Part shown: positions 1 to 64,000 of the stretch, piece after piece
Layout of the letters: each line of letters opens with the position of its first letter
How positions within the stretch are numbered: position 1 is the first letter of the stretch
Assembly (NCBI GenBank): GCA_041665345.1
Contig: JBAYJA010000001.1
Coordinates: 457,206 to 521,205, forward strand
Length of the DNA: 64,000 nucleotides
Direction of reading: 5' to 3'
Source: Patescibacteria group bacterium
GTDB lineage: Bacteria; Patescibacteriota; Patescibacteriia; PEXW01
Made by a program: the position numbers and the translations under genes
Notes under the pieces: generated by a model
What the model was told of the DNA's origin: nothing
The model's database searches: none
Seen by the model: the letters and a program-made list of their open reading frames with translations, nothing else

Positions 1-1
1 C

Positions 2-730
2 ATTTACTCCCAAGCAAATGTTGTGGTGAAGAATGATTCAGTGCCGATCAGGAATATCCCTGCGTCAACCCCTGGGCTTGCGGATGGCGTCATCCCCGTC
101 GTGCAGCATTTTCAGCTGCCCGCTGGAACGTACTCCGTGTGGCAGACATTCCGGGGCAAAACTGAGGCGCTGCAAAAGCCATACCCAATGACGTTGCAGC
201 TTCCTTCGGTGTACACCTCCCAGCCAGTTGTCAGTGAGGTGCTGTTTCTAGAAACCCCTCAGCCCTCGGAGAAATTTGGGAACCGAGTGGTACGAAACAC
301 TACGGCGTACAAGCCACGGGTGAGCCGGGTCTTTGCCCCAGGTGAGTCCCTGTATGTGTACCTGGAGCATGACGTGTCAAAGTTTCCCAAGGATTACTTA
401 GGGAACTACGCCTATGGGGTTGATATCTCGATAATGGGGCCAGTGAAGGAGAGTGGAAAAGTTGGTGAAGCCTTCGCGATGCCTACTACCAACGACCACA
501 CTGGACCAGCTAGTTCTCATAAATTGCGCAAAGGATTTTTTGGGGAGCCACTTTCCACCCCAAAGTTTCCCAATGCGCACAGTGCGAAGGGTTGGTTTCT
601 CAACACCGACCCAATAAAGCTTCCGAAAAAGCTGAAAGAGGGGACGTACTTCTTTGTAGTTGTGTACTATTCTTTGATCAACAATGAAGAATTTAGATCG
701 TGGCGGGAGATCGACATCAAAAACCCCTAA
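2..730 (+). CDS. hypothetical protein, C-terminal part (ORF open to the window start; listed ORF begins at GTG 23)
   Basis: Long ORF with no upstream stop in frame; followed by a hairpin+T-run terminator at 750-783. Confidence 0.4.
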   Translation: MYSQANVVVKNDSVPIRNIPASTPGLADGVIPVVQHFQLPAGTYSVWQTFRGKTEALQKPYPMTLQLPSVYTSQPVVSEVLFLETPQPSEKFGNRVVRNTTAYKPRVSRVFAPGESLYVYLEHDVSKFPKDYLGNYAYGVDISIMGPVKESGKVGEAFAMPTTNDHTGPASSHKLRKGFFGEPLSTPKFPNAHSAKGWFLNTDPIKLPKKLKEGTYFFVVVYYSLINNEEFRSWREIDIKNP

Positions 731-749
731 AACTGGTTCATTGCACTTT

Positions 750-783
750 GCACGGCATTCCAAAAGGATGCCGTGCTTTTTAT
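750..783 (+). terminator. Rho-independent terminator
   Basis: gcacggcat-N9-atgccgtgc stem followed by tttttat. Confidence 0.6.
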
Positions 784-799
784 CTTGAGGGAATATAGG

Positions 800-808
800 T
801 GTGGATAA
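800..808 (+). promoter_or_regulatory. perfect DnaA box TGTGGATAA
   Basis: Exact 9-mer (reverse complement of TTATCCACA) in a ~800-bp non-coding region. Confidence 0.4.
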
Positions 809-875
809 CTTTTGCGCTATGGATAGCGGAAAAAATGACTTCGCCTTTCAAAAATCAGTTGGAAAAGCCAAAAAG

Positions 876-884
876 TGTGGATAA
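876..884 (+). promoter_or_regulatory. perfect DnaA box TGTGGATAA
   Basis: Second exact copy, same orientation, 76 bp downstream of the first. Confidence 0.4.
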
Positions 885-1544
885 AGGGGCTTGTCAGGAT
901 TTTATGGCTGGGATACAATCCTCATTACCACAAAAGATATCGCTGATCTTTGATTTCAAGTCGGTAGTCATTGAATGGCAAGGAACGAAGCGCGCGCGAG
1001 ACTTGTTCTTGCGCACATGAAGTGTACGCTAGAAATAGCTGATGGGTGGTAGATTCACCAAGGGACGTATTCGTCAAATGCAGAGCTGCATCTTCGGATG
1101 CTATGTATCGAATGCGAAAGCATTCAACACTCGGCCACGCGACGAACAACGCGAATCTTTCCACTTTCCGGTTATTCCTTTTCTGGAGTCACATCCACCT
1201 CGACACAGCGTACTCGCTCACTTCAACCTTCCAACTCTTTTCTCCCTTTTCAAGGGTTTCATGACTATCACTTCTTGAGGGGTCTTGCGCAAGCAGACCC
1301 CTTTTCTTTTTGCATTTTTTTCAGGAGGGGTATACTATCGGTAACAGAAATAGAAGGAGGGAATATGCAAGTACCTTCAAAGAGGGTATTTATACTAAAG
1401 CTCATTTTTGTGATAGCAGCTTCAGCTGTTGGTTCGTATGGGCTTTCCACGCTGCTTTTTCATCTCGCAGGAAGTTTTTAGAAAAGATAACGAGCCTACC
1501 GCACTCTACTAGAGGGGTGCGGTTTTTTTCTGTCGTGCTACCAT

Positions 1545-2486
1545 ATGCATATGAACAAAGGACGTTGGTTCCTAGGCATTGATGGTGGTGGCACGAAAAC
1601 CGAAGCTGCGCTTGGCAGCAGCCTTGGGGATGTCGTTTGGGGTAAGGCAGGCCCATCCAACCCACGTGCTGTGTCGCGAGAGGTTGCAGCGCTCAATGTC
1701 CGTCAGGCAGTGAAGCAAGCGGAGAAACTGGCTGGCAAGCACCGTCCGTACCGCACAGTCATTGGGATTGCGGGTATGGATACACCGAAAGATGTGGCGG
1801 CAATGCGCCGGGTATTGCGGCAGACGTTGAAAAATATTGTCGAGCCAGATTTTCAATTGGTGAATGACATTATCATTGCTTTGGCCTCGGGAACCACTGA
1901 CCGGCACGCGGCAGTGATCATTTCTGGCACGGGATCCAATGCATATGCGCGTGGCCCCAAAGGCACTGTGCGCGCTGGTGGACGCGGGCATCGATTGGCT
2001 GACGAAGGTTCTGGGTATGCGCAAGGTTTAGCCACCTTGCACGCGGTGACCAAAGCTGCAGATGGCAGGGGAGTTGCAACGCAATTAACCAAGTACGTGC
2101 TGCAGCACTTCCAGATCCGGAAGCCGGAGGAGTTGGTGCACATTGTGTACCAGCCCAGTTTCGGCAAACCGCAGATTGCAGCCCTGGCGCCGTACGTGCA
2201 AGCTGCGGCGGAGAAAGGGGATGTAATAGCAAAAAAAATTCTCGCTGACGCCGCTGATGAACTCGCTTTGCTGGCAACGACAGTTATCCGAAAGAGTGGC
2301 CTGCACCGAAAAATTTTTTCCCTGGTCACCGTGGGTGGGATTTTCAAATGCCCAGTGGTTCTCCCTTCACGCTTCAAGGGTGCTGTGCGCATGGTTGCCC
2401 CCAAAGTGCAATTCATCCGGCCCAAGCTCCGCCCGGCCATTGGCGCATGGGGGATGGCTGGGGGAGGGGAAGCCGTAAAGCTGTAA
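1545..2486 (+). CDS. BadF/BadG/BcrA/BcrD-type ATPase (N-acetylglucosamine kinase-like)
   Basis: N-terminal FLGIDGGGTKTEAAL phosphate-1 motif of the ASKHA sugar-kinase fold; ISGTGSNAY motif. Confidence 0.6.
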   Translation: MHMNKGRWFLGIDGGGTKTEAALGSSLGDVVWGKAGPSNPRAVSREVAALNVRQAVKQAEKLAGKHRPYRTVIGIAGMDTPKDVAAMRRVLRQTLKNIVEPDFQLVNDIIIALASGTTDRHAAVIISGTGSNAYARGPKGTVRAGGRGHRLADEGSGYAQGLATLHAVTKAADGRGVATQLTKYVLQHFQIRKPEELVHIVYQPSFGKPQIAALAPYVQAAAEKGDVIAKKILADAADELALLATTVIRKSGLHRKIFSLVTVGGIFKCPVVLPSRFKGAVRMVAPKVQFIRPKLRPAIGAWGMAGGGEAVKL

Positions 2487-2506
2487 GCCATAGAGATTTA
2501 TTATCT

Positions 2507-2534
2507 CCAGAGCGGCCTTTCTAGGCTGCGGTGG
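2507..2534 (+). repeat. conserved hairpin element YCCAGAGCGGCYTTTCYARGCYGCGG, copy 1 of 3
   Basis: Near-identical copies at 15648 and 39947; all preceded by a T-rich TTTAC stretch. Confidence 0.6.
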
Positions 2535-2577
2535 TTTGTTTGTGACGCATGGGCTTGTCTGTGTATTTCTCCTTTTC

Positions 2578-2712
2578 TGTCATTGCGAGGAACGAGTCTT
2601 CGAGTGACGCGGCAATCCCGATGAACTTCGGATCCAGGACAGGGTAACTACCTTGGTTCTAAGCTACGACGGGATTGCCGCGCTCCTGCTGGAGCTCGCA
2701 ATGACAAGAGGG
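2578..2712 (+). ncRNA. 135-bp nested imperfect palindrome (candidate structured RNA or MITE-like element)
   Basis: Outer arms tgtcattgcgag/ctcgcaatgaca; inner arms gcggcaatcccg/cgggattgccgc; intergenic between the kinase gene and xseA. Confidence 0.3.
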
Positions 2713-2767
2713 GGAGAAATCCCCACTCATTACTGACAGTTGAACTGCGGTGCGCTATAGTCTGTGC

Positions 2768-3922
2768 ATGCCCGATCACCCAATCTTCTCCGTCTCAGAG
2801 TTCATCCAAGTCACCAAGCAACATTTGACGTTGCTGGGTTCGGTTGTGGTGGAAGGGGAGATCACTGGCTACCGGGTGAGTAAAGAACGCCTGGTCTACT
2901 TTGAATTGAAAGACGCCAAAAGCCGCGTGCTGTGCTTTATGCTGGTGGGGGATGCAGAAGCGGAACTGTCAGACGGCATGTCCGTGCGCGTTACGGCAAT
3001 ACCCTCGCTGTTCCAAGGTAGCGGTGGTTTTCACCTGCGCGTGCAGCAAGTGGAATTGGTTGGCCAAGGCGCGCTGCAGCAAGCCCTGCGTTTGCTCCAA
3101 GCTAAATTAGATGCTGAAGGGTTGTTTGCTGAAGGACGAAAGCGGTCACTCCCACAATATCCCAAACGCATTGGTATTATCACTTCTGTTGACGCTGCAG
3201 CGTATACGGACGTGCTCCGGATTTTACGCACGCGCTGGCCGCTGGCTACGGTTGTCCATTTTCCCGTGGGTGTGCAGGGCGCTGGTGCAGTGTCCAGCAT
3301 CGTGGGCGCCTTGCAGCACTGCCATGCAAGCAATGTGGATGTGGTCATTCTCACCCGGGGTGGAGGAAGCCTGGAAGATCTCCAAGCTTTTAATAGTGAA
3401 AAAGTTGCGCGGGCAATTTTCTCCTGCCGCGTGCCGGTGGTGTGTGGCGTGGGACATGAACGTGACTGGACCATTGCTGACCTCGTTGCCGATGTGCGCG
3501 CGTCCACGCCAACCAATGCTGCAGAACGAGCAACGCCATTAGCAACCCAAGTCTTTGCCGATGTGCAAACCATGGAGCGACAAATGGAAGATGGGTGGCG
3601 GATGGTGCTGGGTGATTTGCACGACCGGCTGCACCACCTGACCCGCGACCTGAGTGATGTGGTGCAGGGGACAGTGCAGCGGATTCGGCTGTTGCAGCAA
3701 ACTTGCGTGCAGGCTTTTTCCTCTGGCGTGGAACGCATGCACACCCGTCTGGCCTATGCCACCAAGCTGGTGCAGACGCTTTCACCCGCCGCGACCCTGG
3801 ATCGGGGGTACTCACTCACGACCATTGACGGAAAGGTCGTGACCAACGCTGATTCGGTCAAACCCGGCCAACGCTTGCATACGCGGGTAAAGCGGGGATC
3901 CATTCATTCAACAGTAACGTAA
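2768..3922 (+). CDS. xseA: exodeoxyribonuclease VII large subunit
   Basis: N-terminal OB-fold region (GEITGYRVSKERLVYFELKD) and central catalytic region typical of XseA; xseB lies downstream. Confidence 0.8.
   Translation: MPDHPIFSVSEFIQVTKQHLTLLGSVVVEGEITGYRVSKERLVYFELKDAKSRVLCFMLVGDAEAELSDGMSVRVTAIPSLFQGSGGFHLRVQQVELVGQGALQQALRLLQAKLDAEGLFAEGRKRSLPQYPKRIGIITSVDAAAYTDVLRILRTRWPLATVVHFPVGVQGAGAVSSIVGALQHCHASNVDVVILTRGGGSLEDLQAFNSEKVARAIFSCRVPVVCGVGHERDWTIADLVADVRASTPTNAAERATPLATQVFADVQTMERQMEDGWRMVLGDLHDRLHHLTRDLSDVVQGTVQRIRLLQQTCVQAFSSGVERMHTRLAYATKLVQTLSPAATLDRGYSLTTIDGKVVTNADSVKPGQRLHTRVKRGSIHSTVT
3868..3922 (+). repeat. xseA 3'-terminal 55 bp (copy 1, native end of xseA)
   Basis: ccaacgcttgcatacgcgggtaaagcg... 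; two further copies at 4565 and 5280. Confidence 0.8.
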
Positions 3923-3926
3923 TCCT

Positions 3927-4556
3927 ATGAGAAAAATTTTTGTACTCGGTTTGATGAGCATTTTTTGTGGTATGTTTTTCAATCCCCTTGTTGCAGGTGC
4001 AACACCTGGACCAATGGAAACACAATTTCCAAGTGCAAAAAAGGCAGCCTCTGAAGCAACGATGATTCTCGAAGTAAGAATAACTGATTATTCAATAAGT
4101 CAAGAAAAGTTTCTACCAGGTGAGTACAAATCAGTTAAGCGGGTAAATTGGGAGGTTTTAAAGGTACTAAAAAAACAAGATGGGGTTGTGACAATCCCGC
4201 AAGCAGTCGAATATTCCGCCTACGAAGTCTGCGGCTTATTAGTCGGTTACAAAAAGGAATTCTTAGGATGCGGTGAGTATTTAAGCACCATTGGTGAAAA
4301 GCGGTTAATATATTTTGGTTACGGTGACCATGTGAATCTCGTTTTGCCATCTAAAGGTTTTTTCTGGTATTGGTATTACGCTGGTTCTGCTCGATACGTC
4401 GAATACCTTATTATTCTTGGGGTGATTTCACTTGTTGGAGCAGGTAGCTTTGTTCTGTTTAGGCGACATTTTCAAAATAAAAATAAAGTCTCTCATCAAA
4501 TTGCAAATAATCAGAATATACATGTCCAGGGGAAAAAAGATGATATAAATAATTGA
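3927..4556 (+). CDS. hypothetical membrane-anchored protein (paralog A), AT-rich
   Basis: N-terminal signal/TM, C-terminal TM; paralogous to 4626..5246 (RLIYFGYGDHVNLVLP vs RLVYLDSRDGIHLVLP). Confidence 0.5.
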   Translation: MRKIFVLGLMSIFCGMFFNPLVAGATPGPMETQFPSAKKAASEATMILEVRITDYSISQEKFLPGEYKSVKRVNWEVLKVLKKQDGVVTIPQAVEYSAYEVCGLLVGYKKEFLGCGEYLSTIGEKRLIYFGYGDHVNLVLPSKGFFWYWYYAGSARYVEYLIILGVISLVGAGSFVLFRRHFQNKNKVSHQIANNQNIHVQGKKDDINN

Positions 4557-4564
4557 TTTTTTCG

Positions 4565-4619
4565 CCAATGCTTGCATACGCGGGTAAAGCGTGGCACAAT
4601 TCGTTCCACCGTTACATAA
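4565..4619 (+). repeat. duplicate of xseA 3' end (copy 2)
   Basis: Encodes QCLHTRVKRGTIRSTVT* and is followed 6 nt later by the next ATG. Confidence 0.8.
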
Positions 4620-4625
4620 ACAATT

Positions 4626-5246
4626 ATGAAGTTAGTCTACCGTTTTGGTTTCGTGGCTGTTGTGGGGTTTTCTCTTCTCTTGCCGAGTTTTGCATATGCG
4701 ATTGTTGGAGCAACGCCTTTACCATTTCCTAATGCGTCCAGGGCGTATAGTGAAGCGGATAAAGTTATTGAGGTTAAAATTGTTAGTTCGACAAGTGAAG
4801 AAAAGCGCTCGATTCTTGGTGACTACGTAGTAATGCAGGTTCAATGGGAAATATTACATGTGTATAAAGGTCAAAGTGTCGATAGTTCAAAAATTGAAAC
4901 TTTAAGTATTAGCACCCATGGTTTATGTGAAGTATTCTCCGGGACCGGAGGTCTTGCTGCAGCCGGCGGTGGTATTTTTGATTGTGCTCAATACTTGAAT
5001 GATGTTGGTGAAAATCGATTAGTGTACCTTGATTCTAGAGATGGTATTCATCTCGTTTTGCCAACTGAAAATTTTTACTGGTATAAATGGTACGCTTTAT
5101 TCATGCAGTATTATATTTATCCATTATTTTTCATTATCATTGCTGGGGTTGCAATTGGAGTAATTGCCGTGAAACGTAATATGACTAAGAAAAAACTTTC
5201 ACAAAACAAGAATGCGAACGAAAGCAAAGAGTCGCCTCGCCTTTAG
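4626..5246 (+). CDS. hypothetical membrane-anchored protein (paralog B), AT-rich
   Basis: Same architecture as 3927..4556. Confidence 0.5.
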   Translation: MKLVYRFGFVAVVGFSLLLPSFAYAIVGATPLPFPNASRAYSEADKVIEVKIVSSTSEEKRSILGDYVVMQVQWEILHVYKGQSVDSSKIETLSISTHGLCEVFSGTGGLAAAGGGIFDCAQYLNDVGENRLVYLDSRDGIHLVLPTENFYWYKWYALFMQYYIYPLFFIIIAGVAIGVIAVKRNMTKKKLSQNKNANESKESPRL

Positions 5247-5279
5247 ATTGGAAAAGAAACATGTATAAGTGTTCTTCTG

Positions 5280-5337
5280 CCAACGCTTGCATACCCGCGT
5301 AAAGCGTGGCACAATTCGTTCCACCGTAACCTCATAG
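5280..5337 (+). repeat. duplicate of xseA 3' end (copy 3), directly upstream of xseB
   Basis: Encodes QRLHTRVKRGTIRSTVTS*; nearly identical to copy 2. Confidence 0.8.
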
Positions 5338-5344
5338 TCACTGT

Positions 5345-5569
5345 ATGCCTAAACGCCCTGCTGCCAACACCTTTGCCAAGGATTTTGCTGAACTGGAACG
5401 CATTGCCCAGAAGTTTGAGGCTGGGGCTTTTGACGTGCAGGAAGGTCTGAAAGACTTTGAGAAGGGGATGGCTTTGGCGCAGAGCCTGCGTGAACGGCTG
5501 CAGGATGTGGAGCAGAAGGTGGAAACCATTAAAGCCAAGTACAAGGCAGCCGGGGAGTCTGCTGCGTAA
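5345..5569 (+). CDS. xseB: exodeoxyribonuclease VII small subunit
   Basis: 74-aa coiled-coil protein (FAELERIAQKFEAGAFDVQEGLKDFEKGMALAQSLRERL) typical of XseB. Confidence 0.75.
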   Translation: MPKRPAANTFAKDFAELERIAQKFEAGAFDVQEGLKDFEKGMALAQSLRERLQDVEQKVETIKAKYKAAGESAA

Positions 5570-5577
5570 TTTTTCCT

Positions 5578-5904
5578 ATGATTCTCTACGACCTCACCCA
5601 AAAAGTAGTGACCGATGTGTACGGCATTTTTGCGCAGGCCGCCGGCATTGACCAGCCTACACCACCGGATATTGAAACGATTCGCACAGGGCTGGCTGGT
5701 GAAACCAAGCGCGCAACCATTCCTGCGCCCGTGGGCAATCCACTGCGTGCAGAATTGCTGTACATTGAGGAACCAAACAAGAATTTGATTTTCACCTTTG
5801 CGTTTCCCACGGACTTAGGGAAGGAGCTAATGGAAAAGGCGGAAGCGGCCCAAGCACAGTTTGATGCTGGGGTGCAGCAGTACTTGGTGGATTACTACCT
5901 CTAA
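5578..5904 (+). CDS. hypothetical protein
   Basis: 108-aa ORF with coding-like composition. Confidence 0.35.
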   Translation: MILYDLTQKVVTDVYGIFAQAAGIDQPTPPDIETIRTGLAGETKRATIPAPVGNPLRAELLYIEEPNKNLIFTFAFPTDLGKELMEKAEAAQAQFDAGVQQYLVDYYL

Positions 5905-5911
5905 TACGTCT

Positions 5912-7411
5912 ATGGACCGCCAAGCGGCGTACCGTTGGTACCGAACCCTGGAGATGATTCCAGGAATTTTCATCTGGTCAGCTTTCATTCTGGCAGTTGG
6001 GCTCTCGTTCATCAAACCGCTGTGGGTCATTGTCTTCATCATCGCCTTTGATGCGCTGTGGCTCATTCGCATTTCCTACTTACTGGTGTACTTGCTCACA
6101 TCCTACCGGCGGTTCCGGCATGATTCGCACGTGGACTGGCTGGCGAAGACCCAGCCGTTGCCAAAGTACCAGGAAATCTATCACCTCATTTTTCTGCCAA
6201 CCTACAAGGAGCCAGTGGAAGTGGTTGATCAATCCTTGGCGTCACTCAAAAACATTCGCTACCCACTAGACCGGCTGCTGGTGGTGCTGTGCGGGGAGCA
6301 GAAAGACCATGAGCATTTTCAAAAAGTCTCTGCAGCAATGCAGGAAAAGTACGAAAAGATTTTTGGAAAATTCTTGGTAACGGAACACCCAGCAGATGTC
6401 CCTGGGGAAGTACCGGGTAAAGGGTCCAACACTGCGTACGCTGGTAAGCGCGCGCAAAAGGAAATTGTTGATGCGCTGGGTTTGCCGTACGAAAACGTGG
6501 TCGTTTCATCTTTCGACGTGGACACCGTTGTGCACCCACAGTACTTTGCGTGTTTGACCTACCACTACCTGACCGTACCCAATCCCACCCACGCCAGCTA
6601 CCAGCCCGTGGCGCTGTACAGCAACAACGTGTGGGAGTCACCGTTCCTCATGCGCGTTGTGGCCATGTCCACTACCTTCTGGCTAATGACTGAGCAAATG
6701 CGGCCGGAGCGCTTGTTCACTTTTTCTTCACACTCTATGTCTTTCAAAACCCTGGTGGAGGTTGGGTTTTGGCAGAGTGATATTGTCACCGAAGACTCCC
6801 GTATCTTCATCCAGGGGTTCATTGAGTATGACGGGGATTACCGCGTGGTGCCGTTGTTCATTCCGCTGTCCATGGATACAGTCATGAGCCACACCCTCCG
6901 GCAGAGTTTGAAAAACCAGTACGTGCAGCAGCGTCGCTGGGCATATGGCATTGAGAATTTTCCCTTCATGGTGTGGAACTTCTGGGGCAACAAAGCTATT
7001 CCGTTCATGAAGAAGTTTCGGTACCTGTTCAACCAGCTGGAAGGGTCTTTCTCATGGGCCACGGCTCCCATTCTCATTTTCATCTTGGGTCGTTTACCCA
7101 TCGCCGTCGCAAATCACCAAGGCCTTACTTCTGCGCTTACCGTGAACACACCGCACGTGCTGAGCATCATGATGACCGTGTCGCTGGTTGGGTTGATTGC
7201 TTCAGCCATGCTGAGTATGACCCTGCTCCCACCCCGACCGCGGCATGCCCCGCGCTGGCAGTGGCCCATCATGTTCCTCCAGTGGATTATTTTCCCGGTG
7301 ACCATGGTAGCTTTTGGTTCTATTCCCGCCACCGAAGCCATTACCCGGCTGATGCTGGGCAAGTACCTGGGTTTCAACGTCACGGAGAAGATGCGGAAGA
7401 AGGACGTGTAG
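5912..7411 (+). CDS. processive family-2 glycosyltransferase (cellulose/chitin-synthase-like), multi-TM
   Basis: QQRRW (QxxRW) motif; TM helices at the N and C termini; start moved to the internal Met at 5912 to avoid overlap. Confidence 0.55.
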   Translation: MDRQAAYRWYRTLEMIPGIFIWSAFILAVGLSFIKPLWVIVFIIAFDALWLIRISYLLVYLLTSYRRFRHDSHVDWLAKTQPLPKYQEIYHLIFLPTYKEPVEVVDQSLASLKNIRYPLDRLLVVLCGEQKDHEHFQKVSAAMQEKYEKIFGKFLVTEHPADVPGEVPGKGSNTAYAGKRAQKEIVDALGLPYENVVVSSFDVDTVVHPQYFACLTYHYLTVPNPTHASYQPVALYSNNVWESPFLMRVVAMSTTFWLMTEQMRPERLFTFSSHSMSFKTLVEVGFWQSDIVTEDSRIFIQGFIEYDGDYRVVPLFIPLSMDTVMSHTLRQSLKNQYVQQRRWAYGIENFPFMVWNFWGNKAIPFMKKFRYLFNQLEGSFSWATAPILIFILGRLPIAVANHQGLTSALTVNTPHVLSIMMTVSLVGLIASAMLSMTLLPPRPRHAPRWQWPIMFLQWIIFPVTMVAFGSIPATEAITRLMLGKYLGFNVTEKMRKKDV

Positions 7412-7524
7412 TTTGTTGCCAAGTGTGTGATCAAATACGAGGTTAGTGATCATATGAACCTAGCTTGACACGCGAGGAGTATTGTGATAGTTTCATATGA
7501 AATTAACAAAGTACGTAGAAATGC

Positions 7525-8013
7525 TTGGAGGGAAGTATGTACACAGTTGTATGCCTAATGCTTTTGGGCTTAGTCATTGGAATCATTGGGGCGATCCGGA
7601 AAAGTTGCGGAGCCTTTCTAGGACCATTTGCGGGCTCGTTTGTTGGTGGCCTCGTTGCCTTGTTCGTTCTTGCGGGATTGGGGGATATTCCACAGACACA
7701 TTGGGTTTTGAGTGAAGAATTTTCCATACTCAACATACACACCCACCAGGGTGAGCATCGTCTGTTTCAGAAATACGAATATATCATTTTATTTTCAGAA
7801 ACGGCCACAGGTTTGCGTCATTGGACGATGAATCAAAAAGATGTTGAGTTGAACAATGCTATGTTACCATTTGAACTGGGCGCACCTGGCACTTGCCGCG
7901 TCTACCGGTTAGTCAACACAAATTCTGCATGGGACAACTGGAATATCCGCGATGAGACAAAGTACGTTCTGCACCTGCCTGGCCAGAATGCCTACAGCAC
8001 CTTAGACGAATAG
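7525..8013 (+). CDS. hypothetical membrane protein
   Basis: Two N-terminal TM helices. Confidence 0.4.
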   Translation: MEGSMYTVVCLMLLGLVIGIIGAIRKSCGAFLGPFAGSFVGGLVALFVLAGLGDIPQTHWVLSEEFSILNIHTHQGEHRLFQKYEYIILFSETATGLRHWTMNQKDVELNNAMLPFELGAPGTCRVYRLVNTNSAWDNWNIRDETKYVLHLPGQNAYSTLDE

Positions 8014-8015
8014 GA

Positions 8016-8043
8016 AGTCATCAAAACGCCCTCACAATTTCCT
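8016..8043. terminator. bidirectional hairpin terminator between convergent genes
   Basis: acgccctcaca-N6-tgtgagggcgt. Confidence 0.5.
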
Positions 8044-8063
8044 GTGAGGGCGTCTTCAATGTG

Positions 8064-8792
8064 CTACATTTTGTATTTCTCCAACTGCAACTTTGCATTC
8101 GCGGCAGCCAGCGTGTTGGGGAAGCGGGTAATAACCTCTTCCCATCTTTTTCGCGCGTCGACGACTGCGTACTTCTCCTCGTCAGCCAGTTTAAATTTGA
8201 GTTTGGCCTGATTCAGCATCACCATCCCGCAAATTTCGGGGTTGACCAGCGGGGAGCGATACTCTGGATCAACCAGGTGTTCGGCCTGGATGAAGAGTTG
8301 CAACGCTTCGAAAAGTTGTGACGCTCGGTTCCAGTACCACTTGGCATTGGTCTGATCCTTATGGGCTTCACCAAACAGGTTAGCAATGAGGAACACCACT
8401 TCGGGCTCCTGGGGGTGGCGTCGGACTAATGAATCAGCCGTTTGGAAAACTAGCGTCACTCGCTTGTTGGTATTGCCCAGCAGCTTATCAATGATGCCGT
8501 CTTCGCGGATGCGGAGGGCATCTGCAATCAGTCGATACGCCTGGATCGTAGCCGAAGAGTCGGGGGAGAGCCGGAAGTAGTACCGGGCTGAATCTGCGTC
8601 TTTCCGCGGCGCCGTGCTTTGCTTCAGGAAGACCTTGTTGACAAAGAGCTTTCCAACCGCAGCAGCGTTGTCTCCACTTCGCGGGGTGACCCGCAGCAGC
8701 GAATCCGCTTGTGCGCCAGATAGGAGACAAACACCACTATCCAAAGGGACGGTGGACAACTGGACGAGGATAAAAAAAATGGAAATGAACAC
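8064..8792 (-). CDS. hypothetical secreted protein
   Basis: N-terminal signal peptide; one of only a few minus-strand genes in the window. Confidence 0.45.
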   Translation of the reverse strand: MFISIFFILVQLSTVPLDSGVCLLSGAQADSLLRVTPRSGDNAAAVGKLFVNKVFLKQSTAPRKDADSARYYFRLSPDSSATIQAYRLIADALRIREDGIIDKLLGNTNKRVTLVFQTADSLVRRHPQEPEVVFLIANLFGEAHKDQTNAKWYWNRASQLFEALQLFIQAEHLVDPEYRSPLVNPEICGMVMLNQAKLKFKLADEEKYAVVDARKRWEEVITRFPNTLAAANAKLQLEKYKM

Positions 8793-8893
8793 GTGAACTC
8801 CTTTTCGTTATGTCGTCTTTGTATTTCTCCGCAAAGTACCACTTTCTGCGTTTCTGGTCAAGGGTATGAAAAAACAGTACACTTTCCTTACCT

Positions 8894-9991
8894 ATGCGAC
8901 GATTTTGGGGGGTCACAATCATTGCTGTGCTTGCGGTTGTGGGGACGCTTGCACTCATTGGGTGGAGCATTCGCACAACTGCTTTGCAAAGCACGCCGTG
9001 GAAAGCGGCGCTGCGCGATGGGCGAGTGTATGACCGTTTAATTACCGAAACATTTTCTTCTCTGGTTCGGGACCCCGGCGCATTCGGCGAGGTCTTTCAA
9101 GACACGCCGCTCTCTGCTGATGATCTCACCGTGCTGGCCCGGGAAGTGCTCACCGCAGACTACCTGCAAACCCAAACCGAGAATGGTCTGGATGTCCTTT
9201 TTGCTCTGCCCTACAGCCGGACAGGCTTGGCAGATGTCACGTGGATTATTCCGCTGCAGGATATCAAACGCCGATTGCCAACGGCAGTGGCCGATGTCAT
9301 TGAGAAAAAACTTGCCAAACTTCCTGTATGCACAGAAAAGCAGTTAGACGCTTTTGAGCAGGAGAAAACGCTGACCGATGGATTTCCATCATGCTTACCA
9401 AAAGGTGTTTCTGCAAAGTCCATTGTGACGCAAGCGGGGATTGTGGAGGACATTGCCAGTAGTATTCCAGAAACCTTCGATGTTGCCGCAGACCTGCGCA
9501 GCCGCGCCTTCAAAAAGGTGCAGTGCTCGTCAACTGCACCGGAAGATCCAAACCAGGGCTGCGTCCCAGAAGAAGTGACATTCAATGTGCAAACCCAAGT
9601 GCAAGGCATCCAAGATGCTCTCCGCTACTTGCAGACGTTGCACTGGACGCTCACCATCCTTGCACTTGCTTTGCTCACTGGTATCTTCACCATTTTCTTG
9701 CCGCACCTTCGCCGGAGCACATGGTGGTTGGGACTGGCAATGGTCATCCCTTCGCTTGTCGTTCTGGGTATTGCATCATTGGGCAGCGCGCTACTAGTGA
9801 GCGTCCGGCCAGCGGGAGATGATCCAGCAGAAAAATTTGTACAATCATTGGTCGTACCGGTTGTACAGAGTATTGGCACCTTGGCCGCAGAGCGTGCTCT
9901 GGTCTTTGGTGGCATTGGTGTGGCAGTTGGTATTGCTTGTTGCATTCTGGCTTTTGCCTTTCCCAAACCCCCACCCCGAAAAAATCCCTAA
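8894..9991 (+). CDS. hypothetical membrane protein
   Basis: N-terminal TM and C-terminal multi-TM region. Confidence 0.45.
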   Translation: MRRFWGVTIIAVLAVVGTLALIGWSIRTTALQSTPWKAALRDGRVYDRLITETFSSLVRDPGAFGEVFQDTPLSADDLTVLAREVLTADYLQTQTENGLDVLFALPYSRTGLADVTWIIPLQDIKRRLPTAVADVIEKKLAKLPVCTEKQLDAFEQEKTLTDGFPSCLPKGVSAKSIVTQAGIVEDIASSIPETFDVAADLRSRAFKKVQCSSTAPEDPNQGCVPEEVTFNVQTQVQGIQDALRYLQTLHWTLTILALALLTGIFTIFLPHLRRSTWWLGLAMVIPSLVVLGIASLGSALLVSVRPAGDDPAEKFVQSLVVPVVQSIGTLAAERALVFGGIGVAVGIACCILAFAFPKPPPRKNP

Positions 9992-10003
9992 GCACCACTC
10001 CGT

Positions 10004-10453
10004 GTGCTAAAATACCTGCATATGAAAAACCCCTCCCAAAAGAAATCTGCAAATCGGTTCGCCGTCGCAATGTTTCTGTTGGTGCTGACGGTTGTCCTCC
10101 TCCTTGCCCTCGTCTGCTTCCGGGGTTTCTGGGCGAAGCTGCAGCGCAGCCAGCACTACCAAGCCGTATTCCTCACCAATGGGCAAGTGTACTTTGGGAA
10201 GTTGCAGAGCTGGAGCCGGCACGAAGTCTTGCTGACTGATGTCCATTACATTCAGGTGGATGACACCAAGACTGAAGCGGAGAAGAAAACTGCAGCCACT
10301 GACCCGTCCACCCTTTCGCTCATCAAACTGGGGAGTGAGGTGTATGGGCCAACGAACCGGGTGTACATCAACAAAGAGCACATCCTCTTCACCGAAGATC
10401 TGAAGGACGCCTCCCAAGTAGTGAAGATTATCCAGGAGAATATTGGGAAGTAA
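10004..10453 (+). CDS. hypothetical membrane-anchored protein
   Basis: N-terminal TM anchor; terminator follows. Confidence 0.45.
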   Translation: MLKYLHMKNPSQKKSANRFAVAMFLLVLTVVLLLALVCFRGFWAKLQRSQHYQAVFLTNGQVYFGKLQSWSRHEVLLTDVHYIQVDDTKTEAEKKTAATDPSTLSLIKLGSEVYGPTNRVYINKEHILFTEDLKDASQVVKIIQENIGK

Positions 10454-10473
10454 GAATCGAATTTTGTAGTTAT

Positions 10474-10508
10474 CCCCACCCTTCTTCAGTGAAAGGGTGG
10501 GTTTTTTG
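10474..10508 (+). terminator. Rho-independent terminator
   Basis: cccaccct-N11-agggtggg followed by tttttt. Confidence 0.65.
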
Positions 10509-10569
10509 TTGGAGGTGAAAAAACCTTAGGAAACCTTGCCCTTGCCGGAATGGCCGGGGTGTGGCGTGG

Positions 10570-10598
10570 TTGACGAAGGTAGGAAAGTGGTGTAAAAT
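10570..10598 (+). promoter_or_regulatory. sigma70-type promoter upstream of mraZ (Pmra)
   Basis: TTGACG, 17-nt spacer, TAAAAT with TG immediately upstream. Confidence 0.5.
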
Positions 10599-10641
10599 GG
10601 GGATAGAGGGTTGAAAGTGGATAAAAGTGGGGATAAGTACT
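10578..10641 (+). promoter_or_regulatory. GTGG/TGGGG direct repeats with ~10-bp phasing (putative MraZ operator)
   Basis: gaaaGTGGtgtaaaaTGGGGatagagggttgaaaGTGGataaaaGTGGGGata; MraZ is known to bind phased GTGGG-type repeats at its own promoter. Confidence 0.4.
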
Positions 10642-10694
10642 TCCCCCTGTGCACAACCCCAAAAGTCCCATTCTGCTTCCTAATGACGAACCGC

Positions 10695-11126
10695 ATGTTT
10701 ATTGGCGAATACAACCATGCAATAGATGACAAAGGCCGATTGGCCATCCCGGTGAAGTTCCGGGAGCGCTTAACCCACGGGGCGGTCGTCACCCGCGGCT
10801 TGGATAAGTGCCTTTTTGTGTACCCGCAGCGGGAGTGGGCGCAGCTGGCGGATAAGCTTTCCCGTTTGCCCATTTCTCAGGCCAACACCCGAGCCTTTGC
10901 GCGTCTGATGCTGGCTGGAGCAATGGAGTTGGATATCGACAAGCAGGGCCGTGTGGTCTTGCCTGACTACCTGCGGAAGTACGCATCAGTGAAGAAGAAG
11001 GTGGTGGTGGCAGGTTTGTACAACCGGTTGGAACTCTGGGATGACACCACCTGGCAGAAGTACAAAGCTGGAACCGAGAAGAGTTCAACAGATATCGCTG
11101 AAGCCCTGGGTAGCCTGGGCGTGTAA
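10695..11126 (+). CDS. mraZ: transcriptional regulator MraZ
   Basis: 143 aa beginning MFIGEYNHAIDDKGRLAIP with duplicated MraZ domain; first gene of the dcw cluster. Confidence 0.8.
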   Translation: MFIGEYNHAIDDKGRLAIPVKFRERLTHGAVVTRGLDKCLFVYPQREWAQLADKLSRLPISQANTRAFARLMLAGAMELDIDKQGRVVLPDYLRKYASVKKKVVVAGLYNRLELWDDTTWQKYKAGTEKSSTDIAEALGSLGV

Positions 11127-11141
11127 CCTGGAGCGGCGCCC

Positions 11142-12119
11142 ATGCTTGGCCGCACTCCAGCGCACATCCCTGTTCTTTCCAAAGAAGTTCTCCTGGCTCT
11201 AGCTCCGCAAGCAGGGGAGCACACTATTGATTGCACTCTGGGTCTGGGCGGCCATGCAGAAATGCTCCTGACCGCTACGGCGCCAACCGGACGTTTGCTG
11301 GGCATTGATCGAGATGCCGAAGCGCTGGCGCAGGCAAAAGTACATCTTGAGTCATTCGGTGAGCGAGTGCGCACTGTCCAAGGCACATTCGCTGACATTG
11401 CTAGTTTGGCAGCATCTTTTCCAAAACCAAATCTCATTCTTGCGGATTTAGGCCTTTCCAGTTTTGCGCTGGACACCCCCAGCCGAGGTTTTTCTTTCCA
11501 AGCAGATGGGCCGCTGGATATGCGGATGGACAAGGGTCAGGGCGCAACTGCGGCTGAGCTCCTCCAAAGCATTTCTGCCGCAGAGCTAGAACGCATCTTG
11601 CAAGAGTACGGCGAAGAGCCCAAGAGCCGGGCCATTGCTAAAGCAATCATTGCCAGTCGTGAGACCCACCCGATAGCGACCACGGGGGAGCTCGCGAGTG
11701 TCATTGATGCGACGTACCGGCAGATCCTCCACGCACCCGCAGACCGGCCACTGTGGCTGGGACGGAAAGTGCATCCTGCCACCCGAACTTTTCAAGCTTT
11801 ACGCATTGCCGTCAACGACGAACTTGGCCAGCTCACCCCATTTCTGGGTGAAGCCTTCGCTCTCCTGGCCCCTGGAGGTCGGCTGGCCATCATCAGCTTC
11901 CACTCGTTGGAAGACCGGCTGGTGAAGCAGTTCTTCCGCGAGCAAGCCAAAACCTGCGTCTGCCCACCGGAGCAACTGCAGTGCACCTGCGACCGCCAAG
12001 CCAACGCGCAGCTCCTCATTCGCAAGCCCATTGTTGCAAGCGAAGCTGAATTGCAGGCAAATCCTCGGAGCCGGAGTGCCAAACTTCGGGTCATCAAAAA
12101 ACTTTCTCCCGCCTCGTAA
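11142..12119 (+). CDS. rsmH: 16S rRNA (cytosine1402-N4)-methyltransferase
   Basis: SAM-binding DCTLGLGGHA motif; position immediately after mraZ. Confidence 0.85.
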   Translation: MLGRTPAHIPVLSKEVLLALAPQAGEHTIDCTLGLGGHAEMLLTATAPTGRLLGIDRDAEALAQAKVHLESFGERVRTVQGTFADIASLAASFPKPNLILADLGLSSFALDTPSRGFSFQADGPLDMRMDKGQGATAAELLQSISAAELERILQEYGEEPKSRAIAKAIIASRETHPIATTGELASVIDATYRQILHAPADRPLWLGRKVHPATRTFQALRIAVNDELGQLTPFLGEAFALLAPGGRLAIISFHSLEDRLVKQFFREQAKTCVCPPEQLQCTCDRQANAQLLIRKPIVASEAELQANPRSRSAKLRVIKKLSPAS

Positions 12120-12128
12120 TCCACGTCC

Positions 12129-12479
12129 ATGTCAAAATTTTCCACCCTCATTGCAAAACTCCGCAACCGCCAGCATACTGGCCGGTCTGTGCAGGCGTTG
12201 GGTGGATCCAACCTGGTCGTCATGCTGGGCGCAGTTGTCCTGCTCCTGGGAGTGGTCTACCTCATCCAAGTAAATCGCAGCGCCACCAAGAGCTTTGCTG
12301 TGCATGACCTGGTGCAGCAGCACGATCAACTCCAGGCCCAGCGCCGGGAACTGGAACTCGCGCAGGCACAGCTGTCAGCCCTTTCTACACTCCAAGATAC
12401 GCCGGCCGTGGCCAGCCTGGTTCCCAGCAGCACGCCGGAATTTCTCACCGCTGGTGTGGGCCCAGTGGCCCGGCGGTAA
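12129..12479 (+). CDS. ftsL: cell division protein FtsL-like (single TM plus coiled coil)
   Basis: Position between rsmH and ftsI; TM followed by a leucine-rich coiled coil. Confidence 0.5.
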   Translation: MSKFSTLIAKLRNRQHTGRSVQALGGSNLVVMLGAVVLLLGVVYLIQVNRSATKSFAVHDLVQQHDQLQAQRRELELAQAQLSALSTLQDTPAVASLVPSSTPEFLTAGVGPVARR

Positions 12480-12494
12480 TTTCCACACTTTGCC

Positions 12495-14249
12495 ATGGTG
12501 CATCGGACGCAACGACGTTCGACCTCGCCCGCTCGCCGCGACCGCCTGAAGATCCTTCACGTGGTCGTGCTTGCGTTTGCGGGAATTATTGCCGTGCGGC
12601 TGTTCACGTTGCAGGTTCTGCGGCACGGTGCGTATGCTGCGATTGCCGAGAACCAGCATAACCTCAGTTCCAAGCTCACGCCGAATCGGGGAGAAATCCG
12701 GGTGAAAGACCGGGCTAACCCCGGGGTGCTGTTTCCCTTAGCCACGAATATTGACGCGCCGCTCCTCGTAGCTGTGCCCAAGAGTATTGCGGAGCCAAGT
12801 GACGTGGCGCAGAAGCTTGCCCCCATTGTGGGGCTGCCGGTAGCTGAACTGTTCCCCAAGCTCAGTAAACCAGATGACCAGTACGAAGTGTTGAAGCGCC
12901 AACTCTCGCCCACGGAAGTTTCTGCCGTTGAAGCGCTACACATTACGGGATTACGTTTTGAGAAAGAACGTTTGCGTTACTACACGGAGGGGAATCTCGC
13001 CAGCCATGTGGTGGGCTTTGTGGGGTACCATGAAGACACGCGGGTGGGGCTCTACGGCGTGGAAGCTGCAATGGAGAAGGCACTCGCTGGGATCAAAGGG
13101 AAGCTAGACTTTGGGAAATCCGCGGCTCAAGAATTTTTACCCGTTAGCGGGGGATTGCTGACCGAAGCAATCAACGGTTCCCAAGTGACACTTACTTTGG
13201 ACCACACTGTGCAGTACCAGGCATGTAATAAGTTGAAAACTGCGGTGGCGAAGCACGGCGCTGATGGCGGTGCCTTGGTTATTATGGAAGTGCAAACCGG
13301 CCGACTCTTGGCGGTGTGCGGGCAGCCCGACTTTGATCCCAACCAGTATGCCAAGACGGAGGATATTGCCGCGTTCAATAATCCGGTGGTCTTTGGGGCG
13401 TACGAACCTGGTTCCATTTTCAAAGCCATTACCATGGCCTCGGGTTTGGATCTGGGTAAAGTGACGCCGCAGAGTACGTACGTGGACACCGGGGCGGAAA
13501 AAATTGGTAGCTTCACTATTCGCAACTCGGATGGGAAAGCGAACGGCACGCAGACCATGACCCAAGTTTTGGAAAAGTCATTGAACACTGGAGCAATGCA
13601 CGTTGCCCAACTGGTTGGCCAGGGTGGTTTTGGGAAGTACGTGCGGAATTTTGGCTTTGGGGAAAAAACCGGGGTGGAAATGAGCGGGGAAGTTGCAGGG
13701 AACCTGGCGTCCCTCACCAAGCCCGGGGATATTTTCTTGGCAACCAATTCTTTTGGCCAAGGTTTGACAGCCACGCCCATCCAGCTCGTTGCCGCTTTTG
13801 GCGCAATTGCAAATGGGGGGAAGTTAATGCAGCCGTACGTGGTGGATGATATTACCTACCCAGATGGGAAATTAGAGAAACGGGAACCCAAGGTCGTGCG
13901 CCAAGTCCTACGGTCAGACACGGCTGCAACATTGGGAGCCATGCTGGTGAATGTCGTGGAAAAAGGGCATGGGCAGCGCGCCGGGGTGAAGGGGTACTAC
14001 GTGGCTGGAAAAACTGGCACCGCCCAAATGCGTGCCGCTACAGGCTCTGGCTATGACGCGAATAAAACCATTGGCTCCTTTGCTGGCTTCGCTCCGGTAG
14101 AGAATCCAAAGTTCGTCATGCTTACGCGCATAGACGTGCCAAAGGACGTGCAATTTGCTGAGAGCTCTGCGGCGCCACTGTTTGGAGAGGTGATGGATTT
14201 TCTGCTGAAGTACTACGACGTCGCCCCAACGCGGAATCTTGCCGGGTAA
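12495..14249 (+). CDS. ftsI: peptidoglycan D,D-transpeptidase (class B PBP)
   Basis: N-terminal TM; SxxK (SIFK), SxN (SLN) and KTG (KTGTA) motifs. Confidence 0.85.
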   Translation: MVHRTQRRSTSPARRDRLKILHVVVLAFAGIIAVRLFTLQVLRHGAYAAIAENQHNLSSKLTPNRGEIRVKDRANPGVLFPLATNIDAPLLVAVPKSIAEPSDVAQKLAPIVGLPVAELFPKLSKPDDQYEVLKRQLSPTEVSAVEALHITGLRFEKERLRYYTEGNLASHVVGFVGYHEDTRVGLYGVEAAMEKALAGIKGKLDFGKSAAQEFLPVSGGLLTEAINGSQVTLTLDHTVQYQACNKLKTAVAKHGADGGALVIMEVQTGRLLAVCGQPDFDPNQYAKTEDIAAFNNPVVFGAYEPGSIFKAITMASGLDLGKVTPQSTYVDTGAEKIGSFTIRNSDGKANGTQTMTQVLEKSLNTGAMHVAQLVGQGGFGKYVRNFGFGEKTGVEMSGEVAGNLASLTKPGDIFLATNSFGQGLTATPIQLVAAFGAIANGGKLMQPYVVDDITYPDGKLEKREPKVVRQVLRSDTAATLGAMLVNVVEKGHGQRAGVKGYYVAGKTGTAQMRAATGSGYDANKTIGSFAGFAPVENPKFVMLTRIDVPKDVQFAESSAAPLFGEVMDFLLKYYDVAPTRNLAG

Positions 14250-14272
14250 CCAAAGTGTGCTAGGGTAAGCCC

Positions 14273-15562
14273 ATGAAAAAACTTTTCCTCACCATCCTGC
14301 AGTGGAAGCTCACCTTTTTAGCCAAACGGGTGCTGCTTCGGTACGCACCAAAAATTGTGGCGGTGGGTGGCTCGGTTGGTAAGACTTCAGGGGTGCAAGC
14401 AATAGCTATTGCTTTGCAAACGGAGTACAACATTGGGCAAACTTTGCGGAGCTACAATCAGGAGCTCGGTGTTCCACTTTCCATACTTCGTCAAGAAACC
14501 GGTTACCGGTCACTGTGGCGCTGGCTATCTATTCTGTATACCGGCGCAAAGCTGGTTTGGGGGAAGGTAGATCCAACCTACCCAAATTTACTGGTGCTGG
14601 AATTGGGCGCGGACAAGGTGGGGGACATGGATCGGCTGCTAGCCTGGATTCACCCAGATATTGCCGTGGTCACTGCGGCAACCATTGAGCATGTTGAATT
14701 CTTTGGCAGTATCCAAGCTGCAGTAGTGGAAGAGCAGAAATTAGCCATGCTCGCTCCACGCACCAGCACCGTCATTCTAAATAGTGATGACCTGGAGCTC
14801 TCCCGTATCGCTACAAAAATCCAAGGGCAGGTTATTCGGTACGCAGTCAGCGGCAACGCGGAAGTTGTGGTTGGCCACGCACGGATAATGGGTACCAACG
14901 CCAGTGACGTGCAGGGGATTGCTGCCAAAGTGCTGGTAGACGGCAGTGCAATTCCAGTAGTTATTACTGATACGCTTGGAACACATTCCTTCTACGCCAT
15001 TGGTGCGGCATTTGCCGTAGCCAAGTCGTTGCAACTCAATCTCGCCAAGGTTTCCGAAAACCTGCGAGCGTACCAACCCCCAGCTGGTCGCATGCGGTTG
15101 ATCAGAGGGATAAAGCAAACGCTCATTATTGACGATACCTACAACTCTTCACCCGCTGCAGCCAGAGCCGCAGTAGATACCCTCCACCAGCTCAGCACGC
15201 CTGGCCAGAAGTTTGCCGTACTAGGGGATATGCGTGAACTTGGTTCGGTGAGCGAAGCAGAGCATGCATCACTTGGGCAGTACGTGGTTGGGAAGGCAGA
15301 CATCCTCATCACAGTCGGTGAATCTGCGCGTGATATAGCTCGTGGGGCTCAGGCAGCAGGCATGGATACAGACAAAGTTTTCAGCTTTGGCAAGGCGGAA
15401 GAAGCGGGGAGGTTTATCCAAGACCGGATGCACACCGGGGATCTCCTACTCATCAAAGCGTCACAAGGCACGCGGTGCGAGAAGATCGTGAAGGAAATTA
15501 TGGCTGAGCCACTGCGAGCAAAGGAATTGCTGACGCGGCAGTACAAACCGTGGGTGGAGTAG
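14273..15562 (+). CDS. Mur ligase family protein (MurF-like)
   Basis: VGGSVGKTS P-loop of Mur ligases; dcw-cluster context. Confidence 0.55.
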   Translation: MKKLFLTILQWKLTFLAKRVLLRYAPKIVAVGGSVGKTSGVQAIAIALQTEYNIGQTLRSYNQELGVPLSILRQETGYRSLWRWLSILYTGAKLVWGKVDPTYPNLLVLELGADKVGDMDRLLAWIHPDIAVVTAATIEHVEFFGSIQAAVVEEQKLAMLAPRTSTVILNSDDLELSRIATKIQGQVIRYAVSGNAEVVVGHARIMGTNASDVQGIAAKVLVDGSAIPVVITDTLGTHSFYAIGAAFAVAKSLQLNLAKVSENLRAYQPPAGRMRLIRGIKQTLIIDDTYNSSPAAARAAVDTLHQLSTPGQKFAVLGDMRELGSVSEAEHASLGQYVVGKADILITVGESARDIARGAQAAGMDTDKVFSFGKAEEAGRFIQDRMHTGDLLLIKASQGTRCEKIVKEIMAEPLRAKELLTRQYKPWVE

Positions 15563-15647
15563 GGGAGGGGCGTAATACGGTTTACGGTTTCGCAGCCTGT
15601 ATCGTTTAACGTATTCGTCTTACGTTGTCCGTAATGACATTTTACCT

Positions 15648-15674
15648 CCAGAGCGGCTTTTCCAAGCCGCGGGG
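15648..15674 (+). repeat. conserved hairpin element, copy 2 of 3
   Basis: ttttacctccagagcggcttttccaagccgcgggg. Confidence 0.6.
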
Positions 15675-15800
15675 TTGGGATTATCCCGAAGGTAAGCTAG
15701 GTTATTTTTTGCAAAAAAACCTGATTTGAGAATTGACTGTGGAAAGGGACGTGCTAGGATCAAACTACGTTTTTTGCGGCTGAAATCTTGAGGAGGAATT

Positions 15801-16037
15801 GTGCGATCTCTCAAAGTATCTACGTGGCTAGCCAGGGTTAGCTTAGCTGGCCTCATCATTATCGCTTGTTTTTTACCACTATCGCTTTGGATTGTATTCG
15901 CAGGTGGAGTAGTCTTGTTCATTGTACTAGAACTTGTTGTAAGAGCATGTTGGCAGGCTCACTACAAAGTAAACTATCGACGGATAGTTCAGAAATATGG
16001 TACGACTGCGAACCGTGAGCCTGGGATGTATGACTAG
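15801..16037 (+). CDS. small membrane protein (2 TM)
   Basis: GTG start with upstream gaggagg RBS; terminator follows. Confidence 0.35.
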   Translation: MRSLKVSTWLARVSLAGLIIIACFLPLSLWIVFAGGVVLFIVLELVVRACWQAHYKVNYRRIVQKYGTTANREPGMYD

Positions 16038-16051
16038 ATCATCAGAGTAAT

Positions 16052-16082
16052 AGCCGCTTGGTAATCAAGCGGCTTTTCTTTT
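16052..16082 (+). terminator. Rho-independent terminator
   Basis: agccgcttg-N6-caagcggct followed by tttctttt. Confidence 0.6.
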
Positions 16083-16132
16083 GTCCGCCTATGGAGGAAA
16101 GCCGTGGATGCTTGTGGTGCTGTTCCAATCTG

Positions 16133-16429
16133 TCATTGCGGGCGTAATAGTCCAAACGTGTGGCTACTGTGGATGGAGGTGTAGGTACCAGCGGAAGTAG
16201 GTTGCACGCTTGGGCGGCCGCAACAGAATAAGGGAACACTTTTGCAAAAAAATCCAGGTATCACTTGGGATACCTGGGAAGTTGCATCTGGCGGCTTATT
16301 TAGCCGGTTGATAACCGCACTCACCGCGAAGGTAACGATTACCACTCCGACGATGATGGAAAGAATCAGCCACCAAATCGACTGCTTCTTTGGCAATTGG
16401 TGAATTCTGGTCTGTTCACCTGGACTCAT
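16133..16429 (-). CDS. small membrane protein; possibly shorter or degraded
   Basis: Good RBS (ggaggaaat) and TM helix; however a hairpin+T-run terminator on the minus strand (16255-16278) lies inside the ORF. Confidence 0.25.
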   Translation of the reverse strand: MSPGEQTRIHQLPKKQSIWWLILSIIVGVVIVTFAVSAVINRLNKPPDATSQVSQVIPGFFCKSVPLFCCGRPSVQPTSAGTYTSIHSSHTFGLLRPQ

Positions 16430-16482
16430 ATTTCCTCCGTTTGTTTTTGGTTAACTCAGGAGTATAGGCTAATTCTCCATAA

Positions 16483-17688
16483 ATGTCAAGGGCTTTGACC
16501 CCAACGAAGAAGCGCCGTACACTGGAGGATATGGAACGAAAAAGCCCCAACGATTTGCTCACCCGCGGCGTGGCTGATGTCATTGTCCGGAAGGACTTGG
16601 ACAAGCTCCTGGCGTCCGGTCATCCACTGCGCATCAAGCACGGGGTTGACCCCACCCGGCCTGACCTGCACCTGGGACACGCGGTGATTTACCGTAAGCT
16701 CCGGCAACTGCAGGATCTCGGGCATACCATCATCTTTCTCATCGGTGATTACACTGCCCGGTTTGGGGATCCCACAGACAAGGTGAAGTCGCGCATTTTG
16801 CAGAAGAAAGAAGATGTTGCAGCTGCGGCCAAATCCTACGTGGACCAGATTGGGATGATTTTGAATAAGCAGAAACTGGAAATCCGGTACAACAGTGAGT
16901 GGTATGAGAAAATGACTGCGGAAGAACTGCTGCGAATCATGAGCAGGTTTACCGTCTCGCGCATGTTGGAACGCGATATGTTCGTGGCGCGGAAAAAAGC
17001 CGGGGAGGAAATTGGCTTGCACGAACCCGTGTACCCGGTGCTGCAAGCCTACGATTCAGTGATGCTCAAGTCTGACTGTACGGTCATTGGCACAGACCAA
17101 ACCTTCAACGAGCTTCAAGCTCGGCCGTTGCAGGAATTCTTTGGCCAAAAGCCGCAGCAGGTGGTCACGCTAAAAATTCTGCCTGGCACAGATGGCAAAG
17201 ACAAGATGAGTAAGTCCTTGGGAAATGACATTAAGCTCACCCTCAGTCCAGAGGATATGTTTGGCAAGCTCATGTCCATTCCTGATAGCGCCATGCCTAT
17301 CTTCGCCGAATTGCTTACCGACTTACCGCTGGCGGAGTTTACTAAACCCAAAGATCCCAAAGCTGCGAAGGTAAAACTCGCCACCACCATCGTCGCGGAA
17401 TTTCATTCGCCAAAGCATGCAGCAAAAGCTGAAGAGCATTTCAACCGGGTCATCGTTGGGAAGCAGGCGCCAGAAAAGGTTCCAACGAAGACTATCCAAG
17501 GGAAGGAATTGAAGTCTGAAGCAGACATGGTTGCCTTCCTCTTTGGGGTGAGCAAGTCCGAAGCCCGGCGGCTCATACTGCAAAAGGCCGTGGAGTGCGA
17601 CGGTCAGAAAGTGATTGACCCAAATGCGCGGCCAGTCCACGGGGTGTACAAAAAAGGCCGGCACTACATGCGGCCGGTGTTGAAATAA
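16483..17688 (+). CDS. tyrS: tyrosyl-tRNA synthetase
   Basis: Class I HIGH-like (DLHLGH) and KMSKS motifs; C-terminal S4-like domain; ~400 aa; followed by tRNA-Tyr. Confidence 0.75.
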   Translation: MSRALTPTKKRRTLEDMERKSPNDLLTRGVADVIVRKDLDKLLASGHPLRIKHGVDPTRPDLHLGHAVIYRKLRQLQDLGHTIIFLIGDYTARFGDPTDKVKSRILQKKEDVAAAAKSYVDQIGMILNKQKLEIRYNSEWYEKMTAEELLRIMSRFTVSRMLERDMFVARKKAGEEIGLHEPVYPVLQAYDSVMLKSDCTVIGTDQTFNELQARPLQEFFGQKPQQVVTLKILPGTDGKDKMSKSLGNDIKLTLSPEDMFGKLMSIPDSAMPIFAELLTDLPLAEFTKPKDPKAAKVKLATTIVAEFHSPKHAAKAEEHFNRVIVGKQAPEKVPTKTIQGKELKSEADMVAFLFGVSKSEARRLILQKAVECDGQKVIDPNARPVHGVYKKGRHYMRPVLK

Positions 17689-17724
17689 TTTTCATTGTTT
17701 GGTAGGGTATTGAGGACGCAATTT

Positions 17725-17811
17725 GGGCGGATACCGAAGTGGTCAAACGGGGCAGACTGTAAATCTGCTGGCCTTGCGCCTTCGTAGGTTCGATCCCTAC
17801 TCCGCCCACCA
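17725..17811 (+). tRNA. tRNA-Tyr (anticodon GTA), type II with long variable arm, CCA encoded
   Basis: Manual fold: acceptor GGGCGGA/TCCGCCC; anticodon stem GCAGA/TCTGC with loop CTGTAAA; T arm GTAGG-TTCGATC-CCTAC; ACCA 3' end. Confidence 0.8.
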
Positions 17812-17836
17812 ATTCTTCATCGAAGATTCTTGACAC

Positions 17837-18973
17837 GTGATGTTGAACGTGGTAAAACGTTTTTTTGTACCTTACAAATCAAATAACTGTGAAAGGACGG
17901 AAAAGGTGACTCCAAACGTCATAATCATTGGTGATTTTTTGAAAGATTTAGATGACGAGCATGCGTTGGTGCTGGCGGCGGCAATGCATCGGTCAGATTT
18001 AATCAACCTCCGGTGCGTTATTGGTAACCTTGCCCCGGCGGTTGTCCGAGCGCAGGGAGCGAAAGCTACTTTGGTCCAGCTGGGTTTGCCGAATATCCCA
18101 GTTGGCGTAGGCCTTCCAGTGTACATAGGGAAGTTCCATCCCTATGAGCACGACTTGCCCTACATCGCATCTGGAGTCGATGTTCATGAGGATGGTCAGG
18201 CTCTCCTCGTGCGGACATTACAGGCTTGTCCAGATAACAGCGTGATTCTCGTGCTCCAGTCTGGCCTTACAGATGCCGCACAGCTTTTGCGAGACCATGA
18301 AGATTTATGCCGTGAGAAACTTATGCATGTGGCAATCATGGGTGGCGTGGAATTTGTTGATGATTTCATGGTCCCGAATAATGCCAGCAATAATTCTTTT
18401 GATTGGGAAGCTGCCGTCTGGCTGCATAGAAGATTGCAGGAGTTGGACATCCGAATGGTTATCACCACCCGTGAAGCGGCGTACGCTGTCCAGTTTCCAC
18501 TTTCAGCATATAGTACACTTTTGCGTACTGGTCACCCTGTAGCTGAATGTTTGTACGCACGTCAGTTGCAATCCTACCAGCGTACGTGGATTGAGTCTTG
18601 TGGAGCGCCTGGATCAGAAGAGCGCGGGTCTCTACCACTTGATCGTGATCGGCAGTGGTTTATAAGAGTCTACTGCAACGGTGCGGATCCAGGCATAGCT
18701 GATGGCGCAGACATTACCCCATTCGTGACCGGATTCAACCTATACGATTCTCTTAATCTTTGGGCCGCACTCCCAGAGAATCTCCAACTTAGTGATTACT
18801 TTTTGCCGATTATAGTGCGTGGGATGAAGGCGCAACATTGCATTGTTGGTTATAACTCTAAATTGCATGGCGTGACTAACCCAGAGGCACTGCGCGCTAT
18901 GTTATTGGAGATGGAAGTCCTTGCATTTTCACATTCTGTGAGTAACCAAGAAAAACGAGCGATCATAACTTAG
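17837..18973 (+). CDS. hypothetical protein, possibly a divergent nucleoside-hydrolase-like protein
   Basis: N-terminal IIIGDFLKDLDDEHAL weakly resembles the IU-nucleoside hydrolase DxDxxxDD motif. Confidence 0.3.
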   Translation: MMLNVVKRFFVPYKSNNCERTEKVTPNVIIIGDFLKDLDDEHALVLAAAMHRSDLINLRCVIGNLAPAVVRAQGAKATLVQLGLPNIPVGVGLPVYIGKFHPYEHDLPYIASGVDVHEDGQALLVRTLQACPDNSVILVLQSGLTDAAQLLRDHEDLCREKLMHVAIMGGVEFVDDFMVPNNASNNSFDWEAAVWLHRRLQELDIRMVITTREAAYAVQFPLSAYSTLLRTGHPVAECLYARQLQSYQRTWIESCGAPGSEERGSLPLDRDRQWFIRVYCNGADPGIADGADITPFVTGFNLYDSLNLWAALPENLQLSDYFLPIIVRGMKAQHCIVGYNSKLHGVTNPEALRAMLLEMEVLAFSHSVSNQEKRAIIT

Positions 18974-18994
18974 GTTTTTAATGAGCACTTTCAA

Positions 18995-19021
18995 GACGCA
19001 GGACAACCTGCGTCTTTTTTA
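18995..19021 (+). terminator. Rho-independent terminator
   Basis: agacgcagg-acaa-cctgcgtct followed by ttttt. Confidence 0.7.
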
Positions 19022-19281
19022 GCAAAAAAAGAAATAACCGGAGTAGGTACTTTTCTGTAGATCTGTTTCCCTTCAAGGGTCTGAGGACTCTTCAGGGTCT
19101 CAGAAGTCGCTTTGGGTTATGTACAGTCCAGAGGCTAAAGCCTCTACTCCAAATGAAAATCCGCTAATACATTTCATCGTTGTTGGTTGTATGTAATGTA
19201 GATGGAGTTGACTTTAGGGCTCCTTTTGCTAATCTAAGAAATCAGTAGAAAAATAACAAAAATAGAGTAAGGAGCATATGC

Positions 19282-19539
19282 ATGCAAACAAAAAACGATC
19301 GAGATTTTGGTCCAGATTTCGACCCATTCTCACGCGGTGCGCTTGAGGAACAACGGGCGAAGCTGCGAGCAGAGGCGGACGTGCATTTTGAAAAAGTGTC
19401 GGAGATTCTGCGTCAGAATGTTCGCCGAAGTCGGGCATTAGCCAGAGCTGCCCAAGCTAAGCAAATTGCAGCCAGTCAAACCCAGGCACAGCCACTGCCC
19501 AAGAAACACAAGAGGACAAAAAGGAAGGCCTCAAAATAG
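19282..19539 (+). CDS. small basic protein
   Basis: aaggag RBS; lysine/arginine-rich C terminus. Confidence 0.4.
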   Translation: MQTKNDRDFGPDFDPFSRGALEEQRAKLRAEADVHFEKVSEILRQNVRRSRALARAAQAKQIAASQTQAQPLPKKHKRTKRKASK

Positions 19540-19661
19540 TACCCAGATTACTCAGTGTATGAGCGTAGGAAATTCTACGCTCATTTTCATTTGGTTCTAT
19601 AGCCTTGACCCCAAAGCGTCCTTCACCTACACTTTCCCAAAACACATGCACAGGAGGTTTG

Positions 19662-19904
19662 ATGCCAAAATGTACCATTTGTGATGCGGTCTACGATATT
19701 CCCGCAACCGCAGAACAGTGCGCGAAGAAGGGACTGCGAGGCGCGCGCGGGCTCAGCATTGGGGATCTGATAACGGTGGAAGCTGGTGACGGGCACCGGC
19801 AAGTGGAAATTACCGGCTTCCAAGTAGAAGCTGAAACGCACCAGGTAATCCGCATCATTGCCGGACAAGAAGTGTACCCAATCGCGAAAGTATTGCCTCG
19901 CTAG
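19662..19904 (+). CDS. small hypothetical protein
   Basis: Internal start with ggagg RBS 5 nt upstream; CxxC near the N terminus. Confidence 0.35.
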   Translation: MPKCTICDAVYDIPATAEQCAKKGLRGARGLSIGDLITVEAGDGHRQVEITGFQVEAETHQVIRIIAGQEVYPIAKVLPR

Positions 19905-19968
19905 CCGCACATGCCATCCAGCCGCTCTAACCCAGCGGCTGTTTTTTCTATGGAGAAAAGCGTAGACG

Positions 19969-21696
19969 TTGTATACTGTTTATATGCGAAAAGTGATTCT
20001 TATTGTAGCGGTATTGTTTGGGGGTCTTGTGTTTTTTCCTCAGCTTTCACACGCCCAAACCTCCACCTTTGAGCAAATCAAGGCTTTTGACGTGCAGATT
20101 GAAGCGGCCAAGGAAGGGACATTCATCGTGACGGAGAAAATTGTGTACGACTTTGGAGCAACCGCGCACCATGGGATTTTTCGGGATATTCCGTACCGTT
20201 ACCGTCGAGATGTTCAAACGTATAGCATTCGGTTGGATCTGCAATCTGTCACAAATGACCAAGGAAAAGCTTGGCCGTACACTGAACGCCGCTCGGGCGG
20301 GGAGCTCCATGTGAAAATTGGTGACAAAGATTCTACAGTCACCGGCATGCAAACCTACGTGCTGACCTACACCCTCCGTCGCGCGGTCAATACCTTTAAC
20401 GATAGCCAGGAAATTTACTGGAACGCCACTGGGAATCACTGGCAAGTGCCCATGCAAGCGGCATCGGCCACGGTTTCCTTACCTGACGGGACAAAGCCAG
20501 ACGAACTGGTGTGCTACACCGGTGTTGAAGGCGCAACTCTGCAAAATTGTTCGAAGCAAGTGCAAGCTGATGGAAAGGTAGTCTTTGTGGCCCAGTCGTT
20601 GGCACCAGCGGAAGGTCTTACTTTTGCTATCAAGGTGCCAAGCGGCACTTTTGACAAAGCAACCACTGCGCAACGTTGGCAAGATTTTGTGGTTGATAAT
20701 TGGACCGTGCTCCTCATTCCCATTGGTTGGTTCCTCATGCACCAGCACTGGCGAAAGCGGGGGAAGGACCCCAAAGGTCGTGGCACCATCATCCCAGAGT
20801 ACGAAGCCCCAGAAAAGCTCCGGCCGGCCATGCTGGGGACGGTTTGGGATGGGAGTGGTGATATGCGAGACATTTCTGCCACCATCATTGACCTAGCTGT
20901 ACGGGGGCACCTAAAGATCAAAGATTTAGGAAAGAAGAATTACGAGTTCACCCGTTTGGTGAACCCCAAGGACACGCTGAATGCCTTTGAGCAAAAGTTG
21001 TTTGATGAACTTTTCCTGAAGACAGCTAGTAAAAAGACCGTGGAGCTTAAGGATTTGAAGCAGAAATTTTACACAGCCATTCCTGAATTGAAGAAGCAAC
21101 TGCATGAGGCGCTGGTTACAGACGGGTACTACACCAAGAACCCAGCGAATGCGAAAGCAACGTACCTCACCCTGGCCGGCTTTCTCATCATTGGACCATG
21201 GGTACTTTTCGCCTCCACGGGTGTTTTCCCACTCATAACGGTTATCAGCTTAAGCGCGGTGGGGTTCATTGTCCTTGCGTATGGATTCTTCATGCCGCAG
21301 CGAACGGTGAAAGGCGCAGAAGTGCGGGAGCGAATTGAAGGTTTCAAATGGTTTTTATCCGTTACAGAAAAGGAGCGGTTGAAATTCCATAATGCACCCG
21401 AGCGCAAGCCCGAACAGTTCCAGGCCTTGCTGCCCTACGCCATGGTACTGGAAGTGGAAAAGCAGTGGGCGCAGCAATTTGCCAGCCTGGAAATGCAGCC
21501 CCCAAGCTGGTACACTGCCTCACCCGGGAACGTGTTCAATGCGCTGTTCCTGGCCAGTGTCATGTCGGATTTCCGCAGCAGTGCGAATAGTGCTATGGTA
21601 TCCCGTCCAGCCAGCGCGGGTGGCGGTGGTTCTGGCTTTGGCGGCGGCGGTTTTTCCGGTGGCGGCTTTGGCGGCGGTGGGGGAGGAAGTTGGTAA
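19969..21696 (+). CDS. DUF2207-like membrane protein with glycine-rich C-terminal tail
   Basis: Signal peptide, extracellular beta-rich region, two TM helices, C-terminal (G)nSGFGGGG tail typical of DUF2207 proteins. Confidence 0.55.
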   Translation: MYTVYMRKVILIVAVLFGGLVFFPQLSHAQTSTFEQIKAFDVQIEAAKEGTFIVTEKIVYDFGATAHHGIFRDIPYRYRRDVQTYSIRLDLQSVTNDQGKAWPYTERRSGGELHVKIGDKDSTVTGMQTYVLTYTLRRAVNTFNDSQEIYWNATGNHWQVPMQAASATVSLPDGTKPDELVCYTGVEGATLQNCSKQVQADGKVVFVAQSLAPAEGLTFAIKVPSGTFDKATTAQRWQDFVVDNWTVLLIPIGWFLMHQHWRKRGKDPKGRGTIIPEYEAPEKLRPAMLGTVWDGSGDMRDISATIIDLAVRGHLKIKDLGKKNYEFTRLVNPKDTLNAFEQKLFDELFLKTASKKTVELKDLKQKFYTAIPELKKQLHEALVTDGYYTKNPANAKATYLTLAGFLIIGPWVLFASTGVFPLITVISLSAVGFIVLAYGFFMPQRTVKGAEVRERIEGFKWFLSVTEKERLKFHNAPERKPEQFQALLPYAMVLEVEKQWAQQFASLEMQPPSWYTASPGNVFNALFLASVMSDFRSSANSAMVSRPASAGGGGSGFGGGGFSGGGFGGGGGGSW

Positions 21697-21707
21697 TCAG
21701 TATCACT

Positions 21708-22523
21708 ATGAGGCTGAACACCGTAGAAACGAAGCACCTACGTTTTGCCACCCACCTGGCGCTGCAAGCTGGGAAAATCATGCGGAAGAATTTCATGCTG
21801 GGCATGAAGAAGGAGTGGAAGAAAGATGCAACGCCATTGACGTTAACTGATTTGGCGATTAATCGATTTGTCATCCGCGATATCATAAAAGCGTTTCCAG
21901 CCCACGGCATCATTACTGAGGAATCAAAATCTATACATGGACAAGGAGAACTTACCTGGGTTTGTGATCCAGTCGACGGCACAACGCCTTTCTCACACGG
22001 TATTCCAACCAGCGTCTTTTCGCTTGCATTGGTGCAAAATGGGAAACCAATACTTGGTGTCGTTTACGATCCCTTCATGCAAAGAATGTACACAGCGGTG
22101 AAAGGTAAGGGCGCAACGTTGAATGGCAAAAGGATGAAAGTTTCTAACAAGAAGTCATTAGAGAATACTGTTATAGGTTTTGGTACCATGCGGTTGTGGA
22201 AGGTAAAGCATAATCGTGATATTGCTACAATTTTTCAGACACTGATGCAGGCAAAAGCCAAAGTGCTGAATTTGGGATCGGTCATCTACCAAGGTATGAT
22301 GGTTGCCGCTGGGGAATCTGGTGGCATTATGGGCGGGCACGATAGTTGCTGGGATGCTGCCTCGCTGAAGATCATCGTGGAAGAAGCAGGTGGAAAGGTG
22401 ACGGATATTGACGGCAAAGAACAGCGGTACGATCAATCGCTGAAAGGTGTGATTGTTTCGAACAAACATCTGCACCCGACGTTGGTGAAAATTCTTCAGA
22501 ATGCGAGGATAAGGCTCCGGTAG
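21708..22523 (+). CDS. suhB: inositol monophosphatase family protein
   Basis: WVCDPVDGTTPF (DPIDGT) and metal-binding EE motifs of IMPase/FIG superfamily. Confidence 0.75.
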   Translation: MRLNTVETKHLRFATHLALQAGKIMRKNFMLGMKKEWKKDATPLTLTDLAINRFVIRDIIKAFPAHGIITEESKSIHGQGELTWVCDPVDGTTPFSHGIPTSVFSLALVQNGKPILGVVYDPFMQRMYTAVKGKGATLNGKRMKVSNKKSLENTVIGFGTMRLWKVKHNRDIATIFQTLMQAKAKVLNLGSVIYQGMMVAAGESGGIMGGHDSCWDAASLKIIVEEAGGKVTDIDGKEQRYDQSLKGVIVSNKHLHPTLVKILQNARIRLR

Positions 22524-22639
22524 GTTGTGTTGCGGATATCTGGTGGTTGAGAAACCCCTGCTTTGACGTTGCCAAAATATGTGTTAAGGTGGGGCCACGA
22601 AAAAGTACATGAACAATTGAGATATTTTAGAGGAGGAAC

Positions 22640-24136
22640 ATGAACAAGAAAGTCACTACAAAAGCATTGCCGCGACATTTTGCGCTTTATGATGCTCGAT
22701 TATTAGTTATCTTGCGGGAAGCACAAAAGATCCGGCGCCATCGAGATTTTTCCCAGGTAAGTCCTTTTGCGTATCGGTACGTCAATCAAGAGCTTGCTCC
22801 CTATACTTCGGAGCAGGCGCGCATCTTGTACCAAGGACTTTTTGAATCATCCATCGCATTAGCTCTGTACGACAGTAACCTCTGTCCCGAACAGTACATG
22901 CAGGAAATTATTTCCGCTTGTGCGAAGGTAAAGGCATCTGACGTTTACCGGTTTGAGTACGGGGTAAAAGGCAAAGTGAAGGGTTTGAAGCATGATGTGC
23001 GGGCGTTGCTGAAGCGGATCAAGCAATTGATAAGCAAACCCGCGCGGCGTTATGTGCACTTACTTGCCACGAGTAATGATACTCTGAATTCTGCCGATAG
23101 TGCTCGACTTCGGGATGTTTTGGAAAGCGTTGTTCTACCATCACTGTGGGGGCTCTTGATTCCTATACTGCGACTGTGTAAAGAGTACGCGGATACTGTC
23201 CAAGTTGGCCGAACGCACCTGCAGCATGCTTCGCCGCAAACTTTTGGAAATACCATGGCGGAGTACTTGGTTAGGCTTGGTGGTGAGTTGTTGAAGTTGG
23301 AAAAAGAGAAAGACAGACTTGTCGGGAAGTTTTCAGGGCCGGTTGGCACGTACGGTCCTGGATCCTTAGTGCTTCAAAACCCAATGCGTTTTGAGCAATG
23401 TGTTCTTGGCTACCTTGGCTTGCGAGCTGGTCGGTATTCGACACAGATTGTTATGCCTGAGGCGGTTACAGATGTTATGCACCGTTTGACCGTGATCATG
23501 GGGATTTTTGGTGACCTCGGAGATAGTCTGCGCCGGCTACAATCAACTGAGGTGAGTGAAGTTGCCCAAGCGAAGGCGACGCAGGGTAGCTCTTCGATCA
23601 TGGCCGGCAAGATCAATCCTATTTCTTTTGAGAATGTAAAGAGCTTGGAAAAAGCTGAAGTGGGTCGGATGATTACCGTCTACCTCGACTTAATTTCCGA
23701 TCATCAGCGCGATCTGACAAACTCCGCTTCTGGGCGGTATTGGATGGAAATCGTAGAGTTCATTTTCACAGCAACGAAAACGCTGAAGCGAATTCTGCCC
23801 TCGCTGGTAGTTGATGAATCGCAGATGATGAAAAACTTTACGCTCACTGGCGATCTTATCATTTCCGACCCATTGAATACGCTTCTGACCTACTATGGTC
23901 ACCCTCGGCCACACGAATATGTTTCATCACTTTGTGACAGGTCTCGTGCGACGGGAGAGAAAGTGTTCGATCTACTCATGAAGGATAAGAATGTGCGTCC
24001 GTACGTGAACCAAATGACAACAAAGCAGCAGCGTGTCCTCAAATCACCCAGACTGTACATTGGTTATGCGGCAAAACGAACCAAAAGAGAAGTTGCATTT
24101 TGGCAGAAAAAATTGCAACAGCGAATTGGTGCGTAG
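22640..24136 (+). CDS. purB: adenylosuccinate lyase-like (fumarate lyase class II family)
   Basis: GSSSIMAGKINP signature (GSSxMxxKxN); good RBS. Confidence 0.65.
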   Translation: MNKKVTTKALPRHFALYDARLLVILREAQKIRRHRDFSQVSPFAYRYVNQELAPYTSEQARILYQGLFESSIALALYDSNLCPEQYMQEIISACAKVKASDVYRFEYGVKGKVKGLKHDVRALLKRIKQLISKPARRYVHLLATSNDTLNSADSARLRDVLESVVLPSLWGLLIPILRLCKEYADTVQVGRTHLQHASPQTFGNTMAEYLVRLGGELLKLEKEKDRLVGKFSGPVGTYGPGSLVLQNPMRFEQCVLGYLGLRAGRYSTQIVMPEAVTDVMHRLTVIMGIFGDLGDSLRRLQSTEVSEVAQAKATQGSSSIMAGKINPISFENVKSLEKAEVGRMITVYLDLISDHQRDLTNSASGRYWMEIVEFIFTATKTLKRILPSLVVDESQMMKNFTLTGDLIISDPLNTLLTYYGHPRPHEYVSSLCDRSRATGEKVFDLLMKDKNVRPYVNQMTTKQQRVLKSPRLYIGYAAKRTKREVAFWQKKLQQRIGA

Positions 24137-24158
24137 TCACTGCAATTGCGTTCTTTCA

Positions 24159-24191
24159 AACCTGTTCCACCCTGGAGCAGGTTTTTGTTTT
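24159..24191 (+). terminator. Rho-independent terminator
   Basis: aacctgttcc-accc-tggagcaggtt followed by tttgtttt. Confidence 0.6.
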
Positions 24192-24244
24192 ACCAAAACC
24201 CTTATCCTAAGGTAGAATGACTACATCTTTCTAACAGCATCCGT

Positions 24245-27200
24245 ATGCCAAACCTCCACCCGGACCAAGCGCCAGTTGTCATCTCAAAAGCATTTTGGAA
24301 AACCAAGTGGTTCTACTCCCTTTGTGGAGTAGTTCTCCTGGCCGGGGTTAGCGCCGGGGTCTGGTTTGGCATTGTCCAACCACGGCGGGGAACAACTGGT
24401 GGGGATGCGTTTGATAAGATCGTGTTGCCTGCAGATACGGCGAGCGCCACCTTTGTAGTGGAAGCCACCAAGAAAGACCGGCTGGGGGTGGATCCGAAGA
24501 CCAGTTTTGTCCTGACCACCACAGCGCCCATTGCCGCGAAAGACTTGGAAGCCTCCATTAGCTTTTCGCCAAAGGTGGAATTTGCCATTGCCAGTACAGA
24601 TGAGAAAACTTTTGAAATTACCCCCAAGAAACCCTTGGGTGACGAAGCGGTGTACACCTTGGCCGTGAACGCCACGGTGCAGGGGACTGCGGGGAATGAG
24701 AAGCAAACCTACCAGTGGGCCTTCCAACCCAAGACCAGCCTGGCAATTGAAGGAACGCTGCCGCGAGATGAAGCCACTGGCGTTCCGGTGAATACCGGCA
24801 TTGAAGTCACCTTTAGCACAGATGCGGTGAAAGATTTTGGCCAGCACTTCACTATCACCCCCAGTGCAAAAGGCGCTTTTGAGCAGCACGGTCGGACCTG
24901 GGTGTTTGTCCCTGCGGAAAAGCTGAAGGCTGCAACCCTGTACACTGTCACCCTTGCAGCAGCGTTACCAGTGCAAGGCTCAGATGTGACGTTGGGTCAG
25001 GCGTTCAGCTTCCAGTTTGAAACCGCGGTTGCCCAGCAGTCCAACGATGCCTTTACCTACGCGCGCTTCTCGCGCTCTTTCCAATCCGTGTTGCCCAAGG
25101 AAGCCCCGGTGCTGGATTTTGGGTACTACGGGAACTTGGGGACACCCAAAGCCACGGTGCACCGCTTTGCGAGTAGCCAGGAAATGATTGAAAAACTGCA
25201 TGTCTTAGACGACATTCCCACCTGGGCAACAGCAGCGTTGGACACTGCGCTCATTAGCACCGAAGGCTTGACCGAGATTGGCACCTACGATGCCAAGGTT
25301 GAGTCTTTTGATAATCAGTACGTGCTCCGGCTACCTTCGGGTTTTGATGCGGGGTACTACCTGATGACCTTGGATGTGAAGGGCCGGAAATTGCAAACCG
25401 TGATTGTGGTGAGCGAACTTGGTGCCGCGCAGTTTGTGAGCCGCACAGATACCGTCCTGTGGTTGCAGGATTTGAAGGCAGGGACGCCGCTGCAGAAAGT
25501 ATCAGCCGTCTTTGCACTTGACGGCAAGACGTACAGTAGTGACAGCGAAGGGGTCGTTCGCCTCACCACCCCAGACCAAGCAGTGGATACGGAGACCGAT
25601 TTTACGCGTTCGTACTTCACCGTCAAAACTTCGGATAATCGGGAAACCGTCATTCCCTTCACCCCTGAAGGCGAGTCCTTCTTCGCCTGGCGCGGGATGC
25701 GGGACCGGCCCACGCACGATACATACTGGAAATACTTGTACTTGGATCGGACGCTCTACCGCCCGTCAGACACAGTGAATATCTGGGGCATTATCCAGCC
25801 ACGGAAAAACCCCAAGGCCGAAGAGTACGTGGTAAAAGTGTGGACCTGGAATGTGACGGATTGGAATGGTGCGTACTTGCCGTTGGTTGAGGATCGCGTG
25901 CAGACCAATGCCTCAGGCACTTTCACCAAAGCACTGGCGCTGACGCAGCTCAATCCCGGCACGTATACGCTGAGCATTGAAACCCTGACGGGCAAGGAAA
26001 TTGCCTCCAAGCAGTTTGAAGTGCAGACGTTCACGAAGCCCGCCTTTGGTGTGAGTCTTTCACCGCAGCGCCAAGCCGGCATTGTGGGGGAGCAATTGCC
26101 CATTCAGGCATTCGCTACCTTCTTTGATGGCACACCTACCCCCAATGCCAAGCTCCGTTACTCCAGCTGGGGACAGCCTGGTGGGGAAGGGACGGACATT
26201 ACGGCGAATAGCCAGGGCACTGCGTCGTTCAACTTGCCATTGGCGAACACGAATAATTCGGTGGGGACGCAACGGGTGACCGTGTTCCCGGCGGAAGCGT
26301 CTGACGGTGATGTCCAGGGCAGTGCGGACATTGTGGTTTTTCCCAGTCGGGTCATTTCCAATTTGGAAACCGACCGGAATGGGAGCCAGGCGACCCTGAA
26401 GTTGCACGTCCGGAATGTGGACGTCACCAAGCCAGTGACCGACTGGTGGAATGCCTACGACACCATGACCAGTGGTCCGGCCGCGAATGCCAAGGTAGAA
26501 GTCAAAGTCATTGAGCAGGTTTTGACCAAAACCAAGCGGGGCACGCGGTATGACTTTATTGAGAAGCAGACTGTGGATGTGTATGATTACCGCTACAATG
26601 ACGTGGTGCGGACGACCCTCACGGGCGTGACCGATGCGCAGGGAGCGTACACCAAGGACATCACTCTACCCGGCACGAGTTCGCGGGTAGAAGTGCGGGC
26701 GTTTGATACGAAAAATCTGGCCTATCTCCAAACCGCGTACTTTGGGAGTACGCAGTATGCGGATGCGGAAAGTGCCAGCTACCGCGTAGTGGACGTGGCA
26801 CAGGATGGCCGGACAGATGCGCAGCTGGTCTACCCACTTGGCGGCACAACGACTCTGGAATTCCGCAAGGGGAATACAGCCGTGGAAGCCAAGGGCACGT
26901 TCATGTTTGTGACGCTCCAGAATGGGATTCAAGACGTTACAATAACCGACAAACCGCAGTTACCATTTACGTATACCGAAGCCAATATTCCCAATGTGTT
27001 CGTGACCGGGGTGTGGTTTACGGGTAGTGCGTTCCGTGCGCCAGCACAGTATGAACAAGCCATGCTGCAGTTTGATGCGGAGACCCGTGCTTTGCAACTA
27101 GAACTCAAAGCAGAAAAGGCAAGTTACGGTCCAGGTGATACAGTTCGGGTGACGGTGACCGCCAAAGACGCTGCAGGGAAACCGGTTGACGCGCGGGTGA

Positions 27201-29209
27201 ACCTGAGTGCTATTGACGAAGCACTGAACGTCATCCAAATGGACAATACGCCCGCACCACTTGCAGGGTTATACGAACCAACGATGTCTGGCTTGCTCCA
27301 GCAGTACGTCAGCCATGACACCGCGCGTTTGGATGCAATGGCCGAAGGCGGTGGTGGGACTGGGGGTGACCGCAAAGACTTCAAAGATGCGGTGCTTTTC
27401 CAAGAGGTGCAGACGGGCGGTGATGGACAGGCTGAGGTCACCTTCAAAGTGCCAGACAACCTCACTTCGTGGCGGGTGACTGCACAGGGTATCACTGATG
27501 AAAAACTGGCTGGCTTTACCAGCCTGGGTGTTCCGGTGAGCAAACCCGTTTTTGCACTCCTCACGATGCCTGATGAGTTTGTCAGCCAGGACAAACCCAC
27601 CATCATTGGCCGGGCGTACGGAACGGGATTAACCGCAACTGATGATGTGCAGTTCACTTTGGAAACCCCGGGCCTTGGTGCAAACCAAACCCGTACGGGC
27701 AAAGCCTTTGCCGCGCAGAAGTTTGTGCTGCCAACCTTGGTTGCCGGGGAGCAAGAAGTAAAACTTACTGTCCAGAAAGGCAACCAGAAAGATACGCTCA
27801 TCCGGAAAATCACCGTGGTGGACTCTCGGCTTTCCCGCCAAGCAACTGCGTGGCTCACTGTGGCGCCTGACCTCACCATCACAGGTTCACCCAGCGGGCG
27901 GACTATGGTTGGCGTAACGGATCTGGGCCGTGGTCGGATTATTGCCAACCTACGCATGTTGCAGTGGGGCTGGGGGAACCGGTTGGAACGCAACCTAGCC
28001 GGCGCCATTGCCAGTGATGCGCTGGAAAAGTTGCAACCCGACTTGGTGTACGAAAATAGTGGTTTCAATCCAACTGCCTACCAGCAAGAGGACGGCGGTA
28101 TAAGCGAAGTGATTTGGGGTTCGTCCGATGTCCGCCTTTCCGCCCTGGCCGCTGCCCAGGCAAAAATGTTTGACGCCGTGCGTTTGCGGCAGTACTTGCT
28201 GGGCAAGCTGAACCAGAAAGATATCACTGGGGAGCAAGCAAGCTTTGCCCTGTATGGGTTGGCAAACCTGGGTGAGCCGGTGCTCGCTGAACTAGACGCC
28301 TTTGTGGCTACCTCAGGTATTACGGATGAAGAGAAGCTCACTGCAGCCTTGGCGTACCAAGCTTTGGGTGCAAGCCAGCAAGCCCGGACCATTGCCATGG
28401 GATTGTTGGAAACCTACGGCGAAACCCAGGCGCCGTACATCCGGCTGAAGTTGGGCAACGATGATGATGCTCGGATTGTGAACACAGCGCGCTTTAGCAT
28501 TTTGGCTGAAGGGTTGAAGCTTTCGCAGCGGGTGGGTATTGATACCTACTTGGCGGAGAAATTCCCCAAGGATTACCCCACAAACCTGGAGCGAGCTTTG
28601 GGCATGGTTGCAGCCATTCCATTACTGGACAACACCAACGTGTCTGTTACGTACACAGCCGGCGGTGAACCAAAGACGTTGGCCACGAAAGACGACCAGG
28701 TAACCTACGTCTCGCTCACCACCCAAGAAGCAACCCAATTCAAGGTGACGAAAGTTGACGGCCCAGCTGGGTTGATTGTGCAGACCGTGCAGCCATTCGA
28801 TCCCAACACGGCACCGCATGACACGCGCTTGGGTGTCACCCGCAAGTTCACCCGAGTGGGGGACAGCGGACCGTTGAAGCAAGGCGACATTGTCCGCGTG
28901 GATATTGGCCTGCAGGTCGGCAAGGGGATTGTGGATACCGATTTTACAGTGACGGACTACCTCCCATCTGGCCTGGCCGCCTTGCCCAATCCATGGACCC
29001 GGAATGTCCAAACCAGTGTTGGATTCAACTACCCCACGGAAATTGCTGGCCAGCGCCTGACTTTCAATACCTGGGGGCAGAAGAGCTTCTACTACTACGC
29101 CCGGGTGGTGAACCCCGGAAGTTATGCAGCTGAACCCGCAGTAGCGCAAGGTCAGAAGAGCCGGGATGTGATCAACTACTCTGGTGGCCAAACCCTGGGG
29201 ATTGAGTAA
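24245..29209 (+). CDS. giant (1654 aa) cell-surface protein, alpha-2-macroglobulin/MG-domain-like; no thioester motif seen
   Basis: N-terminal TM anchor, repeated beta-rich domains; no CxEQ found by eye. Confidence 0.4.
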   Translation: MPNLHPDQAPVVISKAFWKTKWFYSLCGVVLLAGVSAGVWFGIVQPRRGTTGGDAFDKIVLPADTASATFVVEATKKDRLGVDPKTSFVLTTTAPIAAKDLEASISFSPKVEFAIASTDEKTFEITPKKPLGDEAVYTLAVNATVQGTAGNEKQTYQWAFQPKTSLAIEGTLPRDEATGVPVNTGIEVTFSTDAVKDFGQHFTITPSAKGAFEQHGRTWVFVPAEKLKAATLYTVTLAAALPVQGSDVTLGQAFSFQFETAVAQQSNDAFTYARFSRSFQSVLPKEAPVLDFGYYGNLGTPKATVHRFASSQEMIEKLHVLDDIPTWATAALDTALISTEGLTEIGTYDAKVESFDNQYVLRLPSGFDAGYYLMTLDVKGRKLQTVIVVSELGAAQFVSRTDTVLWLQDLKAGTPLQKVSAVFALDGKTYSSDSEGVVRLTTPDQAVDTETDFTRSYFTVKTSDNRETVIPFTPEGESFFAWRGMRDRPTHDTYWKYLYLDRTLYRPSDTVNIWGIIQPRKNPKAEEYVVKVWTWNVTDWNGAYLPLVEDRVQTNASGTFTKALALTQLNPGTYTLSIETLTGKEIASKQFEVQTFTKPAFGVSLSPQRQAGIVGEQLPIQAFATFFDGTPTPNAKLRYSSWGQPGGEGTDITANSQGTASFNLPLANTNNSVGTQRVTVFPAEASDGDVQGSADIVVFPSRVISNLETDRNGSQATLKLHVRNVDVTKPVTDWWNAYDTMTSGPAANAKVEVKVIEQVLTKTKRGTRYDFIEKQTVDVYDYRYNDVVRTTLTGVTDAQGAYTKDITLPGTSSRVEVRAFDTKNLAYLQTAYFGSTQYADAESASYRVVDVAQDGRTDAQLVYPLGGTTTLEFRKGNTAVEAKGTFMFVTLQNGIQDVTITDKPQLPFTYTEANIPNVFVTGVWFTGSAFRAPAQYEQAMLQFDAETRALQLELKAEKASYGPGDTVRVTVTAKDAAGKPVDARVNLSAIDEALNVIQMDNTPAPLAGLYEPTMSGLLQQYVSHDTARLDAMAEGGGGTGGDRKDFKDAVLFQEVQTGGDGQAEVTFKVPDNLTSWRVTAQGITDEKLAGFTSLGVPVSKPVFALLTMPDEFVSQDKPTIIGRAYGTGLTATDDVQFTLETPGLGANQTRTGKAFAAQKFVLPTLVAGEQEVKLTVQKGNQKDTLIRKITVVDSRLSRQATAWLTVAPDLTITGSPSGRTMVGVTDLGRGRIIANLRMLQWGWGNRLERNLAGAIASDALEKLQPDLVYENSGFNPTAYQQEDGGISEVIWGSSDVRLSALAAAQAKMFDAVRLRQYLLGKLNQKDITGEQASFALYGLANLGEPVLAELDAFVATSGITDEEKLTAALAYQALGASQQARTIAMGLLETYGETQAPYIRLKLGNDDDARIVNTARFSILAEGLKLSQRVGIDTYLAEKFPKDYPTNLERALGMVAAIPLLDNTNVSVTYTAGGEPKTLATKDDQVTYVSLTTQEATQFKVTKVDGPAGLIVQTVQPFDPNTAPHDTRLGVTRKFTRVGDSGPLKQGDIVRVDIGLQVGKGIVDTDFTVTDYLPSGLAALPNPWTRNVQTSVGFNYPTEIAGQRLTFNTWGQKSFYYYARVVNPGSYAAEPAVAQGQKSRDVINYSGGQTLGIE

Positions 29210-30074
29210 ACGCTATTTCATTCTTGGAGCACTCGCGGTCGCCATCCTGGTTGCTGCGGGTGTTTTGGTGTGGTGGCAAAAATCGGAACCGACGCAGTCT
29301 CAATCATCAGCTGTGCTTAACGAGGTAACTCCTGCAGATGTGCAAACTGCTTTTGCACAAGGTGGAGACCAGCAGACCAAGCAGAATCCCGTCGCGGTTA
29401 TCATGCCGCACCACTTGGTGGCAAAGCAGCTGATGGCGGAAATAGCCACAGTGGTTGGTCAGCAGTGTCCTGCGAACATTGTGGTGCTGGGGCCTGATCA
29501 CGAAAATCGTGGCCAGACCATGGTTACAACCAGCGCTACGTCGTGGCAATCACCCTGGGCAACGTACGACGTCGCCGCGGACATTGTGCAAGCCTTGCAC
29601 GCTGTCCCATTTGTCCAAACTAGCGAGTCGGTAATTGCACAGGAACACAGCGCGCTGTACCCGCTACCCTTCCTACAGCATGTTTGTCCCAAAGCAACCT
29701 TTGTCCAACTCATCGTCCGAAGCGGCTTTGATTTGAAAAAGAACGAACAACTTGCCCAGGCTTTGTACACGACGCTCAAACCTGAAGATGTGGTTGTTGC
29801 CAGTGTTGATTTTTCGCACTACAAAACCGCAGCAGAAGCGCGGGTGGAGGATCAGGAGTCCCTTCGATTGTTAGAAGCAGGGGAGTCAGCTGCTCTGGCA
29901 CACATACCAGCCGATGCGCCGGCGGTGCTTGCGGTTGCCATGCGTTTTGCGCAGCTACGTGAGGCAAGTAATTTTCAATTATACAAAAACACCAACGCCG
30001 CTGAAGTGGCAAACGACCCTTCGCAACCCAGCACCACGAGCTACATAACGGGGTGGTGGGGGAGGGGGAGGTAA
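29184..30074 (+). CDS. MEMO1/AmmeMemoRadiSam-B-like protein with N-terminal TM anchor
   Basis: VIMPHHLVA ... IVVLGPDHEN pattern resembling the PHAG...GPxH motifs of the MEMO1 family. Confidence 0.35.
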   Translation: MAKPWGLSKRYFILGALAVAILVAAGVLVWWQKSEPTQSQSSAVLNEVTPADVQTAFAQGGDQQTKQNPVAVIMPHHLVAKQLMAEIATVVGQQCPANIVVLGPDHENRGQTMVTTSATSWQSPWATYDVAADIVQALHAVPFVQTSESVIAQEHSALYPLPFLQHVCPKATFVQLIVRSGFDLKKNEQLAQALYTTLKPEDVVVASVDFSHYKTAAEARVEDQESLRLLEAGESAALAHIPADAPAVLAVAMRFAQLREASNFQLYKNTNAAEVANDPSQPSTTSYITGWWGRGR

Positions 30075-30211
30075 AGATTAAAGGTTGAGTTTTGGATGGC
30101 GGAATGGATTAAGGGTGGAGATAGGGGAAGGGGAGGTAGAAATGTATTGCACGTCTTTCCAAAAAAACTTGGTTCTATTGCATTCTTAACTCGGTAAGTA
30201 TTACCTCCCCC

Positions 30212-30246
30212 AACCCCTCCTTCGAAAGGAGGGGAGGGTTTTTTGG
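30212..30246 (+). terminator. Rho-independent terminator
   Basis: cccctcc-ttcgaaa-ggagggg followed by tttttt. Confidence 0.65.
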
Positions 30247-30307
30247 TTATTTAAAGGCAAGGTTTTTTGTACGTTTCCTCCCCTTTCGAAGGGGAGGTTA
30301 GGAGGGG

Positions 30308-30329
30308 TAACCCTTACCGGTCAAAGCCC
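30308..30329 (+). repeat. left 22-bp direct repeat flanking the accessory island (att-like)
   Basis: gtaacccttaccggtcaaagcc; repeated at 39988-40010; contains near-palindrome GGTAACCCTTACC. Confidence 0.6.
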
Positions 30330-30435
30330 GCGTTACAGAATCAAGCATCATCCAAATCAAACCAATATTCAAAATCTTCCCCCTCCCCGCAACCCCTCTG
30401 GTTCCTTGTCATCAGTCCCTAATTCTTCCCCTCCC

Positions 30436-30480
30436 AATTCGTACATTCGTATTTTCGTAGTATCTTTTCGTAATTCGTAA
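30436..30480 (+). repeat. five TTCGTA hexamer repeats
   Basis: aattcgtacattcgtattttcgtagtatcttttcgtaattcgtaa. Confidence 0.5.
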
Positions 30481-30490
30481 CCATTTTTCC

Positions 30491-30522
30491 GCTAACCTTA
30501 GCCCTTTTGGCTAACCTTAGCC
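30491..30522 (+). promoter_or_regulatory. tandem 13-bp palindromic direct repeats GCTAACCTTAGCC x2 (putative dimeric-regulator operator)
   Basis: Two exact copies with 19-bp phasing, ending 10 bp upstream of the -35 box. Confidence 0.5.
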
Positions 30523-30532
30523 ATTTTAGGTA

Positions 30533-30561
30533 TTGACAGGATTGGCTATCAGGTATATACT
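30533..30561 (+). promoter_or_regulatory. strong sigma70-type promoter at the island entry
   Basis: TTGACA, 17-nt spacer, TATACT. Confidence 0.6.
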
Positions 30562-30562
30562 C

Positions 30563-30877
30563 GTTTGTTGACTTGAAAATCCATTTACTTCTCGGTTCGC
30601 TGAAAGAGAGAGCAGCGCTCCGAACTGTATTGCTTATAGCTTACGGCTTATGGCCTAAGGCTTACCCAAAGGTGCTCTCTCGCAGAGGACCTGTTCTTTT
30701 ATATATATTCTATTTCGCGACATGGAGGGGGAGCATCCGAGTGGAGCGGCATCGCGGCGGGTTTACTCGCCAAAGACGCTTAACCATTCATCGTGATGTG
30801 CGCTTCGGCGCAAAACATCACTCAGCTAATACTCCTCCAGATCAAGGAATAGAAAACAGAAAAACATCGGAGATCAA
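30563..30877 (+). ncRNA. candidate structured leader RNA A (~315 nt)
   Basis: Follows the promoter; gcgcUUCGgcgc tetraloop hairpin; 9-bp long-range helix gagagagca/ugcucucuc; shares tatagcttacggc and atggaggggg motifs with region B. Confidence 0.3.
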
Positions 30878-31144
30878 ATGAAAACTTTACACATTGTAAG
30901 ACGGGCCGGACACTGCATGCTTGAAACAGTGAAATGCACTGTTGGTTTGGCTGCCTTCATCGTACTTGTTGCGATGATTACCGTCATAAGCATCGTGGCC
31001 GTTTACGGGTGTTATCTGGCCTTCAGTGAAGGTGGTACCAACGTCGGCCTGGGCGTAGTCTGCACATTCGGCGTAGTGCTCTGGACTCTTGCGAGGCAAG
31101 GCTGCTTCCAGAGACGAGACCGGGATCTGACCCGGCAGTACTAA
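30878..31144 (+). CDS. small membrane protein (2 TM)
   Basis: ggag RBS; hydrophobic helices. Confidence 0.4.
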   Translation: MKTLHIVRRAGHCMLETVKCTVGLAAFIVLVAMITVISIVAVYGCYLAFSEGGTNVGLGVVCTFGVVLWTLARQGCFQRRDRDLTRQY

Positions 31145-31273
31145 GTAATTTCTGCGGAGTTGTAGTGGATCCGTCCCTACCGCTCCGCAACTCATCCCGG
31201 AAGACGACATAAGCAGAAGATCGTCGTCCGAGATGAGAAGAAGAATTGAAAATGGAAAAAGAAAGAGGGAAAA

Positions 31274-31630
31274 ATGTCGGAAGAGAAAAAGCTTGAATTT
31301 ACGGTGGTTGGGTTCGCAAGTGCTATAAGTGCGCAGGAAGCACTTAGGCGCCTCAAGGACTTAGGCTACAAGATCCTGAGCGTGAAAGAGTTTCAGGAAT
31401 TTGCCAAGCAGATGGTAACGGATGGCCAAGAATGGCCGACGGTGGATCTGCAAGCGCGACTTGAGGGGACGTTGGTAGTTTCCGGCGAAACTATCGAAGG
31501 TGATGAGGAGCCATACTTTCTCACCCTGAATAGCCTTGGAGAATGGGAGAAGGAAAAAAGGGGAAAACAAGAAAACTTGTATAGACCTTACTTCGCTTGC
31601 ATTCTGCCTCAGTCTTCAAAATCTGAATAG
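31274..31630 (+). CDS. small acidic soluble protein
   Basis: gagggaaaaATG RBS; 118 aa. Confidence 0.4.
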   Translation: MSEEKKLEFTVVGFASAISAQEALRRLKDLGYKILSVKEFQEFAKQMVTDGQEWPTVDLQARLEGTLVVSGETIEGDEEPYFLTLNSLGEWEKEKRGKQENLYRPYFACILPQSSKSE

Positions 31631-32183
31631 GTACCGTGGGTTCGCAGGATCACCCAAATAAAAATCCTGCACTCATCTTGGTTGGCTATACGAAAATAGC
31701 CACTCGGGACGAGACAGCACATTCCAACCATGGTTCTGGCAAGTATGGAGGGGGCTAAGTGTGGGCATGAAAGCTATCGCGCGGGGATTTCTCCGCAAAG
31801 ATAGACGACACGTCTTTGCGCTCCGAGGCTTCGGTCTCAAAGGAGAGCACGAGTATCCCAGGCCTACAGCTTTATAGCTTACGGCCTACGGCTACTCACC
31901 ACTTTCACCTCCAGACTTGCCCAAATACATGGAACGAACGTTGACAACTTTTTCTTTCCGACTTGGAGGGGTCACGAGCACTGCATGGACTAGCGTTACC
32001 TGGGGAGCAATCTCCGCGTAACGTCACAGTACATGCATCATGGTCAGGACTTCGGTCCACAGGCCATCTCTCATTCAGTCTTGGCTTTACCCACCTTCGC
32101 TATGAAGCTTCGGTGGGCAAGCGGCTGGGTTCGCTCGCCTCCAGATCGGAAAGAAAGAAACACACTCAAAAGGAGAATAGAAA
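31631..32183 (+). ncRNA. candidate structured RNA B (~550 nt) with several cUUCGg tetraloop hairpins
   Basis: gaggcUUCGgucuc, ggacUUCGgucc, aagcUUCGgugg, tggctat-N7-atagcca; no convincing ORF; shares motifs with region A. Confidence 0.3.
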
Positions 32184-32404
32184 TGTTGCATCCAGCAGTT
32201 TTTCAAATTAGCTGCTTAGCAGCAATATGCGCCATTGTATATGGCATATTGCATATCAAATCACCCTGGAGCCTTGTAGTTGGGTTATTTTTAGGGGTTA
32301 TATCGGTGACTTCTTTGTTAATACCAACTGTCAACAATTCCCCGGCACATGTGACACTTCTAGCTTTCGTCACGGCATATGTGACGGCAGTTTGCAAAAA
32401 GTGA
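32184..32404 (+). CDS. small membrane protein (73 aa)
   Basis: aaggag RBS; TM helices; the listed longer ORF (32033) runs through RNA-like sequence. Confidence 0.35.
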
Positions 32405-32424
32405 TAAAAGGGAACCTTGGCTAC

Positions 32425-32488
32425 GGGTGAGTCGCATGATTCACCCCCCATCCCTGCCGTCGAGTAATGAACGACGGTGGAGATGGGA
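32425..32488 (+). repeat. intercistronic tandem-hairpin element, family 1 (copy 1a)
   Basis: hp1 gggtga-N10-tcaccc; hp2 cccatccctgccgtcg-agtaatga-acgacggtggagatggg; then A-rich spacer, SD, ATG at 32524. Confidence 0.7.
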
Positions 32489-32523
32489 AGAGAAAAAATT
32501 GCAAAACCAAAGGAGAAAATAAA

Positions 32524-33075
32524 ATGACCAAATATGTAGTGATTTGTTGTGCCATCTTAGTGTTGCTGCTGTTAGCGGCGCAGCGTCAGAATGTTGATCT
32601 CACTCCCTTTAACCGGACAGTGAATGCTCCGGTAGTTTCATACACTTTTGAGATTGACAGTTCGAAGGCGGATAAGCAGGTGATCATTACCAGCTTTAAG
32701 GCCTTGCGGTGGCCAAACGTCAAGACCTTGAGTGATACTCTCACTCAAGAAGATTTCTTTAACGTTCTCGTCATACCGAGTGGATCTAGACCGCAAATAA
32801 AATTTACTGTCTACGAAGACAGTACGTACGACATGCGGGAAGTTACGTTCTTTATCCCGTGGCCGGTGTATGATTCACTTCTGGCTGGAAGAGATATTCA
32901 CATTCACACTTTTCCTCATGACTACACCTTCAACGGTGTAGCAAACTGCGAGAGATGTGGGGAGGCCATGTGCGGTGAATTGACCAAAGATAAGGGCACT
33001 GGATGTACCTTGTCTAAGAATCATCCTGGATCTCACAAAAATGAATGGGATCCGGAAAAAGTTTCTTGGGAGTAA
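32524..33075 (+). CDS. secreted protein with Cys-rich C terminus
   Basis: Signal peptide MTKYVVICCAILVLLLLAAQ; C-terminal CERCGEAMCGE...GCTLSKNHPGSH. Confidence 0.45.
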   Translation: MTKYVVICCAILVLLLLAAQRQNVDLTPFNRTVNAPVVSYTFEIDSSKADKQVIITSFKALRWPNVKTLSDTLTQEDFFNVLVIPSGSRPQIKFTVYEDSTYDMREVTFFIPWPVYDSLLAGRDIHIHTFPHDYTFNGVANCERCGEAMCGELTKDKGTGCTLSKNHPGSHKNEWDPEKVSWE

Positions 33076-33102
33076 TTTGCTCCCATTTGTAAGCCCCTTG
33101 AA

Positions 33103-33176
33103 GAAGGCGAGAGACTCTCCATGTCCTCGCCTTCCTATCCCTGCCGTCGAGTAATGAACGACGGTGGAGATGGGAA
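33103..33176 (+). repeat. tandem-hairpin element, family 1 (1b)
   Basis: hp1 gaaggcgag-N14-ctcgccttc; hp2 ctatccctgccgtcgagtaatgaacgacggtggagatggga. Confidence 0.7.
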
Positions 33177-33205
33177 TAGAAATTAAAACCATTGTTGGAG
33201 GAAAG

Positions 33206-33787
33206 ATGTCAAACAAAAGCATAATTTCAAACTTTCTGAGAGCTTATCGTGAAGACGCCGTTACCCTGCGCCGGGTTGGAACAAATGAAAGCTTTCGTGT
33301 CGTCTTCATTTTCAATCACGCGTTGGGCGATTACACAGACGAAAAGCTAAGCGACCCGATATCGCTCACGGAAGGCGCAAAACTTGCTGCCGACGTGCTC
33401 TGCCACAATGCCAACCATATCTGCATGATATTGGGGGGCTTTGTTCAGCACGGAATCAAGGAACCTGGTTTTTCAGAAGCGGTCAGCGCTTTGAAAAATT
33501 CCCTGAATAACCGTGGGAAAATTCATCCCATGCGCGCCGTTTGCCTCATCAAGGAGTTAATGGCGCATGAAAGGACAATTTTATGTACGCGGGATTTTGA
33601 AAAAAGCGAGACGTACAATATCTCCTTTCTCAGAAATTCCGATCTCAAGCTGACAACCGGTTGGATCTCTGACCCTCTTGACCCAGTGACGGCACGCAAG
33701 CTCGCAGATAATCCAAACTGCGAAAATCGCTGGTCAGCGATTGCCATCCTCGATTGCGGACTCTTTAAGTCCCCCAAGACCCAATAG
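33206..33787 (+). CDS. hypothetical protein (193 aa)
   Basis: ggaggaaag RBS; the listed ORF start at 33164 lies inside the repeat. Confidence 0.4.
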   Translation: MSNKSIISNFLRAYREDAVTLRRVGTNESFRVVFIFNHALGDYTDEKLSDPISLTEGAKLAADVLCHNANHICMILGGFVQHGIKEPGFSEAVSALKNSLNNRGKIHPMRAVCLIKELMAHERTILCTRDFEKSETYNISFLRNSDLKLTTGWISDPLDPVTARKLADNPNCENRWSAIAILDCGLFKSPKTQ

Positions 33788-33797
33788 TACCTTGGTT

Positions 33798-33862
33798 GGG
33801 TGAACCTTTGCGCTCACCCTCCCATCCCTGCCGTCGAGCTATGAACGACGGTGGAGATGGGA
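33798..33862 (+). repeat. tandem-hairpin element, family 1 (1c, no gene downstream)
   Basis: hp1 gggtgaa-N9-tcaccc; hp2 tcccatccctgccgtcgagctatgaacgacggtggagatggga. Confidence 0.7.
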
Positions 33863-34061
33863 ACTAAATATAGACGAAAGGTAAGAAAAAAAGTTTATTT
33901 TGTTCGCAATCTCACTAATATTGCTATCTCGAGGGATAGGCGAAAATTGCAATAAACTCGCGAAGGTTTACGGCGGGTAAAAAATATCCCACCAAGCAGT
34001 GAGGTTGATGCAGGCAGAACACCTCACATGCTATCCCACCAAAAAAGTTCATTTGAACTAA

Positions 34062-34141
34062 GACAGGCGCATCACGGATATCTTCTATCCTCACCCCTGT
34101 CTTCCTCTCCAAGCCCACGTCAACACGCGGGTTTAGAGAGG
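34062..34141 (+). repeat. tandem-hairpin element, family 2 (2a)
   Basis: hp1 gacagg...ggata-tcttc-tatcc...cctgtc; hp2 cctctccaagcccacg-tcaaca-cgcgggtttagagagg. Confidence 0.7.
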
Positions 34142-34180
34142 AAAATGAAATAATAAACACATCACATTTGGAGGTAATGG

Positions 34181-34753
34181 ATGCAGGCATTGAATACCTT
34201 TAGTAATGCGCTGAATGTTGCCGGTATAATTCGGAGACGTCGAGCCTTTAAAGCGTTAGCCCAAATGAACCGTGATTTTATGGTTCTTCGAAACAATCTT
34301 CGGTATGCAAGTGGTTACGCCGGCTGCCCTTTGGATCGGCTGGTACTGCTGTTCAAGGCCGTGTCGCCATTTTACGATCGGCTGCCGGAATTTCGTGCCC
34401 TTTTGGTTAGATTCCAGGCCGGCAATTATGATGGAAGTCTGGGCCGTCAAGTGGAAGCTATTTCCACACTCATAGCCCACTTTGGCAATTGTGGGCGCGA
34501 TCCTTACGGCATGAACCGCACGAAGCCTGGGGACGGGGTTACTGAGTACAAGGTGTATCTTGGGAATATTTACGGTTTGTTCCCCCAACCCGTCCCGACC
34601 TGGAAGGAATGCAAGAATTGGTTAAAAGGTGGTTGGGGTAGCCCAAAAATGGCGCACCTCAATGCCTATGACGTTGTGTGTGGCCAGGCGAATAGTTTCG
34701 CCAACCCGCACTTCAAGCCGATGATTGAGGCACTTGAAGTTCTGGGCGCATAA
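34181..34753 (+). CDS. hypothetical protein (190 aa)
   Basis: ggagg RBS. Confidence 0.4.
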   Translation: MQALNTFSNALNVAGIIRRRRAFKALAQMNRDFMVLRNNLRYASGYAGCPLDRLVLLFKAVSPFYDRLPEFRALLVRFQAGNYDGSLGRQVEAISTLIAHFGNCGRDPYGMNRTKPGDGVTEYKVYLGNIYGLFPQPVPTWKECKNWLKGGWGSPKMAHLNAYDVVCGQANSFANPHFKPMIEALEVLGA

Positions 34754-34775
34754 AGTCAAAATTCGCTCATTGGTT

Positions 34776-34844
34776 GGTGGGTTTACAATTCTTGTTGACC
34801 CGCCTTCCTCTCCAAGCCCACGTCTGTACGCGGGTTTAGAGAGG
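34776..34844 (+). repeat. tandem-hairpin element, family 2 (2b)
   Basis: hp1 ggtgggt-N15-acccgcc; hp2 cctctccaagcccacg-tctgta-cgcgggtttagagagg. Confidence 0.7.
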
Positions 34845-34878
34845 AAAAATGAAACAATAAATTTTTTGGAGGTATATC

Positions 34879-35337
34879 ATGTCGATTACAAAAATTCGTA
34901 GTCGTTGCGAAATTTTTGTCTGTCAGGCAACTGTTTCGGGAATTTACCTATCCCTCTGGGTTTTGCTGTGGGGGTTTGATGAATATCTTTCGACCTTCCA
35001 GATCTCAGCGGGTATTTACTTCTGGGTGGGAGGGGTCTTGGCGAGCGGGTTTCTCGCCCTTTCTGTTATGGGCTGGATTTCACAAAATTGGCCCGGATCC
35101 CATATTGAGCAGGTAAAAGATGGGGTCTGCTGGGGCACAAGAAGTGCATTCGGATTCATCTTTATTGGAATAGGGGCTGTATTAACTCTCATCGCCATTG
35201 GGGTGATGATCCATGCCTTCACAGCGAATATTTTGTCTGAGGACGTAGCAGCTATGGCCGCAGGGGCTCTACTCGTATTCGCAATCGCATGCATCGTTGC
35301 TTGCTTTGGCGATATGATCTTAGTGGAGCCAGTTTAA
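34879..35337 (+). CDS. membrane protein (4 TM)
   Basis: ggagg RBS; four hydrophobic helices. Confidence 0.45.
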   Translation: MSITKIRSRCEIFVCQATVSGIYLSLWVLLWGFDEYLSTFQISAGIYFWVGGVLASGFLALSVMGWISQNWPGSHIEQVKDGVCWGTRSAFGFIFIGIGAVLTLIAIGVMIHAFTANILSEDVAAMAAGALLVFAIACIVACFGDMILVEPV

Positions 35338-35362
35338 AAACATTAAAAGAGCTCATTGGTTG

Positions 35363-35433
35363 GTGGGTCTACAATTCTTGTTGACCCGCCTTCCTCTCCA
35401 AGTGCATGTATGGTATACGTGTGCTTAGAGAAG
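35363..35433 (+). repeat. tandem-hairpin element, family 2 (2c) with compensatory changes
   Basis: hp2 ccaagtgcatg-tatggtata-cgtgtgcttagagaag; stem substitutions relative to 2a/2b keep pairing (G-U and A-U replace G-C). Confidence 0.7.
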
Positions 35434-35464
35434 AAAAAACAAATTATGTTTTGAAGGAGTTTCT

Positions 35465-35698
35465 ATGTTTGAGCCAGTCGTTGTGCAAATGAGCATGCTC
35501 GTCGCATGGTACCTGACAGTTTCTAGATATTGCAGGGTAAAGGGTCTGCGATCTCTGGTGGGGTCAGCGATACTAATATTTGGCTTCATTTTCTTCAATA
35601 AGATGAATGAGGCAGAATGGTTTCTACCCTATCTCTTTATAGTCGCTGTTTACTACAACGATAAAAGAGAAAGTTGGATTAGGAATGAGATAAGCTGA
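35465..35698 (+). CDS. small membrane protein (2 TM)
   Basis: aaggag RBS. Confidence 0.4.
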   Translation: MFEPVVVQMSMLVAWYLTVSRYCRVKGLRSLVGSAILIFGFIFFNKMNEAEWFLPYLFIVAVYYNDKRESWIRNEIS

Positions 35699-35750
35699 TC
35701 TCGCGGCGAGGTGCAGATGCATGCAGAACCGCACATTAGCGAACGAAAAG

Positions 35751-35858
35751 ACAGGCACCCTGTACCATCTAGTACGGGGCAGCTGCATTACGGATATCCT
35801 CTATCCGCACGCCTGTCTTCCTCTCCAAGCCCACGTTTGTACGCGGGTTTAGAGAGGA
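35751..35858 (+). repeat. tandem-hairpin element, family 2 (2d, no gene downstream)
   Basis: hp1 gacaggc...cggatat-cctc-tatccg...gcctgtc; hp2 cctctccaagcccacg-tttgta-cgcgggtttagagagg. Confidence 0.65.
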
Positions 35859-36079
35859 ACATAGTTTCCGAAAAATGTGGCTGGTCCAGCAGGTGGGAGC
35901 TGGCGGATGATAGCCCGGAGCGAAGGAACGCTCGGCTTCGTGAAAACGGGGTAACAGGGATCGAAACCCTTCCAGCCTACAAATATTGCACGTCGTGACC
36001 CCAAGCAAGCATGTAAGGCACGACACTTTCCCAGTCTTGCTTGCTAGCAGACTGAAGCGCAGATGGTTCTGCGACGTTT

Positions 36080-36148
36080 GGGCGAGATGTACCATTCCTC
36101 GCCCCTTTCCTTAAATTATCGTGAACTCCACGATGTCTTAAGGAAGGG
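36080..36148 (+). repeat. tandem-hairpin element, family 4
   Basis: hp1 gggcgag-N11-ctcgccc; hp2 ctttccttaa-N22-ttaaggaaggg; then aaaata...aaggag ATG at 36173. Confidence 0.65.
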
Positions 36149-36172
36149 AAAATATACCTGAAGGAGTTTAGC

Positions 36173-36409
36173 ATGATTTTCTTAAAGTTTGTTCTCGTAT
36201 TGTACTTTTTATTTATTGGCCTCATACTCATTTTCCGCATTGGGAAAGTGGTCTCGCAACTTTTGCATCTCGTGAATACACTTGGATGGAGGCTGCGAAA
36301 CAAATGCTGGCTGATGAGGTCAAAGTACAGAATGTATCGCATCAAACGGTACCTTGAAAAGCATATTCGAGAGTGTGAAATTCAGATTGCTCAGCTAGAG
36401 CAACGTTAA
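36173..36409 (+). CDS. small membrane protein (78 aa)
   Basis: aaggag RBS; N-terminal TM. Confidence 0.35.
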   Translation: MIFLKFVLVLYFLFIGLILIFRIGKVVSQLLHLVNTLGWRLRNKCWLMRSKYRMYRIKRYLEKHIRECEIQIAQLEQR

Positions 36410-36437
36410 CCGCACATTTTGGTATGTACAGTATTTA

Positions 36438-36503
36438 GGGCGAATTACAAGATTCGCCCCTTTCCTCAACTTGTTCTGTGCGAACAGAACGGGTGGAGGA
36501 AAG
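36438..36503 (+). repeat. tandem-hairpin element, family 5 (variant of family 4)
   Basis: hp1 gggcgaa-N8-ttcgccc; hp2 cctttcctcaac...gggtggaggaaag with inner stem gttctg/cagaac. Confidence 0.65.
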
Positions 36504-36525
36504 AAACACAGAAAGGAGAACAAAG

Positions 36526-36873
36526 ATGTATTTTGAAAGAACATTCGTACTTATGGGCGCCGTCTTGATGGCCGGGTTAGCCGTTGTTATCCTTGCGACA
36601 GCGCCTGTACAGGTAATTTTCTTGAGTACCGGCACCCCGCAGGTCATTAACGGCTACAACGCCGATTCAACCCGCGGGTTGTTCTTGGAGGTGCCCGCAA
36701 CCTTTTCTCTTACAGATTCAGCAAAAGTCTGGGTGAAGGTCGAAGCGGTGGTTCGGGAATGGGAAGAATCACACCCTGAATACCGAACTGATGGAACGGC
36801 CCCGCAGATGCGGTTTCAGACCGGACAGCGTGACACGGTGGATAGGTTGTTCTACCACCTAATTCGAAAGTAA
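36526..36873 (+). CDS. small secreted protein, member of the L[EK][VL]PVxxxLxDS paralog family
   Basis: Signal peptide; motif LEVPATFSLTDS; start moved to 36526 (aaggag RBS). Confidence 0.45.
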   Translation: MYFERTFVLMGAVLMAGLAVVILATAPVQVIFLSTGTPQVINGYNADSTRGLFLEVPATFSLTDSAKVWVKVEAVVREWEESHPEYRTDGTAPQMRFQTGQRDTVDRLFYHLIRK

Positions 36874-36883
36874 GTAATTTCAT

Positions 36884-36948
36884 GGGCGAGTCTAGTGATT
36901 CGCCCTCCCATCTCTGCAGTCAATACAGAATGACCGTAGAGATGGGAG
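36884..36948 (+). repeat. tandem-hairpin element, family 1 (1d)
   Basis: hp1 gggcga-N10-tcgccc; hp2 tcccatctctgcagtca-atacagaa-tgaccgtagagatggga. Confidence 0.7.
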
Positions 36949-36968
36949 AAGGAAAACAAGGAGAAAAA

Positions 36969-37319
36969 ATGTTAAGTAAAACAAATGATCGATTAACGAC
37001 CATTCTTGTGTACCTACTGGTCGGGATTTGTGCGATCACTGTTCCGGAGTATTTCAAATCGGACGTGCGAATTGTTGCGTTTGGTGGTCCCACAACGTAT
37101 GGGCATGATCATACGTCGAATGAGATGGTCCTTGAGGTTCCGGTTGATCTTCGCCAGTGCAGTGAAAAATCAGCGATTCCTACGATTTGCAATCTCATTC
37201 GTGAACGGGAATCACAAGAGGTTCGAGGTAATCTCATCCTCGGCGATTTTGTTGGATTACAACCGTACGGTTCGTTTGAGGGGTTAGCAAAAGCAGTCTT
37301 CAAGCTCGTACAACGATAA
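36969..37319 (+). CDS. small secreted/membrane-anchored protein, paralog family
   Basis: N-terminal TM anchor; motif LEVPVDLRQCSE; aaggag RBS. Confidence 0.45.
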   Translation: MLSKTNDRLTTILVYLLVGICAITVPEYFKSDVRIVAFGGPTTYGHDHTSNEMVLEVPVDLRQCSEKSAIPTICNLIRERESQEVRGNLILGDFVGLQPYGSFEGLAKAVFKLVQR

Positions 37320-37346
37320 CTGCACTCTGACTCAGAGTACATTTTC

Positions 37347-37410
37347 GGGCAAACCTATGTGTTTGCCCTCCCATCCTTGCGGTCAATACAGAATGACCGC
37401 GGAGATGGGA
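37347..37410 (+). repeat. tandem-hairpin element, family 1 (1e)
   Basis: hp1 gggcaaac-N6-gtttgccc; hp2 tcccatccttgcggtca-atacagaa-tgaccgcggagatggga. Confidence 0.7.
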
Positions 37411-37435
37411 AAGAAGTTAAAAAATGGAGTAAGAA

Positions 37436-37612
37436 ATGAAAAAATTTGTCTCAATTTTTACCATCGCGGGGACAGGCGTCCTCTCCTTCCTTTTCATGAG
37501 TTGGGTTTTGAAAGAAGTGAAACCCGATGTGTCAATTGGTTGGGTTGTCATGATCAGTGTGCTGACCATACTCGGCGGGTGGTTAGTAGAAAAAAAATGC
37601 CGCAGAATATAG
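37436..37612 (+). CDS. small membrane protein (58 aa, 2 TM); below the ORF-track size cutoff
   Basis: ATG 25 nt after the hairpin element with ggag RBS; hydrophobic helices; next element begins 12 nt after its stop. Confidence 0.3.
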   Translation: MKKFVSIFTIAGTGVLSFLFMSWVLKEVKPDVSIGWVVMISVLTILGGWLVEKKCRRI

Positions 37613-37623
37613 CACATATGAAC

Positions 37624-37692
37624 GGCGAGAGACTCTCCTAGTCCTCGCCCTCCCATCCCCGCGGTCAATGCAGAATGACCGTGGAGATGGGA
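37624..37692 (+). repeat. tandem-hairpin element, family 1 (1f)
   Basis: hp1 ggcgag-N14-ctcgcc; hp2 tcccatccccgcggtca-atgcagaa-tgaccgtggagatggga. Confidence 0.7.
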
Positions 37693-37725
37693 AAACGAAA
37701 AAACTAATAAGGAGTTAGGAGTATC

Positions 37726-38094
37726 ATGACGAATCAGAATGAATTCAAAACGCCCATCCAATTAGTTCTCGGGGTTGGCGACAAGAAGCACCAAGGACTT
37801 CTCTTGGTGTTTGAAGATTTTCTCAAAGGTCCTGAGATAAGCATGGAGCAAATCACAGCTCCCGCCATCACGGGATCGATACCAGAACTGTCGGTCCAGC
37901 ACATCACCGTATGGTTTGATGGAAAGGATGTCGACAAGTTGCACTTCACGAATCAGGAAAGCTGCATCGTGTGGAACCATTCCTACCTGGACGGAAAGCC
38001 GCAAAGCTTCTTTTTGGAAGCTACGCCGGGTAAAATTCTCCGTGCGGTAAAGGCCATCTTCATCAAGCGGATGGTATCCTGGATGCAGGAATAA
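37726..38094 (+). CDS. hypothetical soluble protein (122 aa)
   Basis: aaggag RBS. Confidence 0.4.
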   Translation: MTNQNEFKTPIQLVLGVGDKKHQGLLLVFEDFLKGPEISMEQITAPAITGSIPELSVQHITVWFDGKDVDKLHFTNQESCIVWNHSYLDGKPQSFFLEATPGKILRAVKAIFIKRMVSWMQE

Positions 38095-38113
38095 TAGCTT
38101 TGTCCTTTGGCTG

Positions 38114-38173
38114 GGCGAACTCTGTTCGCCCTCCCATCCCTGTGGTCAATGCAGAATGACCGTGGAGATGGGA
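38114..38173 (+). repeat. tandem-hairpin element, family 1 (1g)
   Basis: hp1 gggcgaa-ctctg-ttcgccc; hp2 tcccatccctgtggtca-atgcagaa-tgaccgtggagatggga. Confidence 0.7.
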
Positions 38174-38199
38174 AAACGAAAAACTAAGGAGCTTGAATA

Positions 38200-38424
38200 A
38201 TGAAAAAGTATTTTTTAAGCAAGTGCACAATTGTCTTGATGGTCATGCTCATGTTCATTTGTAACCTGTCGGGTTACTCCGAATGGGCAATGAGCTTACC
38301 GTCTTGGAAAAAAGAATTAATGGGGCACTTTGTCCCAAGTTGCTGCCTGTTGTTAATCATTATCATTATTGACCAGGCAACAATTCGGTGGCGCACCTCA
38401 GAAAAGGTGATAGCCAACAAATAG
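38200..38424 (+). CDS. small membrane protein (2 TM)
   Basis: aaggag RBS. Confidence 0.35.
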   Translation: MKKYFLSKCTIVLMVMLMFICNLSGYSEWAMSLPSWKKELMGHFVPSCCLLLIIIIIDQATIRWRTSEKVIANK

Positions 38425-38475
38425 AAGCTGTTGCAAAAAGCGATGTCATAAACATAAGTACATGGAGGTAAAAAA

Positions 38476-38859
38476 ATGAAAAGTAGCACAATTTTCTGGA
38501 TCTTCATCGCTTGCATTCTTGCTTTTGCCGCAATCCCACGCTTTGTGGCAGTTGCAGAGCTTAAACAAGCTACTAAGAGGGTGCAAGTTTTTGCCGAGGC
38601 GATCACAACGTACGCCGGTGTTGACGCTGACGGTGATAGCGTTGAGCTGCTAAAGCTCCCGGTTCATTATGAGCTGAGGGATTCGGTAGCGGCAGCCACG
38701 AAGGTCCAAACTGCGCTTGCAGTTTGGGCTACCGGTAATCCTTGGCTATCCTTCGCAAATGAGGTCTACGAGTATCGGGACAAGTACTTTGACAATGATT
38801 CAACAATCATCTCGGCTGAGTACTACGTCATCGAACCGACGCCCGTCGGTTACAAGTAA
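38476..38859 (+). CDS. small secreted protein, paralog family (LKLPVHYELRDS)
   Basis: Signal peptide; clear paralog of 39214..39594. Confidence 0.5.
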   Translation: MKSSTIFWIFIACILAFAAIPRFVAVAELKQATKRVQVFAEAITTYAGVDADGDSVELLKLPVHYELRDSVAAATKVQTALAVWATGNPWLSFANEVYEYRDKYFDNDSTIISAEYYVIEPTPVGYK

Positions 38860-38874
38860 ACTTTCTTTGGAATC

Positions 38875-38940
38875 GAGGTCTGCGTCAAAACCAGACCTCC
38901 CCCTCCTTAAGCTGGGACAAAAGTGTCGGCATGAGGAGGG
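38875..38940 (+). repeat. tandem-hairpin element, family 3 (3a)
   Basis: hp1 gaggtctg-N9-cagacctc; hp2 ccctccttaagc...gcatgaggaggg; then A-rich. Confidence 0.7.
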
Positions 38941-38967
38941 AAAAAATATCAAGAAAAGGATAAATAC

Positions 38968-39099
38968 ATGAAACGAGTTTGCAACTTCTTATTCAGTCTG
39001 GTCTTATGGATTATATCCATTGACCATTGTGACAATTATGCGGGTTGTACTGTATGCCATGCGTATAAAGCGTATGCCAAGCAGCTTCGAACAAAGTAG
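38968..39099 (+). CDS. possible 43-aa Cys-rich membrane peptide; below the ORF-track cutoff
   Basis: MKRVCNFLFSLVLWIISIDHCDNYAGCTVCHAYKAYAKQLRTK; flanked by family 3 elements 28 nt upstream and 20 nt downstream. Confidence 0.25.
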   Translation: MKRVCNFLFSLVLWIISIDHCDNYAGCTVCHAYKAYAKQLRTK

Positions 39100-39118
39100 A
39101 TTGAACATTAAGAATACT

Positions 39119-39186
39119 GAGGTCTGCCTAACAACCAGACCTCCCTCTCCTTGAGCCCTGATGAAAATCAAGGTTGAAGGAGAAGA
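39119..39186 (+). repeat. tandem-hairpin element, family 3 (3b)
   Basis: hp1 gaggtctg-N9-cagacctc; hp2 cctctccttgagcc...ggttgaaggagaag. Confidence 0.7.
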
Positions 39187-39213
39187 GTAAAACATTAGTA
39201 CGGAGGTATAAAG

Positions 39214-39594
39214 ATGAAAAAGAAAACATTCGCAATTATTTTTTGGGTGGTCGCTGCTTGCGTCCTCACCTGCGCTGCATATTTGGATTTTACGGATTAT
39301 GCAGAACGCGAGGATGCCGAAAAGCGAGTACAGGTTTTCCCCGACTCGATTATCTTCGTCGGGAGTAGCAGCACTACTGGGGAAGATTCATTGTTTCTAA
39401 AACTACCTGTACGCTACAATCTTGCAGATTCGTCCGGAGCATTTTTGAAGTGCTCTCACGTGCTTGCATGCTGGCTTGCTGATCATCGTTTCAAAGCACG
39501 GGTCGCAATGCGGTACAGCGAATGCGATACATACCGTGCCGACGACTCCAATACCATCGTGGTCGCGGAGTACTACTTGGTGGAAAAGAAGTAA
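39214..39594 (+). CDS. small secreted protein, paralog family (LKLPVRYNLADS)
   Basis: Signal peptide; paralog of 38476..38859; ggagg RBS. Confidence 0.5.
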   Translation: MKKKTFAIIFWVVAACVLTCAAYLDFTDYAEREDAEKRVQVFPDSIIFVGSSSTTGEDSLFLKLPVRYNLADSSGAFLKCSHVLACWLADHRFKARVAMRYSECDTYRADDSNTIVVAEYYLVEKK

Positions 39595-39609
39595 AGCTCT
39601 TTGGGAATC

Positions 39610-39672
39610 GAGGTCTGCATCTGTGGACCTCCCTCTCCTCAAGCTGGTAAAAATTATAGGTTTGAGGAGGGG
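39610..39672 (+). repeat. tandem-hairpin element, family 3 (3c, no gene downstream)
   Basis: hp1 gaggtc-N10-gacctc; hp2 cctctcctcaagc...gtttgaggagggg. Confidence 0.7.
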
Positions 39673-39946
39673 AAAAACTTCGGAGACTCTTCGCTGCACT
39701 CAGAGTGACAGGGAAGAGCCAGGGGACTATAGTAGGGCTGGGTCTTTCCTTGGCACGCTGCGTACCTTCGTACGATCTCAGGTTACACGAGCATAAGCTG
39801 GAACTCTCTCCCAGCAGATGAACGGATGACCCGGGTATCACTCGCACGGTACCGGCGTGTCAAGCAAGGATCCAAAGGAAAGAAAGAGTTGTTGAATAGG
39901 GTGGCGAGTTTGCGTGCTGGCGAGCTGGCGCGTTGGTTTTTTTACA

Positions 39947-39973
39947 CCCAGAGCGGCTTTTCTAAGCCGCGGT
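39947..39973 (+). repeat. conserved hairpin element, copy 3 of 3
   Basis: tttttttacacccagagcggcttttctaagccgcggtg, just inside the right island boundary. Confidence 0.6.
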
Positions 39974-39987
39974 GTTAGTTTCCCGGC

Positions 39988-40010
39988 GTAACCCTTACCG
40001 GTTGAAAGCC
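39988..40010 (+). repeat. right 22/23-bp direct repeat flanking the island (att-like)
   Basis: gtaacccttaccggttgaaagcc; 21/22 identity with the copy at 30308. Confidence 0.6.
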
Positions 40011-40036
40011 AGTACGAACGGGGAGCTTGAAAAAAG

Positions 40037-41689
40037 TTGAGAAAATCAGTACAGTACAGGCACTCTATGTGGCAGAAACTCTGGACCAAGCTCTCCACGA
40101 CCATTCTGGGTGGGGCAATCGTCATTGGCTTTACCGGCATTATCAGCCGGGTTTTGGGTTTGGTGCGGGATCGGCTCCTGGCTTCTGAGTTTGGTGGTGG
40201 TGGCGCGTTGGATACGTACTTTGCCGCTTTCAAACTGCCTGACTTCATCTTCAACATCCTGGTGCTTGGCGCACTTTCCTCCTCTTTCATCCCGGTTTTC
40301 GTTGGGTACCTAAAACGAGCCGAGTCAGACCCGCAAGGCAAGGACGATGCCTGGCAAGTGGCGAATTCTATTCTCAACCTCCTGTTGATCGTTTTGGTGG
40401 GTTTGGGCATTCTCTTTGCCATTTTTGCGAATCATCTGGTACCGCTCATCGCTCCTGGGTTTACTGGTGAGAAGTTGGAAGAAACTGTCCACCTCACGCG
40501 CATCATGCTCCTGGCCATTGTCTTCTTTGGCGCTAGCAATATCGTTTCGGCGATTCTCAATTCTTTCAAACGGTTTTTTGCCTTTGCCTTGGCACCCGTG
40601 CTGTACAACCTGGGCATTATCGCAGGTATTCTGTTCTTTGTGCCAAAGTGGGGGATTGCTGGTCTGGCGTATGGCGTGGTGTTGGGTGCAGTTGCGCATT
40701 TGGCCATCCAAATTCCTGGCGTTATGAAGCTTGGCTTTCGGTACCGCCGCATTTTATCGTGGAAGCATCCGGGGGTGCAGCGCGTCGGGAAGCTCATGCT
40801 GCCTCGGACGTTTGGTCTAGCCGTGAACCAGATTGACCAGCTGGTCAGCACAATTATTGCCACCAGCTTGGCAGCCGGGAGTTTGACGCAATTCAACTTT
40901 GCGAACAATTTGCAAAATTTTCCCATCAACGTGTTCGGCGTGTCTTTAGCCATTGCCGTCTTTCCTGCTTTCTCCGAAGCGTTTGCCGCCAAAGACATGG
41001 GTGCATTTGTTCGGCATTTTTCGCTCACCGTTCGGCGTTTGCTGGTGGTGATGATTCCGGCGTCAGTGCTGCTGCTTATCCTGCGCGCGCAGATTGTCCG
41101 GGTCGTCGTTGGTGCCGAAGCGTTTGACTGGGACGCAACCTACCTCACTGCGCAAGTCCTGGGAGCATTTACCCTGTCGCTATTTGCGCAGGCACTCATT
41201 CCCATTCTGGCGCGTTCATTCTACGCTTTGCACGACACAGCCACCCCAGTGAAAGTTGGGATCCTGGCAGTTGCAGTGGATATTGCTGCCGCGCTGATTC
41301 TCTCCAAGCACTACGGGATTGTGGGCGTGGCCATCGCCTTCTCCCTATCAAGTTTAGTGAACATGCTACTGCTGTACATTATCCTTCGGGTACGGTTGGG
41401 GAGTTTGGACGGCGCACGGATATTCCGTTCTACCAGCCGCATTGTCATTGCCTCGCTCCTGGCGGGTATAGCCTGCTGGTCTAGCTTGCGCTTCGCAGCA
41501 CTCGGTGTTGATATGAGCCGCTTGGTGGGGATTTTCCTCCAAGGTTTGGTTGCAGGAAGTATTGGGATGGTGGTCTACCTCATTGCAGCTTCAGTACTCC
41601 GCGTTGAAGAAGTAGAAGTCTTCCGCGCGTGGTGGTATCGGGTGAAAAAATTCATTACGAATGGAAATGGAACCAAGGCGCAGGTATGA
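40037..41689 (+). CDS. murJ: lipid II flippase MurJ (MviN)
   Basis: Multi-TM 550-aa protein with MurJ N-terminal signature (ISRVLGLVRDRLLASEFG...DTYFAAFKLPDF). Confidence 0.85.
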   Translation: MRKSVQYRHSMWQKLWTKLSTTILGGAIVIGFTGIISRVLGLVRDRLLASEFGGGGALDTYFAAFKLPDFIFNILVLGALSSSFIPVFVGYLKRAESDPQGKDDAWQVANSILNLLLIVLVGLGILFAIFANHLVPLIAPGFTGEKLEETVHLTRIMLLAIVFFGASNIVSAILNSFKRFFAFALAPVLYNLGIIAGILFFVPKWGIAGLAYGVVLGAVAHLAIQIPGVMKLGFRYRRILSWKHPGVQRVGKLMLPRTFGLAVNQIDQLVSTIIATSLAAGSLTQFNFANNLQNFPINVFGVSLAIAVFPAFSEAFAAKDMGAFVRHFSLTVRRLLVVMIPASVLLLILRAQIVRVVVGAEAFDWDATYLTAQVLGAFTLSLFAQALIPILARSFYALHDTATPVKVGILAVAVDIAAALILSKHYGIVGVAIAFSLSSLVNMLLLYIILRVRLGSLDGARIFRSTSRIVIASLLAGIACWSSLRFAALGVDMSRLVGIFLQGLVAGSIGMVVYLIAASVLRVEEVEVFRAWWYRVKKFITNGNGTKAQV

Positions 41690-41822
41690 GTACCCTGTAC
41701 CACTCACTTCGTTCGGGTACAGGGCGGGTCATTGCCCACATTGACCACCCGCGCACCAATCGTTCCGCTCGAGCGGAACTCAGGTGCGGGGCGAGATGTG
41801 CAGTCCTGATGAGGGTAATTGT

Positions 41823-43667
41823 ATGAGTAATAACATTCGTAACTTCTGTATTATTGCCCATATCGACCACGGGAAGTCCACACTTGCGGATCGGCTTTTG
41901 GAAATTACCGGCACGGTGAACAAGCGGGAGATGCGCAGCCAGCTTTTGGATCAAATGGATATTGAGCGGGAGCGTGGGATTACTATTAAGCTTGCGCCGG
42001 TCCGCATGAAGTACACGGTGGACGGGGTGGAGTATGAAATGAACTTGATTGATACCCCGGGGCATGTGGACTTTACCTACGAAGTGTCTCGCTCACTGGC
42101 TGCTGTAGAGGGTGCGGTGCTGCTGGTGGATGCCACCCAGGGTGTGGAAGCGCAGACCCTGGCCAACCTGTACTTGGCAATGGAGCAAGACCTGACCATC
42201 ATCCCAGTCATCAACAAAATTGATTTACCCAACGCTCGAGTCGAAGATTCTGAGCGCGAGTTGGTCAAGTTGCTGGGCTGCAAGCCTGAAGAAATTTTTC
42301 GGGTTTCTGGGAAAACCGGTGTGGGCGTGCCAGAACTACTGCAGGCAATTGTTGCACAAGTACCGCCACCCCGTGGCAACCCCGACGCGCCAGTACGCGC
42401 ACTGGTCTTTGATTCGACGTTTGACGACTACCGCGGCGTCATTACTTACCTCCGGGTTGTCGATGGAAAATTTGCAAAAGGTGACAAAGTCCAGTTCATT
42501 GCCACCCGCGCGACCGGGGAAATTCAAGAGCTGGGTTCGTTCCGGCCAAAGTTGCATCCTGCCACTGCGCTGGTTGCCGGTGAAATTGGGTACGTGGTCA
42601 CGGGTGTGAAGAGTGTGGCTGACGCGCGGGTGGGTGATACGCTCACCTTCACGAACCACGGAGCAGACTTGGCCCTGCCTGGGTACCGTGAAGTACGGCC
42701 CATGGTCTACGCCAGCGTGTACACCAAAGCAGGGGATGACTATCCGCTACTGCGAGAAGCCCTGGGCAAACTCCAGCTCAATGATTCTGCCTTGTTCTAC
42801 GAACCCGAGCACTCCCAAGCCTTGGGTCATGGTTTCCGCTGTGGGTTCTTGGGTTTGCTGCACTTAGACATTGTCCAAGAGCGCCTGAAGCGGGAGTACG
42901 CAATGGAGTTAATTGTCACTGTCCCCTCCGTAGCGTACAAAGTATTTTTGAATGACGCAGGCGTCCGCAACCGGCAGCGGTTGATCAAAGACCAGGACAG
43001 CAGTAAACCCACCAGCGTTCTTACCATCACCAGCCCACTTGATTTACCAGACGTGGCGCACATTGACCATATTGAAGAGCCGTGGGTGCGGCTGGACGTG
43101 GTTTGTCCGGCCACGGTCATTGGTCAGGTGCTAAAATTGATTGTGGAAAAACGAGGCCGGCATGACCGCACAGAGTACTTGGACGAGCAGCGCGTGGTTA
43201 TGCATGGACACCTGCCATTAGCTGGTATTTTGGTGGATTTCTATGATACCTTGAAGAGTGTCTCCAGTGGGTACGCCTCGTTGAACTACGATATTTCCGG
43301 GAGTGAACTGGCAGAGGTGGAGCGACTAGACATACTGGTGGCAACGGAGCGCGTGGATGCACTTTCCACGATGGTCTACACCGACGAAGCCTTCAGTGCG
43401 GGCCGCAAAATTGTGGATCGCTTGAAAAGCATCCTTCCCAAGCAAATGTTTGAAGTGAAAATCCAAGCCGCTTTGGGTGCCAAGATTATTGCGTCTGCAT
43501 CTCTCTCCGCCATGCGCAAAGATGTGACCGCGAAGTTGTACGGTGGGGATGTGACGCGTAAACGGAAGCTCTTGGAAAAGCAAAAGAAAGGCAAACGCCG
43601 AATGCGTGCCATGGGGAAAGTGGATATACCGCAAGATGCCTTCTTCGCTATCCTCCGGCGGGAGTAG
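41823..43667 (+). CDS. lepA: elongation factor 4 (LepA)
   Basis: IIAHIDHGKSTLADRLLE G1 motif, DTPGHVDF, C-terminal LepA domain; start moved to the internal MSNNIRNF. Confidence 0.9.
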   Translation: MSNNIRNFCIIAHIDHGKSTLADRLLEITGTVNKREMRSQLLDQMDIERERGITIKLAPVRMKYTVDGVEYEMNLIDTPGHVDFTYEVSRSLAAVEGAVLLVDATQGVEAQTLANLYLAMEQDLTIIPVINKIDLPNARVEDSERELVKLLGCKPEEIFRVSGKTGVGVPELLQAIVAQVPPPRGNPDAPVRALVFDSTFDDYRGVITYLRVVDGKFAKGDKVQFIATRATGEIQELGSFRPKLHPATALVAGEIGYVVTGVKSVADARVGDTLTFTNHGADLALPGYREVRPMVYASVYTKAGDDYPLLREALGKLQLNDSALFYEPEHSQALGHGFRCGFLGLLHLDIVQERLKREYAMELIVTVPSVAYKVFLNDAGVRNRQRLIKDQDSSKPTSVLTITSPLDLPDVAHIDHIEEPWVRLDVVCPATVIGQVLKLIVEKRGRHDRTEYLDEQRVVMHGHLPLAGILVDFYDTLKSVSSGYASLNYDISGSELAEVERLDILVATERVDALSTMVYTDEAFSAGRKIVDRLKSILPKQMFEVKIQAALGAKIIASASLSAMRKDVTAKLYGGDVTRKRKLLEKQKKGKRRMRAMGKVDIPQDAFFAILRRE

Positions 43668-43791
43668 GAACCTACTGCACGCCGAAGAGTGGGAGGAGCG
43701 TGAAGAAGACCATGCTGAGTGTTCCCAGAATGGCAATGACGGTCCAGAGAATTCGAATGCTTCGCTTTCGTTTCATACCTACTGTCGTACC

Positions 43792-44412
43792 ATGTTTGAA
43801 GGAAAAATCCAAGAAAATGTGAAAGAGGGTGAGGAGGTGCTGGCCATTGTGCGCCGCGCACCCATTGTTGCCATTCCCAGCTTCGGCATTGCTGTCCTGC
43901 TGATTATAGCACCCTTCTTCTTCCTGTATCCGTTGCTCTCCCGGGGTCCGCTGGGTACCGCGGTATTTTTCATCAGTCTCGCGCTTGGGTTGTACCTGGG
44001 TTTCCGGGCACTGTGGGTGCACCAGCTCAATGCGTTCATTCTCACCGCCGAACGGATTATTGACATTGACCAGCGTGGGCTGTTCCACCGGGTGGTGTCA
44101 GAAGCGCCGTTTGAGAACGTGCAGGACGTGAGCTACGTGGTGCACGGGTTGTTCGCCACGCTGTTGCAATATGGCTCCGTGGTAGTACAAACTGCGGGGT
44201 CAACGCCAAATTTGGAGCTCACAGGTATTCGCCGGCCCCGGCGCATCCAAGAACTCATTCTCAAATTGCAGCAAGAGCGGACGCGAGCAGATGGGACAGG
44301 CGCGCTTTCGGCTGATGAGCTTTTGGCGATGGTACACAAAATAAAGAAAGGCATTGGGGAAGAAGCTTTTCGGCGCTTGGTAGCTAAGAAGGATAACCCT
44401 GAGCAGCGCTAA
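43792..44412 (+). CDS. membrane protein with bacterial PH (bPH_2/YdbS-like) domain
   Basis: Two TM helices followed by a beta-rich domain (QRGLFHRVVSEAPFENVQDV...VVQTAGS). Confidence 0.45.
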   Translation: MFEGKIQENVKEGEEVLAIVRRAPIVAIPSFGIAVLLIIAPFFFLYPLLSRGPLGTAVFFISLALGLYLGFRALWVHQLNAFILTAERIIDIDQRGLFHRVVSEAPFENVQDVSYVVHGLFATLLQYGSVVVQTAGSTPNLELTGIRRPRRIQELILKLQQERTRADGTGALSADELLAMVHKIKKGIGEEAFRRLVAKKDNPEQR

Positions 44413-44417
44413 TTCCC

Positions 44418-45071
44418 ATGGCTCGCGTCTTTCCAGAGCTACCACACGCAGGGGAGCCACGGCGGCGATTGTCTTTACCAATCCCACGTTTTAGCGTTGG
44501 TCGGCTGATTAAGCTGGCAATCCTGGTAGCCATTGTCTGGGTCTTCGTCATCATCGCGCGCACAGGGCTGTGGCAGGTGCCAATCATTTCCTCCTTTGTG
44601 CAGCCCACGGCACAGCCGCTGCGTGCGGTTGAGGTGCCGCTGGAAAATCCCGCTGATTTGGTGCAACGCATGCAAGGTCTTGCCACGGGGAGAACCTTGG
44701 TTATCCGTGAAGCAGAGCTGACCGTACTGGTGCAGCAAGGTGCGAGCAAGCTCAGCGCGCCCATCACTGATGTTGCTGTGGTTACCGTCAGCGAAACGGC
44801 AGGGGAGTTAGAATTCTCCTTCCGCATACCCAAACGGCACAATGCCTTGGTGCGCCTGTGGATGCTGCCAAGTGTGAATGACGCTGGTGATCTGTTCTTC
44901 ACGGCGCGGGAAGCAAAGGTTGGTGATGTTCGGGTGCCAACCTGGAGCATTGGCGGACCAACCAAGTTACTTCTTACTTCGCAACTAGAACCAATCTTGC
45001 GCGTCGCGCCACCGCTGGAGCAAGTCTCAGCTGCTGATGGGGCACTTCGTTTCACCTTTGCGCAACCATGA
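44418..45071 (+). CDS. hypothetical membrane-anchored protein
   Basis: N-terminal TM. Confidence 0.35.
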   Translation: MARVFPELPHAGEPRRRLSLPIPRFSVGRLIKLAILVAIVWVFVIIARTGLWQVPIISSFVQPTAQPLRAVEVPLENPADLVQRMQGLATGRTLVIREAELTVLVQQGASKLSAPITDVAVVTVSETAGELEFSFRIPKRHNALVRLWMLPSVNDAGDLFFTAREAKVGDVRVPTWSIGGPTKLLLTSQLEPILRVAPPLEQVSAADGALRFTFAQP

Positions 45072-45832
45072 TCCTCTTCCTTCGCAGCATTCCCACCTTT
45101 CTTTTCTTTTGGGTAGGCGCCAGTGCCGCCGTTGCGGTTCGCTACCCAAGCAGTTTTTGGTACGTTGGCGCAGTGGCCGTGCTGGGTATTGCTTTGGGTA
45201 TGTGGGTCCTTACCCGAGGGCGGAAGCTACCAGTGCGGACTGGGCAACTCCTCATCTTCCCACTGTTCTTCCTTGCAACTACTTTTGGGGTGCTCCTCTT
45301 TGTGGAGCATGCCTGGGTTCAAACTGTACTTGCTGGATGTGCGGCTGGGTTACTGGGTTTTGCTACTGAGCAGATATTTCGCTTTGCCTACCAGCCTGCG
45401 CGGTACCAAGCAAATGCTCTTCATAATGTCTCCGTGCTCTTTGCTGCCATTGGGTTGGTGTTCGGCATTCTCACCCTAGCGAATCTCACCCTCTTTGCCG
45501 GGCTGTCACTTTGGCTGAGCATTGGCATTGCTGCTGTGATCCAAGCGCTGTGGGTGTGGGCGTACCTCTGGGTGAATCCACTTCCGCAAACCGTCCGGCT
45601 CCCCTGGGCTTTTAGCGTTACATTGGTGGGAGCGGCTTTGGTGTGCGTGCTCATGTGGCTCCCTCCGCTTCCCGTGGTGAAAGCCGCGCTGTACGCAGCT
45701 TTCGTGGGCCTGGCAGTGCAGGTCGCCCGGGCTGAGAGCCAAGCCGCCTCGGAGCAGCGCATTGGCTGGGCTTTCGCCCTGTATGGGCTCGTGGTACTCT
45801 TCGTAGTAGTCACTGCGCGGTGGTACGCGTAA
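45068..45832 (+). CDS. hypothetical polytopic membrane protein
   Basis: About 8 hydrophobic helices. Confidence 0.4.
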   Translation: MILFLRSIPTFLFFWVGASAAVAVRYPSSFWYVGAVAVLGIALGMWVLTRGRKLPVRTGQLLIFPLFFLATTFGVLLFVEHAWVQTVLAGCAAGLLGFATEQIFRFAYQPARYQANALHNVSVLFAAIGLVFGILTLANLTLFAGLSLWLSIGIAAVIQALWVWAYLWVNPLPQTVRLPWAFSVTLVGAALVCVLMWLPPLPVVKAALYAAFVGLAVQVARAESQAASEQRIGWAFALYGLVVLFVVVTARWYA

Positions 45833-47127
45833 CGCCACGCCAGCGAAACGCTATGAAGGCAAAACCCATTCCAACTTCACCTCGCGAACGTCTGCGTGAC
45901 GAAGCGTCTGTCCAGCCAACTCCGCGTGAGCCAGGAGATGTGGAGGCATTTCTGCGTCAACCACCCACCATTGCCAAGCCCACCGTCATCCGCTTTGCTC
46001 CGGGTTTTGCGCTTTTCACTGTACTCATTGCCCTCATTGCAGGGGTGCTTGGCGCATTCTTGGTGCTCACCGGGCAACAGCAGTGGCCGTGGGTGCAGCG
46101 GTTGATCGGCCAGCCAGACACCGCTTCCACCGTCATCCGAACAACGACCACCCGGCGCGATACCCAAACGGTTTTGGCTGATGTGGCGCAGAAGCTTAGC
46201 CCAAATGTGGTGAGCATCTACGTTCGGACCCAAGCTGCGCCGCGTGAGGCGTCGCTTCTGGATCAGCTGTACGTGCCCGAAGACCGGCGGGGATTTGGAG
46301 TGATTCTCACCGAAGATGGCTTGGGTGCCACCACGCGCCAAGCAATTCCTGATCTCACCAAAGAGGTTGCCATTGTGACTGACACCAAGCAAGTTTTTCT
46401 CACCAAACTCTTCAGCGTTGATCCTGCCTCAGACCTGGTGTTCTTCCGAATGAGCGGGAAGGGATTTCCAACGGTGAATTTCGTGCAGGAAGACGCCCTA
46501 GCCATTGGCCAAGAGCTCTTCCTCCTGGGTCGCCAAGCAACTACTACAGCCATTGAACCGCACCAAGCGCTGCTCACGGCATTACGCACGTACCGGCTCA
46601 TTGACCGTTCGTACTTCTTACGATCCAGTGACCGGCTAACCGAGATTCACCAGACTGACTACCCCAGCATCGCTGGCTCACCGTACTTTACCGTTGGCGG
46701 GGAATTGGTTGGCGTGGCCACGGGCACACAGGCCGATATGATTCCCGCGGCAGTGCTGGCCAGCGCATTGGAACGATTTGCCAGCACCGGAGCAATATCC
46801 AGAAACGTGCTGGGTGTCCGCGCAATCGATTTGTCCATGGCAAAAGGGTTGCTCATTGCGCCCGCAACCGCCGGGACAGAAGGTGCGTACATTGCCGGAG
46901 ACGCTAGCCGGAATGTTGCGGCCATTACCCCCAAGAGCCCAGCTGAGCGCGCAGGGCTGCAAGCTGGGGACGTCATCCTTAAAGTTGGCGATCAAACGGT
47001 GAGTGCCCGACAGCCGCTCTCGGCGCTCATCCAAGCTGCCGGCATTCGGAGTAGTATGAACATTACCTACCGGCGAGATGGCAAGGAGCAGACCGTGCCC
47101 ATTACTCTTGAGGTAGCAAAGAGCTGA
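45820..47127 (+). CDS. membrane-anchored trypsin-like (S1C/HtrA-like) protein with C-terminal PDZ domain
   Basis: TM anchor, protease-like core, PDZ motif GLQAGDVILKVGDQTV; catalytic Ser motif looks degenerate. Confidence 0.45.
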   Translation: MVRVTPRQRNAMKAKPIPTSPRERLRDEASVQPTPREPGDVEAFLRQPPTIAKPTVIRFAPGFALFTVLIALIAGVLGAFLVLTGQQQWPWVQRLIGQPDTASTVIRTTTTRRDTQTVLADVAQKLSPNVVSIYVRTQAAPREASLLDQLYVPEDRRGFGVILTEDGLGATTRQAIPDLTKEVAIVTDTKQVFLTKLFSVDPASDLVFFRMSGKGFPTVNFVQEDALAIGQELFLLGRQATTTAIEPHQALLTALRTYRLIDRSYFLRSSDRLTEIHQTDYPSIAGSPYFTVGGELVGVATGTQADMIPAAVLASALERFASTGAISRNVLGVRAIDLSMAKGLLIAPATAGTEGAYIAGDASRNVAAITPKSPAERAGLQAGDVILKVGDQTVSARQPLSALIQAAGIRSSMNITYRRDGKEQTVPITLEVAKS

Positions 47128-49262
47128 TGCGCCGAACGTCAATTGGGGTAAGCTTGGCCTCGCTCCTCCTGGGGTGTTTTTTTCCATTGCTCGCACATGC
47201 CGCGCAGCCAGCTTTTTCCATCCTCACCGTCCGGCAGGACAGCACGTTGCAGGTTGTGACTCTGCATGCAGAGAGTAGCCCAGCAGCGTTAGCAGTAGCC
47301 CGGACACTCCCTGGGGTTGTGCATGCAGAGCTGGAGCAGACCTATCGTATTGCCGCAGTACCCGATGATCCAGGCTACGGGCAGCAGTGGGCTTTACCGG
47401 CCATTGGCGCGCCCGCTGCCTGGGATACCCGCACCGATGCTCGGTCAGTCACCGTGGCGGTCATTGACTCTGGCGTGGATACCACCAATCCCGACCTCAG
47501 TGCAGCAATGTGGACAAACCCTGATGAGGTTGCGGGAAATGGTGTGGATGACGATGCAAACGGGTACGTGGATGATGTTCATGGCTGGAATTTTGTGGAG
47601 GGGACAAGTGACCCGCGTCCGCAGGTCACAGCAGATGCAACGCCCAGAGGTTTGCACCACGGCACGGCCATTGCCGGGATTATTGGAGCCAGTGGGAATA
47701 ACAATCTGGCCGTGACGGGTTTGGCCTGGCAAGCATCCATCATGGCAATTCGAGCCCTCGATAGTACAGGCTCAGGGACAACGGGCGCAGTTGCCCTGGC
47801 TATTCGCTACGCCGTTGCCGAAGGTGCGGAAATCATTAACCTGAGTTTTGTAGGCAGTGGCACCAGTACGCTGCTGCAGCAGGCAATCGTGGATGCGCGG
47901 GCAGCCGGGGCGATCATTGTTGCTGCAGCTGGGAATGATAACCTCAACCTTGATACAACGCCGCAGTACCCGGCGTGCTACGACGGCGTGGTTGGCGTTG
48001 CCTCCGTTGGGCCAACAGACGTGAAATCCAGTTTCTCAAACTACGGTTCGTGCGTGGACATTGCCGCGCCTGGGGAGAACATCATTAGTACGCTGTACGT
48101 GAATGCTGCTGCTGGGTACGCCGATGTGTACGGCACGCTGTGGTCAGGCACGTCGGTTGCTTCACCGTTCGTGGTTGGTGTGCTTGCCATACTGAAGGCA
48201 GAAGAACCTGATCTCACTGCCAGCCAAGCCGTTGTCGCGCTGGAGTCGCAGTCTGTCAGTCTCGCCACCGTGAACCCAGACTACGCCACCAGCTTGGGTG
48301 CTGGTCGACTGGCAATCGGTTCGCTGCTGCAAGCTGCTGCAGCATTTGCCTTTACTACGGAAAATATTCTCGTGGCGCCACGCAGGGGTGATACGCCCCG
48401 GGTGCGGGAAGTCAATTCCAGTGGCAAAGTCCAGCAGCAATTTTTGGCCGCCCCTGCGCAGCAGCAAGCAGGGTCGTACGTCACTGCCGCAGATCTGGAT
48501 GGTGATGGGAACGCAGAAATTCTTTCTACCAATCAAGCCGGAACCCAGCCCTTGGTGCGCGTTGCCAACCGGCAGGGGAAGCAACTACGGAGTTTTCTGG
48601 CTTACGCAGCAAATTTCCGGGGTGGGGTCAGTATCACTGTGGGGGATGTGACTGGTGACGGAACGCCCGATATTGTCACTGGTACAGACTCTGGTCGTTC
48701 GCACATTCGGATTTTTTCTTCCACGGGCACTGTCCTGGGGCAATTCTTTGCCTTTGACGCAAAGTATAAGGGGGGAGTGAGTTTGGCCACGGCAGATGTG
48801 GATGGGGATGGGGTTGCAGAAATTTTGGTGAGCAAATTGCTGGGTGAAGCGCGTGTCACCATCTACCGCCAAAACGGTGATGTGGTCAGAAGTTTCCTGG
48901 TTTTCCCGGTGAAAGACCGCATTGGTGTGTACCTGAGCGTCGGCGATGTGGATGCTGATGGTGCACAGGAGTTGGTGGTGGGTGCTTCGAGCGGCAGCCC
49001 ACGCGTGCGCATTCTCAATATACTTGGCACGCTGGAGCGAGAGTTCTTTGCCTATGATAAGAAGCAAACCGGTGGCGTGCACATCGCGGTGGGGGATACG
49101 AATGGTGATGGGGTAGACGATATTGTCACCGGTACTGGCCGAGGCGCAAAACCTGAGGTACGGATATTCCGCAATGCTGGGAAAACCCGTAGTGCCATGT
49201 TCACGGTCTTCGCCCTCGGTTCACGGACGGGCGTGCACGTGGGGGTAATCCCGGCTGTATGA
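47127..49262 (+). CDS. secreted subtilisin-like (S8) serine protease with C-terminal FG-GAP/VCBS repeats
   Basis: Catalytic D (VAVIDSGVD), H (HGTAIAGII), S (GTSVASPFV); repeated DxDGDGxxD beta-propeller repeats. Confidence 0.8.
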   Translation: MRRTSIGVSLASLLLGCFFPLLAHAAQPAFSILTVRQDSTLQVVTLHAESSPAALAVARTLPGVVHAELEQTYRIAAVPDDPGYGQQWALPAIGAPAAWDTRTDARSVTVAVIDSGVDTTNPDLSAAMWTNPDEVAGNGVDDDANGYVDDVHGWNFVEGTSDPRPQVTADATPRGLHHGTAIAGIIGASGNNNLAVTGLAWQASIMAIRALDSTGSGTTGAVALAIRYAVAEGAEIINLSFVGSGTSTLLQQAIVDARAAGAIIVAAAGNDNLNLDTTPQYPACYDGVVGVASVGPTDVKSSFSNYGSCVDIAAPGENIISTLYVNAAAGYADVYGTLWSGTSVASPFVVGVLAILKAEEPDLTASQAVVALESQSVSLATVNPDYATSLGAGRLAIGSLLQAAAAFAFTTENILVAPRRGDTPRVREVNSSGKVQQQFLAAPAQQQAGSYVTAADLDGDGNAEILSTNQAGTQPLVRVANRQGKQLRSFLAYAANFRGGVSITVGDVTGDGTPDIVTGTDSGRSHIRIFSSTGTVLGQFFAFDAKYKGGVSLATADVDGDGVAEILVSKLLGEARVTIYRQNGDVVRSFLVFPVKDRIGVYLSVGDVDADGAQELVVGASSGSPRVRILNILGTLEREFFAYDKKQTGGVHIAVGDTNGDGVDDIVTGTGRGAKPEVRIFRNAGKTRSAMFTVFALGSRTGVHVGVIPAV

Positions 49263-49693
49263 CCATTGCGCAGATTCGTCAGCTTCCGGTTGCACGGCAG
49301 TTTGTAAAATTTGCCCTGGTTGGCTTTGTGAATACCGCCATTGACTGGACGGTTTTTTTTAGTTTAACCCAGTGGATACCCTGGTTCCACGAGCATATTT
49401 TAGTGGCAAATGGTATTGCTTTTCTGTTTGGTTTTGCCAGTAGCTATACTTTTAACCGGCGGTGGACGTTCCGCTCCAAAGATGGCAACATCAAGCGGCA
49501 GTTGACGGTCTTCCTCCTAGTCAACCTGGTTGGTCTGGGAATTAGCGAAACAGTGGTTGGCGTCGTTCATGCGCTCACGCAGTCCAGGTTGCTAAGCAAG
49601 TTTTTGGCGGTTGCTCTGGCCTTGTTCTGGAACTTCTTCGCTAGCCGGAAATGGGCCTTTCGGGAGGGTGGGGGAAAGCCGACAGTGATTTAG
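49259..49693 (+). CDS. GtrA family membrane protein
   Basis: FxxVGxxNTxxDWxxF motif (FVKFALVGFVNTAIDWTVFF); four TM helices. Confidence 0.7.
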   Translation: MTIAQIRQLPVARQFVKFALVGFVNTAIDWTVFFSLTQWIPWFHEHILVANGIAFLFGFASSYTFNRRWTFRSKDGNIKRQLTVFLLVNLVGLGISETVVGVVHALTQSRLLSKFLAVALALFWNFFASRKWAFREGGGKPTVI

Positions 49694-49728
49694 GCTTAAT
49701 ATTTTTAAAAGTGGGTCCCCACGGATGT

Positions 49729-49757
49729 AGCGCGCCGTCGCGACGGCGCTGTTTTGT
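49729..49757 (+). terminator. Rho-independent terminator
   Basis: cgccgtcg/cgacggcg palindrome followed by ctgttttgt. Confidence 0.65.
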
Positions 49758-50023
49758 CGTGGATAACTCGGTCAAATATCACTCAAATGGCATGGTAGCC
49801 TAGAAGTGAAATACATAACCGAGGTTGTACTCATGGAACCACTGGAAAGGCCAGGAGTACACCTCACGAAATGAAAATCCAGTACCGGCATGTTCTTTGC
49901 CAAGGAAGTGAGGTGAAACACCAACGTTAACTCCAAAGGGAGGCACAACGTACTGCTTTCAGGCGTATGTCTGAGGGTATGAGATTGTAACCAAACCAAC
50001 CCGTAGGCCAGAAGGCTTACAGA

Positions 50024-50797
50024 ATGGAGAATTTTATGAGGAGCAATAGTTTGCTCTTTGTTGCAGTGCTAGCCTTCATGGCTAGTGTTGCGTTTGTCCT
50101 TGGTGGTTGTTCCGATAAAGGAATTAGCACACAAGAACACAGCGTTCATCAAATTGAGGCAGATTTGATTGTCGATGCCAACAATTCCCAAATCGTTCAA
50201 CTCGAAGCGTATCGAAATCGGTTATCCGAGATTGCTATTCCATCACTTGATGTTTTCGCGCAGATTGCAGATAGTATTATTGATGGCAAGGTTATCAGCG
50301 ATACGATCTTGATTCGGGACAAAATTTGGGAAGCATTACGTGCGTGTGGTAAGGGAAATGCTAGTACCCCAACAGCAACTTCCTACAGTATTAGTAACCT
50401 AACTTCGCAGGAATTTTGGCTTTTGATGGCAAACCCTTGGAACGCGAATGCAACTAATACTGCAAGAAACCTTGCACTTAGTGCTGCGCAGAATGTATGG
50501 CCTGGATCACAGTATCAAACGAAGGCTGACGCATTCCGCCATGCGTACTGGAACATACTTATGTCAAAGTACGTTAGCATTTCATGGGCGCAGCAAGTGG
50601 CTACGGCACATGAGTCTGAATCACCGAATACTGTGGATAAGGCAATGGATCTAGACAACAACGCGGTAGGTCGTCGGCTCTATTCTCAGTATTCTTGGTA
50701 CTCTGAGTCAGATTTTGTGTACATGTTACGATACTATACTTACGTAAAGGTTTCTTCGATCCCGGCGTACACATGGTATCTTGTGTATCTTGCGTAG
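50024..50797 (+). CDS. lipoprotein of unknown function (start of the AT-rich block)
   Basis: Signal peptide with lipobox VLGGC. Confidence 0.45.
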   Translation: MENFMRSNSLLFVAVLAFMASVAFVLGGCSDKGISTQEHSVHQIEADLIVDANNSQIVQLEAYRNRLSEIAIPSLDVFAQIADSIIDGKVISDTILIRDKIWEALRACGKGNASTPTATSYSISNLTSQEFWLLMANPWNANATNTARNLALSAAQNVWPGSQYQTKADAFRHAYWNILMSKYVSISWAQQVATAHESESPNTVDKAMDLDNNAVGRRLYSQYSWYSESDFVYMLRYYTYVKVSSIPAYTWYLVYLA

Positions 50798-50887
50798 ACA
50801 CCTCACCCTTGAACCTTCATGAAGCCATCGGATACTTCAGTAAATTCGGTGGCTTTTCCTTTTCATACTATGATATTCTAATACCAT

Positions 50888-51226
50888 ATGATTTCTAAGG
50901 TGTATAAAAGTTTAATTGTAATAATCCTCGTCATTCTAGTGTTTACTGGAGTCACGGTATTTCTCACACTCAATAGTCTTCACGTCACAAACGCTACGGG
51001 TGTGGTTGTGAAATTAACCAGTAATGGACAGCAAGCATGGGGTCTTCGGACTGAATTTCGTATTCTTCGACCATTTGCTCCAAGAGCTTTACAATTCACG
51101 AATTTTGAAAATATATCGCAATACGATGGTCAGCGAATCCACTTGCAGTATGAGACTGTAGATGTTCTTGGAACAGGCGATTTTGACGTGTACGTAAGGC
51201 CAATTCAAATCGAGCGCCTAAAGTAA
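50888..51226 (+). CDS. small membrane-anchored protein
   Basis: N-terminal TM. Confidence 0.35.
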   Translation: MISKVYKSLIVIILVILVFTGVTVFLTLNSLHVTNATGVVVKLTSNGQQAWGLRTEFRILRPFAPRALQFTNFENISQYDGQRIHLQYETVDVLGTGDFDVYVRPIQIERLK

Positions 51227-51352
51227 GGCTTTACGTCCAAATCAGCGTTTATTTGTACCCTTCCCAAAACGGGCGGATTTTTGTATAATATAATCACTTT
51301 TAGCACTTGTTAATTCCTTAAAAAGTTAGAATGTAAAATTCAGACTCATAGA

Positions 51353-52732
51353 GTGAATTTTATGGCAACTGCGTTTCTAAATATTTTTACTGTTATAAAC
51401 CTTACTTTTTTCGTGTTTTTTTTGTTCTCTTCTGGAAGAAAATGGAGACAAAGTAAGACACATCGGAGATTTTTTCTAACTTTATTGGGTGGTTTTTTTT
51501 GGACATTATTAGTAAACACTCTTTTTTTTGATCAGGTTAGGGAAAATTCCGGACTATATTTTTTTATAACGAAACTAGATTTTTTTATAGCAGCATTACT
51601 TTCTGGTGCATTTGTTGCGTTTGCAATCCATTTTCCTAAAGAAAATTCAAAAATTGGAAAAATCTATGAATTAGCAATTATTTCTCCAACCATCCTCTTT
51701 GCCTTCCTTTCATTTTCAGAAAAAGTAGTAATGTTCCCCATCATTGGAAAGACAAATAGTGCTAGTTGGTTCGGAATATACATAAGTATTATCTCGATCT
51801 ATTACATATTAATTACTGGTAGCGTTCTTCTTTTTAAGTTTAGAAAATCTTCTGGAATTCAAAAAAATCAATTAGGTTATTTCCTTTCTGGCTATTTGAT
51901 CGCGATAGGAATACTGCTGTTTAATAGCTTTTATGTAAATTCAATAGGTGATATTAACCGTTATTTTGATCGATTTACAACAAATGCCGGGATTTTATTT
52001 ATTACCTTTTCGGCTTACGCAGTTTTAAAATATCGTTTTTTAGATTTAGGGCTTGTAATTCAAAGGGGTGCAACTCGTATCCTTTCTTTCTTAGTCATAT
52101 TTTGTTTATACCTCATTGGATTATTATTAGCCCGTGATGAACTTGTTGCGAGAAGCAATGATCTAACGGCAATTATAATTGTTGCTCTAGTGGTTGCCGT
52201 AACAATTGAACCACTGAGAAAGTTTGTATTTCGATTTGTTGATAGAGCATTTGCTTCGCATGATGAAAAAGCAGCCAGAGCCCAGAAGCGCGTTATGATA
52301 CTACTTAAATCTCAGCAGAGCTATGACGGGCTTTTGACTGAGATTCAGAGTGTGTTTAAGGAGTTTGCTGAGGTTGATGAGGTGGAATTTGTTGAATCAA
52401 CAGATTCATTTTTTGCCAAACGACGTGGAACGTATGAATTCCTCCGCGCTACAGGCAGGTTAATCATCCCCGAAGAACTTCCGTATAGGTTTTCTGAGGA
52501 TGATCGTTTCGCCATAATCGCTGAAGAATTACAAGACACTAAGAAGAGTTGCATTATGGCAATTGGTCAGAGTAGTTCATTTATTGGAGTATTAACGTTA
52601 GGACAAAGAAAAAATATGAAAGCGTATTCCGCGCAAGATATTGGAGAGCTAAAACGCTTGCAAATGCAGTTTGGCCTTGCGCTGTTCAATGCAAGGTTAT
52701 ACAAACAGGCCGTAGAGAGGATTACGAAGTAG
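51353..52732 (+). CDS. polytopic membrane sensor-like protein lacking an output domain; paralog of the N-terminal region of the histidine kinase at 54248
   Basis: About 8 TM helices plus a cytoplasmic GAF-like region; AT-rich; architecture parallels residues 1-450 of the kinase. Confidence 0.45.
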   Translation: MNFMATAFLNIFTVINLTFFVFFLFSSGRKWRQSKTHRRFFLTLLGGFFWTLLVNTLFFDQVRENSGLYFFITKLDFFIAALLSGAFVAFAIHFPKENSKIGKIYELAIISPTILFAFLSFSEKVVMFPIIGKTNSASWFGIYISIISIYYILITGSVLLFKFRKSSGIQKNQLGYFLSGYLIAIGILLFNSFYVNSIGDINRYFDRFTTNAGILFITFSAYAVLKYRFLDLGLVIQRGATRILSFLVIFCLYLIGLLLARDELVARSNDLTAIIIVALVVAVTIEPLRKFVFRFVDRAFASHDEKAARAQKRVMILLKSQQSYDGLLTEIQSVFKEFAEVDEVEFVESTDSFFAKRRGTYEFLRATGRLIIPEELPYRFSEDDRFAIIAEELQDTKKSCIMAIGQSSSFIGVLTLGQRKNMKAYSAQDIGELKRLQMQFGLALFNARLYKQAVERITK

Positions 52733-52747
52733 CCGTTTATTTCCTAG

Positions 52748-53596
52748 ATGAAGTTAATAGTTAACAATAGTAACATGAGCAATGGAAGTAATTATTCAAA
52801 ATACATCTCACTAAATAGTGTTGAAGATGGAAAAAAGAGTACTTTTCTAATTCGATTTTTTTCACCTTCTGTTGAGTTAGAAAAAATAAAGTATACAATT
52901 ATACAAGACATTGATCGTTTAGTTGAGAATGGGTGGGGAAAATTTAGTAAAGACTTTTTACTTAAGCATATTATCCAATCTTCAAGACTAGTTGTAGTAT
53001 GGCATGAGGGAGAAATTGCTGCTGTATGTTCGGCATCAAATAAGAAATTTAAGGCGAAAGCAGTGCTTTATCTAGAGTTCACGGTTGTAAAAAGAAAATT
53101 TCGTAGTTTTTCCTTATCCACGTATCTAAATGGTGAAATAATTGCAGAATTTTATTTACGATCTTTTTATCATCGTTTTGGTAAATCAATTTATCTTGTA
53201 ACTTTGACAAGAAGTCCTCGTGTAATTGGTTCATTATCAAATTTTTGCAGGAAAGTTTACCCATCACTAAAATACTATAAAAATGGTAGACTTATACCTG
53301 CTGAGAATGAAACATGGTTTATAATTAAGGCAATAGTTGAAAGTAGCTGGAAACCCGACAGGGTGGTAGACCGTGAGGGGGCAGTTCTTCATGGTTCTTA
53401 CAGTGCGATGCCATGGTTATTAGAACCTAAACAAGAAAAACATTATCGAAATGATATATCAAAATTTTGTGAACAATACTTAAAAATCTCAGAAAAAGCT
53501 GACAGAGAATTTATTGTTGTTGCTGAATACAACTTATTATCATTTCTTAAGTATAAACTTTGGAATCGAAGAAAAATTATTAGTTTAGAGAAATGA
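52748..53596 (+). CDS. hypothetical protein (possible GNAT-like fold)
   Basis: Weak resemblance to the acetyltransferase core; AT-rich. Confidence 0.25.
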   Translation: MKLIVNNSNMSNGSNYSKYISLNSVEDGKKSTFLIRFFSPSVELEKIKYTIIQDIDRLVENGWGKFSKDFLLKHIIQSSRLVVVWHEGEIAAVCSASNKKFKAKAVLYLEFTVVKRKFRSFSLSTYLNGEIIAEFYLRSFYHRFGKSIYLVTLTRSPRVIGSLSNFCRKVYPSLKYYKNGRLIPAENETWFIIKAIVESSWKPDRVVDREGAVLHGSYSAMPWLLEPKQEKHYRNDISKFCEQYLKISEKADREFIVVAEYNLLSFLKYKLWNRRKIISLEK

Positions 53597-54258
53597 AATA
53601 TCTAATTTTTATTACTTCACTAGTTGTTGTTACTTGGATTTACTGGAGATATTTCTATTTTTTTCGCGACCCTAAAAGAATTCCACCATCAGGAAATAAT
53701 ATTTTATCGCCAGCTGATGGGACAATTGTTTACGTAGAATCTATTGAAGGTGGGGTCATTCCATTTTCGATAAAGGGTAAAAAAAGGATTGAGTTGTTTG
53801 AAATTACTCATAAGGATCTTGGTGATGAAGATTTCTGGCATGTTGGGATTTTCATGCATCCTACAAGCGTCCATGTCAATCGATCACCAATTGACGGTAT
53901 TGTAAAGTCGATTAAGTATACGCCAGGAAAAAATTTACCAATGACCATTATGTGGTGGCGGGTGCTCTTAGGAATTCGAAGGTTTGAAAAAAATAGCCCA
54001 CACATACTTAGCAATGAACGAAATACAATTATTATCGAAGGTAAATTTCCGGTTTGCATAGTTCAGATCGCCGATATCTATGTGAATAAAATAGTATGTA
54101 ATGTTCAATTAGGAGAAAATATAAAAAAAGGAATGAGAATTGGTGCAATAAAAATGGGTTCGCAGGTTGATTTATTTTTTCCAAAAAGATCAGGATTTAG
54201 TGTACTTGTAAAACCTGGAGATAAAGTTTTTGCTGGTGAGTCAATAATTGCAAAATAG
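53593..54258 (+). CDS. psd: phosphatidylserine decarboxylase-like protein (short archaeal-type)
   Basis: N-terminal TM; LSPADGTIVYV and C-terminal GSQV (GST-like self-cleavage site) motifs. Confidence 0.55.
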   Translation: MKYLIFITSLVVVTWIYWRYFYFFRDPKRIPPSGNNILSPADGTIVYVESIEGGVIPFSIKGKKRIELFEITHKDLGDEDFWHVGIFMHPTSVHVNRSPIDGIVKSIKYTPGKNLPMTIMWWRVLLGIRRFEKNSPHILSNERNTIIIEGKFPVCIVQIADIYVNKIVCNVQLGENIKKGMRIGAIKMGSQVDLFFPKRSGFSVLVKPGDKVFAGESIIAK

Positions 54259-57085
54259 TATGAATATTAGTTTAATTCTTTTTTTGTTAGCTCTAATTAC
54301 TAATTCAGTAATTCTCGCACTAATGTTGTTTCGTGGGCTTAAGACAAAAGTAAGAAAAACTTTTGTAATTCTGACATTATTAATCAGTATTTGGGTTGTC
54401 TCAAATTATGCGGCTGATCACGTTAGCGATTACTATTTTGCATTATTGTTAACTCGTACTACATATTTTGCAACATCATTAATTCCTTTAATCTTGGTTT
54501 ATTTCGCAACAATTTTCCCAAGAACAACATTTGAAATTAAATTTTGGAAAAAAATAGTTATTTCTTTTTTTCCTATAATGGTCGCTTTACTTTCGTTTTC
54601 AGATCTAATTGTAAATGAAATTAAGCAGGAATCATGGGGAGTTAATGTTGTTATAGGCAATCTGTATGGTGTATTTATTTTGGAATTTGTACTTTTGATG
54701 CTCACTGCATTCTTAATGCTTTGGAAAAAGCTAAAAAGTAATTTTGGACTCCAGAAACTTCAAATTCAGTACGTGTTTACAGGTTTGTTGTTAGGCGCAA
54801 TCGGGGGCGCACTCTTTAATCTTGTTATCCCGACAATCACTGGAAGTTTTAGTAATACTAAATATGGTCCGTATTTTAGCATTTTTTATGTAGGTTTTAT
54901 TGCGTATGCAATTGCAAAACATAGGTTGTTAGATATTCGACTTGCGATAGTTAGAACGATAAGTTTTACATTATCAACTGTAATTATCGCGAGTGTATTC
55001 GTTGCATTCTTATTGTATGTCCCCCAGCAATTTGAAAATATTTTTATTCGTGGCTTATTTGCGATAATAATTTCAATTGTTTTAGTAATAATAATTGGTC
55101 CAATTAAAAATATAACTGCAAGATATACTGATAAGTACTTTTTTTCCGCATCAATTAATTACGATCTGTTGCTTAAGAGTATTGGCGAAATAATTAGCCG
55201 TGAGTATGAATTGGAGAAGTTAGTGAATAATATTGTAAATACATTAAAGGTAGGTCTAAAAGTTCAGTATGTGAAGATTCTTTTCTCCAGAAATGATGGA
55301 GAAGTATTTCTTTCTGACAATATCGAAATATCAAGTGTTCAGCATGGAAACCTCTTCTCATATATACAGGGCTCTCGGAGCATAATTAATAAGGAGGCCT
55401 TAATTCAAAAACTTGATGAGAATTTTGAACAAAAACAAACACTATCATTAGAGCATTCACGTGATGAGCTGGATAGTTTGAATGCTTCAGTCATCATCCC
55501 AGTAGTTTCTAATGGTCATGTAACAACTCTATTGATGATTGGGAATAGGCTTTCTGGCGAAGCATTTAGTAAACAAGACTTTTCTTTTTTTGAAATTATA
55601 TCCCCCCAACTCGCCAGTGCCTTGGAAAAAGCTCGGCTGTACGAAGAAATCCGGCTGTTCAACGTCAAACTGCAAAAAGAGGTAGAAATTGCCACGGAGA
55701 GAGTGAAAATGAAGAATGTGCAGTTGGAAGACCGCAACCGATTCCTGGCTGCAGTATCTAAGGTGACCAATCTCATCACCCAGACGTTGGAGTTTAAAAA
55801 AGTAACCCAGTCTATAGTGGACGCCATTGCCACGGAGCTTGGGTTTGTGGGCGGACTTTTGCTGTTCCTGGGTGAGTCACGGCGAAAAGTCTTTCCAGAA
55901 GCTGTTACCAACAAACCAGTAACCCAGAAGGTCTTGAAGCTTTTGCCCAAACCGTTGAATGAGTACTGGGGGGATTTCACCACTGATAAGACGCTGAACA
56001 TTGAAGCCATGAAGGCTCAGCAGGTGCGCACAGGAACTGACCTTGCTGCGTTCCTGAGTCCGCCTGTACCCAAAATGGTGCTGGGCGCAATTCAGAAAGT
56101 CGCTGGGATAAAAACCATAGTATCCGTTCCGGTTATTGCTGAGCAAGAAGTTGTGGGCTGCATTGATTTCATGATTGCAAAAACCCCAGACTTGGTAACG
56201 AAGAATGACTACGACATGATGCAAGCCATGGCTAACCAAACCGGGGTGGTGTACCGGAACATTGAGTTGGTTCGACGTTTGGAAGGCAGCAACCGGGAGT
56301 TGGGTGAGGCGAATGAGCACCTGAAAGAGCTGGACCAGGCCAAGAGCGAATTCGTGTCCATTGCCAGCCACCAGCTCCGCACGCCAATGACCGGCATCAT
56401 GGGCTACCTGTCCATGATTGTGGGCGGGGATTTTGGGAAACTGGATGCAAGTTTGCAGAAAGTGCTGGAGCAGCTACTGGATGCCAGCCAACGCATGATC
56501 CGGCTCATTAACCTGTTCTTGGACGTGACCAAGATTGAAAGCGGCAAACTCAGTTTGGACAAGCAGCCAGTGCACCTGGAAGAGCTCATTGATAAAGAGC
56601 TGCAAGTGTTGCAGAAATTAGCGAGCGATAAGAAATTAAAACTGGTGTACACCAAACCCAAGGTTGCGCTGCCAGTCCTGATGATTGATGACAAAATTAC
56701 TGACGTCGTCCTCAACTTAGTGGATAATGCAATTAAGTACACAGTGACTGGCGGCATTACCATTACCAGCGAGCGAGAAGGGGATTGGGTGCATGTGAAA
56801 GTCCAAGATACTGGCCGGGGTCTTGATCCCAAAGAAGCCCGCAGCTTGTTCAACAAATTCGTGCGTGGGTACGGTATTGCCCAGGTGAACCCAGACGGGT
56901 CTGGCTTGGGGCTGTACGTTGCTCGGCGTTTGGTGGAAGTCCACGGCGGCCGGATTTGGGTGGAGAGCGATGGTCCAGGCAAGGGTAGCTGCTTCCAGTT
57001 TACCCTGCCAATCAAAGCAGTGGACGCGAAGTTTGAACCTGCCGGGGCAGCGCTGGTGACCAGCCCCAAGCCGGTGGTTGAGTAG
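54248..57085 (+). CDS. multi-TM sensor histidine kinase (GAF/PAS, HisKA, HATPase_c)
   Basis: H-box SHQLRTPM; N, G1 and G2 boxes (DNAIKYT, DTGRGL, GSGLGL); 5' ~1.35 kb AT-rich, 3' ~1.5 kb GC-rich. Confidence 0.8.
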   Translation: MQNSMNISLILFLLALITNSVILALMLFRGLKTKVRKTFVILTLLISIWVVSNYAADHVSDYYFALLLTRTTYFATSLIPLILVYFATIFPRTTFEIKFWKKIVISFFPIMVALLSFSDLIVNEIKQESWGVNVVIGNLYGVFILEFVLLMLTAFLMLWKKLKSNFGLQKLQIQYVFTGLLLGAIGGALFNLVIPTITGSFSNTKYGPYFSIFYVGFIAYAIAKHRLLDIRLAIVRTISFTLSTVIIASVFVAFLLYVPQQFENIFIRGLFAIIISIVLVIIIGPIKNITARYTDKYFFSASINYDLLLKSIGEIISREYELEKLVNNIVNTLKVGLKVQYVKILFSRNDGEVFLSDNIEISSVQHGNLFSYIQGSRSIINKEALIQKLDENFEQKQTLSLEHSRDELDSLNASVIIPVVSNGHVTTLLMIGNRLSGEAFSKQDFSFFEIISPQLASALEKARLYEEIRLFNVKLQKEVEIATERVKMKNVQLEDRNRFLAAVSKVTNLITQTLEFKKVTQSIVDAIATELGFVGGLLLFLGESRRKVFPEAVTNKPVTQKVLKLLPKPLNEYWGDFTTDKTLNIEAMKAQQVRTGTDLAAFLSPPVPKMVLGAIQKVAGIKTIVSVPVIAEQEVVGCIDFMIAKTPDLVTKNDYDMMQAMANQTGVVYRNIELVRRLEGSNRELGEANEHLKELDQAKSEFVSIASHQLRTPMTGIMGYLSMIVGGDFGKLDASLQKVLEQLLDASQRMIRLINLFLDVTKIESGKLSLDKQPVHLEELIDKELQVLQKLASDKKLKLVYTKPKVALPVLMIDDKITDVVLNLVDNAIKYTVTGGITITSEREGDWVHVKVQDTGRGLDPKEARSLFNKFVRGYGIAQVNPDGSGLGLYVARRLVEVHGGRIWVESDGPGKGSCFQFTLPIKAVDAKFEPAGAALVTSPKPVVE

Positions 57086-57108
57086 GATAAAACTTGAGTA
57101 TAAGAAAA

Positions 57109-57130
57109 CCCTCACGAATTTTCGTGAGGG
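57109..57130 (-). terminator. hairpin terminator for the minus-strand gene (possibly bidirectional)
   Basis: ccctcacgaa-ttt-tcgtgaggg; T-run on the minus strand. Confidence 0.55.
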
Positions 57131-57139
57131 TAAGGTTAT

Positions 57140-58039
57140 CTAATGGAACCATTCATTATTCGTGAGTGTAGTTCTTTTTCTACTAATCACGTCTTGTATA
57201 ATTTTATTCACTTTCTGCCACATCTCTGGAATTTTTGCATCAGTTTGCCGGGGAAAGGTACGAAGTTCAATGCAGAGTGCATTCCCATACCGACGCAGAC
57301 GGTAGTGCCACCAAATGGATCGAAGGTATAGGTTGATATCAAAATCTGGTACCTCCTGTGGCTTTAATCGAATTGGTTTCCCTTGGTGCATTACCACATC
57401 ATGTTCCGTGAGTTTTGTCACGTAGTCCTTGAGTGAGGCGAAAGAAGTGGGTCCGCCGTAGCGAAGCGGTAAATACTTTTCCCGACTCTCCGTTATGTAG
57501 CGTCCCCAAAGGCGTTCGTTACGTTGGTAGGCATCACGTAGTTCTCTGTTGCTGTTGAGGGCATTTAAAACGTGAACTGCATCTGCTGGATGCACATCAA
57601 CGGTAAATTGTACAGATGAGCACCGGCACAAGTGCTCCAGTGCGTTTCTTCCATCCAACTGCACCCACAAAGCATCACGCTCTTCTTGGACGTAGAGCAG
57701 CGGGCCGTTCCAGCAGAAGTCAGGACGAAAGCAAGGGACTGCGTTGTACTGCTTCGCTACCCCGTATAGCCAGGTGAGCCCCGCTTGCACGCGTGGCCAC
57801 AGGATGTTGAATGTCGGCTGCGGCGCGACGTTGATTTCAATCTTCTGGCGACCTAATTCAAGTTTTACCGTGCAGTCGTCGGGTTTTCCTGTGGCACAGC
57901 GCAGAATGCACTGACTTACTGCTTCCGTAATGGGCGTGCCATCCAGGAAGGTAAAATCAGTTTCAATCTCCACACCCACAGCCCCGAGCGTCTGTGTCCT
58001 TTCCGTTCCTTGGGTAAAGTAGTCAATGAGCGTTTTCAT
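57140..58039 (-). CDS. hypothetical protein, possibly a carboxylate-amine ligase/GCS2-like enzyme
   Basis: Weak resemblance only (GVEIETDF region). Confidence 0.3.
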   Translation of the reverse strand: MKTLIDYFTQGTERTQTLGAVGVEIETDFTFLDGTPITEAVSQCILRCATGKPDDCTVKLELGRQKIEINVAPQPTFNILWPRVQAGLTWLYGVAKQYNAVPCFRPDFCWNGPLLYVQEERDALWVQLDGRNALEHLCRCSSVQFTVDVHPADAVHVLNALNSNRELRDAYQRNERLWGRYITESREKYLPLRYGGPTSFASLKDYVTKLTEHDVVMHQGKPIRLKPQEVPDFDINLYLRSIWWHYRLRRYGNALCIELRTFPRQTDAKIPEMWQKVNKIIQDVISRKRTTLTNNEWFH

Positions 58040-58124
58040 TCTTCCAACCTTTCAGAAAATTGTGTTTGGTTATTTCAAAAATCCCTCTCGTTTGAGAGGG
58101 GAGTAAGCTTAAAAATAATTCAGC

Positions 58125-58445
58125 TCAAGCCTCTGTCAAACGAGATCTGGAATGAGTTGCATGATGCTTTTTTTGGGACAGCATGAGTTGGTACCCACCC
58201 AAACCTTTGGTTAGCCAGCGCTGCACTCGGGCGACGGTTGTGGAGCTCAGGCCAGTCTTTGCAACGATTTGGGTATAGGGGATACCTTGATCAAGCATTT
58301 GCGCGGCTTTCCACCGACGGCTAAACTCAGTAATCTCAGCAGGCGTGAGGAGATCACGGAGGAATTTTTTCATTTCCGCAAGATTTCGCACCCGGAGGAG
58401 CGTTTGGAAGAGGTCTTGCGTTTGTGGGGTGTCCCAGGTGGGCAT
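58125..58445 (-). CDS. TrpR-related YerC/YecD family DNA-binding protein
   Basis: DLLTPAEITEFSRRWKAAQML...GIPYTQIVAKTGLSSTTVARVQRWL helix-turn-helix pattern of the family. Confidence 0.6.
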   Translation of the reverse strand: MPTWDTPQTQDLFQTLLRVRNLAEMKKFLRDLLTPAEITEFSRRWKAAQMLDQGIPYTQIVAKTGLSSTTVARVQRWLTKGLGGYQLMLSQKKHHATHSRSRLTEA

Positions 58446-58455
58446 AAGAGTGTAG

Positions 58456-58484
58456 TACTTTACTAAACTAAAGTAGCATGCTAC
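58456..58484. promoter_or_regulatory. overlapping palindromes in a divergent promoter region (putative operator)
   Basis: TACTTTA-N6-TAAAGTA overlapping the perfect 12-bp palindrome GTAGCATGCTAC. Confidence 0.4.
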
Positions 58485-58514
58485 GGTTCAAGCTGTCAAC
58501 ATGTTCCTCCTGCT

Positions 58515-59333
58515 ATGCCACAACTTCCTCCAAAAACTTACCTTTTCACTGGATCCAAGCCCGGAAACACCTCGGTTATTCTTGCTGGGGTGCACGGTGA
58601 TGAGCGTGCCGGGATAATTGCCTTGGAGCAGCTTCTCTCGGATTTTCGTATCAAACGGGGTAAGGTTTTTGTCATTTTTGGGAACCCAGCGGCAATTCAG
58701 CTGGGGGTTCGGCAAGTTGAGGAAAATTTGAATCGGTGCTTTCTCCCAAACCAAACTGGTACTTCCCTGGAAGCCCGTCGTGCCCAGGAATTGCTGCCGA
58801 TTCTTGACCAATCATCAGCAGTGCTTGACCTCCACGCCACGCATAGCACTGCGTCCATACCTTTCATCATAGTTGCAGGTGCGGGACTTCCGCTCGCTCG
58901 CCAACTCAACTTTCCCATTCTCTCCACTGGATGGAACATTTTGGAACCAGGTGGGACTGATGGGTACATGGCTTCACAAGGGAAAATTGGCATTTGTGCA
59001 GAGTGTGGATCAATGAATGATGAAGGGCGAGGTGTGCAAATCGCAATGCAAACGATCACTGACTTCCTTATCCTACGAGGTCATAGAGAGGGTGTGTCTT
59101 CCAAATCAACACCGAAGCGAATTGTGGAAGTGCAGCAGAAAGTATGCCGGCAAACGAATGATTTTCGGTTCCGAAAGAACTTCGCTGACTTTGAGCGCTT
59201 GCCAGCCGGAGAAGCATTTGCCTGGGATGGCCCGCGTACGTTTATTGCACAACCAGAACAGTGCATTATTTTTGCACGACCTGGGAATGCCCCCGGTGAT
59301 CAGGTGTTCATTCTGGGTGCAGAAAGAGCGTAG
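58515..59333 (+). CDS. succinylglutamate desuccinylase/aspartoacylase (AstE/AspA) family zinc hydrolase
   Basis: ILAGVHGDERAG (GxHGxE) zinc-binding motif. Confidence 0.55.
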   Translation: MPQLPPKTYLFTGSKPGNTSVILAGVHGDERAGIIALEQLLSDFRIKRGKVFVIFGNPAAIQLGVRQVEENLNRCFLPNQTGTSLEARRAQELLPILDQSSAVLDLHATHSTASIPFIIVAGAGLPLARQLNFPILSTGWNILEPGGTDGYMASQGKIGICAECGSMNDEGRGVQIAMQTITDFLILRGHREGVSSKSTPKRIVEVQQKVCRQTNDFRFRKNFADFERLPAGEAFAWDGPRTFIAQPEQCIIFARPGNAPGDQVFILGAERA

Positions 59334-59393
59334 GCTTGTACATTTTCAAGCCTTATGCGCTAGAATGGGTTTATCAGCATTAATGCAAAGCAT

Positions 59394-60152
59394 ATGAAAG
59401 GCATCATTCTCGCGGGTGGCACTGGTTCCCGGCTCTTCCCCCTCACCCGGGTGACAAACAAGCACTTACTACCTGTTTACGACCGACCCATGATTTACTA
59501 CCCCCTCCAGACCCTGGTAGAGGCTGGGTTGAAGGATATTATGATTGTCTCTGGCAAAGGCCACGCTGGGGGCTTCCTGGAGCTCCTGGGTGATGGCCAT
59601 GCCTTTGGGGTCAAGCTCTCCTACGCTGTGCAGGAGAAACCCGGTGGTATTGCTCAAGCTCTGGGATTGGCAGCGGACTTTGCGGATGGTGAAAAAGTGG
59701 TGGTCATTCTGGGTGACAATATTTTGGAAGACAGCATTGCCAAAGCAACTACAGATTTTGCCGCGCAAGAGCAAGGTGCCAAGATTTTCTTAAAGGAAGT
59801 GGACAATCCAAAGTCCTTTGGCATTGCTGAAGTGCAGGGTGACAAGATCCTTAGTATCGTGGAAAAGCCGCAGGAGCCAAAAACGAACTTTGCGGTCATT
59901 GGCGTGTACATGTTCGACGGCACGGTCTTTGACGTGGTGAAGACTCTCAAACCCTCAGCTCGAGGCGAATTGGAAGTGACTGATTTGAACAACTACTACG
60001 TGCAGCAGGGGACCATGACCTTTGAAAAGCTCACCGGTGCCTGGGGCGATGGCGGTGAATCCTTTGATTCGCTCATGAAAGCTTCTGCTCTGGCTCAAGC
60101 GTGGCGCCAGTCTGGGAAACTTGGTACGCCCATTGGGGCGAAGGAAGAGTAG
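59394..60152 (+). CDS. sugar-phosphate nucleotidyltransferase (glucose-1-phosphate thymidylyl/uridylyltransferase-like)
   Basis: MKGIILAGGTGSRLFPLT...K motif of RmlA-type nucleotidyltransferases. Confidence 0.75.
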   Translation: MKGIILAGGTGSRLFPLTRVTNKHLLPVYDRPMIYYPLQTLVEAGLKDIMIVSGKGHAGGFLELLGDGHAFGVKLSYAVQEKPGGIAQALGLAADFADGEKVVVILGDNILEDSIAKATTDFAAQEQGAKIFLKEVDNPKSFGIAEVQGDKILSIVEKPQEPKTNFAVIGVYMFDGTVFDVVKTLKPSARGELEVTDLNNYYVQQGTMTFEKLTGAWGDGGESFDSLMKASALAQAWRQSGKLGTPIGAKEE

Positions 60153-60294
60153 GGGGAGGAGAGAGCCTTAAAGCCGTAAAGCTTTAGAGCTATAGAGGTT
60201 TTTTAAAAAAGGTGGTTGCAAGGCTGCCTTTTTGTCATGTCTATCATAGGTGTGTTGCATTTGGAAAATCGTCATAAAAATGGTATGATACATC

Positions 60295-61509
60295 TTGCAA
60301 GCAGGCAGCTTCCCCTCCAGATTTTTTGTTGACGCTATGCAGCTCAAGTCATTGCGGGATATGTCAGTAACCGGCCGCCAGGTGATTGTCCGGGCGGATT
60401 TTAACGTTCCGCTGCGCGATGGGAAGGTGAGCGATCCAAGCCGCATTTTGGCAGCGCTGCCAACCCTGGAATACCTCCGGAACCAGCAGTGTAGAATTGT
60501 CATCATCACCCACTTTGGCAAGGCGAAGGGGAAAGTGGATCCAGCATTTAGTTTGCGTCCGGCGTTTGAGGTGCTGGCAGAGCGTCTACCTGGCGTGCAG
60601 TTTGCATCCGAGGTTCCTGGCACACCTGAAGCTATTGCTCGAAGCCAGAAAGTCCGGCAAGGAGACATTACCCTTTTTGAAAATCTCCGCTTCCACCCGG
60701 GCGAGCAGGCCAACGATCCAGCTTTTGCAGCAGACTTAGCGAAAATGGGGGATTGCTACGTCAACGAGGCTTTCTCAGAGTGCCACCGTTCTGTAGCGTC
60801 CCTGGGTCAGTTAGCTGGACTCCTGCCTGCCGCGGCTGGGTTTCAGTTGGAAAAGGAAGTGAAATACCTCGACCGCATTCTCCAAGCACCGGCACGGCCG
60901 ATGGTGGGGATCATTGGTGGGGCAAAGATTTCCACCAAGTTGCCGGTCATTCGGGCGCTGTTGGAGCACGTGGATTACTTGCTGCTTGGTGGCGCACTGG
61001 CGAACACGATTCTCAAAGCCCAGGGCGTGGCGGTTGGTAAATCACTGGTTGAAGAGAGCATGGTGGAAGCAGTGAAGGATCTGACCCTCACGACGAATAA
61101 ACTCCGGATTCCGGTGGACGTGGTCATTGCACATTCGCTGGAGCCTGATGCACCGGAGCAGACCGTGGCCGTGGGGAATGTGCCCGATGACCAGCTCATT
61201 CTGGATATTGGACCGGAAACCGTGGAGCTGTACAAGCTCATTTTGCAGCAAGCGGCAACCGTGGTGTGGAACGGACCCATGGGGTACTTTGAATTGCCAC
61301 AGTTTGCCAAAGGCACAGACGAGGTGGCGAAGTTCGTCGCCGGCCTTTCCGCAACGACGGTGGTGGGTGGTGGCGAAACCCTGGATGCAGTGAATGCGCT
61401 GGGTTTGGGTTCGAACATCACTTTTGCCTCTACTGGCGGTGGCGCCATGTTGAAATTTTTAGAAGGCAAACCCCTCCCGGGTATTGTGCCACTTCTTCAA
61501 AACGCATAA
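60295..61509 (+). CDS. pgk: phosphoglycerate kinase
   Basis: VIVRADFNVPL N-terminal motif and C-terminal domain motifs; the true start may be the internal Met. Confidence 0.9.
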   Translation: MQAGSFPSRFFVDAMQLKSLRDMSVTGRQVIVRADFNVPLRDGKVSDPSRILAALPTLEYLRNQQCRIVIITHFGKAKGKVDPAFSLRPAFEVLAERLPGVQFASEVPGTPEAIARSQKVRQGDITLFENLRFHPGEQANDPAFAADLAKMGDCYVNEAFSECHRSVASLGQLAGLLPAAAGFQLEKEVKYLDRILQAPARPMVGIIGGAKISTKLPVIRALLEHVDYLLLGGALANTILKAQGVAVGKSLVEESMVEAVKDLTLTTNKLRIPVDVVIAHSLEPDAPEQTVAVGNVPDDQLILDIGPETVELYKLILQQAATVVWNGPMGYFELPQFAKGTDEVAKFVAGLSATTVVGGGETLDAVNALGLGSNITFASTGGGAMLKFLEGKPLPGIVPLLQNA

Positions 61510-61517
61510 TTTTTTCT

Positions 61518-62777
61518 ATGCCAACAATTACCGCAATCCACGCTTTAGAAATTCTTGATTCTCGTGGCAATCCCACCGTACAAGTTTCGGTAACCCTGGA
61601 TGATGGGACAGTTGGCACAGCAGCCGTGCCGTCCGGAGCCTCCACTGGTTCGCACGAAGCACTGGAGCTGCGTGATGGTGATGCAAAACGCTACGGCAGC
61701 AAAGGTGTTCAGAAAGCTATTGCCAATGTTGCAGGTCCACTTGCAAAGACCATTGTTGGGATGTCGGTTGCAGATCTTGCGGCAATTGACCAGAAAATAA
61801 GAGAAGCTGATGGGACAGAAAATAAATCGAACCTGGGTGCCAACGCGTGTCTGGGCGTTTCGCTTGCCGTGGCACGTGCGGCTGCAATAGCTGCCAAGCA
61901 ACCCTTGTACGCTTTCCTGGCCGCGCAGTACGGGTATCCAACCACTGGGTTTCGTTTTCCTACACCCATGTGCAACGTGATCAACGGTGGGGTGCATGCC
62001 GATTCCGGTCTCTCATTCCAAGAGTTCATGCTCATTCCTGCGCCAGGTGATTTTCCTGAGCAGCTGCGCAAAGCCGCGGAAGTGTTCCACAGTTTGGCAA
62101 AAGTGCTGAAGGGGAAAAATTTGCCAACGCTCGTTGGCGATGAAGGCGGCTACGCGCCGCGCGTGACAAGCAACAGTGAGCCATTTCAGTTACTGGAAGA
62201 CGCCATCACCCAAGCCGGACAAGCATTAGGTACTGACGTATTCCTGGGTATGGACGCAGCTGCCAGCGAATTTCAGCAACCTGACGGGACGTACCGCCTG
62301 GCACTGGAAGGGCAGAATTTGAGTGCGGACCAACTGACCGCGCTGTATCAAGAGTGGAACGCAAAGCATCACCTAGTCTCTGTTGAAGATGGTTTGGGTG
62401 AAGATGATTGGGAGCACTGGCCCGCGCATACTGCCGCGCTGGGCAAGGCTGGAATGATGGTTGTGGGTGATGACTTATTCGTCACTAATGTGAAACGGCT
62501 GCAACGTGGCATTACAGAGAAAGTGGCCAATGCCATTCTCATTAAGGTGAACCAAATTGGCACGCTGACGGAAACCGTTGACGCAATTCGCCTGGCCCAA
62601 AAAGCTGGGTACAAGGTAATCATTTCCCATCGTTCTGGTGAAACAACTGATACAACAATTGCTGACCTGAGTGTGGCTATGGGCGCAGACTACCTGAAGG
62701 CTGGTTCGCTGTCCCGGGGCGAGCGTTTGGCAAAGTACAACCGGCTCTTGGAAATCTGGCACGACCTCCATGCCTGA
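61518..62777 (+). CDS. eno: enolase
   Basis: ILDSRGNPTVQV and SGASTGSHEALELRD signatures. Confidence 0.95.
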   Translation: MPTITAIHALEILDSRGNPTVQVSVTLDDGTVGTAAVPSGASTGSHEALELRDGDAKRYGSKGVQKAIANVAGPLAKTIVGMSVADLAAIDQKIREADGTENKSNLGANACLGVSLAVARAAAIAAKQPLYAFLAAQYGYPTTGFRFPTPMCNVINGGVHADSGLSFQEFMLIPAPGDFPEQLRKAAEVFHSLAKVLKGKNLPTLVGDEGGYAPRVTSNSEPFQLLEDAITQAGQALGTDVFLGMDAAASEFQQPDGTYRLALEGQNLSADQLTALYQEWNAKHHLVSVEDGLGEDDWEHWPAHTAALGKAGMMVVGDDLFVTNVKRLQRGITEKVANAILIKVNQIGTLTETVDAIRLAQKAGYKVIISHRSGETTDTTIADLSVAMGADYLKAGSLSRGERLAKYNRLLEIWHDLHA

Positions 62778-64000
62778 GCGCTGCCAAGTGGTCAAAACTC
62801 AGCTGCCGTTGGTCCTGGTCATCATGGATGGCTGGGGGATTGGGAAACCTGGCGCCTGGAATCCAATATCCGTTGCCAAGACGCCCAATTACAACCGACT
62901 CCTTCGGACGTCACCCTGGACGAAATTGCAAGCGAGTGGGAAGGATGTTGGCCTGGCGCGTGGGCAGGACGGCAATTCCGAAGCCGGGCACTTGAACATT
63001 GGTGCTGGTCGCCTGGTGCTCCAAGATGCAGTGTACATTTCCCGTTCTATTAGCGACGGTTCCTTTTTCCGTAACACCGCTTTCCAGCGAGCGGTTCGGC
63101 ACGTGCAGAAGCACAAGTCAACTTTGCACCTCATGGGCATGCTGGGCAATGCGCAGAGCGCGCACGCAAATCCTGATCACTTACTGGCGCTGCTCACCTA
63201 CGCGCACCTTTCCAAACTCCCGCACGTTGCGGTGCACTTGTTCACAGATGGCCGGGATAGCCCGCGTTTTTCCGCAATCAAGCTGCTGCGTAAGCTGGAG
63301 CGAACATTGCACCACACGAACATTGCCACGGTGTGCGGACGGTACATTGCCATGGATCGAGCTTTACATTGGCGGCGCATTGAACGCGCGTACGACATGC
63401 TCACCCTGGGCACAGGTTTACGGGCAGCAAGTGCAGATGAAGCCATTTTGGAAGCCTACAACCGGAATGAGAGTGATGAATTTATTCAACCTACGGTGAT
63501 TGTGAAGGACAAGCAGAAGCCCATGACTATTGGGAACAATGATTCCATCATTTTCTTCAACCTCCGCAGTGACCGCGCCCGGCAATTGACGAAGGCTTTT
63601 GTCCAGCCAAATTTTTCTGGCTTTCGGCGAAAGAAAGTCATCAAGAACCTGGTATTCGTTGCCATGACCGACTTCGGACCAGACTTGCCCGGCGTACTTT
63701 CGGCTTTCCCTAGCCGGGATATCAACGATACATTACCCATTGCACTGAAGGCCTACCGCCAGTTGTACATATCCGAGAGTGAGAAGTATGCGCACATGAC
63801 CTACTTCTTCAACGGTGGGTATGACCATGCCGTTGCAGGTGAAGATCGGGTGTTTGTTCCATCACCAAAAGTCATGACGTACGATACTCGACCGGCAATG
63901 GCAACGGCAGAACTCGTACGACGTGTGGAACGGGATGTTTCCCAACATGCACACGACTTCATCGCCGTTAATTTTGCCGCCCCAGATATGGTGGCGCACA
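62770..64000 (+). CDS. gpmI: 2,3-bisphosphoglycerate-independent phosphoglycerate mutase, 3'-truncated by the window end
   Basis: Manual translation from ATG 62770 (overlaps the eno stop by 8 nt): MPERCQVVKTQLPLVLVIMDGWGIG...NSEAGHLNIGAGR...; absent from the ORF track because no stop codon falls in the window. Confidence 0.8.
   Translation, partial: MPERCQVVKTQLPLVLVIMDGWGIGKPGAWNPISVAKTPNYNRLLRTSPWTKLQASGKDVGLARGQDGNSEAGHLNIGAGRLVLQDAVYISRSISDGSFFRNTAFQRAVRHVQKHKSTLHLMGMLGNAQSAHANPDHLLALLTYAHLSKLPHVAVHLFTDGRDSPRFSAIKLLRKLERTLHHTNIATVCGRYIAMDRALHWRRIERAYDMLTLGTGLRAASADEAILEAYNRNESDEFIQPTVIVKDKQKPMTIGNNDSIIFFNLRSDRARQLTKAFVQPNFSGFRRKKVIKNLVFVAMTDFGPDLPGVLSAFPSRDINDTLPIALKAYRQLYISESEKYAHMTYFFNGGYDHAVAGEDRVFVPSPKVMTYDTRPAMATAELVRRVERDVSQHAHDFIAVNFAAPDMVAH

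Follow-up and report, generated by a model that had tools for sequence, protein, structure and literature searches.

Between xseA and xseB of one uncultured Patescibacteria genome lie two units of approx. 700 bp, each made up of a gene and a copy of the xseA 3′ end, and we consider, with a probability of about 0.5, that these units entered by recombination within the tail of xseA, most likely through host homologous recombination of the Campbell type. The locus has the look of a gene-end prophage in miniature, minus the recombinase, and represents an unusual form of a known pattern. Throughout, the window denotes the whole stretch of DNA that was analysed, which is 64 kb in length.

Organization of the locus

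The features of the locus, which has genes for a BadF-type ATPase and a glycosyltransferase as further neighbours, are listed in Table 1. As the initial annotation had proposed, three copies of the xseA 3′ end surround two inserted genes. The copies, of 56–59 nt (approx. 57 nt of the xseA 3′ end), are co-oriented, with start-to-start spacings of 697 and 715 nt, and copy 3 is stranded outside every annotated gene. Further copies of the 55-mer were sought across the 64-kb window with a 22-mer core, GCTTGCATACGCGGGTAAAGCG, which at ≤3 mismatches gave these three matches and none elsewhere, as against none in 100 shuffles. The distance from each copy to the next start codon, previously given as 6–8 nt, holds for copy 2 (6 nt) and copy 3 (7 nt), whereas the gap between the stop codon of copy 1 and the following ATG is 4 nt.

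Table 1 Features of the xseA–xseB locus, with positions counted from the first letter of the window
Feature	Positions	Strand	Details
Promoter match, sigma-70-like	2733..2761	+	CTGACA-17-TATAGT, 10/12 matches; best match, just 5′ of the xseA ATG
xseA, exodeoxyribonuclease VII large subunit, 384 aa	2768..3922	+	ATG at 2768; Pfam Exonuc_VII_L (1.7e-81) plus OB fold
Copy 1, functional xseA 3′ end	3867..3922	+	Encodes ...QRLHTRVKRGSIHSTVT*; stop TAA
Divergent ‘X-type’ end of xseA	3895..3922	+	Last ~28 nt of xseA
geneA, orphan, 209 aa	3927..4556	+	GC 0.38, GC3 0.31; stop TGA
Copy 2, orphan xseA end between geneA and geneB	4564..4619	+	Stop TAA
geneB, geneA paralogue, 206 aa	4626..5246	+	GC 0.39, GC3 0.32; architecture as geneA
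Copy 3, ancestral xseA 3′ end	5279..5337	+	...RGTIRSTVTS*; stop TAG; native xseB junction
xseB, exodeoxyribonuclease VII small subunit, 74 aa	5345..5569	+	Pfam Exonuc_VII_S (3.1e-12)

The sigma-70-like match upstream of xseA is the probable promoter of a single xseA–geneA–geneB–xseB transcription unit, and neither promoter-like nor terminator-like sites were called in the three repeats or beside them. A TTGCAT-17-(TGg)CACAAT motif can be picked out by eye in copies 2 and 3 and in the relatives, and is too weak to claim. Copy 2 lies in frame behind the TGA stop codon of geneA; recoding of this TGA was considered and rejected, as with translation table 11 the conserved ORFs of the window are long and unbroken.

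As the source is a metagenome-assembled genome, repeats of this kind could in principle have misled the assembler into joining two alternative alleles of one locus in tandem. We regard this as scarcely credible: a second assembly (JGI Ga0376277_0010783) has the same arrangement base for base, save for a 1-nt deletion in xseB, the structure being identical in the ENA k141 contig of 1,075,605 bp and in the JGI contig of 19,436 bp. Moreover, the 56–59-nt repeats are shorter than the assembler k-mer (k = 141) and differ from one another, so that unique k-mers span every junction, which makes an artefact unlikely.

Distribution among relatives

A check of related genomes for intact xseA–xseB junctions had been suggested, and xseA is followed directly by xseB in all 16 relatives with a findable xseB, namely 13 genome loci (L001–L010 and L012–L014), two further metagenome contigs and L188 (four metagenome contigs carry the junction, two of which repeat genome loci). 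These include two relatives with at least 90% XseA identity, L001 and L188; compared with L001, xseA of the window has 96% amino acid and 86% DNA identity, and xseB 97% amino acid identity. The arrangement is thus not one that the relatives share, and since the junction is uninterrupted in all 16, the insertion is lineage-specific. At 56 other xseA loci we found no downstream copy of the tail (best score 14.5, compared with 31 here). A metagenome scan with the tail pattern GCTTGCANACNCGNNTNAAGCG returned at least 118 stretches, and among the matches listed there were four real xseA ends, all adjacent to xseB and none of them double, whereas a scan of viral contigs gave seven chance matches and no relatives of geneA or geneB. 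Exact-protein matches of geneB, XseB and orf108, used to look for strain variants, led only to the same genome in two assemblies. The structure is therefore a single occurrence in two near-identical assemblies, and its mobility has never been observed.

The distal copy is the ancestral xseA end

Copy 1 had been taken as the native end of xseA, and comparison with the relatives reverses this polarity. Aligned together with its spacer and ATG, copy 3 is 1 nt away from L188 and 2 nt away from L001 (the base at the left edge of the repeat excluded). The left half of copy 1 is like the relatives; its right half, in contrast, differs from the ancestral sequence at eight of 27 aligned positions (approx. 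70% identity) and lacks an extra serine codon. Against a background divergence of 12–14%, this corresponds to a binomial P value of about 0.004–0.012, with the missing codon taken as a ninth difference in 28. Copy 1 departs from codons that are invariant in seven relatives (ACC, CGT, GGC and ACx), yet it still encodes the conserved C-terminus, RGSIHSTVT compared with RGTI(R/H/D)STV(T/D) in the relatives. As judged from these alignments, copy 3 is the ancestral xseA end and the last ~28 nt of copy 1 are the derived or foreign part; xseA immediately 5′ of the tail is approx. 91% identical with L001, which places the breakpoint inside the tail. None of the best 120 of 1733 XseA homologues ends in RGSIHSTVT (GSIHST), so either the donor of the copy 1 end is unsampled or copy 1 diverged in place.

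Copies 1 and 3 are separated by ten substitutions in 17 codons, with one codon fewer in copy 1. Eight of these ten differences fall at third positions (P = 0.003), as do four of the five between copies 2 and 3 (P = 0.045), statistics that rest on 5–10 substitutions in 57 nt; because its differences are mainly of this kind, copy 2 looks to have diverged while it was read as an xseA end. It was correctly noted at the outset that copies 2 and 3 are nearer to each other (88–91% identity) than to copy 1, which is 81% identical with copy 2. Copy 2 is a mosaic: its ACG codon and its ...AC(R)-TAA ending, with loss of the serine codon, are common to copy 1, as is a G at tail position 18, whereas its 29-nt middle is that of copy 3, and this combination of segments points to exchange among the copies. 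Exact identity runs between copies are 22, 29 and 16 nt long, and 16–29 nt is close to the shortest length usually given for RecA-dependent exchange.

On the left, homology starts at the identical base (GCCAA) in copies 2 and 3. The tail itself is unusually well conserved, with nucleotide identity of about 97% among the window, L001 and L188, compared with 86–89% for the gene, and a synonymous codon identity of 0.57 compared with 0.44 (eight genomes). For this reason, the preservation of copies 2 and 3 could stem from a role in cis for the gene that follows and not from recency or refreshing. None of the tails has significant secondary structure, as assessed by fold energy against shuffles (z of -0.07 to -1.3).

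The inserted genes

geneA and geneB are paralogues, as had been surmised, with a BLASTP E-value of 2e-26 and 28–29% amino acid identity. At the nucleotide level they are 48% identical, and at third positions 41%, i.e. saturated. Identity is approx. 40% over the last 40 codons of the genes and rises to 88–93% in the tails, with the step exactly at the repeat boundary and the same in both units. Since this step is sharp and the left limit is shared, gene and tail form one unit, in which the tail is much the younger, or the more refreshed, part. The earlier remark that the genes are AT-rich is likewise borne out: their GC3 is 0.31–0.32, compared with 0.60 in xseA and xseB, and the cargo is compositionally foreign.

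Neither gene is a core gene. A word-indexed search of 5.8 billion proteins and an exhaustive profile search of 1.84 billion representative proteins returned only the two window genes themselves, no credible family was found in Pfam, NCBIfam, PHROGs or PADLOC, and neither gene contains a nuclease or methylase domain. geneA is predicted to have an N-terminal signal-peptide-like segment, a β-rich middle and a C-terminal transmembrane helix, and the products of both genes may accordingly be small membrane-anchored or secreted proteins. An AlphaFold2 model built from the two-sequence alignment reached a pLDDT of 50, which is too low to serve for comparison of folds.

Proposed mechanism and alternatives

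We propose that each unit consists of a promoterless orphan gene and one copy of the xseA 3′ end, and that two such units, with the periods given above, would have entered the last ~57 nt of xseA co-oriented and in tandem. In the order of events that we infer, a single crossover within the 57-nt segment, in which an incoming circle bearing the tail recombined with the resident end of xseA, would necessarily have duplicated that segment, leaving xseA intact with a cassette-derived end (copy 1) and the ancestral end (copy 3) stranded before xseB. Each cargo gene would then occupy the usual place of xseB, 4–7 nt past an xseA-type stop codon, and would probably be transcribed from the xseA promoter. 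Site-specific insertion, as originally suggested, found no support: the insert and the tested ORFs of the 64-kb window gave no domain of an integrase, recombinase or transposase, the repeats are unstructured, and the searches described above gave no second genome that carries the module. A recombinase acting in trans could be encoded elsewhere in the 1.08-Mb genome. Because no recombinase was found in the window and the repeats lack structure, the catalyst would most likely be the host homologous recombination machinery acting on taken-up DNA, although homology of 16–29 nt is marginal for RecA-type recombination. Such a cycle would comprise insertion with long target duplication followed by repeat-mediated amplification and release, as has been proposed for restriction–modification genes, and repeated exchange with host xseA ends may hold the tails close to the host sequence as the cargo genes drift apart.

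The locus could instead have grown in place, which we consider unlikely. In such a history, one old insertion with long target duplication would have been followed by tandem duplication of [tail + gene] through unequal crossover; the genes would then have diverged, copies 2 and 3 being held by a cis signal (translation initiation or coupling, or an internal promoter, needed by the gene 3′ of the tail), and copy 1 would have drifted synonymously, with protein-coding constraint alone left once xseB was no longer next to it. The greater nucleotide conservation of the tail than of the rest of xseA in relatives would agree with this, as would the changes in copy 1, which are mostly synonymous and fall exactly at the codons invariant in seven relatives, and the want of a known donor of its end among the best 120 of 1733 XseA homologues. 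The derived states shared by copies 1 and 2 (ACG, serine-codon loss and TAA) are expected if [copy 1 + geneA] and [copy 2 + geneB] are duplicates, and amplification via flanking long repeats is on record (PMC2853133). However, the genes are only 41% identical at third positions, compared with 81% between copies 1 and 2 and 91% between copies 2 and 3, so very strong selection on every base of the non-coding copies 2 and 3 would be required, and no RNA structure or consensus promoter was detected that could supply it. In addition, GC3 has stayed at 0.31 and has not moved towards the host value of 0.60 despite the long residence implied, and 29% identity between paralogues implies an age before the split from L001/L188, and probably from L002–L007 as well, which would call for several precise losses. 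Tandem duplication by unequal crossover as a recent event, the alternative offered initially, is disfavoured: the units are unlike along their length, with genes at 48% nucleotide identity and saturated third positions stepping sharply to adjacent tails at 88–93%.

Less likely still is that the units are non-autonomous site-specific cassettes, in which a tyrosine or serine recombinase encoded elsewhere would insert promoterless cassettes successively, with the ~57-nt tail serving as an attP-like site and the xseA end standing in for attI, in functional analogy to an integron. Both orphan copies do share a left boundary and a near-constant stop-to-ATG distance, the intervals in which the two crossovers would have occurred overlap (tail positions of about 7–18), and tandem, co-oriented, promoterless orphan genes of approx. 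700 bp behind one promoter are integron-like; the replacement-end layout is also that of the integrase-driven insertion of e14 into icd, and a second repeat-separated orphan array in the window displays cassette-like organization in this genome. Against this, the recombinase is missing from the insert and from every tested ORF of the 64 kb, the tails have neither an attC hairpin nor an obvious inverted pair of core sites, no such cassette was seen in another genome or viral contig (at least 118 metagenome stretches and the viral scan), and the G at tail position 18 of copies 1 and 2 needs an extra assumption under strictly conservative single-point exchange. More speculatively, and with even less confidence, the ~700-bp units might represent an undescribed class of minimal integrative cassette that uses the 57-nt coding end of a housekeeping gene as its attachment site, is mobilized in trans (by an unlinked recombinase, or by competence and RecA of the ultra-small Patescibacteria cell) and stacks at xseA–xseB as cassettes do at attI, the array at 30.5–39.7 kb being another face of the same cassette economy. 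It is improbable, finally, that the whole block (X-type end, geneA, copy 2 and geneB) was imported in one step from an unsampled related species by ordinary homologous replacement, with the left crossover in the tail as the best-conserved stretch. Near the junction, no stretch of nucleotides is in fact better conserved than the tail, upstream xseA and downstream xseB are native-like, and the variation in copies 1 and 2 resembles protein-coding divergence. Such an import, however, only passes the question of how the structure arose on to another genome, requires both crossovers to hit copies of the same 57-nt target, which is in effect the Campbell scheme, and finds no donor among the best 120 of the 1733 XseA homologues.

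Comparison with known systems

The layout is, as had been recognized, that of elements which carry with them a substitute for the 3′ end of the gene they enter. In Escherichia coli, the e14 element inserted in icd leaves an icdC pseudogene, while icd remains intact through a replacement 3′ end from the incoming DNA; most differences between the two ends are synonymous or conservative, and when the ends recombine a chimaeric functional gene is restored (PMC13626634). Here too, as for e14 and phage 21 in icd, xseA is intact, the gene-proximal repeat (copy 1) would be the element-derived end and the distal repeat (copy 3) the ancestral, icdC-like remnant beyond the insert. In contrast, e14 is a prophage of approx. 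15 kb with its own integrase and excisionase, whereas each unit here (approx. 700 bp) contains a single orphan gene and lacks a recombinase, the units form a tandem pair, and the repeat is only ~57 nt. Nor does the locus resemble integrative elements in carrying a tyrosine or serine recombinase of its own beside the attachment site, each unit being one orphan ORF of 206–209 aa, or in recurring at the same site or in free form in other genomes, as judged from the proteins, the listed metagenome matches, the viral contigs and the 56 xseA loci searched.

A second comparison is with ‘insertion with long target duplication’ (Nobusato et al. 2000; Furuta et al. 2010). These insertions have direct target repeats of >30 bp, often over a stop or start codon, so that the target gene survives, lack mobility genes and occur mostly in naturally competent species (PMC2853133); the insert often deviates in GC content, a cycle of repeat-based amplification, release and reinvasion has been proposed, the cargo consists of restriction–modification genes, and DNA breakage has been suggested as the cause (PMC2853133). 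The present locus is similar in its 56–59-nt direct repeats, in the single copy at the empty site of L001, L188 and 14 other relatives, in the absence of a mobility gene in or beside the insert, and in a repeat that is not multicopy (three in the 64-kb window). It differs in that published repeats are near-identical, from 44/46 to 47/47 (Furuta et al. 2010, PMC2853133), whereas the gene-proximal copy 1 is markedly diverged with a coding-like pattern, in that the cargo is predicted to encode small membrane or secreted orphan proteins and not restriction–modification enzymes, and in that the repeat boundary is common to two paralogous units that diverged long ago.

The likeness to integrons lies in the promoterless single-ORF units of about 0.5–1 kb, each with one site-sized repeat, co-oriented behind one promoter and mostly of unknown function. 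The attC sites of integrons are imperfect palindromes that fold as single strands and carry R″ and R′ core sites (RYYYAAC ... GTTRRRY). The tails here fold no better than shuffles and, on reading the sequence, have no GTTRRRY core at their boundaries; moreover, no IntI integrase with attI and Pc was found among the tested ORFs of the 64-kb window, and the repeat, unlike attC, is a copy of the coding end of a host gene. Islands at tRNA and tmRNA genes are similar in that the attachment site holds the 3′ part of the target, direct repeats flank the element and successive elements stack at one site, but here the target is protein-coding, there is no integrase, and the insert is one to two orders of magnitude smaller.

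Implications

Patescibacteria (CPR) have tiny genomes with few recognizable mobile elements, and for this reason their acquisition of genes is poorly understood. The locus described here is a clean, base-resolved case with empty sites in close relatives, in which surface-type orphan genes sit inside a housekeeping operon with both xse genes undisrupted and no visible mobility gene. If units do cycle by means of a carried copy of the target end, this would be a very cheap form of gene mobility, suited to naturally competent, recombinase-poor organisms. It also carries a warning for annotation, as a conserved gene may now carry an imported 3′ end, and a downstream ‘pseudogene fragment’ may be the original. 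With one occurrence and a mechanism that we infer, we regard the locus as a useful lead rather than a discovery.

Other variable genes and the remainder of the window

Elsewhere in the window, Rfam identified one tRNA only. A second array of co-oriented orphan genes, with repeat families between them, occupies 30.5–39.7 kb, and a second AT-rich island lies at 51–55.8 kb, where no flanking long direct repeats were found. The variable genes near xseB in L002–L005 and L007 likewise have no flanking direct repeats, so tail duplication is not a general mode in the clade; these genes comprise one of 246 aa between xseB and orf108 in L003, and others of approx. 130 aa between orf108 and the glycosyltransferase gene in L002, L004, L005 and L007.

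Structure of the xseA–xseB locus

Two AT-rich orphan paralogues, geneA and geneB, lie between xseA and xseB, each followed by a further copy of the xseA 3′ end; we refer to the three copies as tails (c1, c2 and c3) and to a gene with its tail as a unit. The tails are spaced 697 nt (c1–c2) and 715 nt (c2–c3) from start to start, and all three close with a stop codon that is in frame with xseA, 4, 6 and 7 nt respectively before the next ATG. A 22-nt core of the tail matched the 64-kb window three times at up to three mismatches, with no further match there beyond c1, c2 and c3, and had none in 100 shuffles. We regard this three-tail, two-gene structure as real, because a second assembly of the same organism (L059, JGI Ga0376277_0010783) is identical apart from a 1-nt xseB deletion, and because the tails are shorter than the assembler k-mer and mutually non-identical; the arrangement is known from this one occurrence, i.e. 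one organism in two assemblies. The deletion (equivalent to window position 5395) reduces the called xseB product to 44 aa; it stems from an error in sequencing or assembly, or else marks a population variant in which xseB is inactivated.

Features of the xseA–xseB locus, of the array described below and of related loci
Feature	Sequence	Position	Strand	Remark
xseA	window	2768–3922	+	Pfam 1.7e-81
geneA	window	3927–4556	+	between xseA and geneB
geneB	window	4626–5246	+	between geneA and xseB
xseB	window	5345–5569	+	Pfam 3e-12
c1	window	3867–3922	+	copy of last ~57 nt of xseA
c2	window	4564–4619	+	copy of last ~57 nt of xseA
c3	window	5279–5337	+	copy of last ~57 nt of xseA
Memo-like gene	window	29184–30074		flank of ~9-kb array
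murJ	window	40037–41689		flank of ~9-kb array
~130-aa protein gene	L002	7712–8116
~130-aa protein gene	L004	7708–8139
~130-aa protein gene	L005	3106–3492
~130-aa protein gene	L007	7765–8163

Only one good promoter match was found, immediately 5′ of xseA, and no terminator call fell within the insert, so that xseA, geneA, geneB and xseB are probably co-transcribed. This match (CTGACA-17-TATAGT, within window 2733–2770) ends 6 nt upstream of the xseA ATG at 2768, suggesting that the xseA mRNA is leaderless or nearly so, and no recognisable Shine–Dalgarno sequence was found at xseA, geneA, geneB, xseB or orf108, the gene downstream of xseB. The TGA stop of geneA shares the frame of c2 (window 4554–4619), such that read-through would add FFRQCLHTRVKRGTIRSTVT and end 6 nt ahead of the geneB ATG, and an in-frame GTG (5269) upstream of c3 opens a possible 22-codon mini-ORF ending 7 nt before xseB; these features may bear on termination–reinitiation coupling or be due to chance, the frame coincidence being a one in three event.

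geneA and geneB are a lineage-specific insertion

A search with the XseA protein led to Patescibacteria (Kerfeldbacteria-like) genomes. The initial annotation had proposed an insertion into a once intact xseA–xseB junction, and the relatives bear this out: xseB follows xseA by 2–31 nt in all 16 in which it could be found, comprising 13 genome loci (L001–L010 and L012–L014), L188 and two metagenome contigs (four such contigs were among the matches listed, of which two repeat genome loci). Two close relatives among them, L001 and L188, have XseA identities of at least 90% and xseA DNA identities of 86–89%. In addition, a further copy of the xseA end downstream of the gene was seen at none of 56 other xseA loci. 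From these comparisons we infer that geneA and geneB are a lineage-specific insertion; the outcome by which the initial annotation would have been refuted, an arrangement shared by all relatives, did not arise.

The operon downstream of xseA is also a small hotspot of gene-content variation among these relatives. A 246-aa gene separates xseB from orf108 in L003 (7366–8106), and between orf108 and the glycosyltransferase gene four relatives carry a gene, missing in the window and in L001, for a ~130-aa signal-peptide protein. The GC of these extra genes (L002–L005 and L007) is host-like, and repeats were not found on either side of them. Upstream of xseA, the window and L001–L007 have a BadF-type ATPase gene, in contrast with L188, in which the gene for a 922-aa FG-GAP/NAGPA protein (1050–3818) overlaps the called xseA start; synteny on this side is therefore not fixed either.

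The inserted genes are paralogues (28% identity, E = 2e-26) with a common architecture: both begin with a segment resembling a signal peptide, continue with a beta-rich region that contains conserved Cys and the motifs LVLP and FxWY, and end in a transmembrane helix at the C-terminus. This suggests small type-I membrane proteins or secreted proteins, each with an extracytoplasmic domain of ~130 residues. Searches of 5.8 billion clustered proteins and of 1.84 billion representatives gave no homologues, and neither gene matched a family in Pfam, NCBIfam, PHROGs or PADLOC. Their GC3 values are 0.31 (geneA) and 0.32 (geneB), as against 0.60 for xseA and xseB.

The ancestral xseA end lies in front of xseB

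The initial annotation took c1, the end in use by xseA, as the native one, and this proved wrong. Taken with the 7-nt spacer and xseB ATG that follow it, c3 is one base from the L188 junction and two from that of L001, and it encodes the same ...RGTIRSTVTS* as both. The copy c1, with the c1-type end AAGCGGGGATCCATTCATTCAACAGTAACGTAA, resembles the relatives in its left half only: from ...GTAAAGCG onwards, 8 of 27 positions differ from the ancestral sequence, the final Ser codon is missing, and the altered codons (ACC, CGT, GGC and ACx) are invariant across seven relatives. Immediately 5′ of the tail xseA is ~91% identical with L001, and the excess divergence of c1 starts within the tail (P about 0.004–0.012, counting the missing codon as a difference). 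Eight of the ten changes between c1 and c3 are at third codon positions (P = 0.003), and the encoded C-terminus, RGSIHSTVT, is consistent with the family pattern RGT(I/L)xST(V/I/A)x. The middle copy, c2, is a mosaic: like c1 it has ACG and a TAA stop and lacks the Ser codon, and 29 nt in its middle are identical with c3. Judged on the 5–10 substitutions in 57 nt on which such comparisons of the tails draw, xseA now carries a diverged but functional-looking replacement end, the ancestral end being stranded ahead of xseB. No donor of the c1 end was found among the best 120 of 1733 XseA homologues.

Origin of the two units

The two units are homologous throughout, with paralogous genes and a T-rich linker after each, and the match to xseA sets in at the identical base (GCCAA) in both c2 and c3. 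A tandem duplication by recent unequal crossover is disfavoured, since geneA and geneB are saturated (48% nucleotide identity, 41% at third positions) and identity steps up sharply from ~40% in their last 40 codons to 88–93% in the tails; parts of the units thus differ greatly in age. An old duplication in place, with c2 and c3 preserved by constraint at the nucleotide level, gains some support from the native tail, which is ~97% identical among the window, L001 and L188 against 86–89% for the gene. Synonymous codon identity across eight genomes is likewise 0.57–0.58 in the last 25 xseA codons against 0.44 overall, and in the last ~20 codons, whose nucleotide conservation across the clade is unusually high, the stretch CGC TTG CAx ACC CGx xTx AAG CGT GGC ACx shows no change at several codons of four- or six-fold degeneracy (window, L001–L007 and L188), a pattern hinting that the xseA coding end harbours an element acting in cis on xseB expression. 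However, such a history demands base-by-base constancy of the non-coding c2 and c3, whereas folding found no RNA structure in the tails, and no consensus promoter or terminator was called there, that could account for it; it would also need several precise losses in relatives, and the cargo GC3 is unameliorated, contrary to long residence. We therefore consider it unlikely.

We favour instead an integration in which the resident xseA end recombined, somewhere within its 57 nt, with an incoming molecule that bore a tail, a circle entering by a single (Campbell-type) crossover, either twice or once as a two-unit circle. Recombination inside the tail would leave a duplicated segment and an intact target gene, with the foreign end proximal, the ancestral end distal and the cargo ATG where that of xseB had been; it would also give identical boundaries in both units, a mosaic middle copy, and host-like tails on anciently diverged cargo. 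The catalyst would most likely have been host homologous recombination acting on taken-up DNA. This is favoured by the absence of a recombinase from the insert and from the window ORFs tested, by the unstructured tails, by their exact identity runs of 16–29 nt and by signs that they have exchanged with one another. Runs of this size come close to the lower limit commonly given for RecA-dependent exchange. Repeated rounds would replace a cassette tail by host sequence, except at its extreme right end, past any possible crossover, and it is there that c1 and c2 depart most from the ancestral sequence. A site-specific recombinase acting in trans, encoded outside these 64 kb of the 1.08-Mb genome, is an alternative that we consider rather improbable.

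Comparison with known systems

In E. coli, prophage e14 integrates in icd with the replacement end proximal and the original end displaced as the icdC remnant (PMC13626634). The replacement end on xseA and its stranded ancestral end match this, and by analogy the locus seems to behave as a miniature e14/icd-type integration, although e14-type elements encode an integrase and the xseA insert does not. The integration that we favour would follow the cycle of invasion, amplification and release put forward by Furuta et al. (PMC2853133) for ‘insertion with long target duplication’; these authors noted that the repeats often span stop or start codons and that most cases come from competent species. 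The xseA locus has the repeat and the empty site, but not, between c1 and c3, the near-identity expected of such repeats, and its cargo is not restriction–modification genes as there. No IntI was found in the window ORFs tested and no attC folding in the tails, setting it apart from integrons. As a clean and instructive case the locus is relevant to gene acquisition in ultra-small, recombinase-poor bacteria; it does not as yet amount to evidence of a new mobility system.

Other elements in the window

A ~9-kb array (30500–39700) of about 12 co-oriented small ORFs (100–210 aa), none with a Pfam match, resembles an integron/CALIN cassette array in layout, but lacks a nearby integrase as well as canonical attC core sites. 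Its ORFs are separated by several 40–80-nt repeat families forming imperfect hairpins (e.g. CTCCCATCTCTGCAGTCA...TGACCGTAGAGATGGGAG and TTCCTCTCCAAGCCCACGT...ACGCGGGTTTAGAGAGGAA), the 3′ arms of which are purine-rich and Shine–Dalgarno-like. A second strongly AT-rich island (51000–55800; GC 0.29–0.40 against about 0.53 in its flanks), without detectable long flanking direct repeats, holds, besides ORFs that could not be annotated, a phosphatidylserine decarboxylase and the 7TM/GAF region at the N-terminus of a 945-aa histidine kinase, an ORF within which GC climbs abruptly to 0.52. Finally, a near-perfect long hairpin or palindrome of ~160 nt (2563–2722; TCTCCTTTTCTGTCATTGCGAGG...CTCGCAATGACAAGAGGGGGAGA) separates the BadF-type ATPase gene from the xseA promoter; the surrounding 206 nt fold at -85 kcal/mol, about 65 nt of the element are 91% conserved in L001, and it is possibly MITE-like or regulatory.

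Follow-up and report, generated by a model that had tools for sequence, protein, structure and literature searches.

Genes and composition of the block

The window analysed here is a 64-kb stretch of the ~1-Mb genome of a member of the Patescibacteria (CPR). Between the genes for Memo (PF01875) and MurJ (PF03023), both identified by their Pfam domains, it contains an array of 17 small open reading frames (ORFs), all on the + strand (Table 1), which adjoins murJ. The initial annotation had described the array as an AT-rich block with many small same-strand ORFs, many internal repeats and, at either end, a 22-bp direct repeat that contains GGTAA-CCC-TTACC as its core, located between a Memo-like gene and murJ and devoid of a recombinase gene, and had proposed either a decayed integrative island or an element that is mobilised in trans. 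These descriptive features were confirmed. The GC content of the block is 0.46-0.50 compared with 0.52-0.58 in the flanks, and the GC profile suggested as a check gave GC 0.469 and GC3 0.523 for the ORFs inside the island as against 0.547 and 0.601 for the flanking genes. Many repeats were detected within the block in a repeat search, and a recombinase domain was detected in none of the substantial ORFs of the window.

No Pfam match was obtained for any of the 17 ORFs, many of which are hydrophobic or membrane-like, and homologues were wanting for almost all. For ORF 6 a helical fold was predicted with confidence, without a match in the PDB. ORF 10 is 80% identical to its orthologue in the related locus L036 (dN/dS 0.12), while homologues of ORF 15 are 63-64% identical in L036 (dN/dS 0.13) and 59-61% identical in L037. 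Judged from these substitution ratios (0.12-0.13), cassettes shared with relatives are real genes under purifying selection. One slot that holds an ORF in other cassettes is filled by a conserved non-coding RNA without a match in Rfam.

Table 1. Features of the array and its boundaries, in window positions (h1 and h2, hairpins 1 and 2 of a junction)
Feature	Position	Strand	Remarks
Module X	30192..30328	.	inverted repeat; homologous module in L043, L037
Left direct repeat GGGGTAACCCTTACCGGTCAAAGCC	30304..30328	+	right terminus of module X
TTCGTA cluster	30437..30480	+	five direct repeats upstream of promoter; repeat search
Twin palindromes GCTAACCTTAGC / GGCTAACCTTAGCC	30491..30523	+	operator-like; directly 5' of -35 element
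Sigma-70 promoter TTGACA-17-TATACT	30533..30561	+	near-consensus, 11/12 positions
Leader part 1	30567..30701	+	predicted attenuator-like
Leader RNA module, copy 1	30716..30847	+	multi-stem, closed by UGGAGG / CCUCCA; covariation
ORF 1	30878..31144	+	88 aa, hydrophobic
Junction	31153..31237	+	h1 31153-31189, h2 31191-31237
ORF 2	31274..31630	+	118 aa, only self-match in homologue search
Leader RNA module, copy 2	31739..31921	+	covariation alignment
Leader RNA module, copy 3	31957..32151	+	closing stem is repeat I4 (31951-31969 / 32138-32156)
ORF 3	32183..32404	+	73 aa, membrane-like
Junction, family A	32425..32487	+	h1 32425-32446, h2 32447-32487
ORF 4	32524..33075	+	183 aa, N-terminal hydrophobic anchor; 56% identical homologue in L036 array
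Junction, family A	33106..33176	+	h1 33106-33131, h2 33132-33176
ORF 5	33206..33787	+	193 aa, only self-match in homologue search
Orphan junction, family A	33798..33862	+	h2 33820-33862; no ORF behind
Junction h2, family B	34103..34142	+	
ORF 6	34181..34753	+	190 aa; widespread family, about 200 clusters, no Pfam assignment
Junction, family B	34776..34846	+	h1 34776-34804, h2 34805-34846
ORF 7	34879..35337	+	152 aa, multi-pass membrane-like
Junction, degenerate family B copy	35358..35431	+	h1 35358-35394, h2 35395-35431
ORF 8	35465..35698	+	77 aa
Junction h2, family B	35813..35864	+	5' of RNA cassette
Conserved non-coding RNA cassette	35871..35983	+	GGCUGG/CCAGCC closing stem, three inner hairpins
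Junction, family D	36081..36148	+	h1 36081-36103, h2 36104-36148
ORF 9	36173..36409	+	78 aa
Junction, family D	36438..36503	+	h1 36438-36459, h2 36460-36503
ORF 10	36526..36873	+	115 aa, signal-anchor then L-E-V-P domain
Junction, family A	36884..36947	+	h1 36884-36905, h2 36906-36947
ORF 11	36969..37319	+	116 aa
Junction, family A	37347..37410	+	h1 37347-37368, h2 37369-37410
ORF 12	37436..37612	+	58 aa
Junction, family A	37624..37692	+	h1 37624-37649, h2 37651-37692; 97% identical to L037 counterpart
ORF 13	37726..38094	+	122 aa, only self-match in homologue search
Junction, family A	38113..38173	+	h1 38113-38131, h2 38132-38173
ORF 14	38200..38424	+	74 aa, without hairpin junction behind
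ORF 15	38476..38859	+	127 aa, paralogue of ORF 17
Junction, family C	38875..38940	+	h1 38875-38899, h2 38901-38940
ORF 16	38968..39099	+	43 aa; from ORF list only, gene calling gives no gene
Junction, family C	39119..39183	+	h1 39119-39143, h2 39146-39183
ORF 17	39214..39594	+	126 aa; 59% identical homologue in L038
Last junction, family C	39610..39674	+	h1 39610-39631, h2 about 39632-39673
Trailer small-RNA gene	39705..39945	+	closes locus; own promoter, covariation, terminator
Right direct repeat GGCGTAACCCTTACCGGTTGAAAGCC	39985..40010	+	solo copy of module X terminus

Promoter, leader RNA and trailer RNA

The operator-like palindromes in front of the promoter are invariant in four genomes and were also found in 13 further metagenome loci, but have no other occurrence in the window. 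The TTCGTA cluster upstream of them is shared with L014 and L036 but not with L013. Within leader part 1 an invariant GAAAGAGAGAGC (30603-30614) is complementary to GCTCTCTC, which lies within the 5' arm of a terminator-like hairpin that is itself conserved (30669-30693). This hairpin is directly followed by a U-tract (30694-30701) and shows compensatory changes at 10 of 18 predicted pairs across 8 genomes. From its sequence this part of the leader looks like an attenuator with a putative antiterminator pairing. In the leader RNA module, compensatory changes were detected at 21 of 38 predicted pairs in an alignment of 10 copies.

At the other end of the array, the trailer gene starts with the promoter GTGACA-17-TATAGT (39705-39733), whose TATAGT recurs in L036, L037 and L038. 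The RNA is predicted to fold into a rod-like structure of ~130 nt (compensatory changes at 13 of 47 predicted pairs; z-score -3.3), which is followed by an intrinsic terminator (39912-39943). It has no match in Rfam.

Boundary repeats and position of the array in relatives

The window has exactly two copies of GTAACCCTTACCGGT, at 30307-30321 and 39988-40002 and in + orientation in both cases, with no extra copies when up to two mismatches were allowed, and shuffled sequences gave a chance expectation of 0.08 matches, 2 matches being reached in 1 of 100 shuffles. The direct repeat is thus real and non-random; its left coordinate in the initial annotation was off by one (30307). Extended, it reads GGGGTAACCCTTACCGGT-CAAAGCC on the left (30304-30328) and GGCGTAACCCTTACCGGTTGAAAGCC on the right (39985-40010), where it is placed between the trailer small RNA and a promoter-like site of murJ (40027-40055).

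The left copy is not free-standing but is part of the right arm of module X, an inverted repeat with 44-nt arms (30192-30235 and 30276-30319), which also contains a degenerate inverted core CGGTAAGTATTACC, the intrinsic terminator of Memo (30214-30244) and a second hairpin, CCTCCCC..GGGGAGG (30277-30297). The closest relative is represented by L043 and L037 (Memo 82% identical), joined by a 19-nt overlap and synteny with the window only. It shows the same Memo-array adjacency, which argues that this arrangement is older than the split of the two (dS 0.8-1.4). In L043 a homologue of module X lies 3' of Memo, and in L037 a second copy lies 3' of the trailer. The core palindrome is found in this relative at both array ends inside a repeated boundary module of ~100 bp, on the left as such and on the right inverted and together with the second X copy, and both sides of the array appear to be flanked by module X. 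The 22-bp repeat is the end of this ~135-bp inverted-repeat hairpin module, which marks the array boundary and of which the window has a complete copy on the left and, on the right, no more than the final ~22 bp.

At six related Patescibacteria loci we found homologous arrays that share the promoter/operator, the structured leader RNA and the trailer small RNA with the window; five of these arrays lie directly upstream of murJ or, as in the window, downstream of Memo. In L013, L014, L017 (MurJ 79-80% identical to that of the window at the protein level) and L038 (murJ 77.6% identical at the nucleotide level), arrays of small same-strand ORFs without Pfam matches are located directly upstream of murJ, and the 22-mer is absent from all four. 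An empty site, with Memo next to murJ and no array, was not found among the relatives; every relative examined carries the array.

These comparisons bear on the proposal of an integrative (or decayed integrative) element comprising all 9.7 kb, which would have entered between Memo and murJ by site-specific recombination at a palindrome-containing att core of 22 bp and would be mobilised in trans. Such an origin would fit a non-random repeat with a palindromic core exactly at both boundaries, the restriction of core and module X to the array within the window, the paired cores of the closest relative and the GC content below that of the flanks. An X-like segment moreover differs in its orientation relative to the array between L014 and L037, a hint of whole-array rearrangement. 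However, four relatives have the array at murJ without the repeat, an observation that the initial annotation itself had named as refuting its proposal. The leader, trailer and murJ-adjacent position of the array are conserved, a reduced GC content is common to the arrays of all relatives, and variation among them occurs cassette by cassette and not as presence or absence of the whole block. Neither an integrase domain (in the 64 kb and around seven related arrays), nor a tRNA target for integration, nor a viral or attP-like copy of the 22-mer in the viral collection was detected. We therefore consider an integrative island improbable. The boundary repeats may have a role in rearranging the array as a whole, and since the window covers 6% of the genome, a recombinase acting in trans or more copies of the repeats may lie elsewhere in it. 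Other relatives, too, have hairpins of the type CCCCTCC..GGAGGGG at the edges of their arrays.

Stereotyped junctions between the ORFs

A stereotyped junction precedes 14 of the 17 ORFs. It opens with a short hairpin rich in GC. This is followed by an imperfect hairpin of 15-19 bp, whose 5' arm is rich in pyrimidines and whose 3' arm is rich in purines, and by an A-rich spacer of 20-45 nt with a Shine-Dalgarno sequence that leads to the ATG. ORFs 1 and 3 have a leader RNA module instead, with the same layout of spacer and Shine-Dalgarno sequence, and ORF 15 has neither in front. The 10-kb island contains 12 hairpins of 17 or more pairs, compared with 5 in the remaining 54 kb of the window. Between orthologous junctions the nucleotide identity is 81-97% against a background dS of 0.8-1.4, and some of these junctions are near-identical, loops included, beyond what structure alone requires, which could mean that they are recognised by their sequence in the DNA or were exchanged recently.

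The junction hairpins are biased towards the sense strand, with 85 G.U pairs versus 25 A.C mismatches, and the sense strand is the more stable one in 32 of 43 hairpins, the difference being modest (mean -23.2 vs -19.9 kcal/mol). Against this, G.T pairs also form in single-stranded DNA.

Operons commonly contain intergenic palindromes by which their mRNA is stabilised (REP/BIME elements), and the locus could be an ordinary fast-evolving accessory operon, its hairpins being REP-like or terminator-like palindromes without an array-specific role and its direct repeat a by-product of duplicated terminator modules. The bona fide terminator-like hairpin within module X and the similar hairpins at array edges of other relatives agree with this explanation. 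Nevertheless it is improbable in our view, as the order and polarity of the two-hairpin junction and its distance to the start codon are fixed in every array examined, those of a second array class among them. The junction is moreover missing from the remaining 54 kb of the window and is under strong purifying selection, and the locus has dedicated conserved regulatory RNAs.

Exchange of cassettes on a conserved scaffold

The non-coding scaffold is colinear and well conserved in the relatives, with leaders and trailers 72-95% identical to those of the window, whereas the ORFs between the junctions are almost entirely different. No cassette is common to the window and L013, L014 or L017, and L036 and L037 have only a colinear subset in common with it. 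At one syntenic slot the flanking junctions are 76-85% identical and the ORFs only 25%. Homologous cassettes were also found at different array positions (for example L014_6930 and L038_63, 42% identity). The breakpoints of homology vary, lying once between hairpins 1 and 2 and another time in the Shine-Dalgarno spacer.

Such cassette-wise presence and absence, with unrelated ORFs between conserved junctions and homologous cassettes at differing positions, would be expected of an integron-like platform, a CALIN-like cluster with a common promoter in which cassettes are captured, excised and shuffled, the junction hairpins being single-strand-folded sites analogous to attC and the recombinase being encoded elsewhere. 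Promoterless same-strand ORFs behind one strong promoter, junction sequences conserved beyond structural need, junctions without an ORF and an RNA-only cassette point the same way, and mutually similar repeats within one array are likewise found in sedentary integrons. On the other hand, published attC sites are built from R and L boxes, a central spacer that stays unpaired, extrahelical bases and a variable terminal structure of 20-100 nt (PMC4889954), whereas the array hairpins measure 42 nt in the median, have loops of 3-11 nt and show neither an unpaired central spacer nor obvious extrahelical bases. In all but 1 of 35 hairpins the conserved AAC/GTT triplet is not paired. Recombination of attC proceeds through the bottom strand, whereas folding of the array hairpins favours the sense strand. 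Further, the breakpoints fall at no single fixed position, no integrase domain was detected in the 64 kb and in the surroundings of seven related arrays, and integrons were missing from very small genomes in a published survey (PMC4889954). Weighing these points, we regard an integron-like platform as unlikely, if still worth consideration.

On balance, sequence comparison makes it probable that the block is an old, lineage-conserved, hypervariable and regulated polycistronic array of small genes and not a recently integrated island, with junction RNAs that would process, stabilise or insulate the cistrons and, because they are repeated along the array, supply homology for cassette turnover. 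The array would be one regulated transcription unit read from the promoter at its left end, with read-through controlled by an operator-binding factor and the leader attenuator. The junction hairpins would act in the sense RNA, possibly as substrates processed by a double-strand-specific RNase, for example RNase III, and/or as 3'/5' stabilisers and translational insulators, and in this way allow independent expression of each cistron. Cassettes may be lost, duplicated or replaced by recombination through the repeated junctions. Homologous recombination at the junctions accounts for loss and replacement of cassettes, not for the origin of entirely new ORFs.

The two-hairpin junction is also present in the second array class, which has an unrelated leader. 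Between two arrays of this class, L024 and L035, the leader is 97% and the junction 98.8% identical, and the first ORFs are different.

A hairpin-punctuated array of small genes upstream of murJ

The block at window positions 30308-40010 is a hairpin-punctuated, leader-controlled, hypervariable array of small genes that recurs in Patescibacteria. On the left it is flanked by genes for an A2M-like giant protein and Memo (PF01875) and on the right by those for MurJ (PF03023) and LepA, in line with the initial annotation, which had placed it between a MEMO1-like gene and murJ. The AT-richness described there was also recovered, as GC content was 0.46-0.50 between the boundary repeats and 0.52-0.58 outside, and ORFs of the block and of the flanks differed in GC (0.469 vs 0.547) and GC3 (0.523 vs 0.601). 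Array GC was below flank GC in every relative examined, which makes it a property of the locus and not a sign of recent arrival. The gene calls of the source contig comprise 16 plus-strand genes of 58-193 aa, and one 43-aa ORF has to be added; the 17 ORFs, here called cassettes, are small and lie on one strand as claimed earlier, and all that the initial annotation had observed is present.

None of the 16 called genes matched Pfam. Many cassettes resemble small proteins of the membrane or with a signal anchor, and four cassettes belong to one paralogous family. PHROGs, PADLOC and NCBIfam gave no match for the ten cassettes compared with them, and a phage-derived or known-defence island thus found no support. 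A word-index homologue search with all 17 cassettes concatenated gave no match; in an exhaustive search of eight cassettes, four had no homologue at all and three had one or two, all inside other arrays. By this search, most cassettes are orphans. The family of the 190-aa cassette protein (34181-34753) comprises about 200 clusters at 50% identity and is marked by an invariant N-R-T motif. Its AlphaFold model (pLDDT 96) shows a helical fold and matched nothing in the PDB at E <= 0.001, so that the structure gives no clue to function. Since distant members of this family are stand-alone genes, it is not array-specific. One cassette of a closer relative (L036, 4951-5421) encodes an Rce1/CPBP-like membrane protease (PF02517), a family that takes in bacteriocin-immunity proteins; as a clue to the role of the cargo this is no more than a hint.

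Homologues of MurJ carry the annotation Patescibacteria, Parcubacteria or Kerfeldbacteria, with 77-80% identity for the closest. The window is part of an ENA contig of 1,075,605 bp. Its strain was found in three other samples, whose contigs break at the island repeats; strain variants were searched by exact-protein look-ups, and all matches were 100% identical, without population heterogeneity.

Junctions between cassettes consist of two successive hairpins

Nearly all gaps between ORFs (95-130 nt) contain, in this order, a first hairpin, a second hairpin, an A-rich spacer and the start codon. Hairpin 1 has a GC-rich stem of 6-15 pairs and is directly abutted by hairpin 2 with 15-19 pairs, and the A-rich spacer of 21-45 nt carries a good Shine-Dalgarno sequence. 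Four sequence families of hairpin 2 (A to D) were distinguished, all with arms of opposite bias, the 5' arm being rich in pyrimidines (28% purine) and the 3' arm in purines (72% purine), and with a C.A mismatch that recurs behind the outer 6-8 pairs. Such junction modules were absent from the rest of the 64-kb window, and hairpins of at least 17 pairs numbered 12 in the 10-kb island vs 5 in the remaining 54 kb. A family-A junction had no match in the viral collection. Junctions lacking an ORF ("empty" cassettes) were observed at window 33788-34180 and at L036 1345-1625, the same place in two genomes.

In 43 ORF-upstream hairpins from seven arrays, 85 G.U pairs were counted vs 25 A.C mismatches, and the sense strand was the more stable one in 32 (mean -23.2 vs -19.9 kcal/mol). 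This bias is a property of the isolated hairpins, as folding of whole intergenic regions in sense and antisense gave no clear bias. Indirectly, this points to action of the junction hairpins on the sense strand.

RNase III processing sites are double-stranded RNA stems that measure about 20 bp, are distorted internally and are cleaved in vivo, and the geometry of hairpin 2 with its conserved C.A mismatch is compatible with this type. Polycistronic mRNAs of the phage T7 type carry RNase III processing hairpins between cistrons. The array resembles them in its long same-strand run of short genes from strong promoters and in the imperfect hairpins of about two turns with an internal mismatch between cistrons, followed by an unstructured leader with Shine-Dalgarno sequence. 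Unlike T7, it is chromosomal and hypervariable and has an extra upstream hairpin and a strict pyrimidine/purine asymmetry of the arms, and its processing is a prediction.

REP/BIME, Correia-type and MITE-like elements are known intergenic repeats and palindromes. Were the array an ordinary operon with REP-like repeats, repeated palindromes between its genes would be expected and could stabilise the upstream mRNA, as is the case for REP/BIME elements inside operons; the junctions, however, are confined to the array within the 64 kb and stand in fixed register to start codons, and we regard this explanation as improbable.

Promoter, leader and structured RNAs

The regulatory and RNA elements of the array, together with the boundary sequences and the second class of arrays described below, are compiled in the table.

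Features of the array locus and of related arrays (window positions)
Feature	Position or loci	Details
Five TTCGTA repeats	30437-30480	Left end, upstream of array promoter
Twin palindromes, operator-like	30491-30523	GGCTAACCTTAGCC
Sigma-70 promoter	30533-30561	11/12 positions
Leader hairpin and U-tract	30669-30701	Conserved
Multi-stem RNA module	30716-30847, 31739-31921, 31957-32151	Three copies; UGGAGG/CCUCCA closing
Structured RNA cassette	35871-35983	About 110 nt, in an ORF slot
Trailer small-RNA gene	39705-39945	Separately promoted, with terminator; just upstream of murJ
Trailer intrinsic terminator	39912-39943	
Palindromic core of direct repeat		GGTAACCCTTACC
Would-be joint of an array circle		Trailer end (..GTAACCC) to TTACCGGTCAAAGCC..leader
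Second-class arrays	L020, L024, L025, L032, L035	JGI Ga0172379 and a Hainich contig

Clusters of TTCGTA/TACGAA hexamers are not kept in all relatives; the related locus L014 (5481-5600) has them as an inverted set (about five plus five). Downstream of the promoter, the 5' arm of the leader hairpin (GCTCTCTC) is complementary to an invariant upstream sequence (GAGAGAGC). Compensatory changes were detected in 10 of 18 predicted pairs of the hairpin across eight genomes, most of which also have the U-tract. The leader has the layout of an attenuator, in which the terminator hairpin with its U-tract and the upstream pairing would be mutually exclusive and might be switched. The multi-stem module that follows showed compensatory changes in 21 of 38 predicted pairs (10 copies from six genomes).

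Within the array, the RNA cassette has a GGCUGG..CCAGCC closing stem and an invariant GGAUGAKAGCCCGGAGC motif and is kept in relatives that lack any common protein cassette. Counterparts lie at L013 8497-8569, L014 7818-7919 and L036 2825-3071. The trailer RNA adopts a rod-like predicted fold with compensatory changes in 13 of 47 pairs and a z-score of -3.3, and its -10 element TATAGT is kept in four genomes. Searches of Rfam at gathering thresholds (window and 16 loci) and at E <= 5 (island) returned no relevant family, the matches being tRNA, RNase P in the flanks of other loci and chance miRNA-like hairpins only. Identification of the mid-array RNA as hammerhead or tRNA-like and of the trailer as SRP or 6S RNA was rejected, as the core motifs of their consensus sequences are absent and Rfam gave no match. 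Leader attenuator, leader module, mid-array RNA and trailer small RNA are four conserved, covarying RNA elements of the locus that lack an Rfam family.

Leaders with terminator and antiterminator (riboswitch-like attenuators) and processive-antitermination RNAs such as EAR and put are the class to which the leader may be compared. Like them, it is conserved and structured, lies between a strong promoter and a long hairpin-rich operon and has a conserved terminator hairpin whose 5' arm can pair upstream. In contrast to these systems, it has no Rfam family, and each array holds two or three copies of its multi-stem module.

Relatives keep the scaffold and exchange the cassettes

Four related loci (L013, L014, L017 and L038), in which murJ is 77-80% identical, carry an array of small same-strand ORFs without Pfam match immediately upstream of murJ, with five ORFs in L013, seven in L014 and two in L017. 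The same operator, promoter and leader are present in L013, L014 and L017, where the start of the array is visible, and the trailer in all four; leader and trailer of this group are 72-80% identical to those of the window. The left flank visible in L013, L014 and L017 is a glycosyltransferase/DUF4012 cluster and not Memo. No cassette protein is common to the window and L013, L014 or L017.

Two closer relatives, L036 and L037, were reached through the few cassette homologues. Their arrays span about 5 kb from leader to trailer, with leaders 82-85% and trailers 88-95% identical to the window; L037 covers both boundaries, and the L036 contig starts inside the leader region and stops inside the trailer. 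Junctions and RNA elements are colinear with those of the window. Three or four cassettes are in common (aa identity 56-80%), most others are missing, and different ORFs stand behind the same junctions. Where the window has its 190-aa ORF, identity is 76-85% for the junctions on either side and 25% for the ORFs, which points to replacement by a distant family member and not to divergence in place. The common cassettes have dN/dS values of 0.12-0.13 and are thus real genes. Orthologous junctions are 81-97% identical in spite of a background synonymous divergence to the closest relative of 0.8 (A2M) to 1.4 (Memo), which means that the junction sequence is under strong purifying selection or was recently exchanged. 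Taken together, the cassettes are protein-coding, junction hairpins as well as leader RNAs show structure and conservation, and the locus is ancestral, with a conserved scaffold whose content was turned over cassette by cassette.

Boundary repeats belong to a larger inverted-repeat module

The 22-bp direct repeats reported for the two ends of the block are present, share a palindromic core and are non-random. The repeat sequence GTAACCCTTACCGGT occurs in two exact copies in 64 kb, at 30307 and 39988 and both on the plus strand, and no further copy was found in the window at up to two mismatches; shuffling gave an expectation of 0.08 matches, and two matches were reached in 1 of 100 shuffles. 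The repeat is in fact longer, with 22 of 23 positions alike between GGGGTAACCCTTACCGGT-CAAAGCC (left) and GGCGTAACCCTTACCGGTTGAAAGCC (right). Its left copy is the right arm of an inverted repeat with 44-nt arms (30192-30235 and 30276-30319) and forms the end of a boundary module of about 135 bp, here termed module X (30192-30328). In the 64 kb (6% of the 1.08-Mb contig), copies of the 22-mer and of module X lie at the array alone, and the core palindrome, the CCCCTCC..GGAGGGG hairpins of module X and the operator palindromes are likewise confined to this locus. Module X resembles MITE-like elements in its terminal inverted repeats; MITE and REP elements occur in many dispersed copies per genome, and within the 64 kb the copies of module X are at array boundaries only.

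The sample of L037 yielded a further contig, L043, with genes for A2M and Memo (82% aa identity to the window) and, behind them, a homologue of module X. Since the last 19 nt of L043 are the first 19 nt of L037, one gene order can be deduced for that strain: Memo, module X, GGGGTAACCCTTACC, leader, array, trailer, GTAACCC and a second copy of module X. The second copy has the same orientation, is 86% identical over 99 nt and starts with the inverted core GGTAAGGGTTACC. In the window, module X is complete on the left, and the right side retains GTAACCC and the last ~15 nt only. A deletion between the GTAACCC before module X and the one at its end would leave this remnant and may be the origin of the right end. 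In L014, a segment similar to module X lies between trailer and murJ in the opposite orientation. The repeats are genuine boundary features of the array in the sub-lineage of the window and may have taken part in rearrangements.

The initial annotation had interpreted these repeats as att-like ends of an integrative island, mobilised in trans or decayed. Direct repeats with a common palindromic core at both ends, deviant composition and accessory cargo are indeed what att-bounded islands and prophage remnants display. The absence of a recombinase was confirmed, as no substantial ORF of the 64 kb contains a recombinase Pfam domain, and none was detected beside the arrays of L013, L014 and L017. 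Unlike att-islands, the array has no integrase or excisionase inside or adjacent to it and no tRNA or other typical target, and its repeat terminates a larger hairpin module built on an inverted repeat. Neither an occupied-versus-empty polymorphism nor an empty site with a single repeat was found: all seven related loci carry an array, and four of them (L013, L014, L017 and L038) do so wholly without the 22-mer. Position and scaffold of the block are conserved across relatives. A scan of the genome collection with Memo reached relatives at 30-35% identity only and is uninformative on an empty site. The 22-mer had no match, such as an attP-like copy, in the viral collection. The integrative island is therefore largely unsupported and in our judgement improbable. 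An island targeting a tRNA was ruled out with ARAGORN, which detected no tRNA at the block.

The array is integron-like in layout, yet outside the integron family

Integrons and CALINs are recognised by two or more attC sites, in which R and L boxes are combined with an unpaired central spacer, extrahelical bases, a variable terminal structure (20-100 nt) and a conserved AAC/GTT triplet (PMC4889954). CALINs are clusters of attC sites lacking an integron-integrase, and integrons were not found in genomes of the ~1-Mb size class (Cury et al. 2016, PMC4889954). The array shares with these platforms one promoter at one end, promoterless short ORFs in a single orientation, an imperfect palindrome between successive ORFs, palindromes that are more alike within an array, content that varies per cassette between relatives and cassettes mostly of unknown function; as in CALINs, no integrase is nearby. 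In this reading, the junctions might be the sites at which some recombinase of an integron-like system acts on DNA. However, an AAC/GTT triplet was paired in only 1 of 35 junction hairpins (median length 42 nt, loops 3-11 nt), their internal irregularity is mostly a single C.A mismatch, and the architecture of R and L boxes, unpaired spacer and variable terminal structure is missing. A complete integron would have intI, which encodes a tyrosine recombinase, next to the array together with attI and Pc, and no intI gene was found in the 64 kb or beside the arrays of L013, L014 and L017. Unlike attC sites, the junctions are double and lead into an A-rich 5' UTR that is conserved; in place of intI/attI stands a structured leader RNA that includes an attenuator, and the host genome is of about 1 Mb. 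The recombinogenic fold of attC is that of the bottom strand, antisense to the cassette ORFs, whereas stability and the excess of G.U pairs point, indirectly, to the sense strand here. The array thus files as integron-like in layout, yet outside the integron family, and we consider recombination sites of such a system unlikely.

A second class of arrays shares the operator and promoter

Scanning of metagenomes with the operator-promoter module yielded 16 loci, among them further arrays of the class found in the window. Five contigs form a second class of arrays, with the same operator and promoter module, a different leader RNA and then an ORF array. This leader is about 240 nt long, unrelated to that of the window and ends in an intrinsic terminator. 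L035 contains three near-identical junctions of about 130 bp between unrelated ORFs, two of which encode CheY-like receivers, and these junctions consist of hairpin 1, hairpin 2, an A-rich spacer and a Shine-Dalgarno sequence as in the window. L024 and L035, from one metagenome, have leaders that are 97% and junctions that are 98.8% identical and differ in their first ORFs, which indicates recent cassette replacement.

In the viral collection the module matched one phage contig. In this contig, IMG/VR UViG 3300025322_001466 (L026, L027, L034 and L044), one GGCTAACCTTAGCC palindrome precedes a 106-aa gene, spaced as in the window from a TTGACA..TATAAT promoter, and the contig has large same-strand ORFs. 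It may be a phage of these bacteria that borrows the host operator, or a chance match. A candidate operator palindrome is common to the array and this phage-like contig.

Proposed mechanism and significance

We propose that the whole array is transcribed as one regulated unit, in which hairpin 1 would act as 3' stabiliser of the preceding cistron and hairpin 2, an imperfect duplex of about two turns, as a processing or insulation signal, e.g. for RNase III, while recombination at the repeated junctions would remove, duplicate or replace cassettes. That regulated transcription, hairpin function and junction-mediated recombination all hold jointly has, in our estimate, about an even chance.

Further-reaching and rather unlikely is an undescribed cassette platform, in which the two-hairpin junction would be both the expression signal of each cistron and a recombination site for capture and exchange. 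The parts of such a platform would be a promoter under operator control, a leader with RNA structure and an open-ended array that includes RNA-only cassettes, its recombinase would be unrelated to IntI or encoded elsewhere, and the palindrome-ended boundary module would allow the whole array to be moved or inverted.

CPR/Patescibacteria have genomes of about 1 Mb, are mostly uncultured episymbionts and are thought to be short of room for accessory gene flux. In the literature on CPR no description of such arrays was found. Here, a regulatory and punctuation scaffold is kept while nearly all of the small, largely membrane-like genes change between close relatives, and the array bears on the question of how a minimal genome can vary its accessory genes when classical mobile-element machinery is absent. 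With its cell-envelope setting in relatives, between the glycosyltransferase/DUF4012 cluster and murJ, the array is a candidate for driving variation of the surface or of host interaction.

Other features of the window

A second and much stronger low-GC block (GC 0.31-0.39) is located at 50000-56000. It encodes a DUF6973 protein, two proteins without Pfam match, a phosphatidylserine decarboxylase and a 7TM-GAF histidine kinase, the 5' part of whose gene falls in the block; at the corresponding position after GtrA, L013, L014 and L017 have glycosyltransferase and epimerase genes instead. The only tRNA of the window, tRNA-Tyr, immediately follows the tyrosyl-tRNA synthetase gene (16483-17811).

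Follow-up and report, generated by a model that had tools for sequence, protein, structure and literature searches.

In integrons it is the opposite, non-coding strand that folds, and the put RNA of HK022 is a pair of stem-loops about 1 nt apart and some 70 nt long overall. Antitermination systems occur in long operons with internal terminator-like hairpins (PMC11658703). The window (the whole 64-kb stretch of DNA that was analysed, from the 1.08-Mb genome of an uncultured member of the Patescibacteria, CPR) contains an island of about 10 kb, an apparent single transcription unit that runs from a promoter at 30533 to a terminator at 39912 with murJ downstream, and 18 tandem-hairpin modules lie in it (Table 1). 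The first-pass annotation had described 16 such elements in 32425-39672; all are found where it placed them, and two more lie upstream of that range.

Table 1. Features of the island and its flank. Pair counts refer to predicted pairs.
Feature	Position	Strand	H1	H2	z	Remarks
Array promoter	30533..30561	+				sigma-70-type TTGACA-17-TATACT, 11/12 consensus positions
Leader RNA motif, LRM	30720..30843	+				closed by UGGAGG/CCUCCAGAU; no Rfam match; nine copies in five genomes, 33 pairs, 13 with compensatory changes
LRM-like structured region, long	31951..32156	+				closed by UUGGAGG/CCUCCAGAUCGG (inverted repeat I12); predicted fold and 3' motif found; precedes gene 32183-32404
RNA(c), internal	35879..35977	+				GGCUGG...CCAGCC around several hairpins; kept in L010, L014, L027; 28 pairs, 6 covarying
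3' structured RNA	39752..39861	+				long irregular hairpin; kept in L010, L012, L014, L027; 37 pairs, 8 covarying
Intrinsic terminator	39912..39943	+				canonical, hairpin + T7 run (terminator scan); ends array before murJ
murJ	40037-41689					MurJ identified by Pfam
Cassette ORFs (17)	30878..39594	+				43-193 aa, each with Shine-Dalgarno sequence; called as genes on source contig
first six ORFs	30878-31144, 31274-31630, 32183-32404, 32524-33075, 33206-33787, 34181-34753	+
next six ORFs	34879-35337, 35465-35698, 36173-36409, 36526-36873, 36969-37319, 37436-37612	+
last five ORFs	37726-38094, 38200-38424, 38476-38859, 38968-39099, 39214-39594	+
Module E0	31153..31237	+	31153-31189	31191-31237	-7.6	new here; family matched by model R1 in every array locus, covaries
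Module E0b	31644..31713	+	31644-31670	31672-31713	-5.8	new here; 52.6 bits with model R1
Module 1a-1	32425..32487	+	32425-32446	32447-32487	-7.5
Module 1a-2	33105..33175	+	33105-33132	33133-33175	-7.3	same H1 type as 1b-3
Module 1a-3	33798..33862	+	33798-33819	33820-33862	-5.5	next 318 nt gene-free
Module 2-1	34061..34142	+	34061-34102	34103-34142	-6.6
Module 2-2	34776..34845	+	34776-34804	34806-34845	-8.2
Module 2-3	35362..35434	+	35362-35390	35392-35434	-8.2	upper stem: sequence replaced, pairing retained
Module 2-4	35777..35858	+	35777-35818	35819-35858	-5.1	longer H1 form from 35749; then RNA(c)
Module 3-1	36081..36148	+	36081-36103	36104-36148	-6.4	inverted-repeat entry I24
Module 3-2	36438..36503	+	36438-36459	36460-36503	-8.9
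Module 1b-1	36885..36948	+	36885-36904	36905-36948	-8.8
Module 1b-2	37347..37410	+	37347-37368	37369-37410	-8.9
Module 1b-3	37624..37692	+	37624-37649	37651-37692	-8.4	repeat D4
Module 1b-4	38113..38173	+	38113-38131	38132-38173	-6.7
Module 4-1	38875..38940	+	38875-38899	38901-38940	-6.9
Module 4-2	39119..39183	+	39119-39143	39146-39183	-6.7
Module 4-3	39610..39672	+	39610-39631	39632-39672	-7.1	then 3' RNA, not gene

Results

Each module is built of a GC-rich hairpin, H1, and a second hairpin, H2, of about 43 nt, whose base is pyrimidine on the 5' side and purine on the 3' side. Two adjacent hairpins are predicted in 18 of the 18 modules, which were originally selected through plus-strand folding; energies are -28 to -44 kcal/mol, z-scores -5.1 to -8.9, and for every module 0 of 200 dinucleotide shuffles is as stable. 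Of 41 modules, 24 have no gap (0 nt) between H1 and H2, 12 have a gap of 1 nt and 5 a gap of 2 nt, as counted with a detector that permitted at most 3 nt. H2 is a helix of 15-20 bp that usually has a conserved irregularity at 7-8 bp from its base, either a 5'-C/3'-A mismatch or a bulged C; of the 5'-C/3'-A mismatches within 14 bp of the base, 17 of 22 lie at position 7-8.

A module stands at 15 of 16 gene junctions, much as the first-pass annotation had it, the junction g13|g14 (38425-38475) being the one without. The order it described, in which H1 follows the upstream stop codon and H2 and an A-rich spacer lead to the next gene, is borne out by measurement: 8-29 nt from stop codon to H1 in modules with a gene directly upstream, 0-2 nt between the hairpins, and 20-38 nt from H2 to the next start codon, across a spacer that is 40-70% A versus 25% in the window. 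Four modules (H2 at 31672, 33820, 35819 and 39632) are followed by structured RNAs or non-coding sequence rather than a gene; three had been reported in the narrower range, and 31672 brings the number to four. One fixed detector, used throughout, found 43 compact gene-strand tandems in the order H1-H2 over 38.1 kb of arrays versus 4 over 199.6 kb elsewhere, and 4 and 1, respectively, in reverse order (minus strand). Within the window it found 19 in the island and 0 in the other 54 kb.

The 16 modules first described make up families 1a (three), 2 (four), 3 (two), 1b (four) and 4 (three). The earlier view that the families are unrelated in primary sequence was overstated, as they have a loose common base, YYCUCCCA...UGGGAGRR, and are probably homologous to one another. 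The Shine-Dalgarno and anti-Shine-Dalgarno likeness that had been read into the arms of H2 is not conserved, the arms being UUUUUCC.../...GAAAAA in AT-richer relatives; conservation lies in the pyrimidine run that follows H1 and does not extend to Shine-Dalgarno mimicry.

Upstream of the array promoter the palindrome GCTAACCTTAGC occurs twice. The promoter region is kept in L010, L012, L014, L020 and L027, and a promoter scan of the array gave no strong internal promoters. Against Pfam, PHROGs and PADLOC, none of the 17 cassette ORFs scored above threshold, with weak sub-threshold Pfam matches only; their periodicity (GC1 > GC2) is like that of housekeeping genes. The only paralogs among them are g14 and g16 (39% identity) and, weakly, g9.

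The layout recurs in at least seven arrays from related species (L010, L012, L014, L020, L024, L026 and L027), accompanied by the promoter and by three more structured RNAs that carry no annotation, and a backbone order of leader, E0, RNA(c) and 3' RNA is conserved. In a comparison of L010 with L014, identity is 80-94% for the modules and 77% for murJ; the cassette proteins have no similarity at blastp E < 1e-3. Array length runs from 0 kb in L025, where the DUF4012 stop is 3 nt upstream of the murJ start, through 2.1-4.5 kb in others, up to about 10 kb. A stand-alone homolog of g5 elsewhere has a plain hairpin-plus-U terminator only.

Is the pairing itself under selection, and on which strand? 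Inside the window the compensatory changes that had been claimed within families amount to two two-sided pairs, one each in families 1 and 2, and are otherwise thin; strong covariation emerges only once other genomes join the alignment. In the cross-genome alignment of the E0-family H2, 8 of 16 pairs have changed on both sides and 93.8% of cells are paired. The covariation score is 0.435 versus 0.251 +/- 0.033 for shuffles, none of which reached it (0/500), and with slid partners it is at most 0.13. In strand-symmetric counts, G.U exceeds A.C by 29:2 in H1 (p = 5e-7) and by 71:35 in H2 (p = 6e-4), binomial p-values that are optimistic because copies of a family are not independent. This excess points to the sense RNA as the folding strand and, with the covariation, upholds the earlier proposal of a structure selected on the mRNA strand, though in H2 about one in three non-Watson-Crick positions is A.C, pairable only on the antisense strand. 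The strand signal lies in these counts and not in whole-module energies, which when summed over the window are nearly equal for the two strands (-709.5 vs -686.3 kcal/mol); the pyrimidine-5'/purine-3' asymmetry reads the same on the complementary strand, and is hence uninformative on strand.

Discussion

The modules have a constant anatomy, position and orientation, are conserved across species, covary, and carry a sense-strand wobble bias. What might they do? Of the roles suggested earlier, mRNA processing or stabilisation fits best, and we tentatively favor, at a little under an even chance, the reading that the modules act in cis, as RNA, to punctuate a single long polycistronic mRNA. Judged from the consensus promoter and the terminator, the island would be one transcript, with a conserved promoter and structured leader at its start and a canonical terminator before murJ at its end. 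H1 and the pyrimidine run after it would act as a leaky hairpin of the intrinsic-terminator type that most polymerases pass, weak here, where the run is C-rich, and with a U-rich run in AT-richer relatives; in L024, several H1 with the adjoining U-rich run score as intrinsic-terminator-like. The clear terminators of this genome (30214 and 39912) have a T-run and H1 here has none, so that termination at H1 may be negligible. H1 might also be a 3' protective hairpin that stops 3' exonucleases once the RNA has been cut. H2, forming right behind H1, would clamp the pyrimidine run against the downstream purine run. A helix-specific factor (an RNase III-type or RNase P-type enzyme, or some other protein) could recognise or cleave it, the C.A irregularity probably serving processing or protein binding. 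H2 might in addition make the C/U-rich tract unavailable for base-pairing to the next Shine-Dalgarno sequence or for Rho loading. Leakiness, cleavage and factor alike are what we infer, and no candidate partner protein was identified. The next cistron would then begin on an unstructured A-rich leader, and every cassette would be delimited, separately stabilised and separately translated, regardless of the gene carried. Such a role would account for modules that are conserved while the intervening genes turn over.

That near-identical modules flank unrelated genes is more than a role in RNA can account for by itself. One might also think of DNA cassette boundaries, recombination sites that fold as single strands or as cruciforms and where cassettes lacking promoters are inserted, excised or shuffled by a recombinase whose gene lies elsewhere, as with integron attC sites or the repeats of rAID-1 immunity-gene arrays. 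Modules 88-96% identical do stand beside unrelated ORFs, and the family 1a copies are separated by two units of 687 nt that have no residual similarity to each other (26.6% vs 25.2 +/- 1.8%). Species have module families in common and all their cassette genes different, the arrays vary in length and are 3-10 points lower in GC than their flanks, and a g5 homolog lies 3' of RNA(c) in L027 while g5 lies 5' of it in the window. H1 and H2 types reassort, one H1 occurring with both H2-1a and H2-1b (repeat D4), and the conserved irregular base of H2 is reminiscent of the extrahelical bases of attC. Yet tyrosine and serine recombinase and HUH transposase domains are absent from the ORFs of at least 150 aa in the window, and also among the called neighbors of seven arrays. 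The RYYYAAC...GTTRRRY core pair of attC is absent from both strands of the island, as had been noted earlier, and the wobble bias is on the coding strand, not on the one that integrons fold. The fixed backbone order counts against free shuffling, and same-species contigs from different samples (L001/L002/L003; L010/L011/L018) are identical, with no polymorphism seen at their modules. On balance we consider such boundaries unlikely, both as sites and in the shuffling they imply.

Still less probable, in our view, is a selfish or neutral nature for the modules, as repeated palindromes of the REP/BIME, Correia/nemis or BOX kind that spread within the array through transposition, gene conversion or local duplication, with any effect on the mRNA incidental; that mode of spread we doubt equally. 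Same-family copies do adjoin (1a x3, 2 x4, 1b x4, 4 x3), as local duplication or conversion would lead one to expect; one duplication in L010 takes in a module and the beginning of the gene after it (75% identity over 198 nt), and two H2 copies in L024 are 100% identical. However, the modules are confined to arrays, in a single orientation and at fixed spacing from stop and start codons, neither a RAYT nor a transposase domain came to light, and their families persist between species at identities above that of an essential gene and with compensatory changes, which argues for purifying selection on structure. Little credence is likewise due to translational riboregulators, in which H2 mimics an anti-Shine-Dalgarno sequence with its pyrimidine arm and a Shine-Dalgarno sequence with its purine arm; as improbable is the corollary that H2 works as a switch for initiation of the next cistron, be it a thermosensor, a decoy or a standby site. 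H2 does end close upstream of the start codon, and GGAG, GAGG or AGGA occurs in 15 of 18 3' arms in the window, opposite CUCC or CCUC; but the arms of the AT-richer relatives have no such likeness, the genuine Shine-Dalgarno lies outside H2 and is unpaired in predicted folds, H2 is highly stable (-17 to -29 kcal/mol) with no competing fold in its ensembles, and four modules have no gene directly after them. Least plausible, and to our minds very improbable, is processive antitermination of the HK022 put type, with signals that modify RNA polymerase and are renewed at each cassette. The two closely set stem-loops would suit such signals, and a long operon with internal terminator-like hairpins is a setting in which they occur (PMC11658703), but one element per operon is enough in known cases, which leaves 18 in 10 kb unexplained; antitermination would sit better with the conserved leader LRM, and no similarity to antiterminator RNAs was found by sequence or in Rfam.

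How then do the modules compare with described elements? Along with attC sites, REP elements and Rfam families (the modules have no match in Rfam 15, in line with the first-pass annotation), CRISPR repeats are set aside, as that annotation also held, because coding ORFs separate the modules. HK022 put and the module are both two adjacent stem-loops, of about 70 nt and 60-90 nt. The retention of modules across species while the genes between them are replaced suggests an undescribed way to punctuate a long, fast-changing operon.

The tandem-hairpin modules

The small genes of the island lie between a Memo-like gene and murJ, both identified with Pfam. There are 17 of them, plus-strand ORFs of 43-193 aa with a Shine-Dalgarno sequence before every one, and all 17 are also called as genes on the source contig (ENA ERZ27249449, k141_1145919). 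The best named relatives of the MurJ protein include Candidatus Kerfeldbacteria. The DNA available for study was 64 kb of the 1.08-Mb genome and about 240 kb from related loci.

The first-pass annotation described 16 two-hairpin elements between these genes; all are present, and two more of the same build, here called E0 and E0b, lie upstream. Each module consists of a GC-rich hairpin, H1, and a second hairpin, H2, whose base is made of pyrimidines only on the 5' side and purines only on the 3' side. In 44 curated modules the median lengths are 28 nt for H1 and 43 nt for H2, and the gap between the hairpins is 0-2 nt. Where H1 directly follows a gene, 8-29 nt separate it from that gene's stop codon, and H2 ends 20-38 nt before the next start codon, the spacer being 40-70% A; 15 of the 16 gene junctions carry a module. 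All 18 modules fold more stably than their dinucleotide shuffles (z from -5.1 to -8.9, with none of 200 shuffles as stable). A fixed detector of compact H1-then-H2 tandems found 19 in the island and none in the remaining 54 kb of the window; over all sequence it found 43 in 38.1 kb of array DNA versus 4 in 199.6 kb elsewhere, and the opposite order occurred four times in arrays and once elsewhere. The tandem hairpins are confirmed, far above chance.

The modules are not CRISPR repeats, as the same annotation had held: their spacing runs from 244 to more than 1000 nt, ORFs bearing Shine-Dalgarno sequences lie between copies, and there are several repeat families. The three family 1a copies of H2 are spaced 687 nt apart, twice exactly; tandem duplication was considered as the cause and rejected, the two units being no more alike than offset controls. 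With Rfam 15 at the gathering threshold the whole window yields tRNA-Tyr only, and an E-value scan of 30000-40100 gave only chance microRNA-like matches, far under threshold, so that no part of the arrangement matches an Rfam family. A full-text literature search linking Patescibacteria to integrons, to hypervariable loci of small proteins or to structured RNAs found nothing relevant.

Positions of the features of the island and of related loci
Feature	Locus	Position	Strand	Remark
Memo-like gene	window	29184-30074		
Two hairpins, CCCCTCC-TTCGAAAGG-AGGGG	window	30190-30300		after the Memo-like gene
15-nt direct repeat GTAACCCTTACCGGT	window	30307-30321; 39989-40003		flanks the island
Two palindrome copies, GCTAACCTTAGC	window	30487-30523		directly upstream of the -35 box
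Near-consensus promoter, TTGACA-17-TATACT	window	30533-30561	+	opens the island
LRM (leader RNA motif)	window	30720-30843; 31951-32156		
LRM	L010	~5815-5966		
LRM	L012	~8215-8354; 8395-8514		
LRM	L014	~7125-7268; 7310-7428; 7785-7936		
LRM	L020; L022; L024; L026; L027			
Module E0	window	31153-31237		
Module E0b	window	31644-31713		
Family 1a H2 copies	window	32447; 33134; 33821		
Cassette ORF g5	window	34181-34753	+	
RNA(c) (internal RNA)	window	35879-35977		
RNA(c)	L010	7826-7914		
RNA(c)	L014	8475-8563		
RNA(c)	L027	~4699-4796		
Cassette ORF g9	window	36526-36873	+	
Cassette ORF g14	window	38476-38859	+	
Cassette ORF g16	window	39214-39594	+	
Promoter-like site (10/12)	window	39705-39733		
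3' RNA	window	39752-39861		
3' RNA	L010	~9760-9870		
3' RNA	L012	~9716-9827		
3' RNA	L014	~9815-9925		
3' RNA	L027			
Canonical terminator, hairpin and T7	window	39912-39943	+	closes the island
murJ	window	40037-41689		
Small-gene blocks beside murJ, MurJ 77-80% identical	L010 (GCA_964362715.1); L012; L014 (GCA_964486505.1); L024			blocks of 2.1 to >8 kb
Empty array site	L025	9997-10001		DUF4012 stop 3 nt before murJ start
tRNA-like piece	L020	~6210-6285 (reverse-strand coordinates)	-	between two cassettes

Covariation, strand and conserved features of H2

Compensatory changes within families, claimed from the window alone, do occur there, but two-sided ones are few: family 1 has one such pair (C-G in three copies, G-C in three) and family 2 has one. 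With homologs from other genomes added, strong covariation appears in the H2 of the E0 family. Eight copies from six loci (five genomes), aligned with MAFFT on sequence alone, give 16 pairs, of which 8 have changed on both sides, and 93.8% of the cells are paired. The covariation score is 0.435, versus 0.251 +/- 0.033 for shuffles, none of 500 of which reach the observed value; with slid partners the score is at most 0.13. One column shows A-U, G.U and G-C, the classical path via a wobble intermediate. R1, the covariance model built on this H2 family, detects members in each of the array loci, with no credible match outside them. It recovers its own family only, and one model covering all the H2 families proved not feasible.

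On which strand does the structure act? A strand-symmetric, ungapped count of wobbles in the 44 modules, which come from nine loci, gave G.U to A.C ratios of 29:2 in H1 and 71:35 in H2, with the provisos that members of one family are not independent of each other and that plus-strand folding served for the initial selection of the modules. Because a G.U pair can form in the sense RNA alone, and A.C would pair on the antisense strand alone, these counts favor the mRNA strand, in line with the earlier argument from G-U wobbles. The pyrimidine/purine asymmetry of H2 reads the same in the reverse complement and so cannot indicate strand, and the summed folding energies of the 18 modules on the two strands are nearly equal (-709.5 versus -686.3 kcal/mol).

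Two further claims of the first-pass annotation need revision. The families, said to be unrelated in primary sequence, have in their H2 hairpins a common loose base, YYCUCCCA...UGGGAGRR. In 22 of the 44 modules the first break in the H2 helix comes 7-8 bp above the base, and in 17 of these 22 it is a 5'-C opposite a 3'-A; the H2 of locus L024 has a bulged C in place of the C.A mismatch. The Shine-Dalgarno likeness of the H2 3' arm, moreover, is lineage-specific only, as the arms in L024 and L026 read UUUUUCC.../...GAAAAA. The first 8 nt after H1 are 88-100% pyrimidine in all loci except L012 (75%), which has a single module; the U share of this tract is 35% in the window versus 62-65% in L024 and L026, and several H1 hairpins of L024 score as intrinsic-terminator-like. 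What is conserved is thus a terminator-type hairpin with a pyrimidine run re-paired by a downstream purine run, and not Shine-Dalgarno mimicry.

Transcription signals and cassette proteins

The island opens with a near-consensus promoter and closes with a canonical terminator, and no strong promoter-like sites were found between the two. From these consensus features we infer co-transcription of the whole island as a single unit of about 9.3 kb. The paired palindromes next to the promoter are kept in L010, L012, L020 and L027, with a variant form in L014, and are probably an operator for a dimeric regulator.

Base composition sets the arrays apart, their GC content being 3-10 points lower than that of the adjacent murJ-lepA genes (window, L010, L014, L024 and L027); in the window the array (30075-40036) has a GC fraction of 0.472 versus 0.518 and 0.494 in the flanks. 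The 15-nt direct repeat flanking the island extends to about 22/24 with its flanks and has not been seen in any relative; it may be due to chance, or be the scar of a rearrangement that joined array and murJ to the Memo-like gene. Of the two hairpins that follow the Memo-like gene, the first is succeeded by a T-run and is terminator-like, and is also found 3' of Memo in another locus, L007, whose contig ends 176 nt past the gene.

None of the 17 cassette proteins scores above threshold against Pfam, and none matches PHROGs or PADLOC. A phage or plasmid origin of the island was rejected: besides the PHROGs and PADLOC results, pattern scans of viral contigs for families 1 and 2 gave 0 matches, and blastn searches with parts of the island were negative in the phage and plasmid collections. 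Paralogy among the 17 is limited to g14 and g16 (39% identity, E = 2e-22) and their weak relative g9, each with an N-terminal hydrophobic segment; a word-indexed protein search with g14 found no relative. An exhaustive search placed g5 in a family of 225 clusters at E < 1e-3, with an invariant N-R-T inside a conserved GWNRT consensus and a conserved VFLGNI..GLFT stretch. The AlphaFold model of g5 is very confident (pLDDT 97), but it matches no PDB fold, and the family has no meaningful match among Pfam and PDB sequences, so that it is without a functional lead. One g5 homolog (45% identity) lies in another murJ-proximal array, L027, which carries all the same RNA parts; another (32% identity) is a stand-alone gene elsewhere with an ordinary terminator.

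Related loci

Is the island an insertion beside the Memo-like gene? Relatives whose Memo protein is 51-53% identical lack an island behind that gene, and this idea was dropped. The island travels with murJ. In all genomes with a 77-80% identical MurJ, small unannotated genes form a block immediately upstream of murJ, and L026 (59% MurJ identity) has a block of 2.6 kb there; the corresponding site in L025 (63% identity) is empty. A metagenome scan with the leader motif revealed at least three further loci, L020, L021 and L022. The L020 array ends at the signal-peptidase gene lepB, so murJ is not the neighbor at that end of every array.

The common plan begins with palindromes like those of the window, a promoter, a homologous leader and one to three LRM copies, and continues with small genes split by H1-H2 tandems, RNA(c), the 3' RNA and a terminator. 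When L010 is compared with L014, identity is 80-94% for the modules, 86% for the 3' RNA and 77% for murJ, and the sequence between modules does not align. Cassette proteins from different arrays have no similarity at blastp E < 1e-3. They were also considered as conserved orthologs, and rejected as such, the inter-array blastp at 1e-3 giving only spurious ORFs that overlap LRM RNA. In L020 a tRNA-like piece, whose acceptor-like stem has 7 bp and whose T arm, GGTTCGATCC, is canonical, lies between two cassettes; ARAGORN makes no call on it. Such a piece would be in keeping with processing of the array transcript in the manner of RNase P/Z.

Other structured RNAs

LRM, the leader RNA motif, is 125-210 nt long, is closed by UGGAGG/CCUCCAGAU, and holds a GYGGG-UUUA-CUCRC hairpin and a GGGCUUCGGYCC hairpin. 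It follows the promoter of the array, in many cases as tandem copies, and is at times found between cassettes. An alignment of nine copies yields 33 pairs, of which 13 show compensatory changes, and the motif has no match in Rfam. LRM is a candidate leader regulator or processive antiterminator.

RNA(c), within the array, is formed by GGCUGG...CCAGCC around four or five short hairpins and an invariant GGAUGAKAGCCCGGAGC, and 6 of its 28 pairs covary. The 3' RNA, an irregular hairpin of about 110 nt with 8 of 37 pairs covarying, stands last in every murJ-proximal array, immediately ahead of the terminator. The promoter-like site preceding it in the window raises the question of whether the 3' RNA might be a separate small RNA in that genome.

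Discussion

What might the modules do? The reading we favor, tentatively and at somewhat less than an even chance, is that they are RNA punctuation of a long polycistronic message. The modules display a defined anatomy, conservation, covariation and a strand bias; read-through, cleavage and any particular factor are putative. H1 with its pyrimidine run would act as a leaky terminator and, should the RNA be cut, as a hairpin protecting the new 3' end. H2 would clamp the C/U tract, keeping it from the next Shine-Dalgarno sequence and from Rho entry, and would offer a helix of 15-20 bp with a fixed irregularity as a putative processing or protein-binding site; the length and irregularity of this predicted helix are compatible with an RNase III processing site. 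The next cistron would then initiate from an unstructured, A-rich leader. The LRM leader may act as a processive antiterminator, like put, EAR and canT, letting RNA polymerase cross the H1 hairpins. Since an insulator independent of the gene it serves would be kept, the proposal would account for the retention of modules while the intervening genes turn over.

Several other readings were weighed. Near-identical modules flank unrelated genes, array length varies down to the empty site of L025, g5 and RNA(c) do not stand in the same order in every genome, H1 and H2 types are reassorted and the arrays are low in GC, all as might be expected if the modules were boundaries of DNA cassettes. We nevertheless think this unlikely: the bias in wobbles lies on the coding strand, contigs of the same species are identical, and the usual apparatus was not found. 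No pair of attC cores (RYYYAAC/GTTRRRY) at 35-130 nt spacing occurs on either strand of the island and none frames any of the 18 modules, a negative search that agrees with the earlier judgment that these are not attC sites; no Phage_integrase or other recombinase domain was found in window ORFs of at least 150 aa (64 kb of 1.08 Mb), nor a recombinase among the genes adjoining seven related arrays. A broader proposal, which we likewise regard as unlikely, is that the arrays are a cassette platform of a new kind, in which a conserved RNA scaffold is fixed and promoterless cassettes are exchanged between its parts. The scaffold could be made up of the operator-flanked promoter, the LRM leader, the modules, RNA(c) and the 3' RNA, and the hairpins could then be both expression punctuation and the boundaries of cassette gain and loss, with no neighboring integrase needed.

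It seems quite improbable that the modules are selfish repeats of the REP or MITE type. The clustering of families suggests local duplication or conversion, as such repeats might undergo, but in the 64 kb of the window and the related DNA covered the modules are confined to one type of locus, in one orientation and at fixed spacing, and are under selection across species. A translational switch has just as little to recommend it, as the Shine-Dalgarno likeness is lost in relatives and the genuine Shine-Dalgarno sequence is free. HK022 put consists of two adjacent stem-loops, a shape that the modules share, yet 18 copies per operon do not fit a put-like antiterminator, and we consider this identity for the modules very improbable.

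If the punctuation reading holds, and the modules both punctuate and stabilize a long operon, they would be a compact natural insulator, a terminator-type hairpin fused to a clamped helix. Such an insulator would be indifferent to the gene placed between its copies, and of interest for RNA biology and for the design of synthetic operons. Genomes of the CPR bacteria, or Patescibacteria, are tiny and contain little non-coding DNA, yet this clade devotes as much as about 10 kb to an array in which the RNA elements outlast a neighboring essential gene in conservation and the proteins turn over completely. Conserved RNA with turned-over proteins points to diversifying pressure, such as acts on surface or membrane proteins, on immunity, or in interactions with hosts or phages. 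At least four unannotated classes of structured RNA (modules, LRM, RNA(c) and 3' RNA) are open to modeling and search, and the origin of cassette arrays without integrases becomes a directly testable question.

Comparison with known systems

The REP/BIME, BOX and ERIC repeats are imperfect palindromes that are co-transcribed in operons and can stabilize upstream mRNA. Copies of them are scattered over the whole genome in either orientation, and REPs go together with RAYT transposases. In the 64 kb of the window and the related DNA covered, the modules occur in one type of locus and one orientation at fixed distances from coding sequences, and a search of the window for a Y1 transposase domain was negative. 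In the early genes of phage T7, and in neisserial mRNAs carrying Correia/nemis repeats, intercistronic sites are cleaved by RNase III, which leaves a protective 3' hairpin on the upstream message. The modules, known from sequence alone, resemble these sites in that a predicted polycistronic mRNA carries, between its cistrons, an imperfect helix some two turns long that is interrupted by an irregularity. They differ in that there is no sequence similarity, in that the known sites have no counterpart of the separate H1 or of the pyrimidine/purine clamp, and in lying in a chromosomal array of ORFs that turn over, rather than in a phage early region or genome-wide.

H1 is like an intrinsic terminator or 3' stabilizer hairpin in being a GC-rich hairpin soon after a stop codon, followed by a pyrimidine run that in AT-richer relatives is U-rich and scores as terminator-like. 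The run, however, is always re-paired by a downstream purine run to form a second, longer hairpin, and in the window, because the tract is C-rich, H1 lacks the T-run found in the genome's clear terminators. The elements put of HK022, EAR of B. subtilis and canT of Tn916 are structured nascent-RNA elements in long operons with internal terminators (PMC11658703). They occur once per operon, near the start, a position that is occupied here by the LRM leader and not by the modules, with which no similarity was detected.

Like integron attC arrays, these arrays consist of small promoterless ORFs in the same orientation, mostly unannotatable, and the structured repeats between the ORFs resemble one another much more closely than the genes do. 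Both kinds of array have one promoter, at the upstream end, and in both an unpaired base of the hairpin is conserved; the attC-like trait of H2 is its one conserved C.A mismatch or bulged C, 7-8 bp from the base. An attC site is a single imperfect hairpin (57-141 nt, with extrahelical bases), whereas each module is two separate hairpins, and the arrays, at which neither integrase nor attI was found, hold a conserved backbone of other RNAs. The rAID-1 arrays of orphan immunity genes in Bacteroidales are long, with up to 31 small variable genes and skewed GC, have repetitive intergenic sequences that their authors call reminiscent of integrons, and are defined by a conserved XerD-family recombinase (bioRxiv 10.1101/471110). 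The module arrays are in a different phylum. No such recombinase, which in rAID-1 stands at the head of the array, was found in the window or beside seven related arrays, and the cassette proteins match none of the immunity or defense profiles searched. The traits that define these nearest systems, namely core sites, a recombinase and a single hairpin, were not found at this locus. By analogy, the modules would work most like intercistronic terminator or stabilizer hairpins and RNase III-type processing sites, and the nearest likeness to the entire locus is a sedentary integron or a rAID-1 array.
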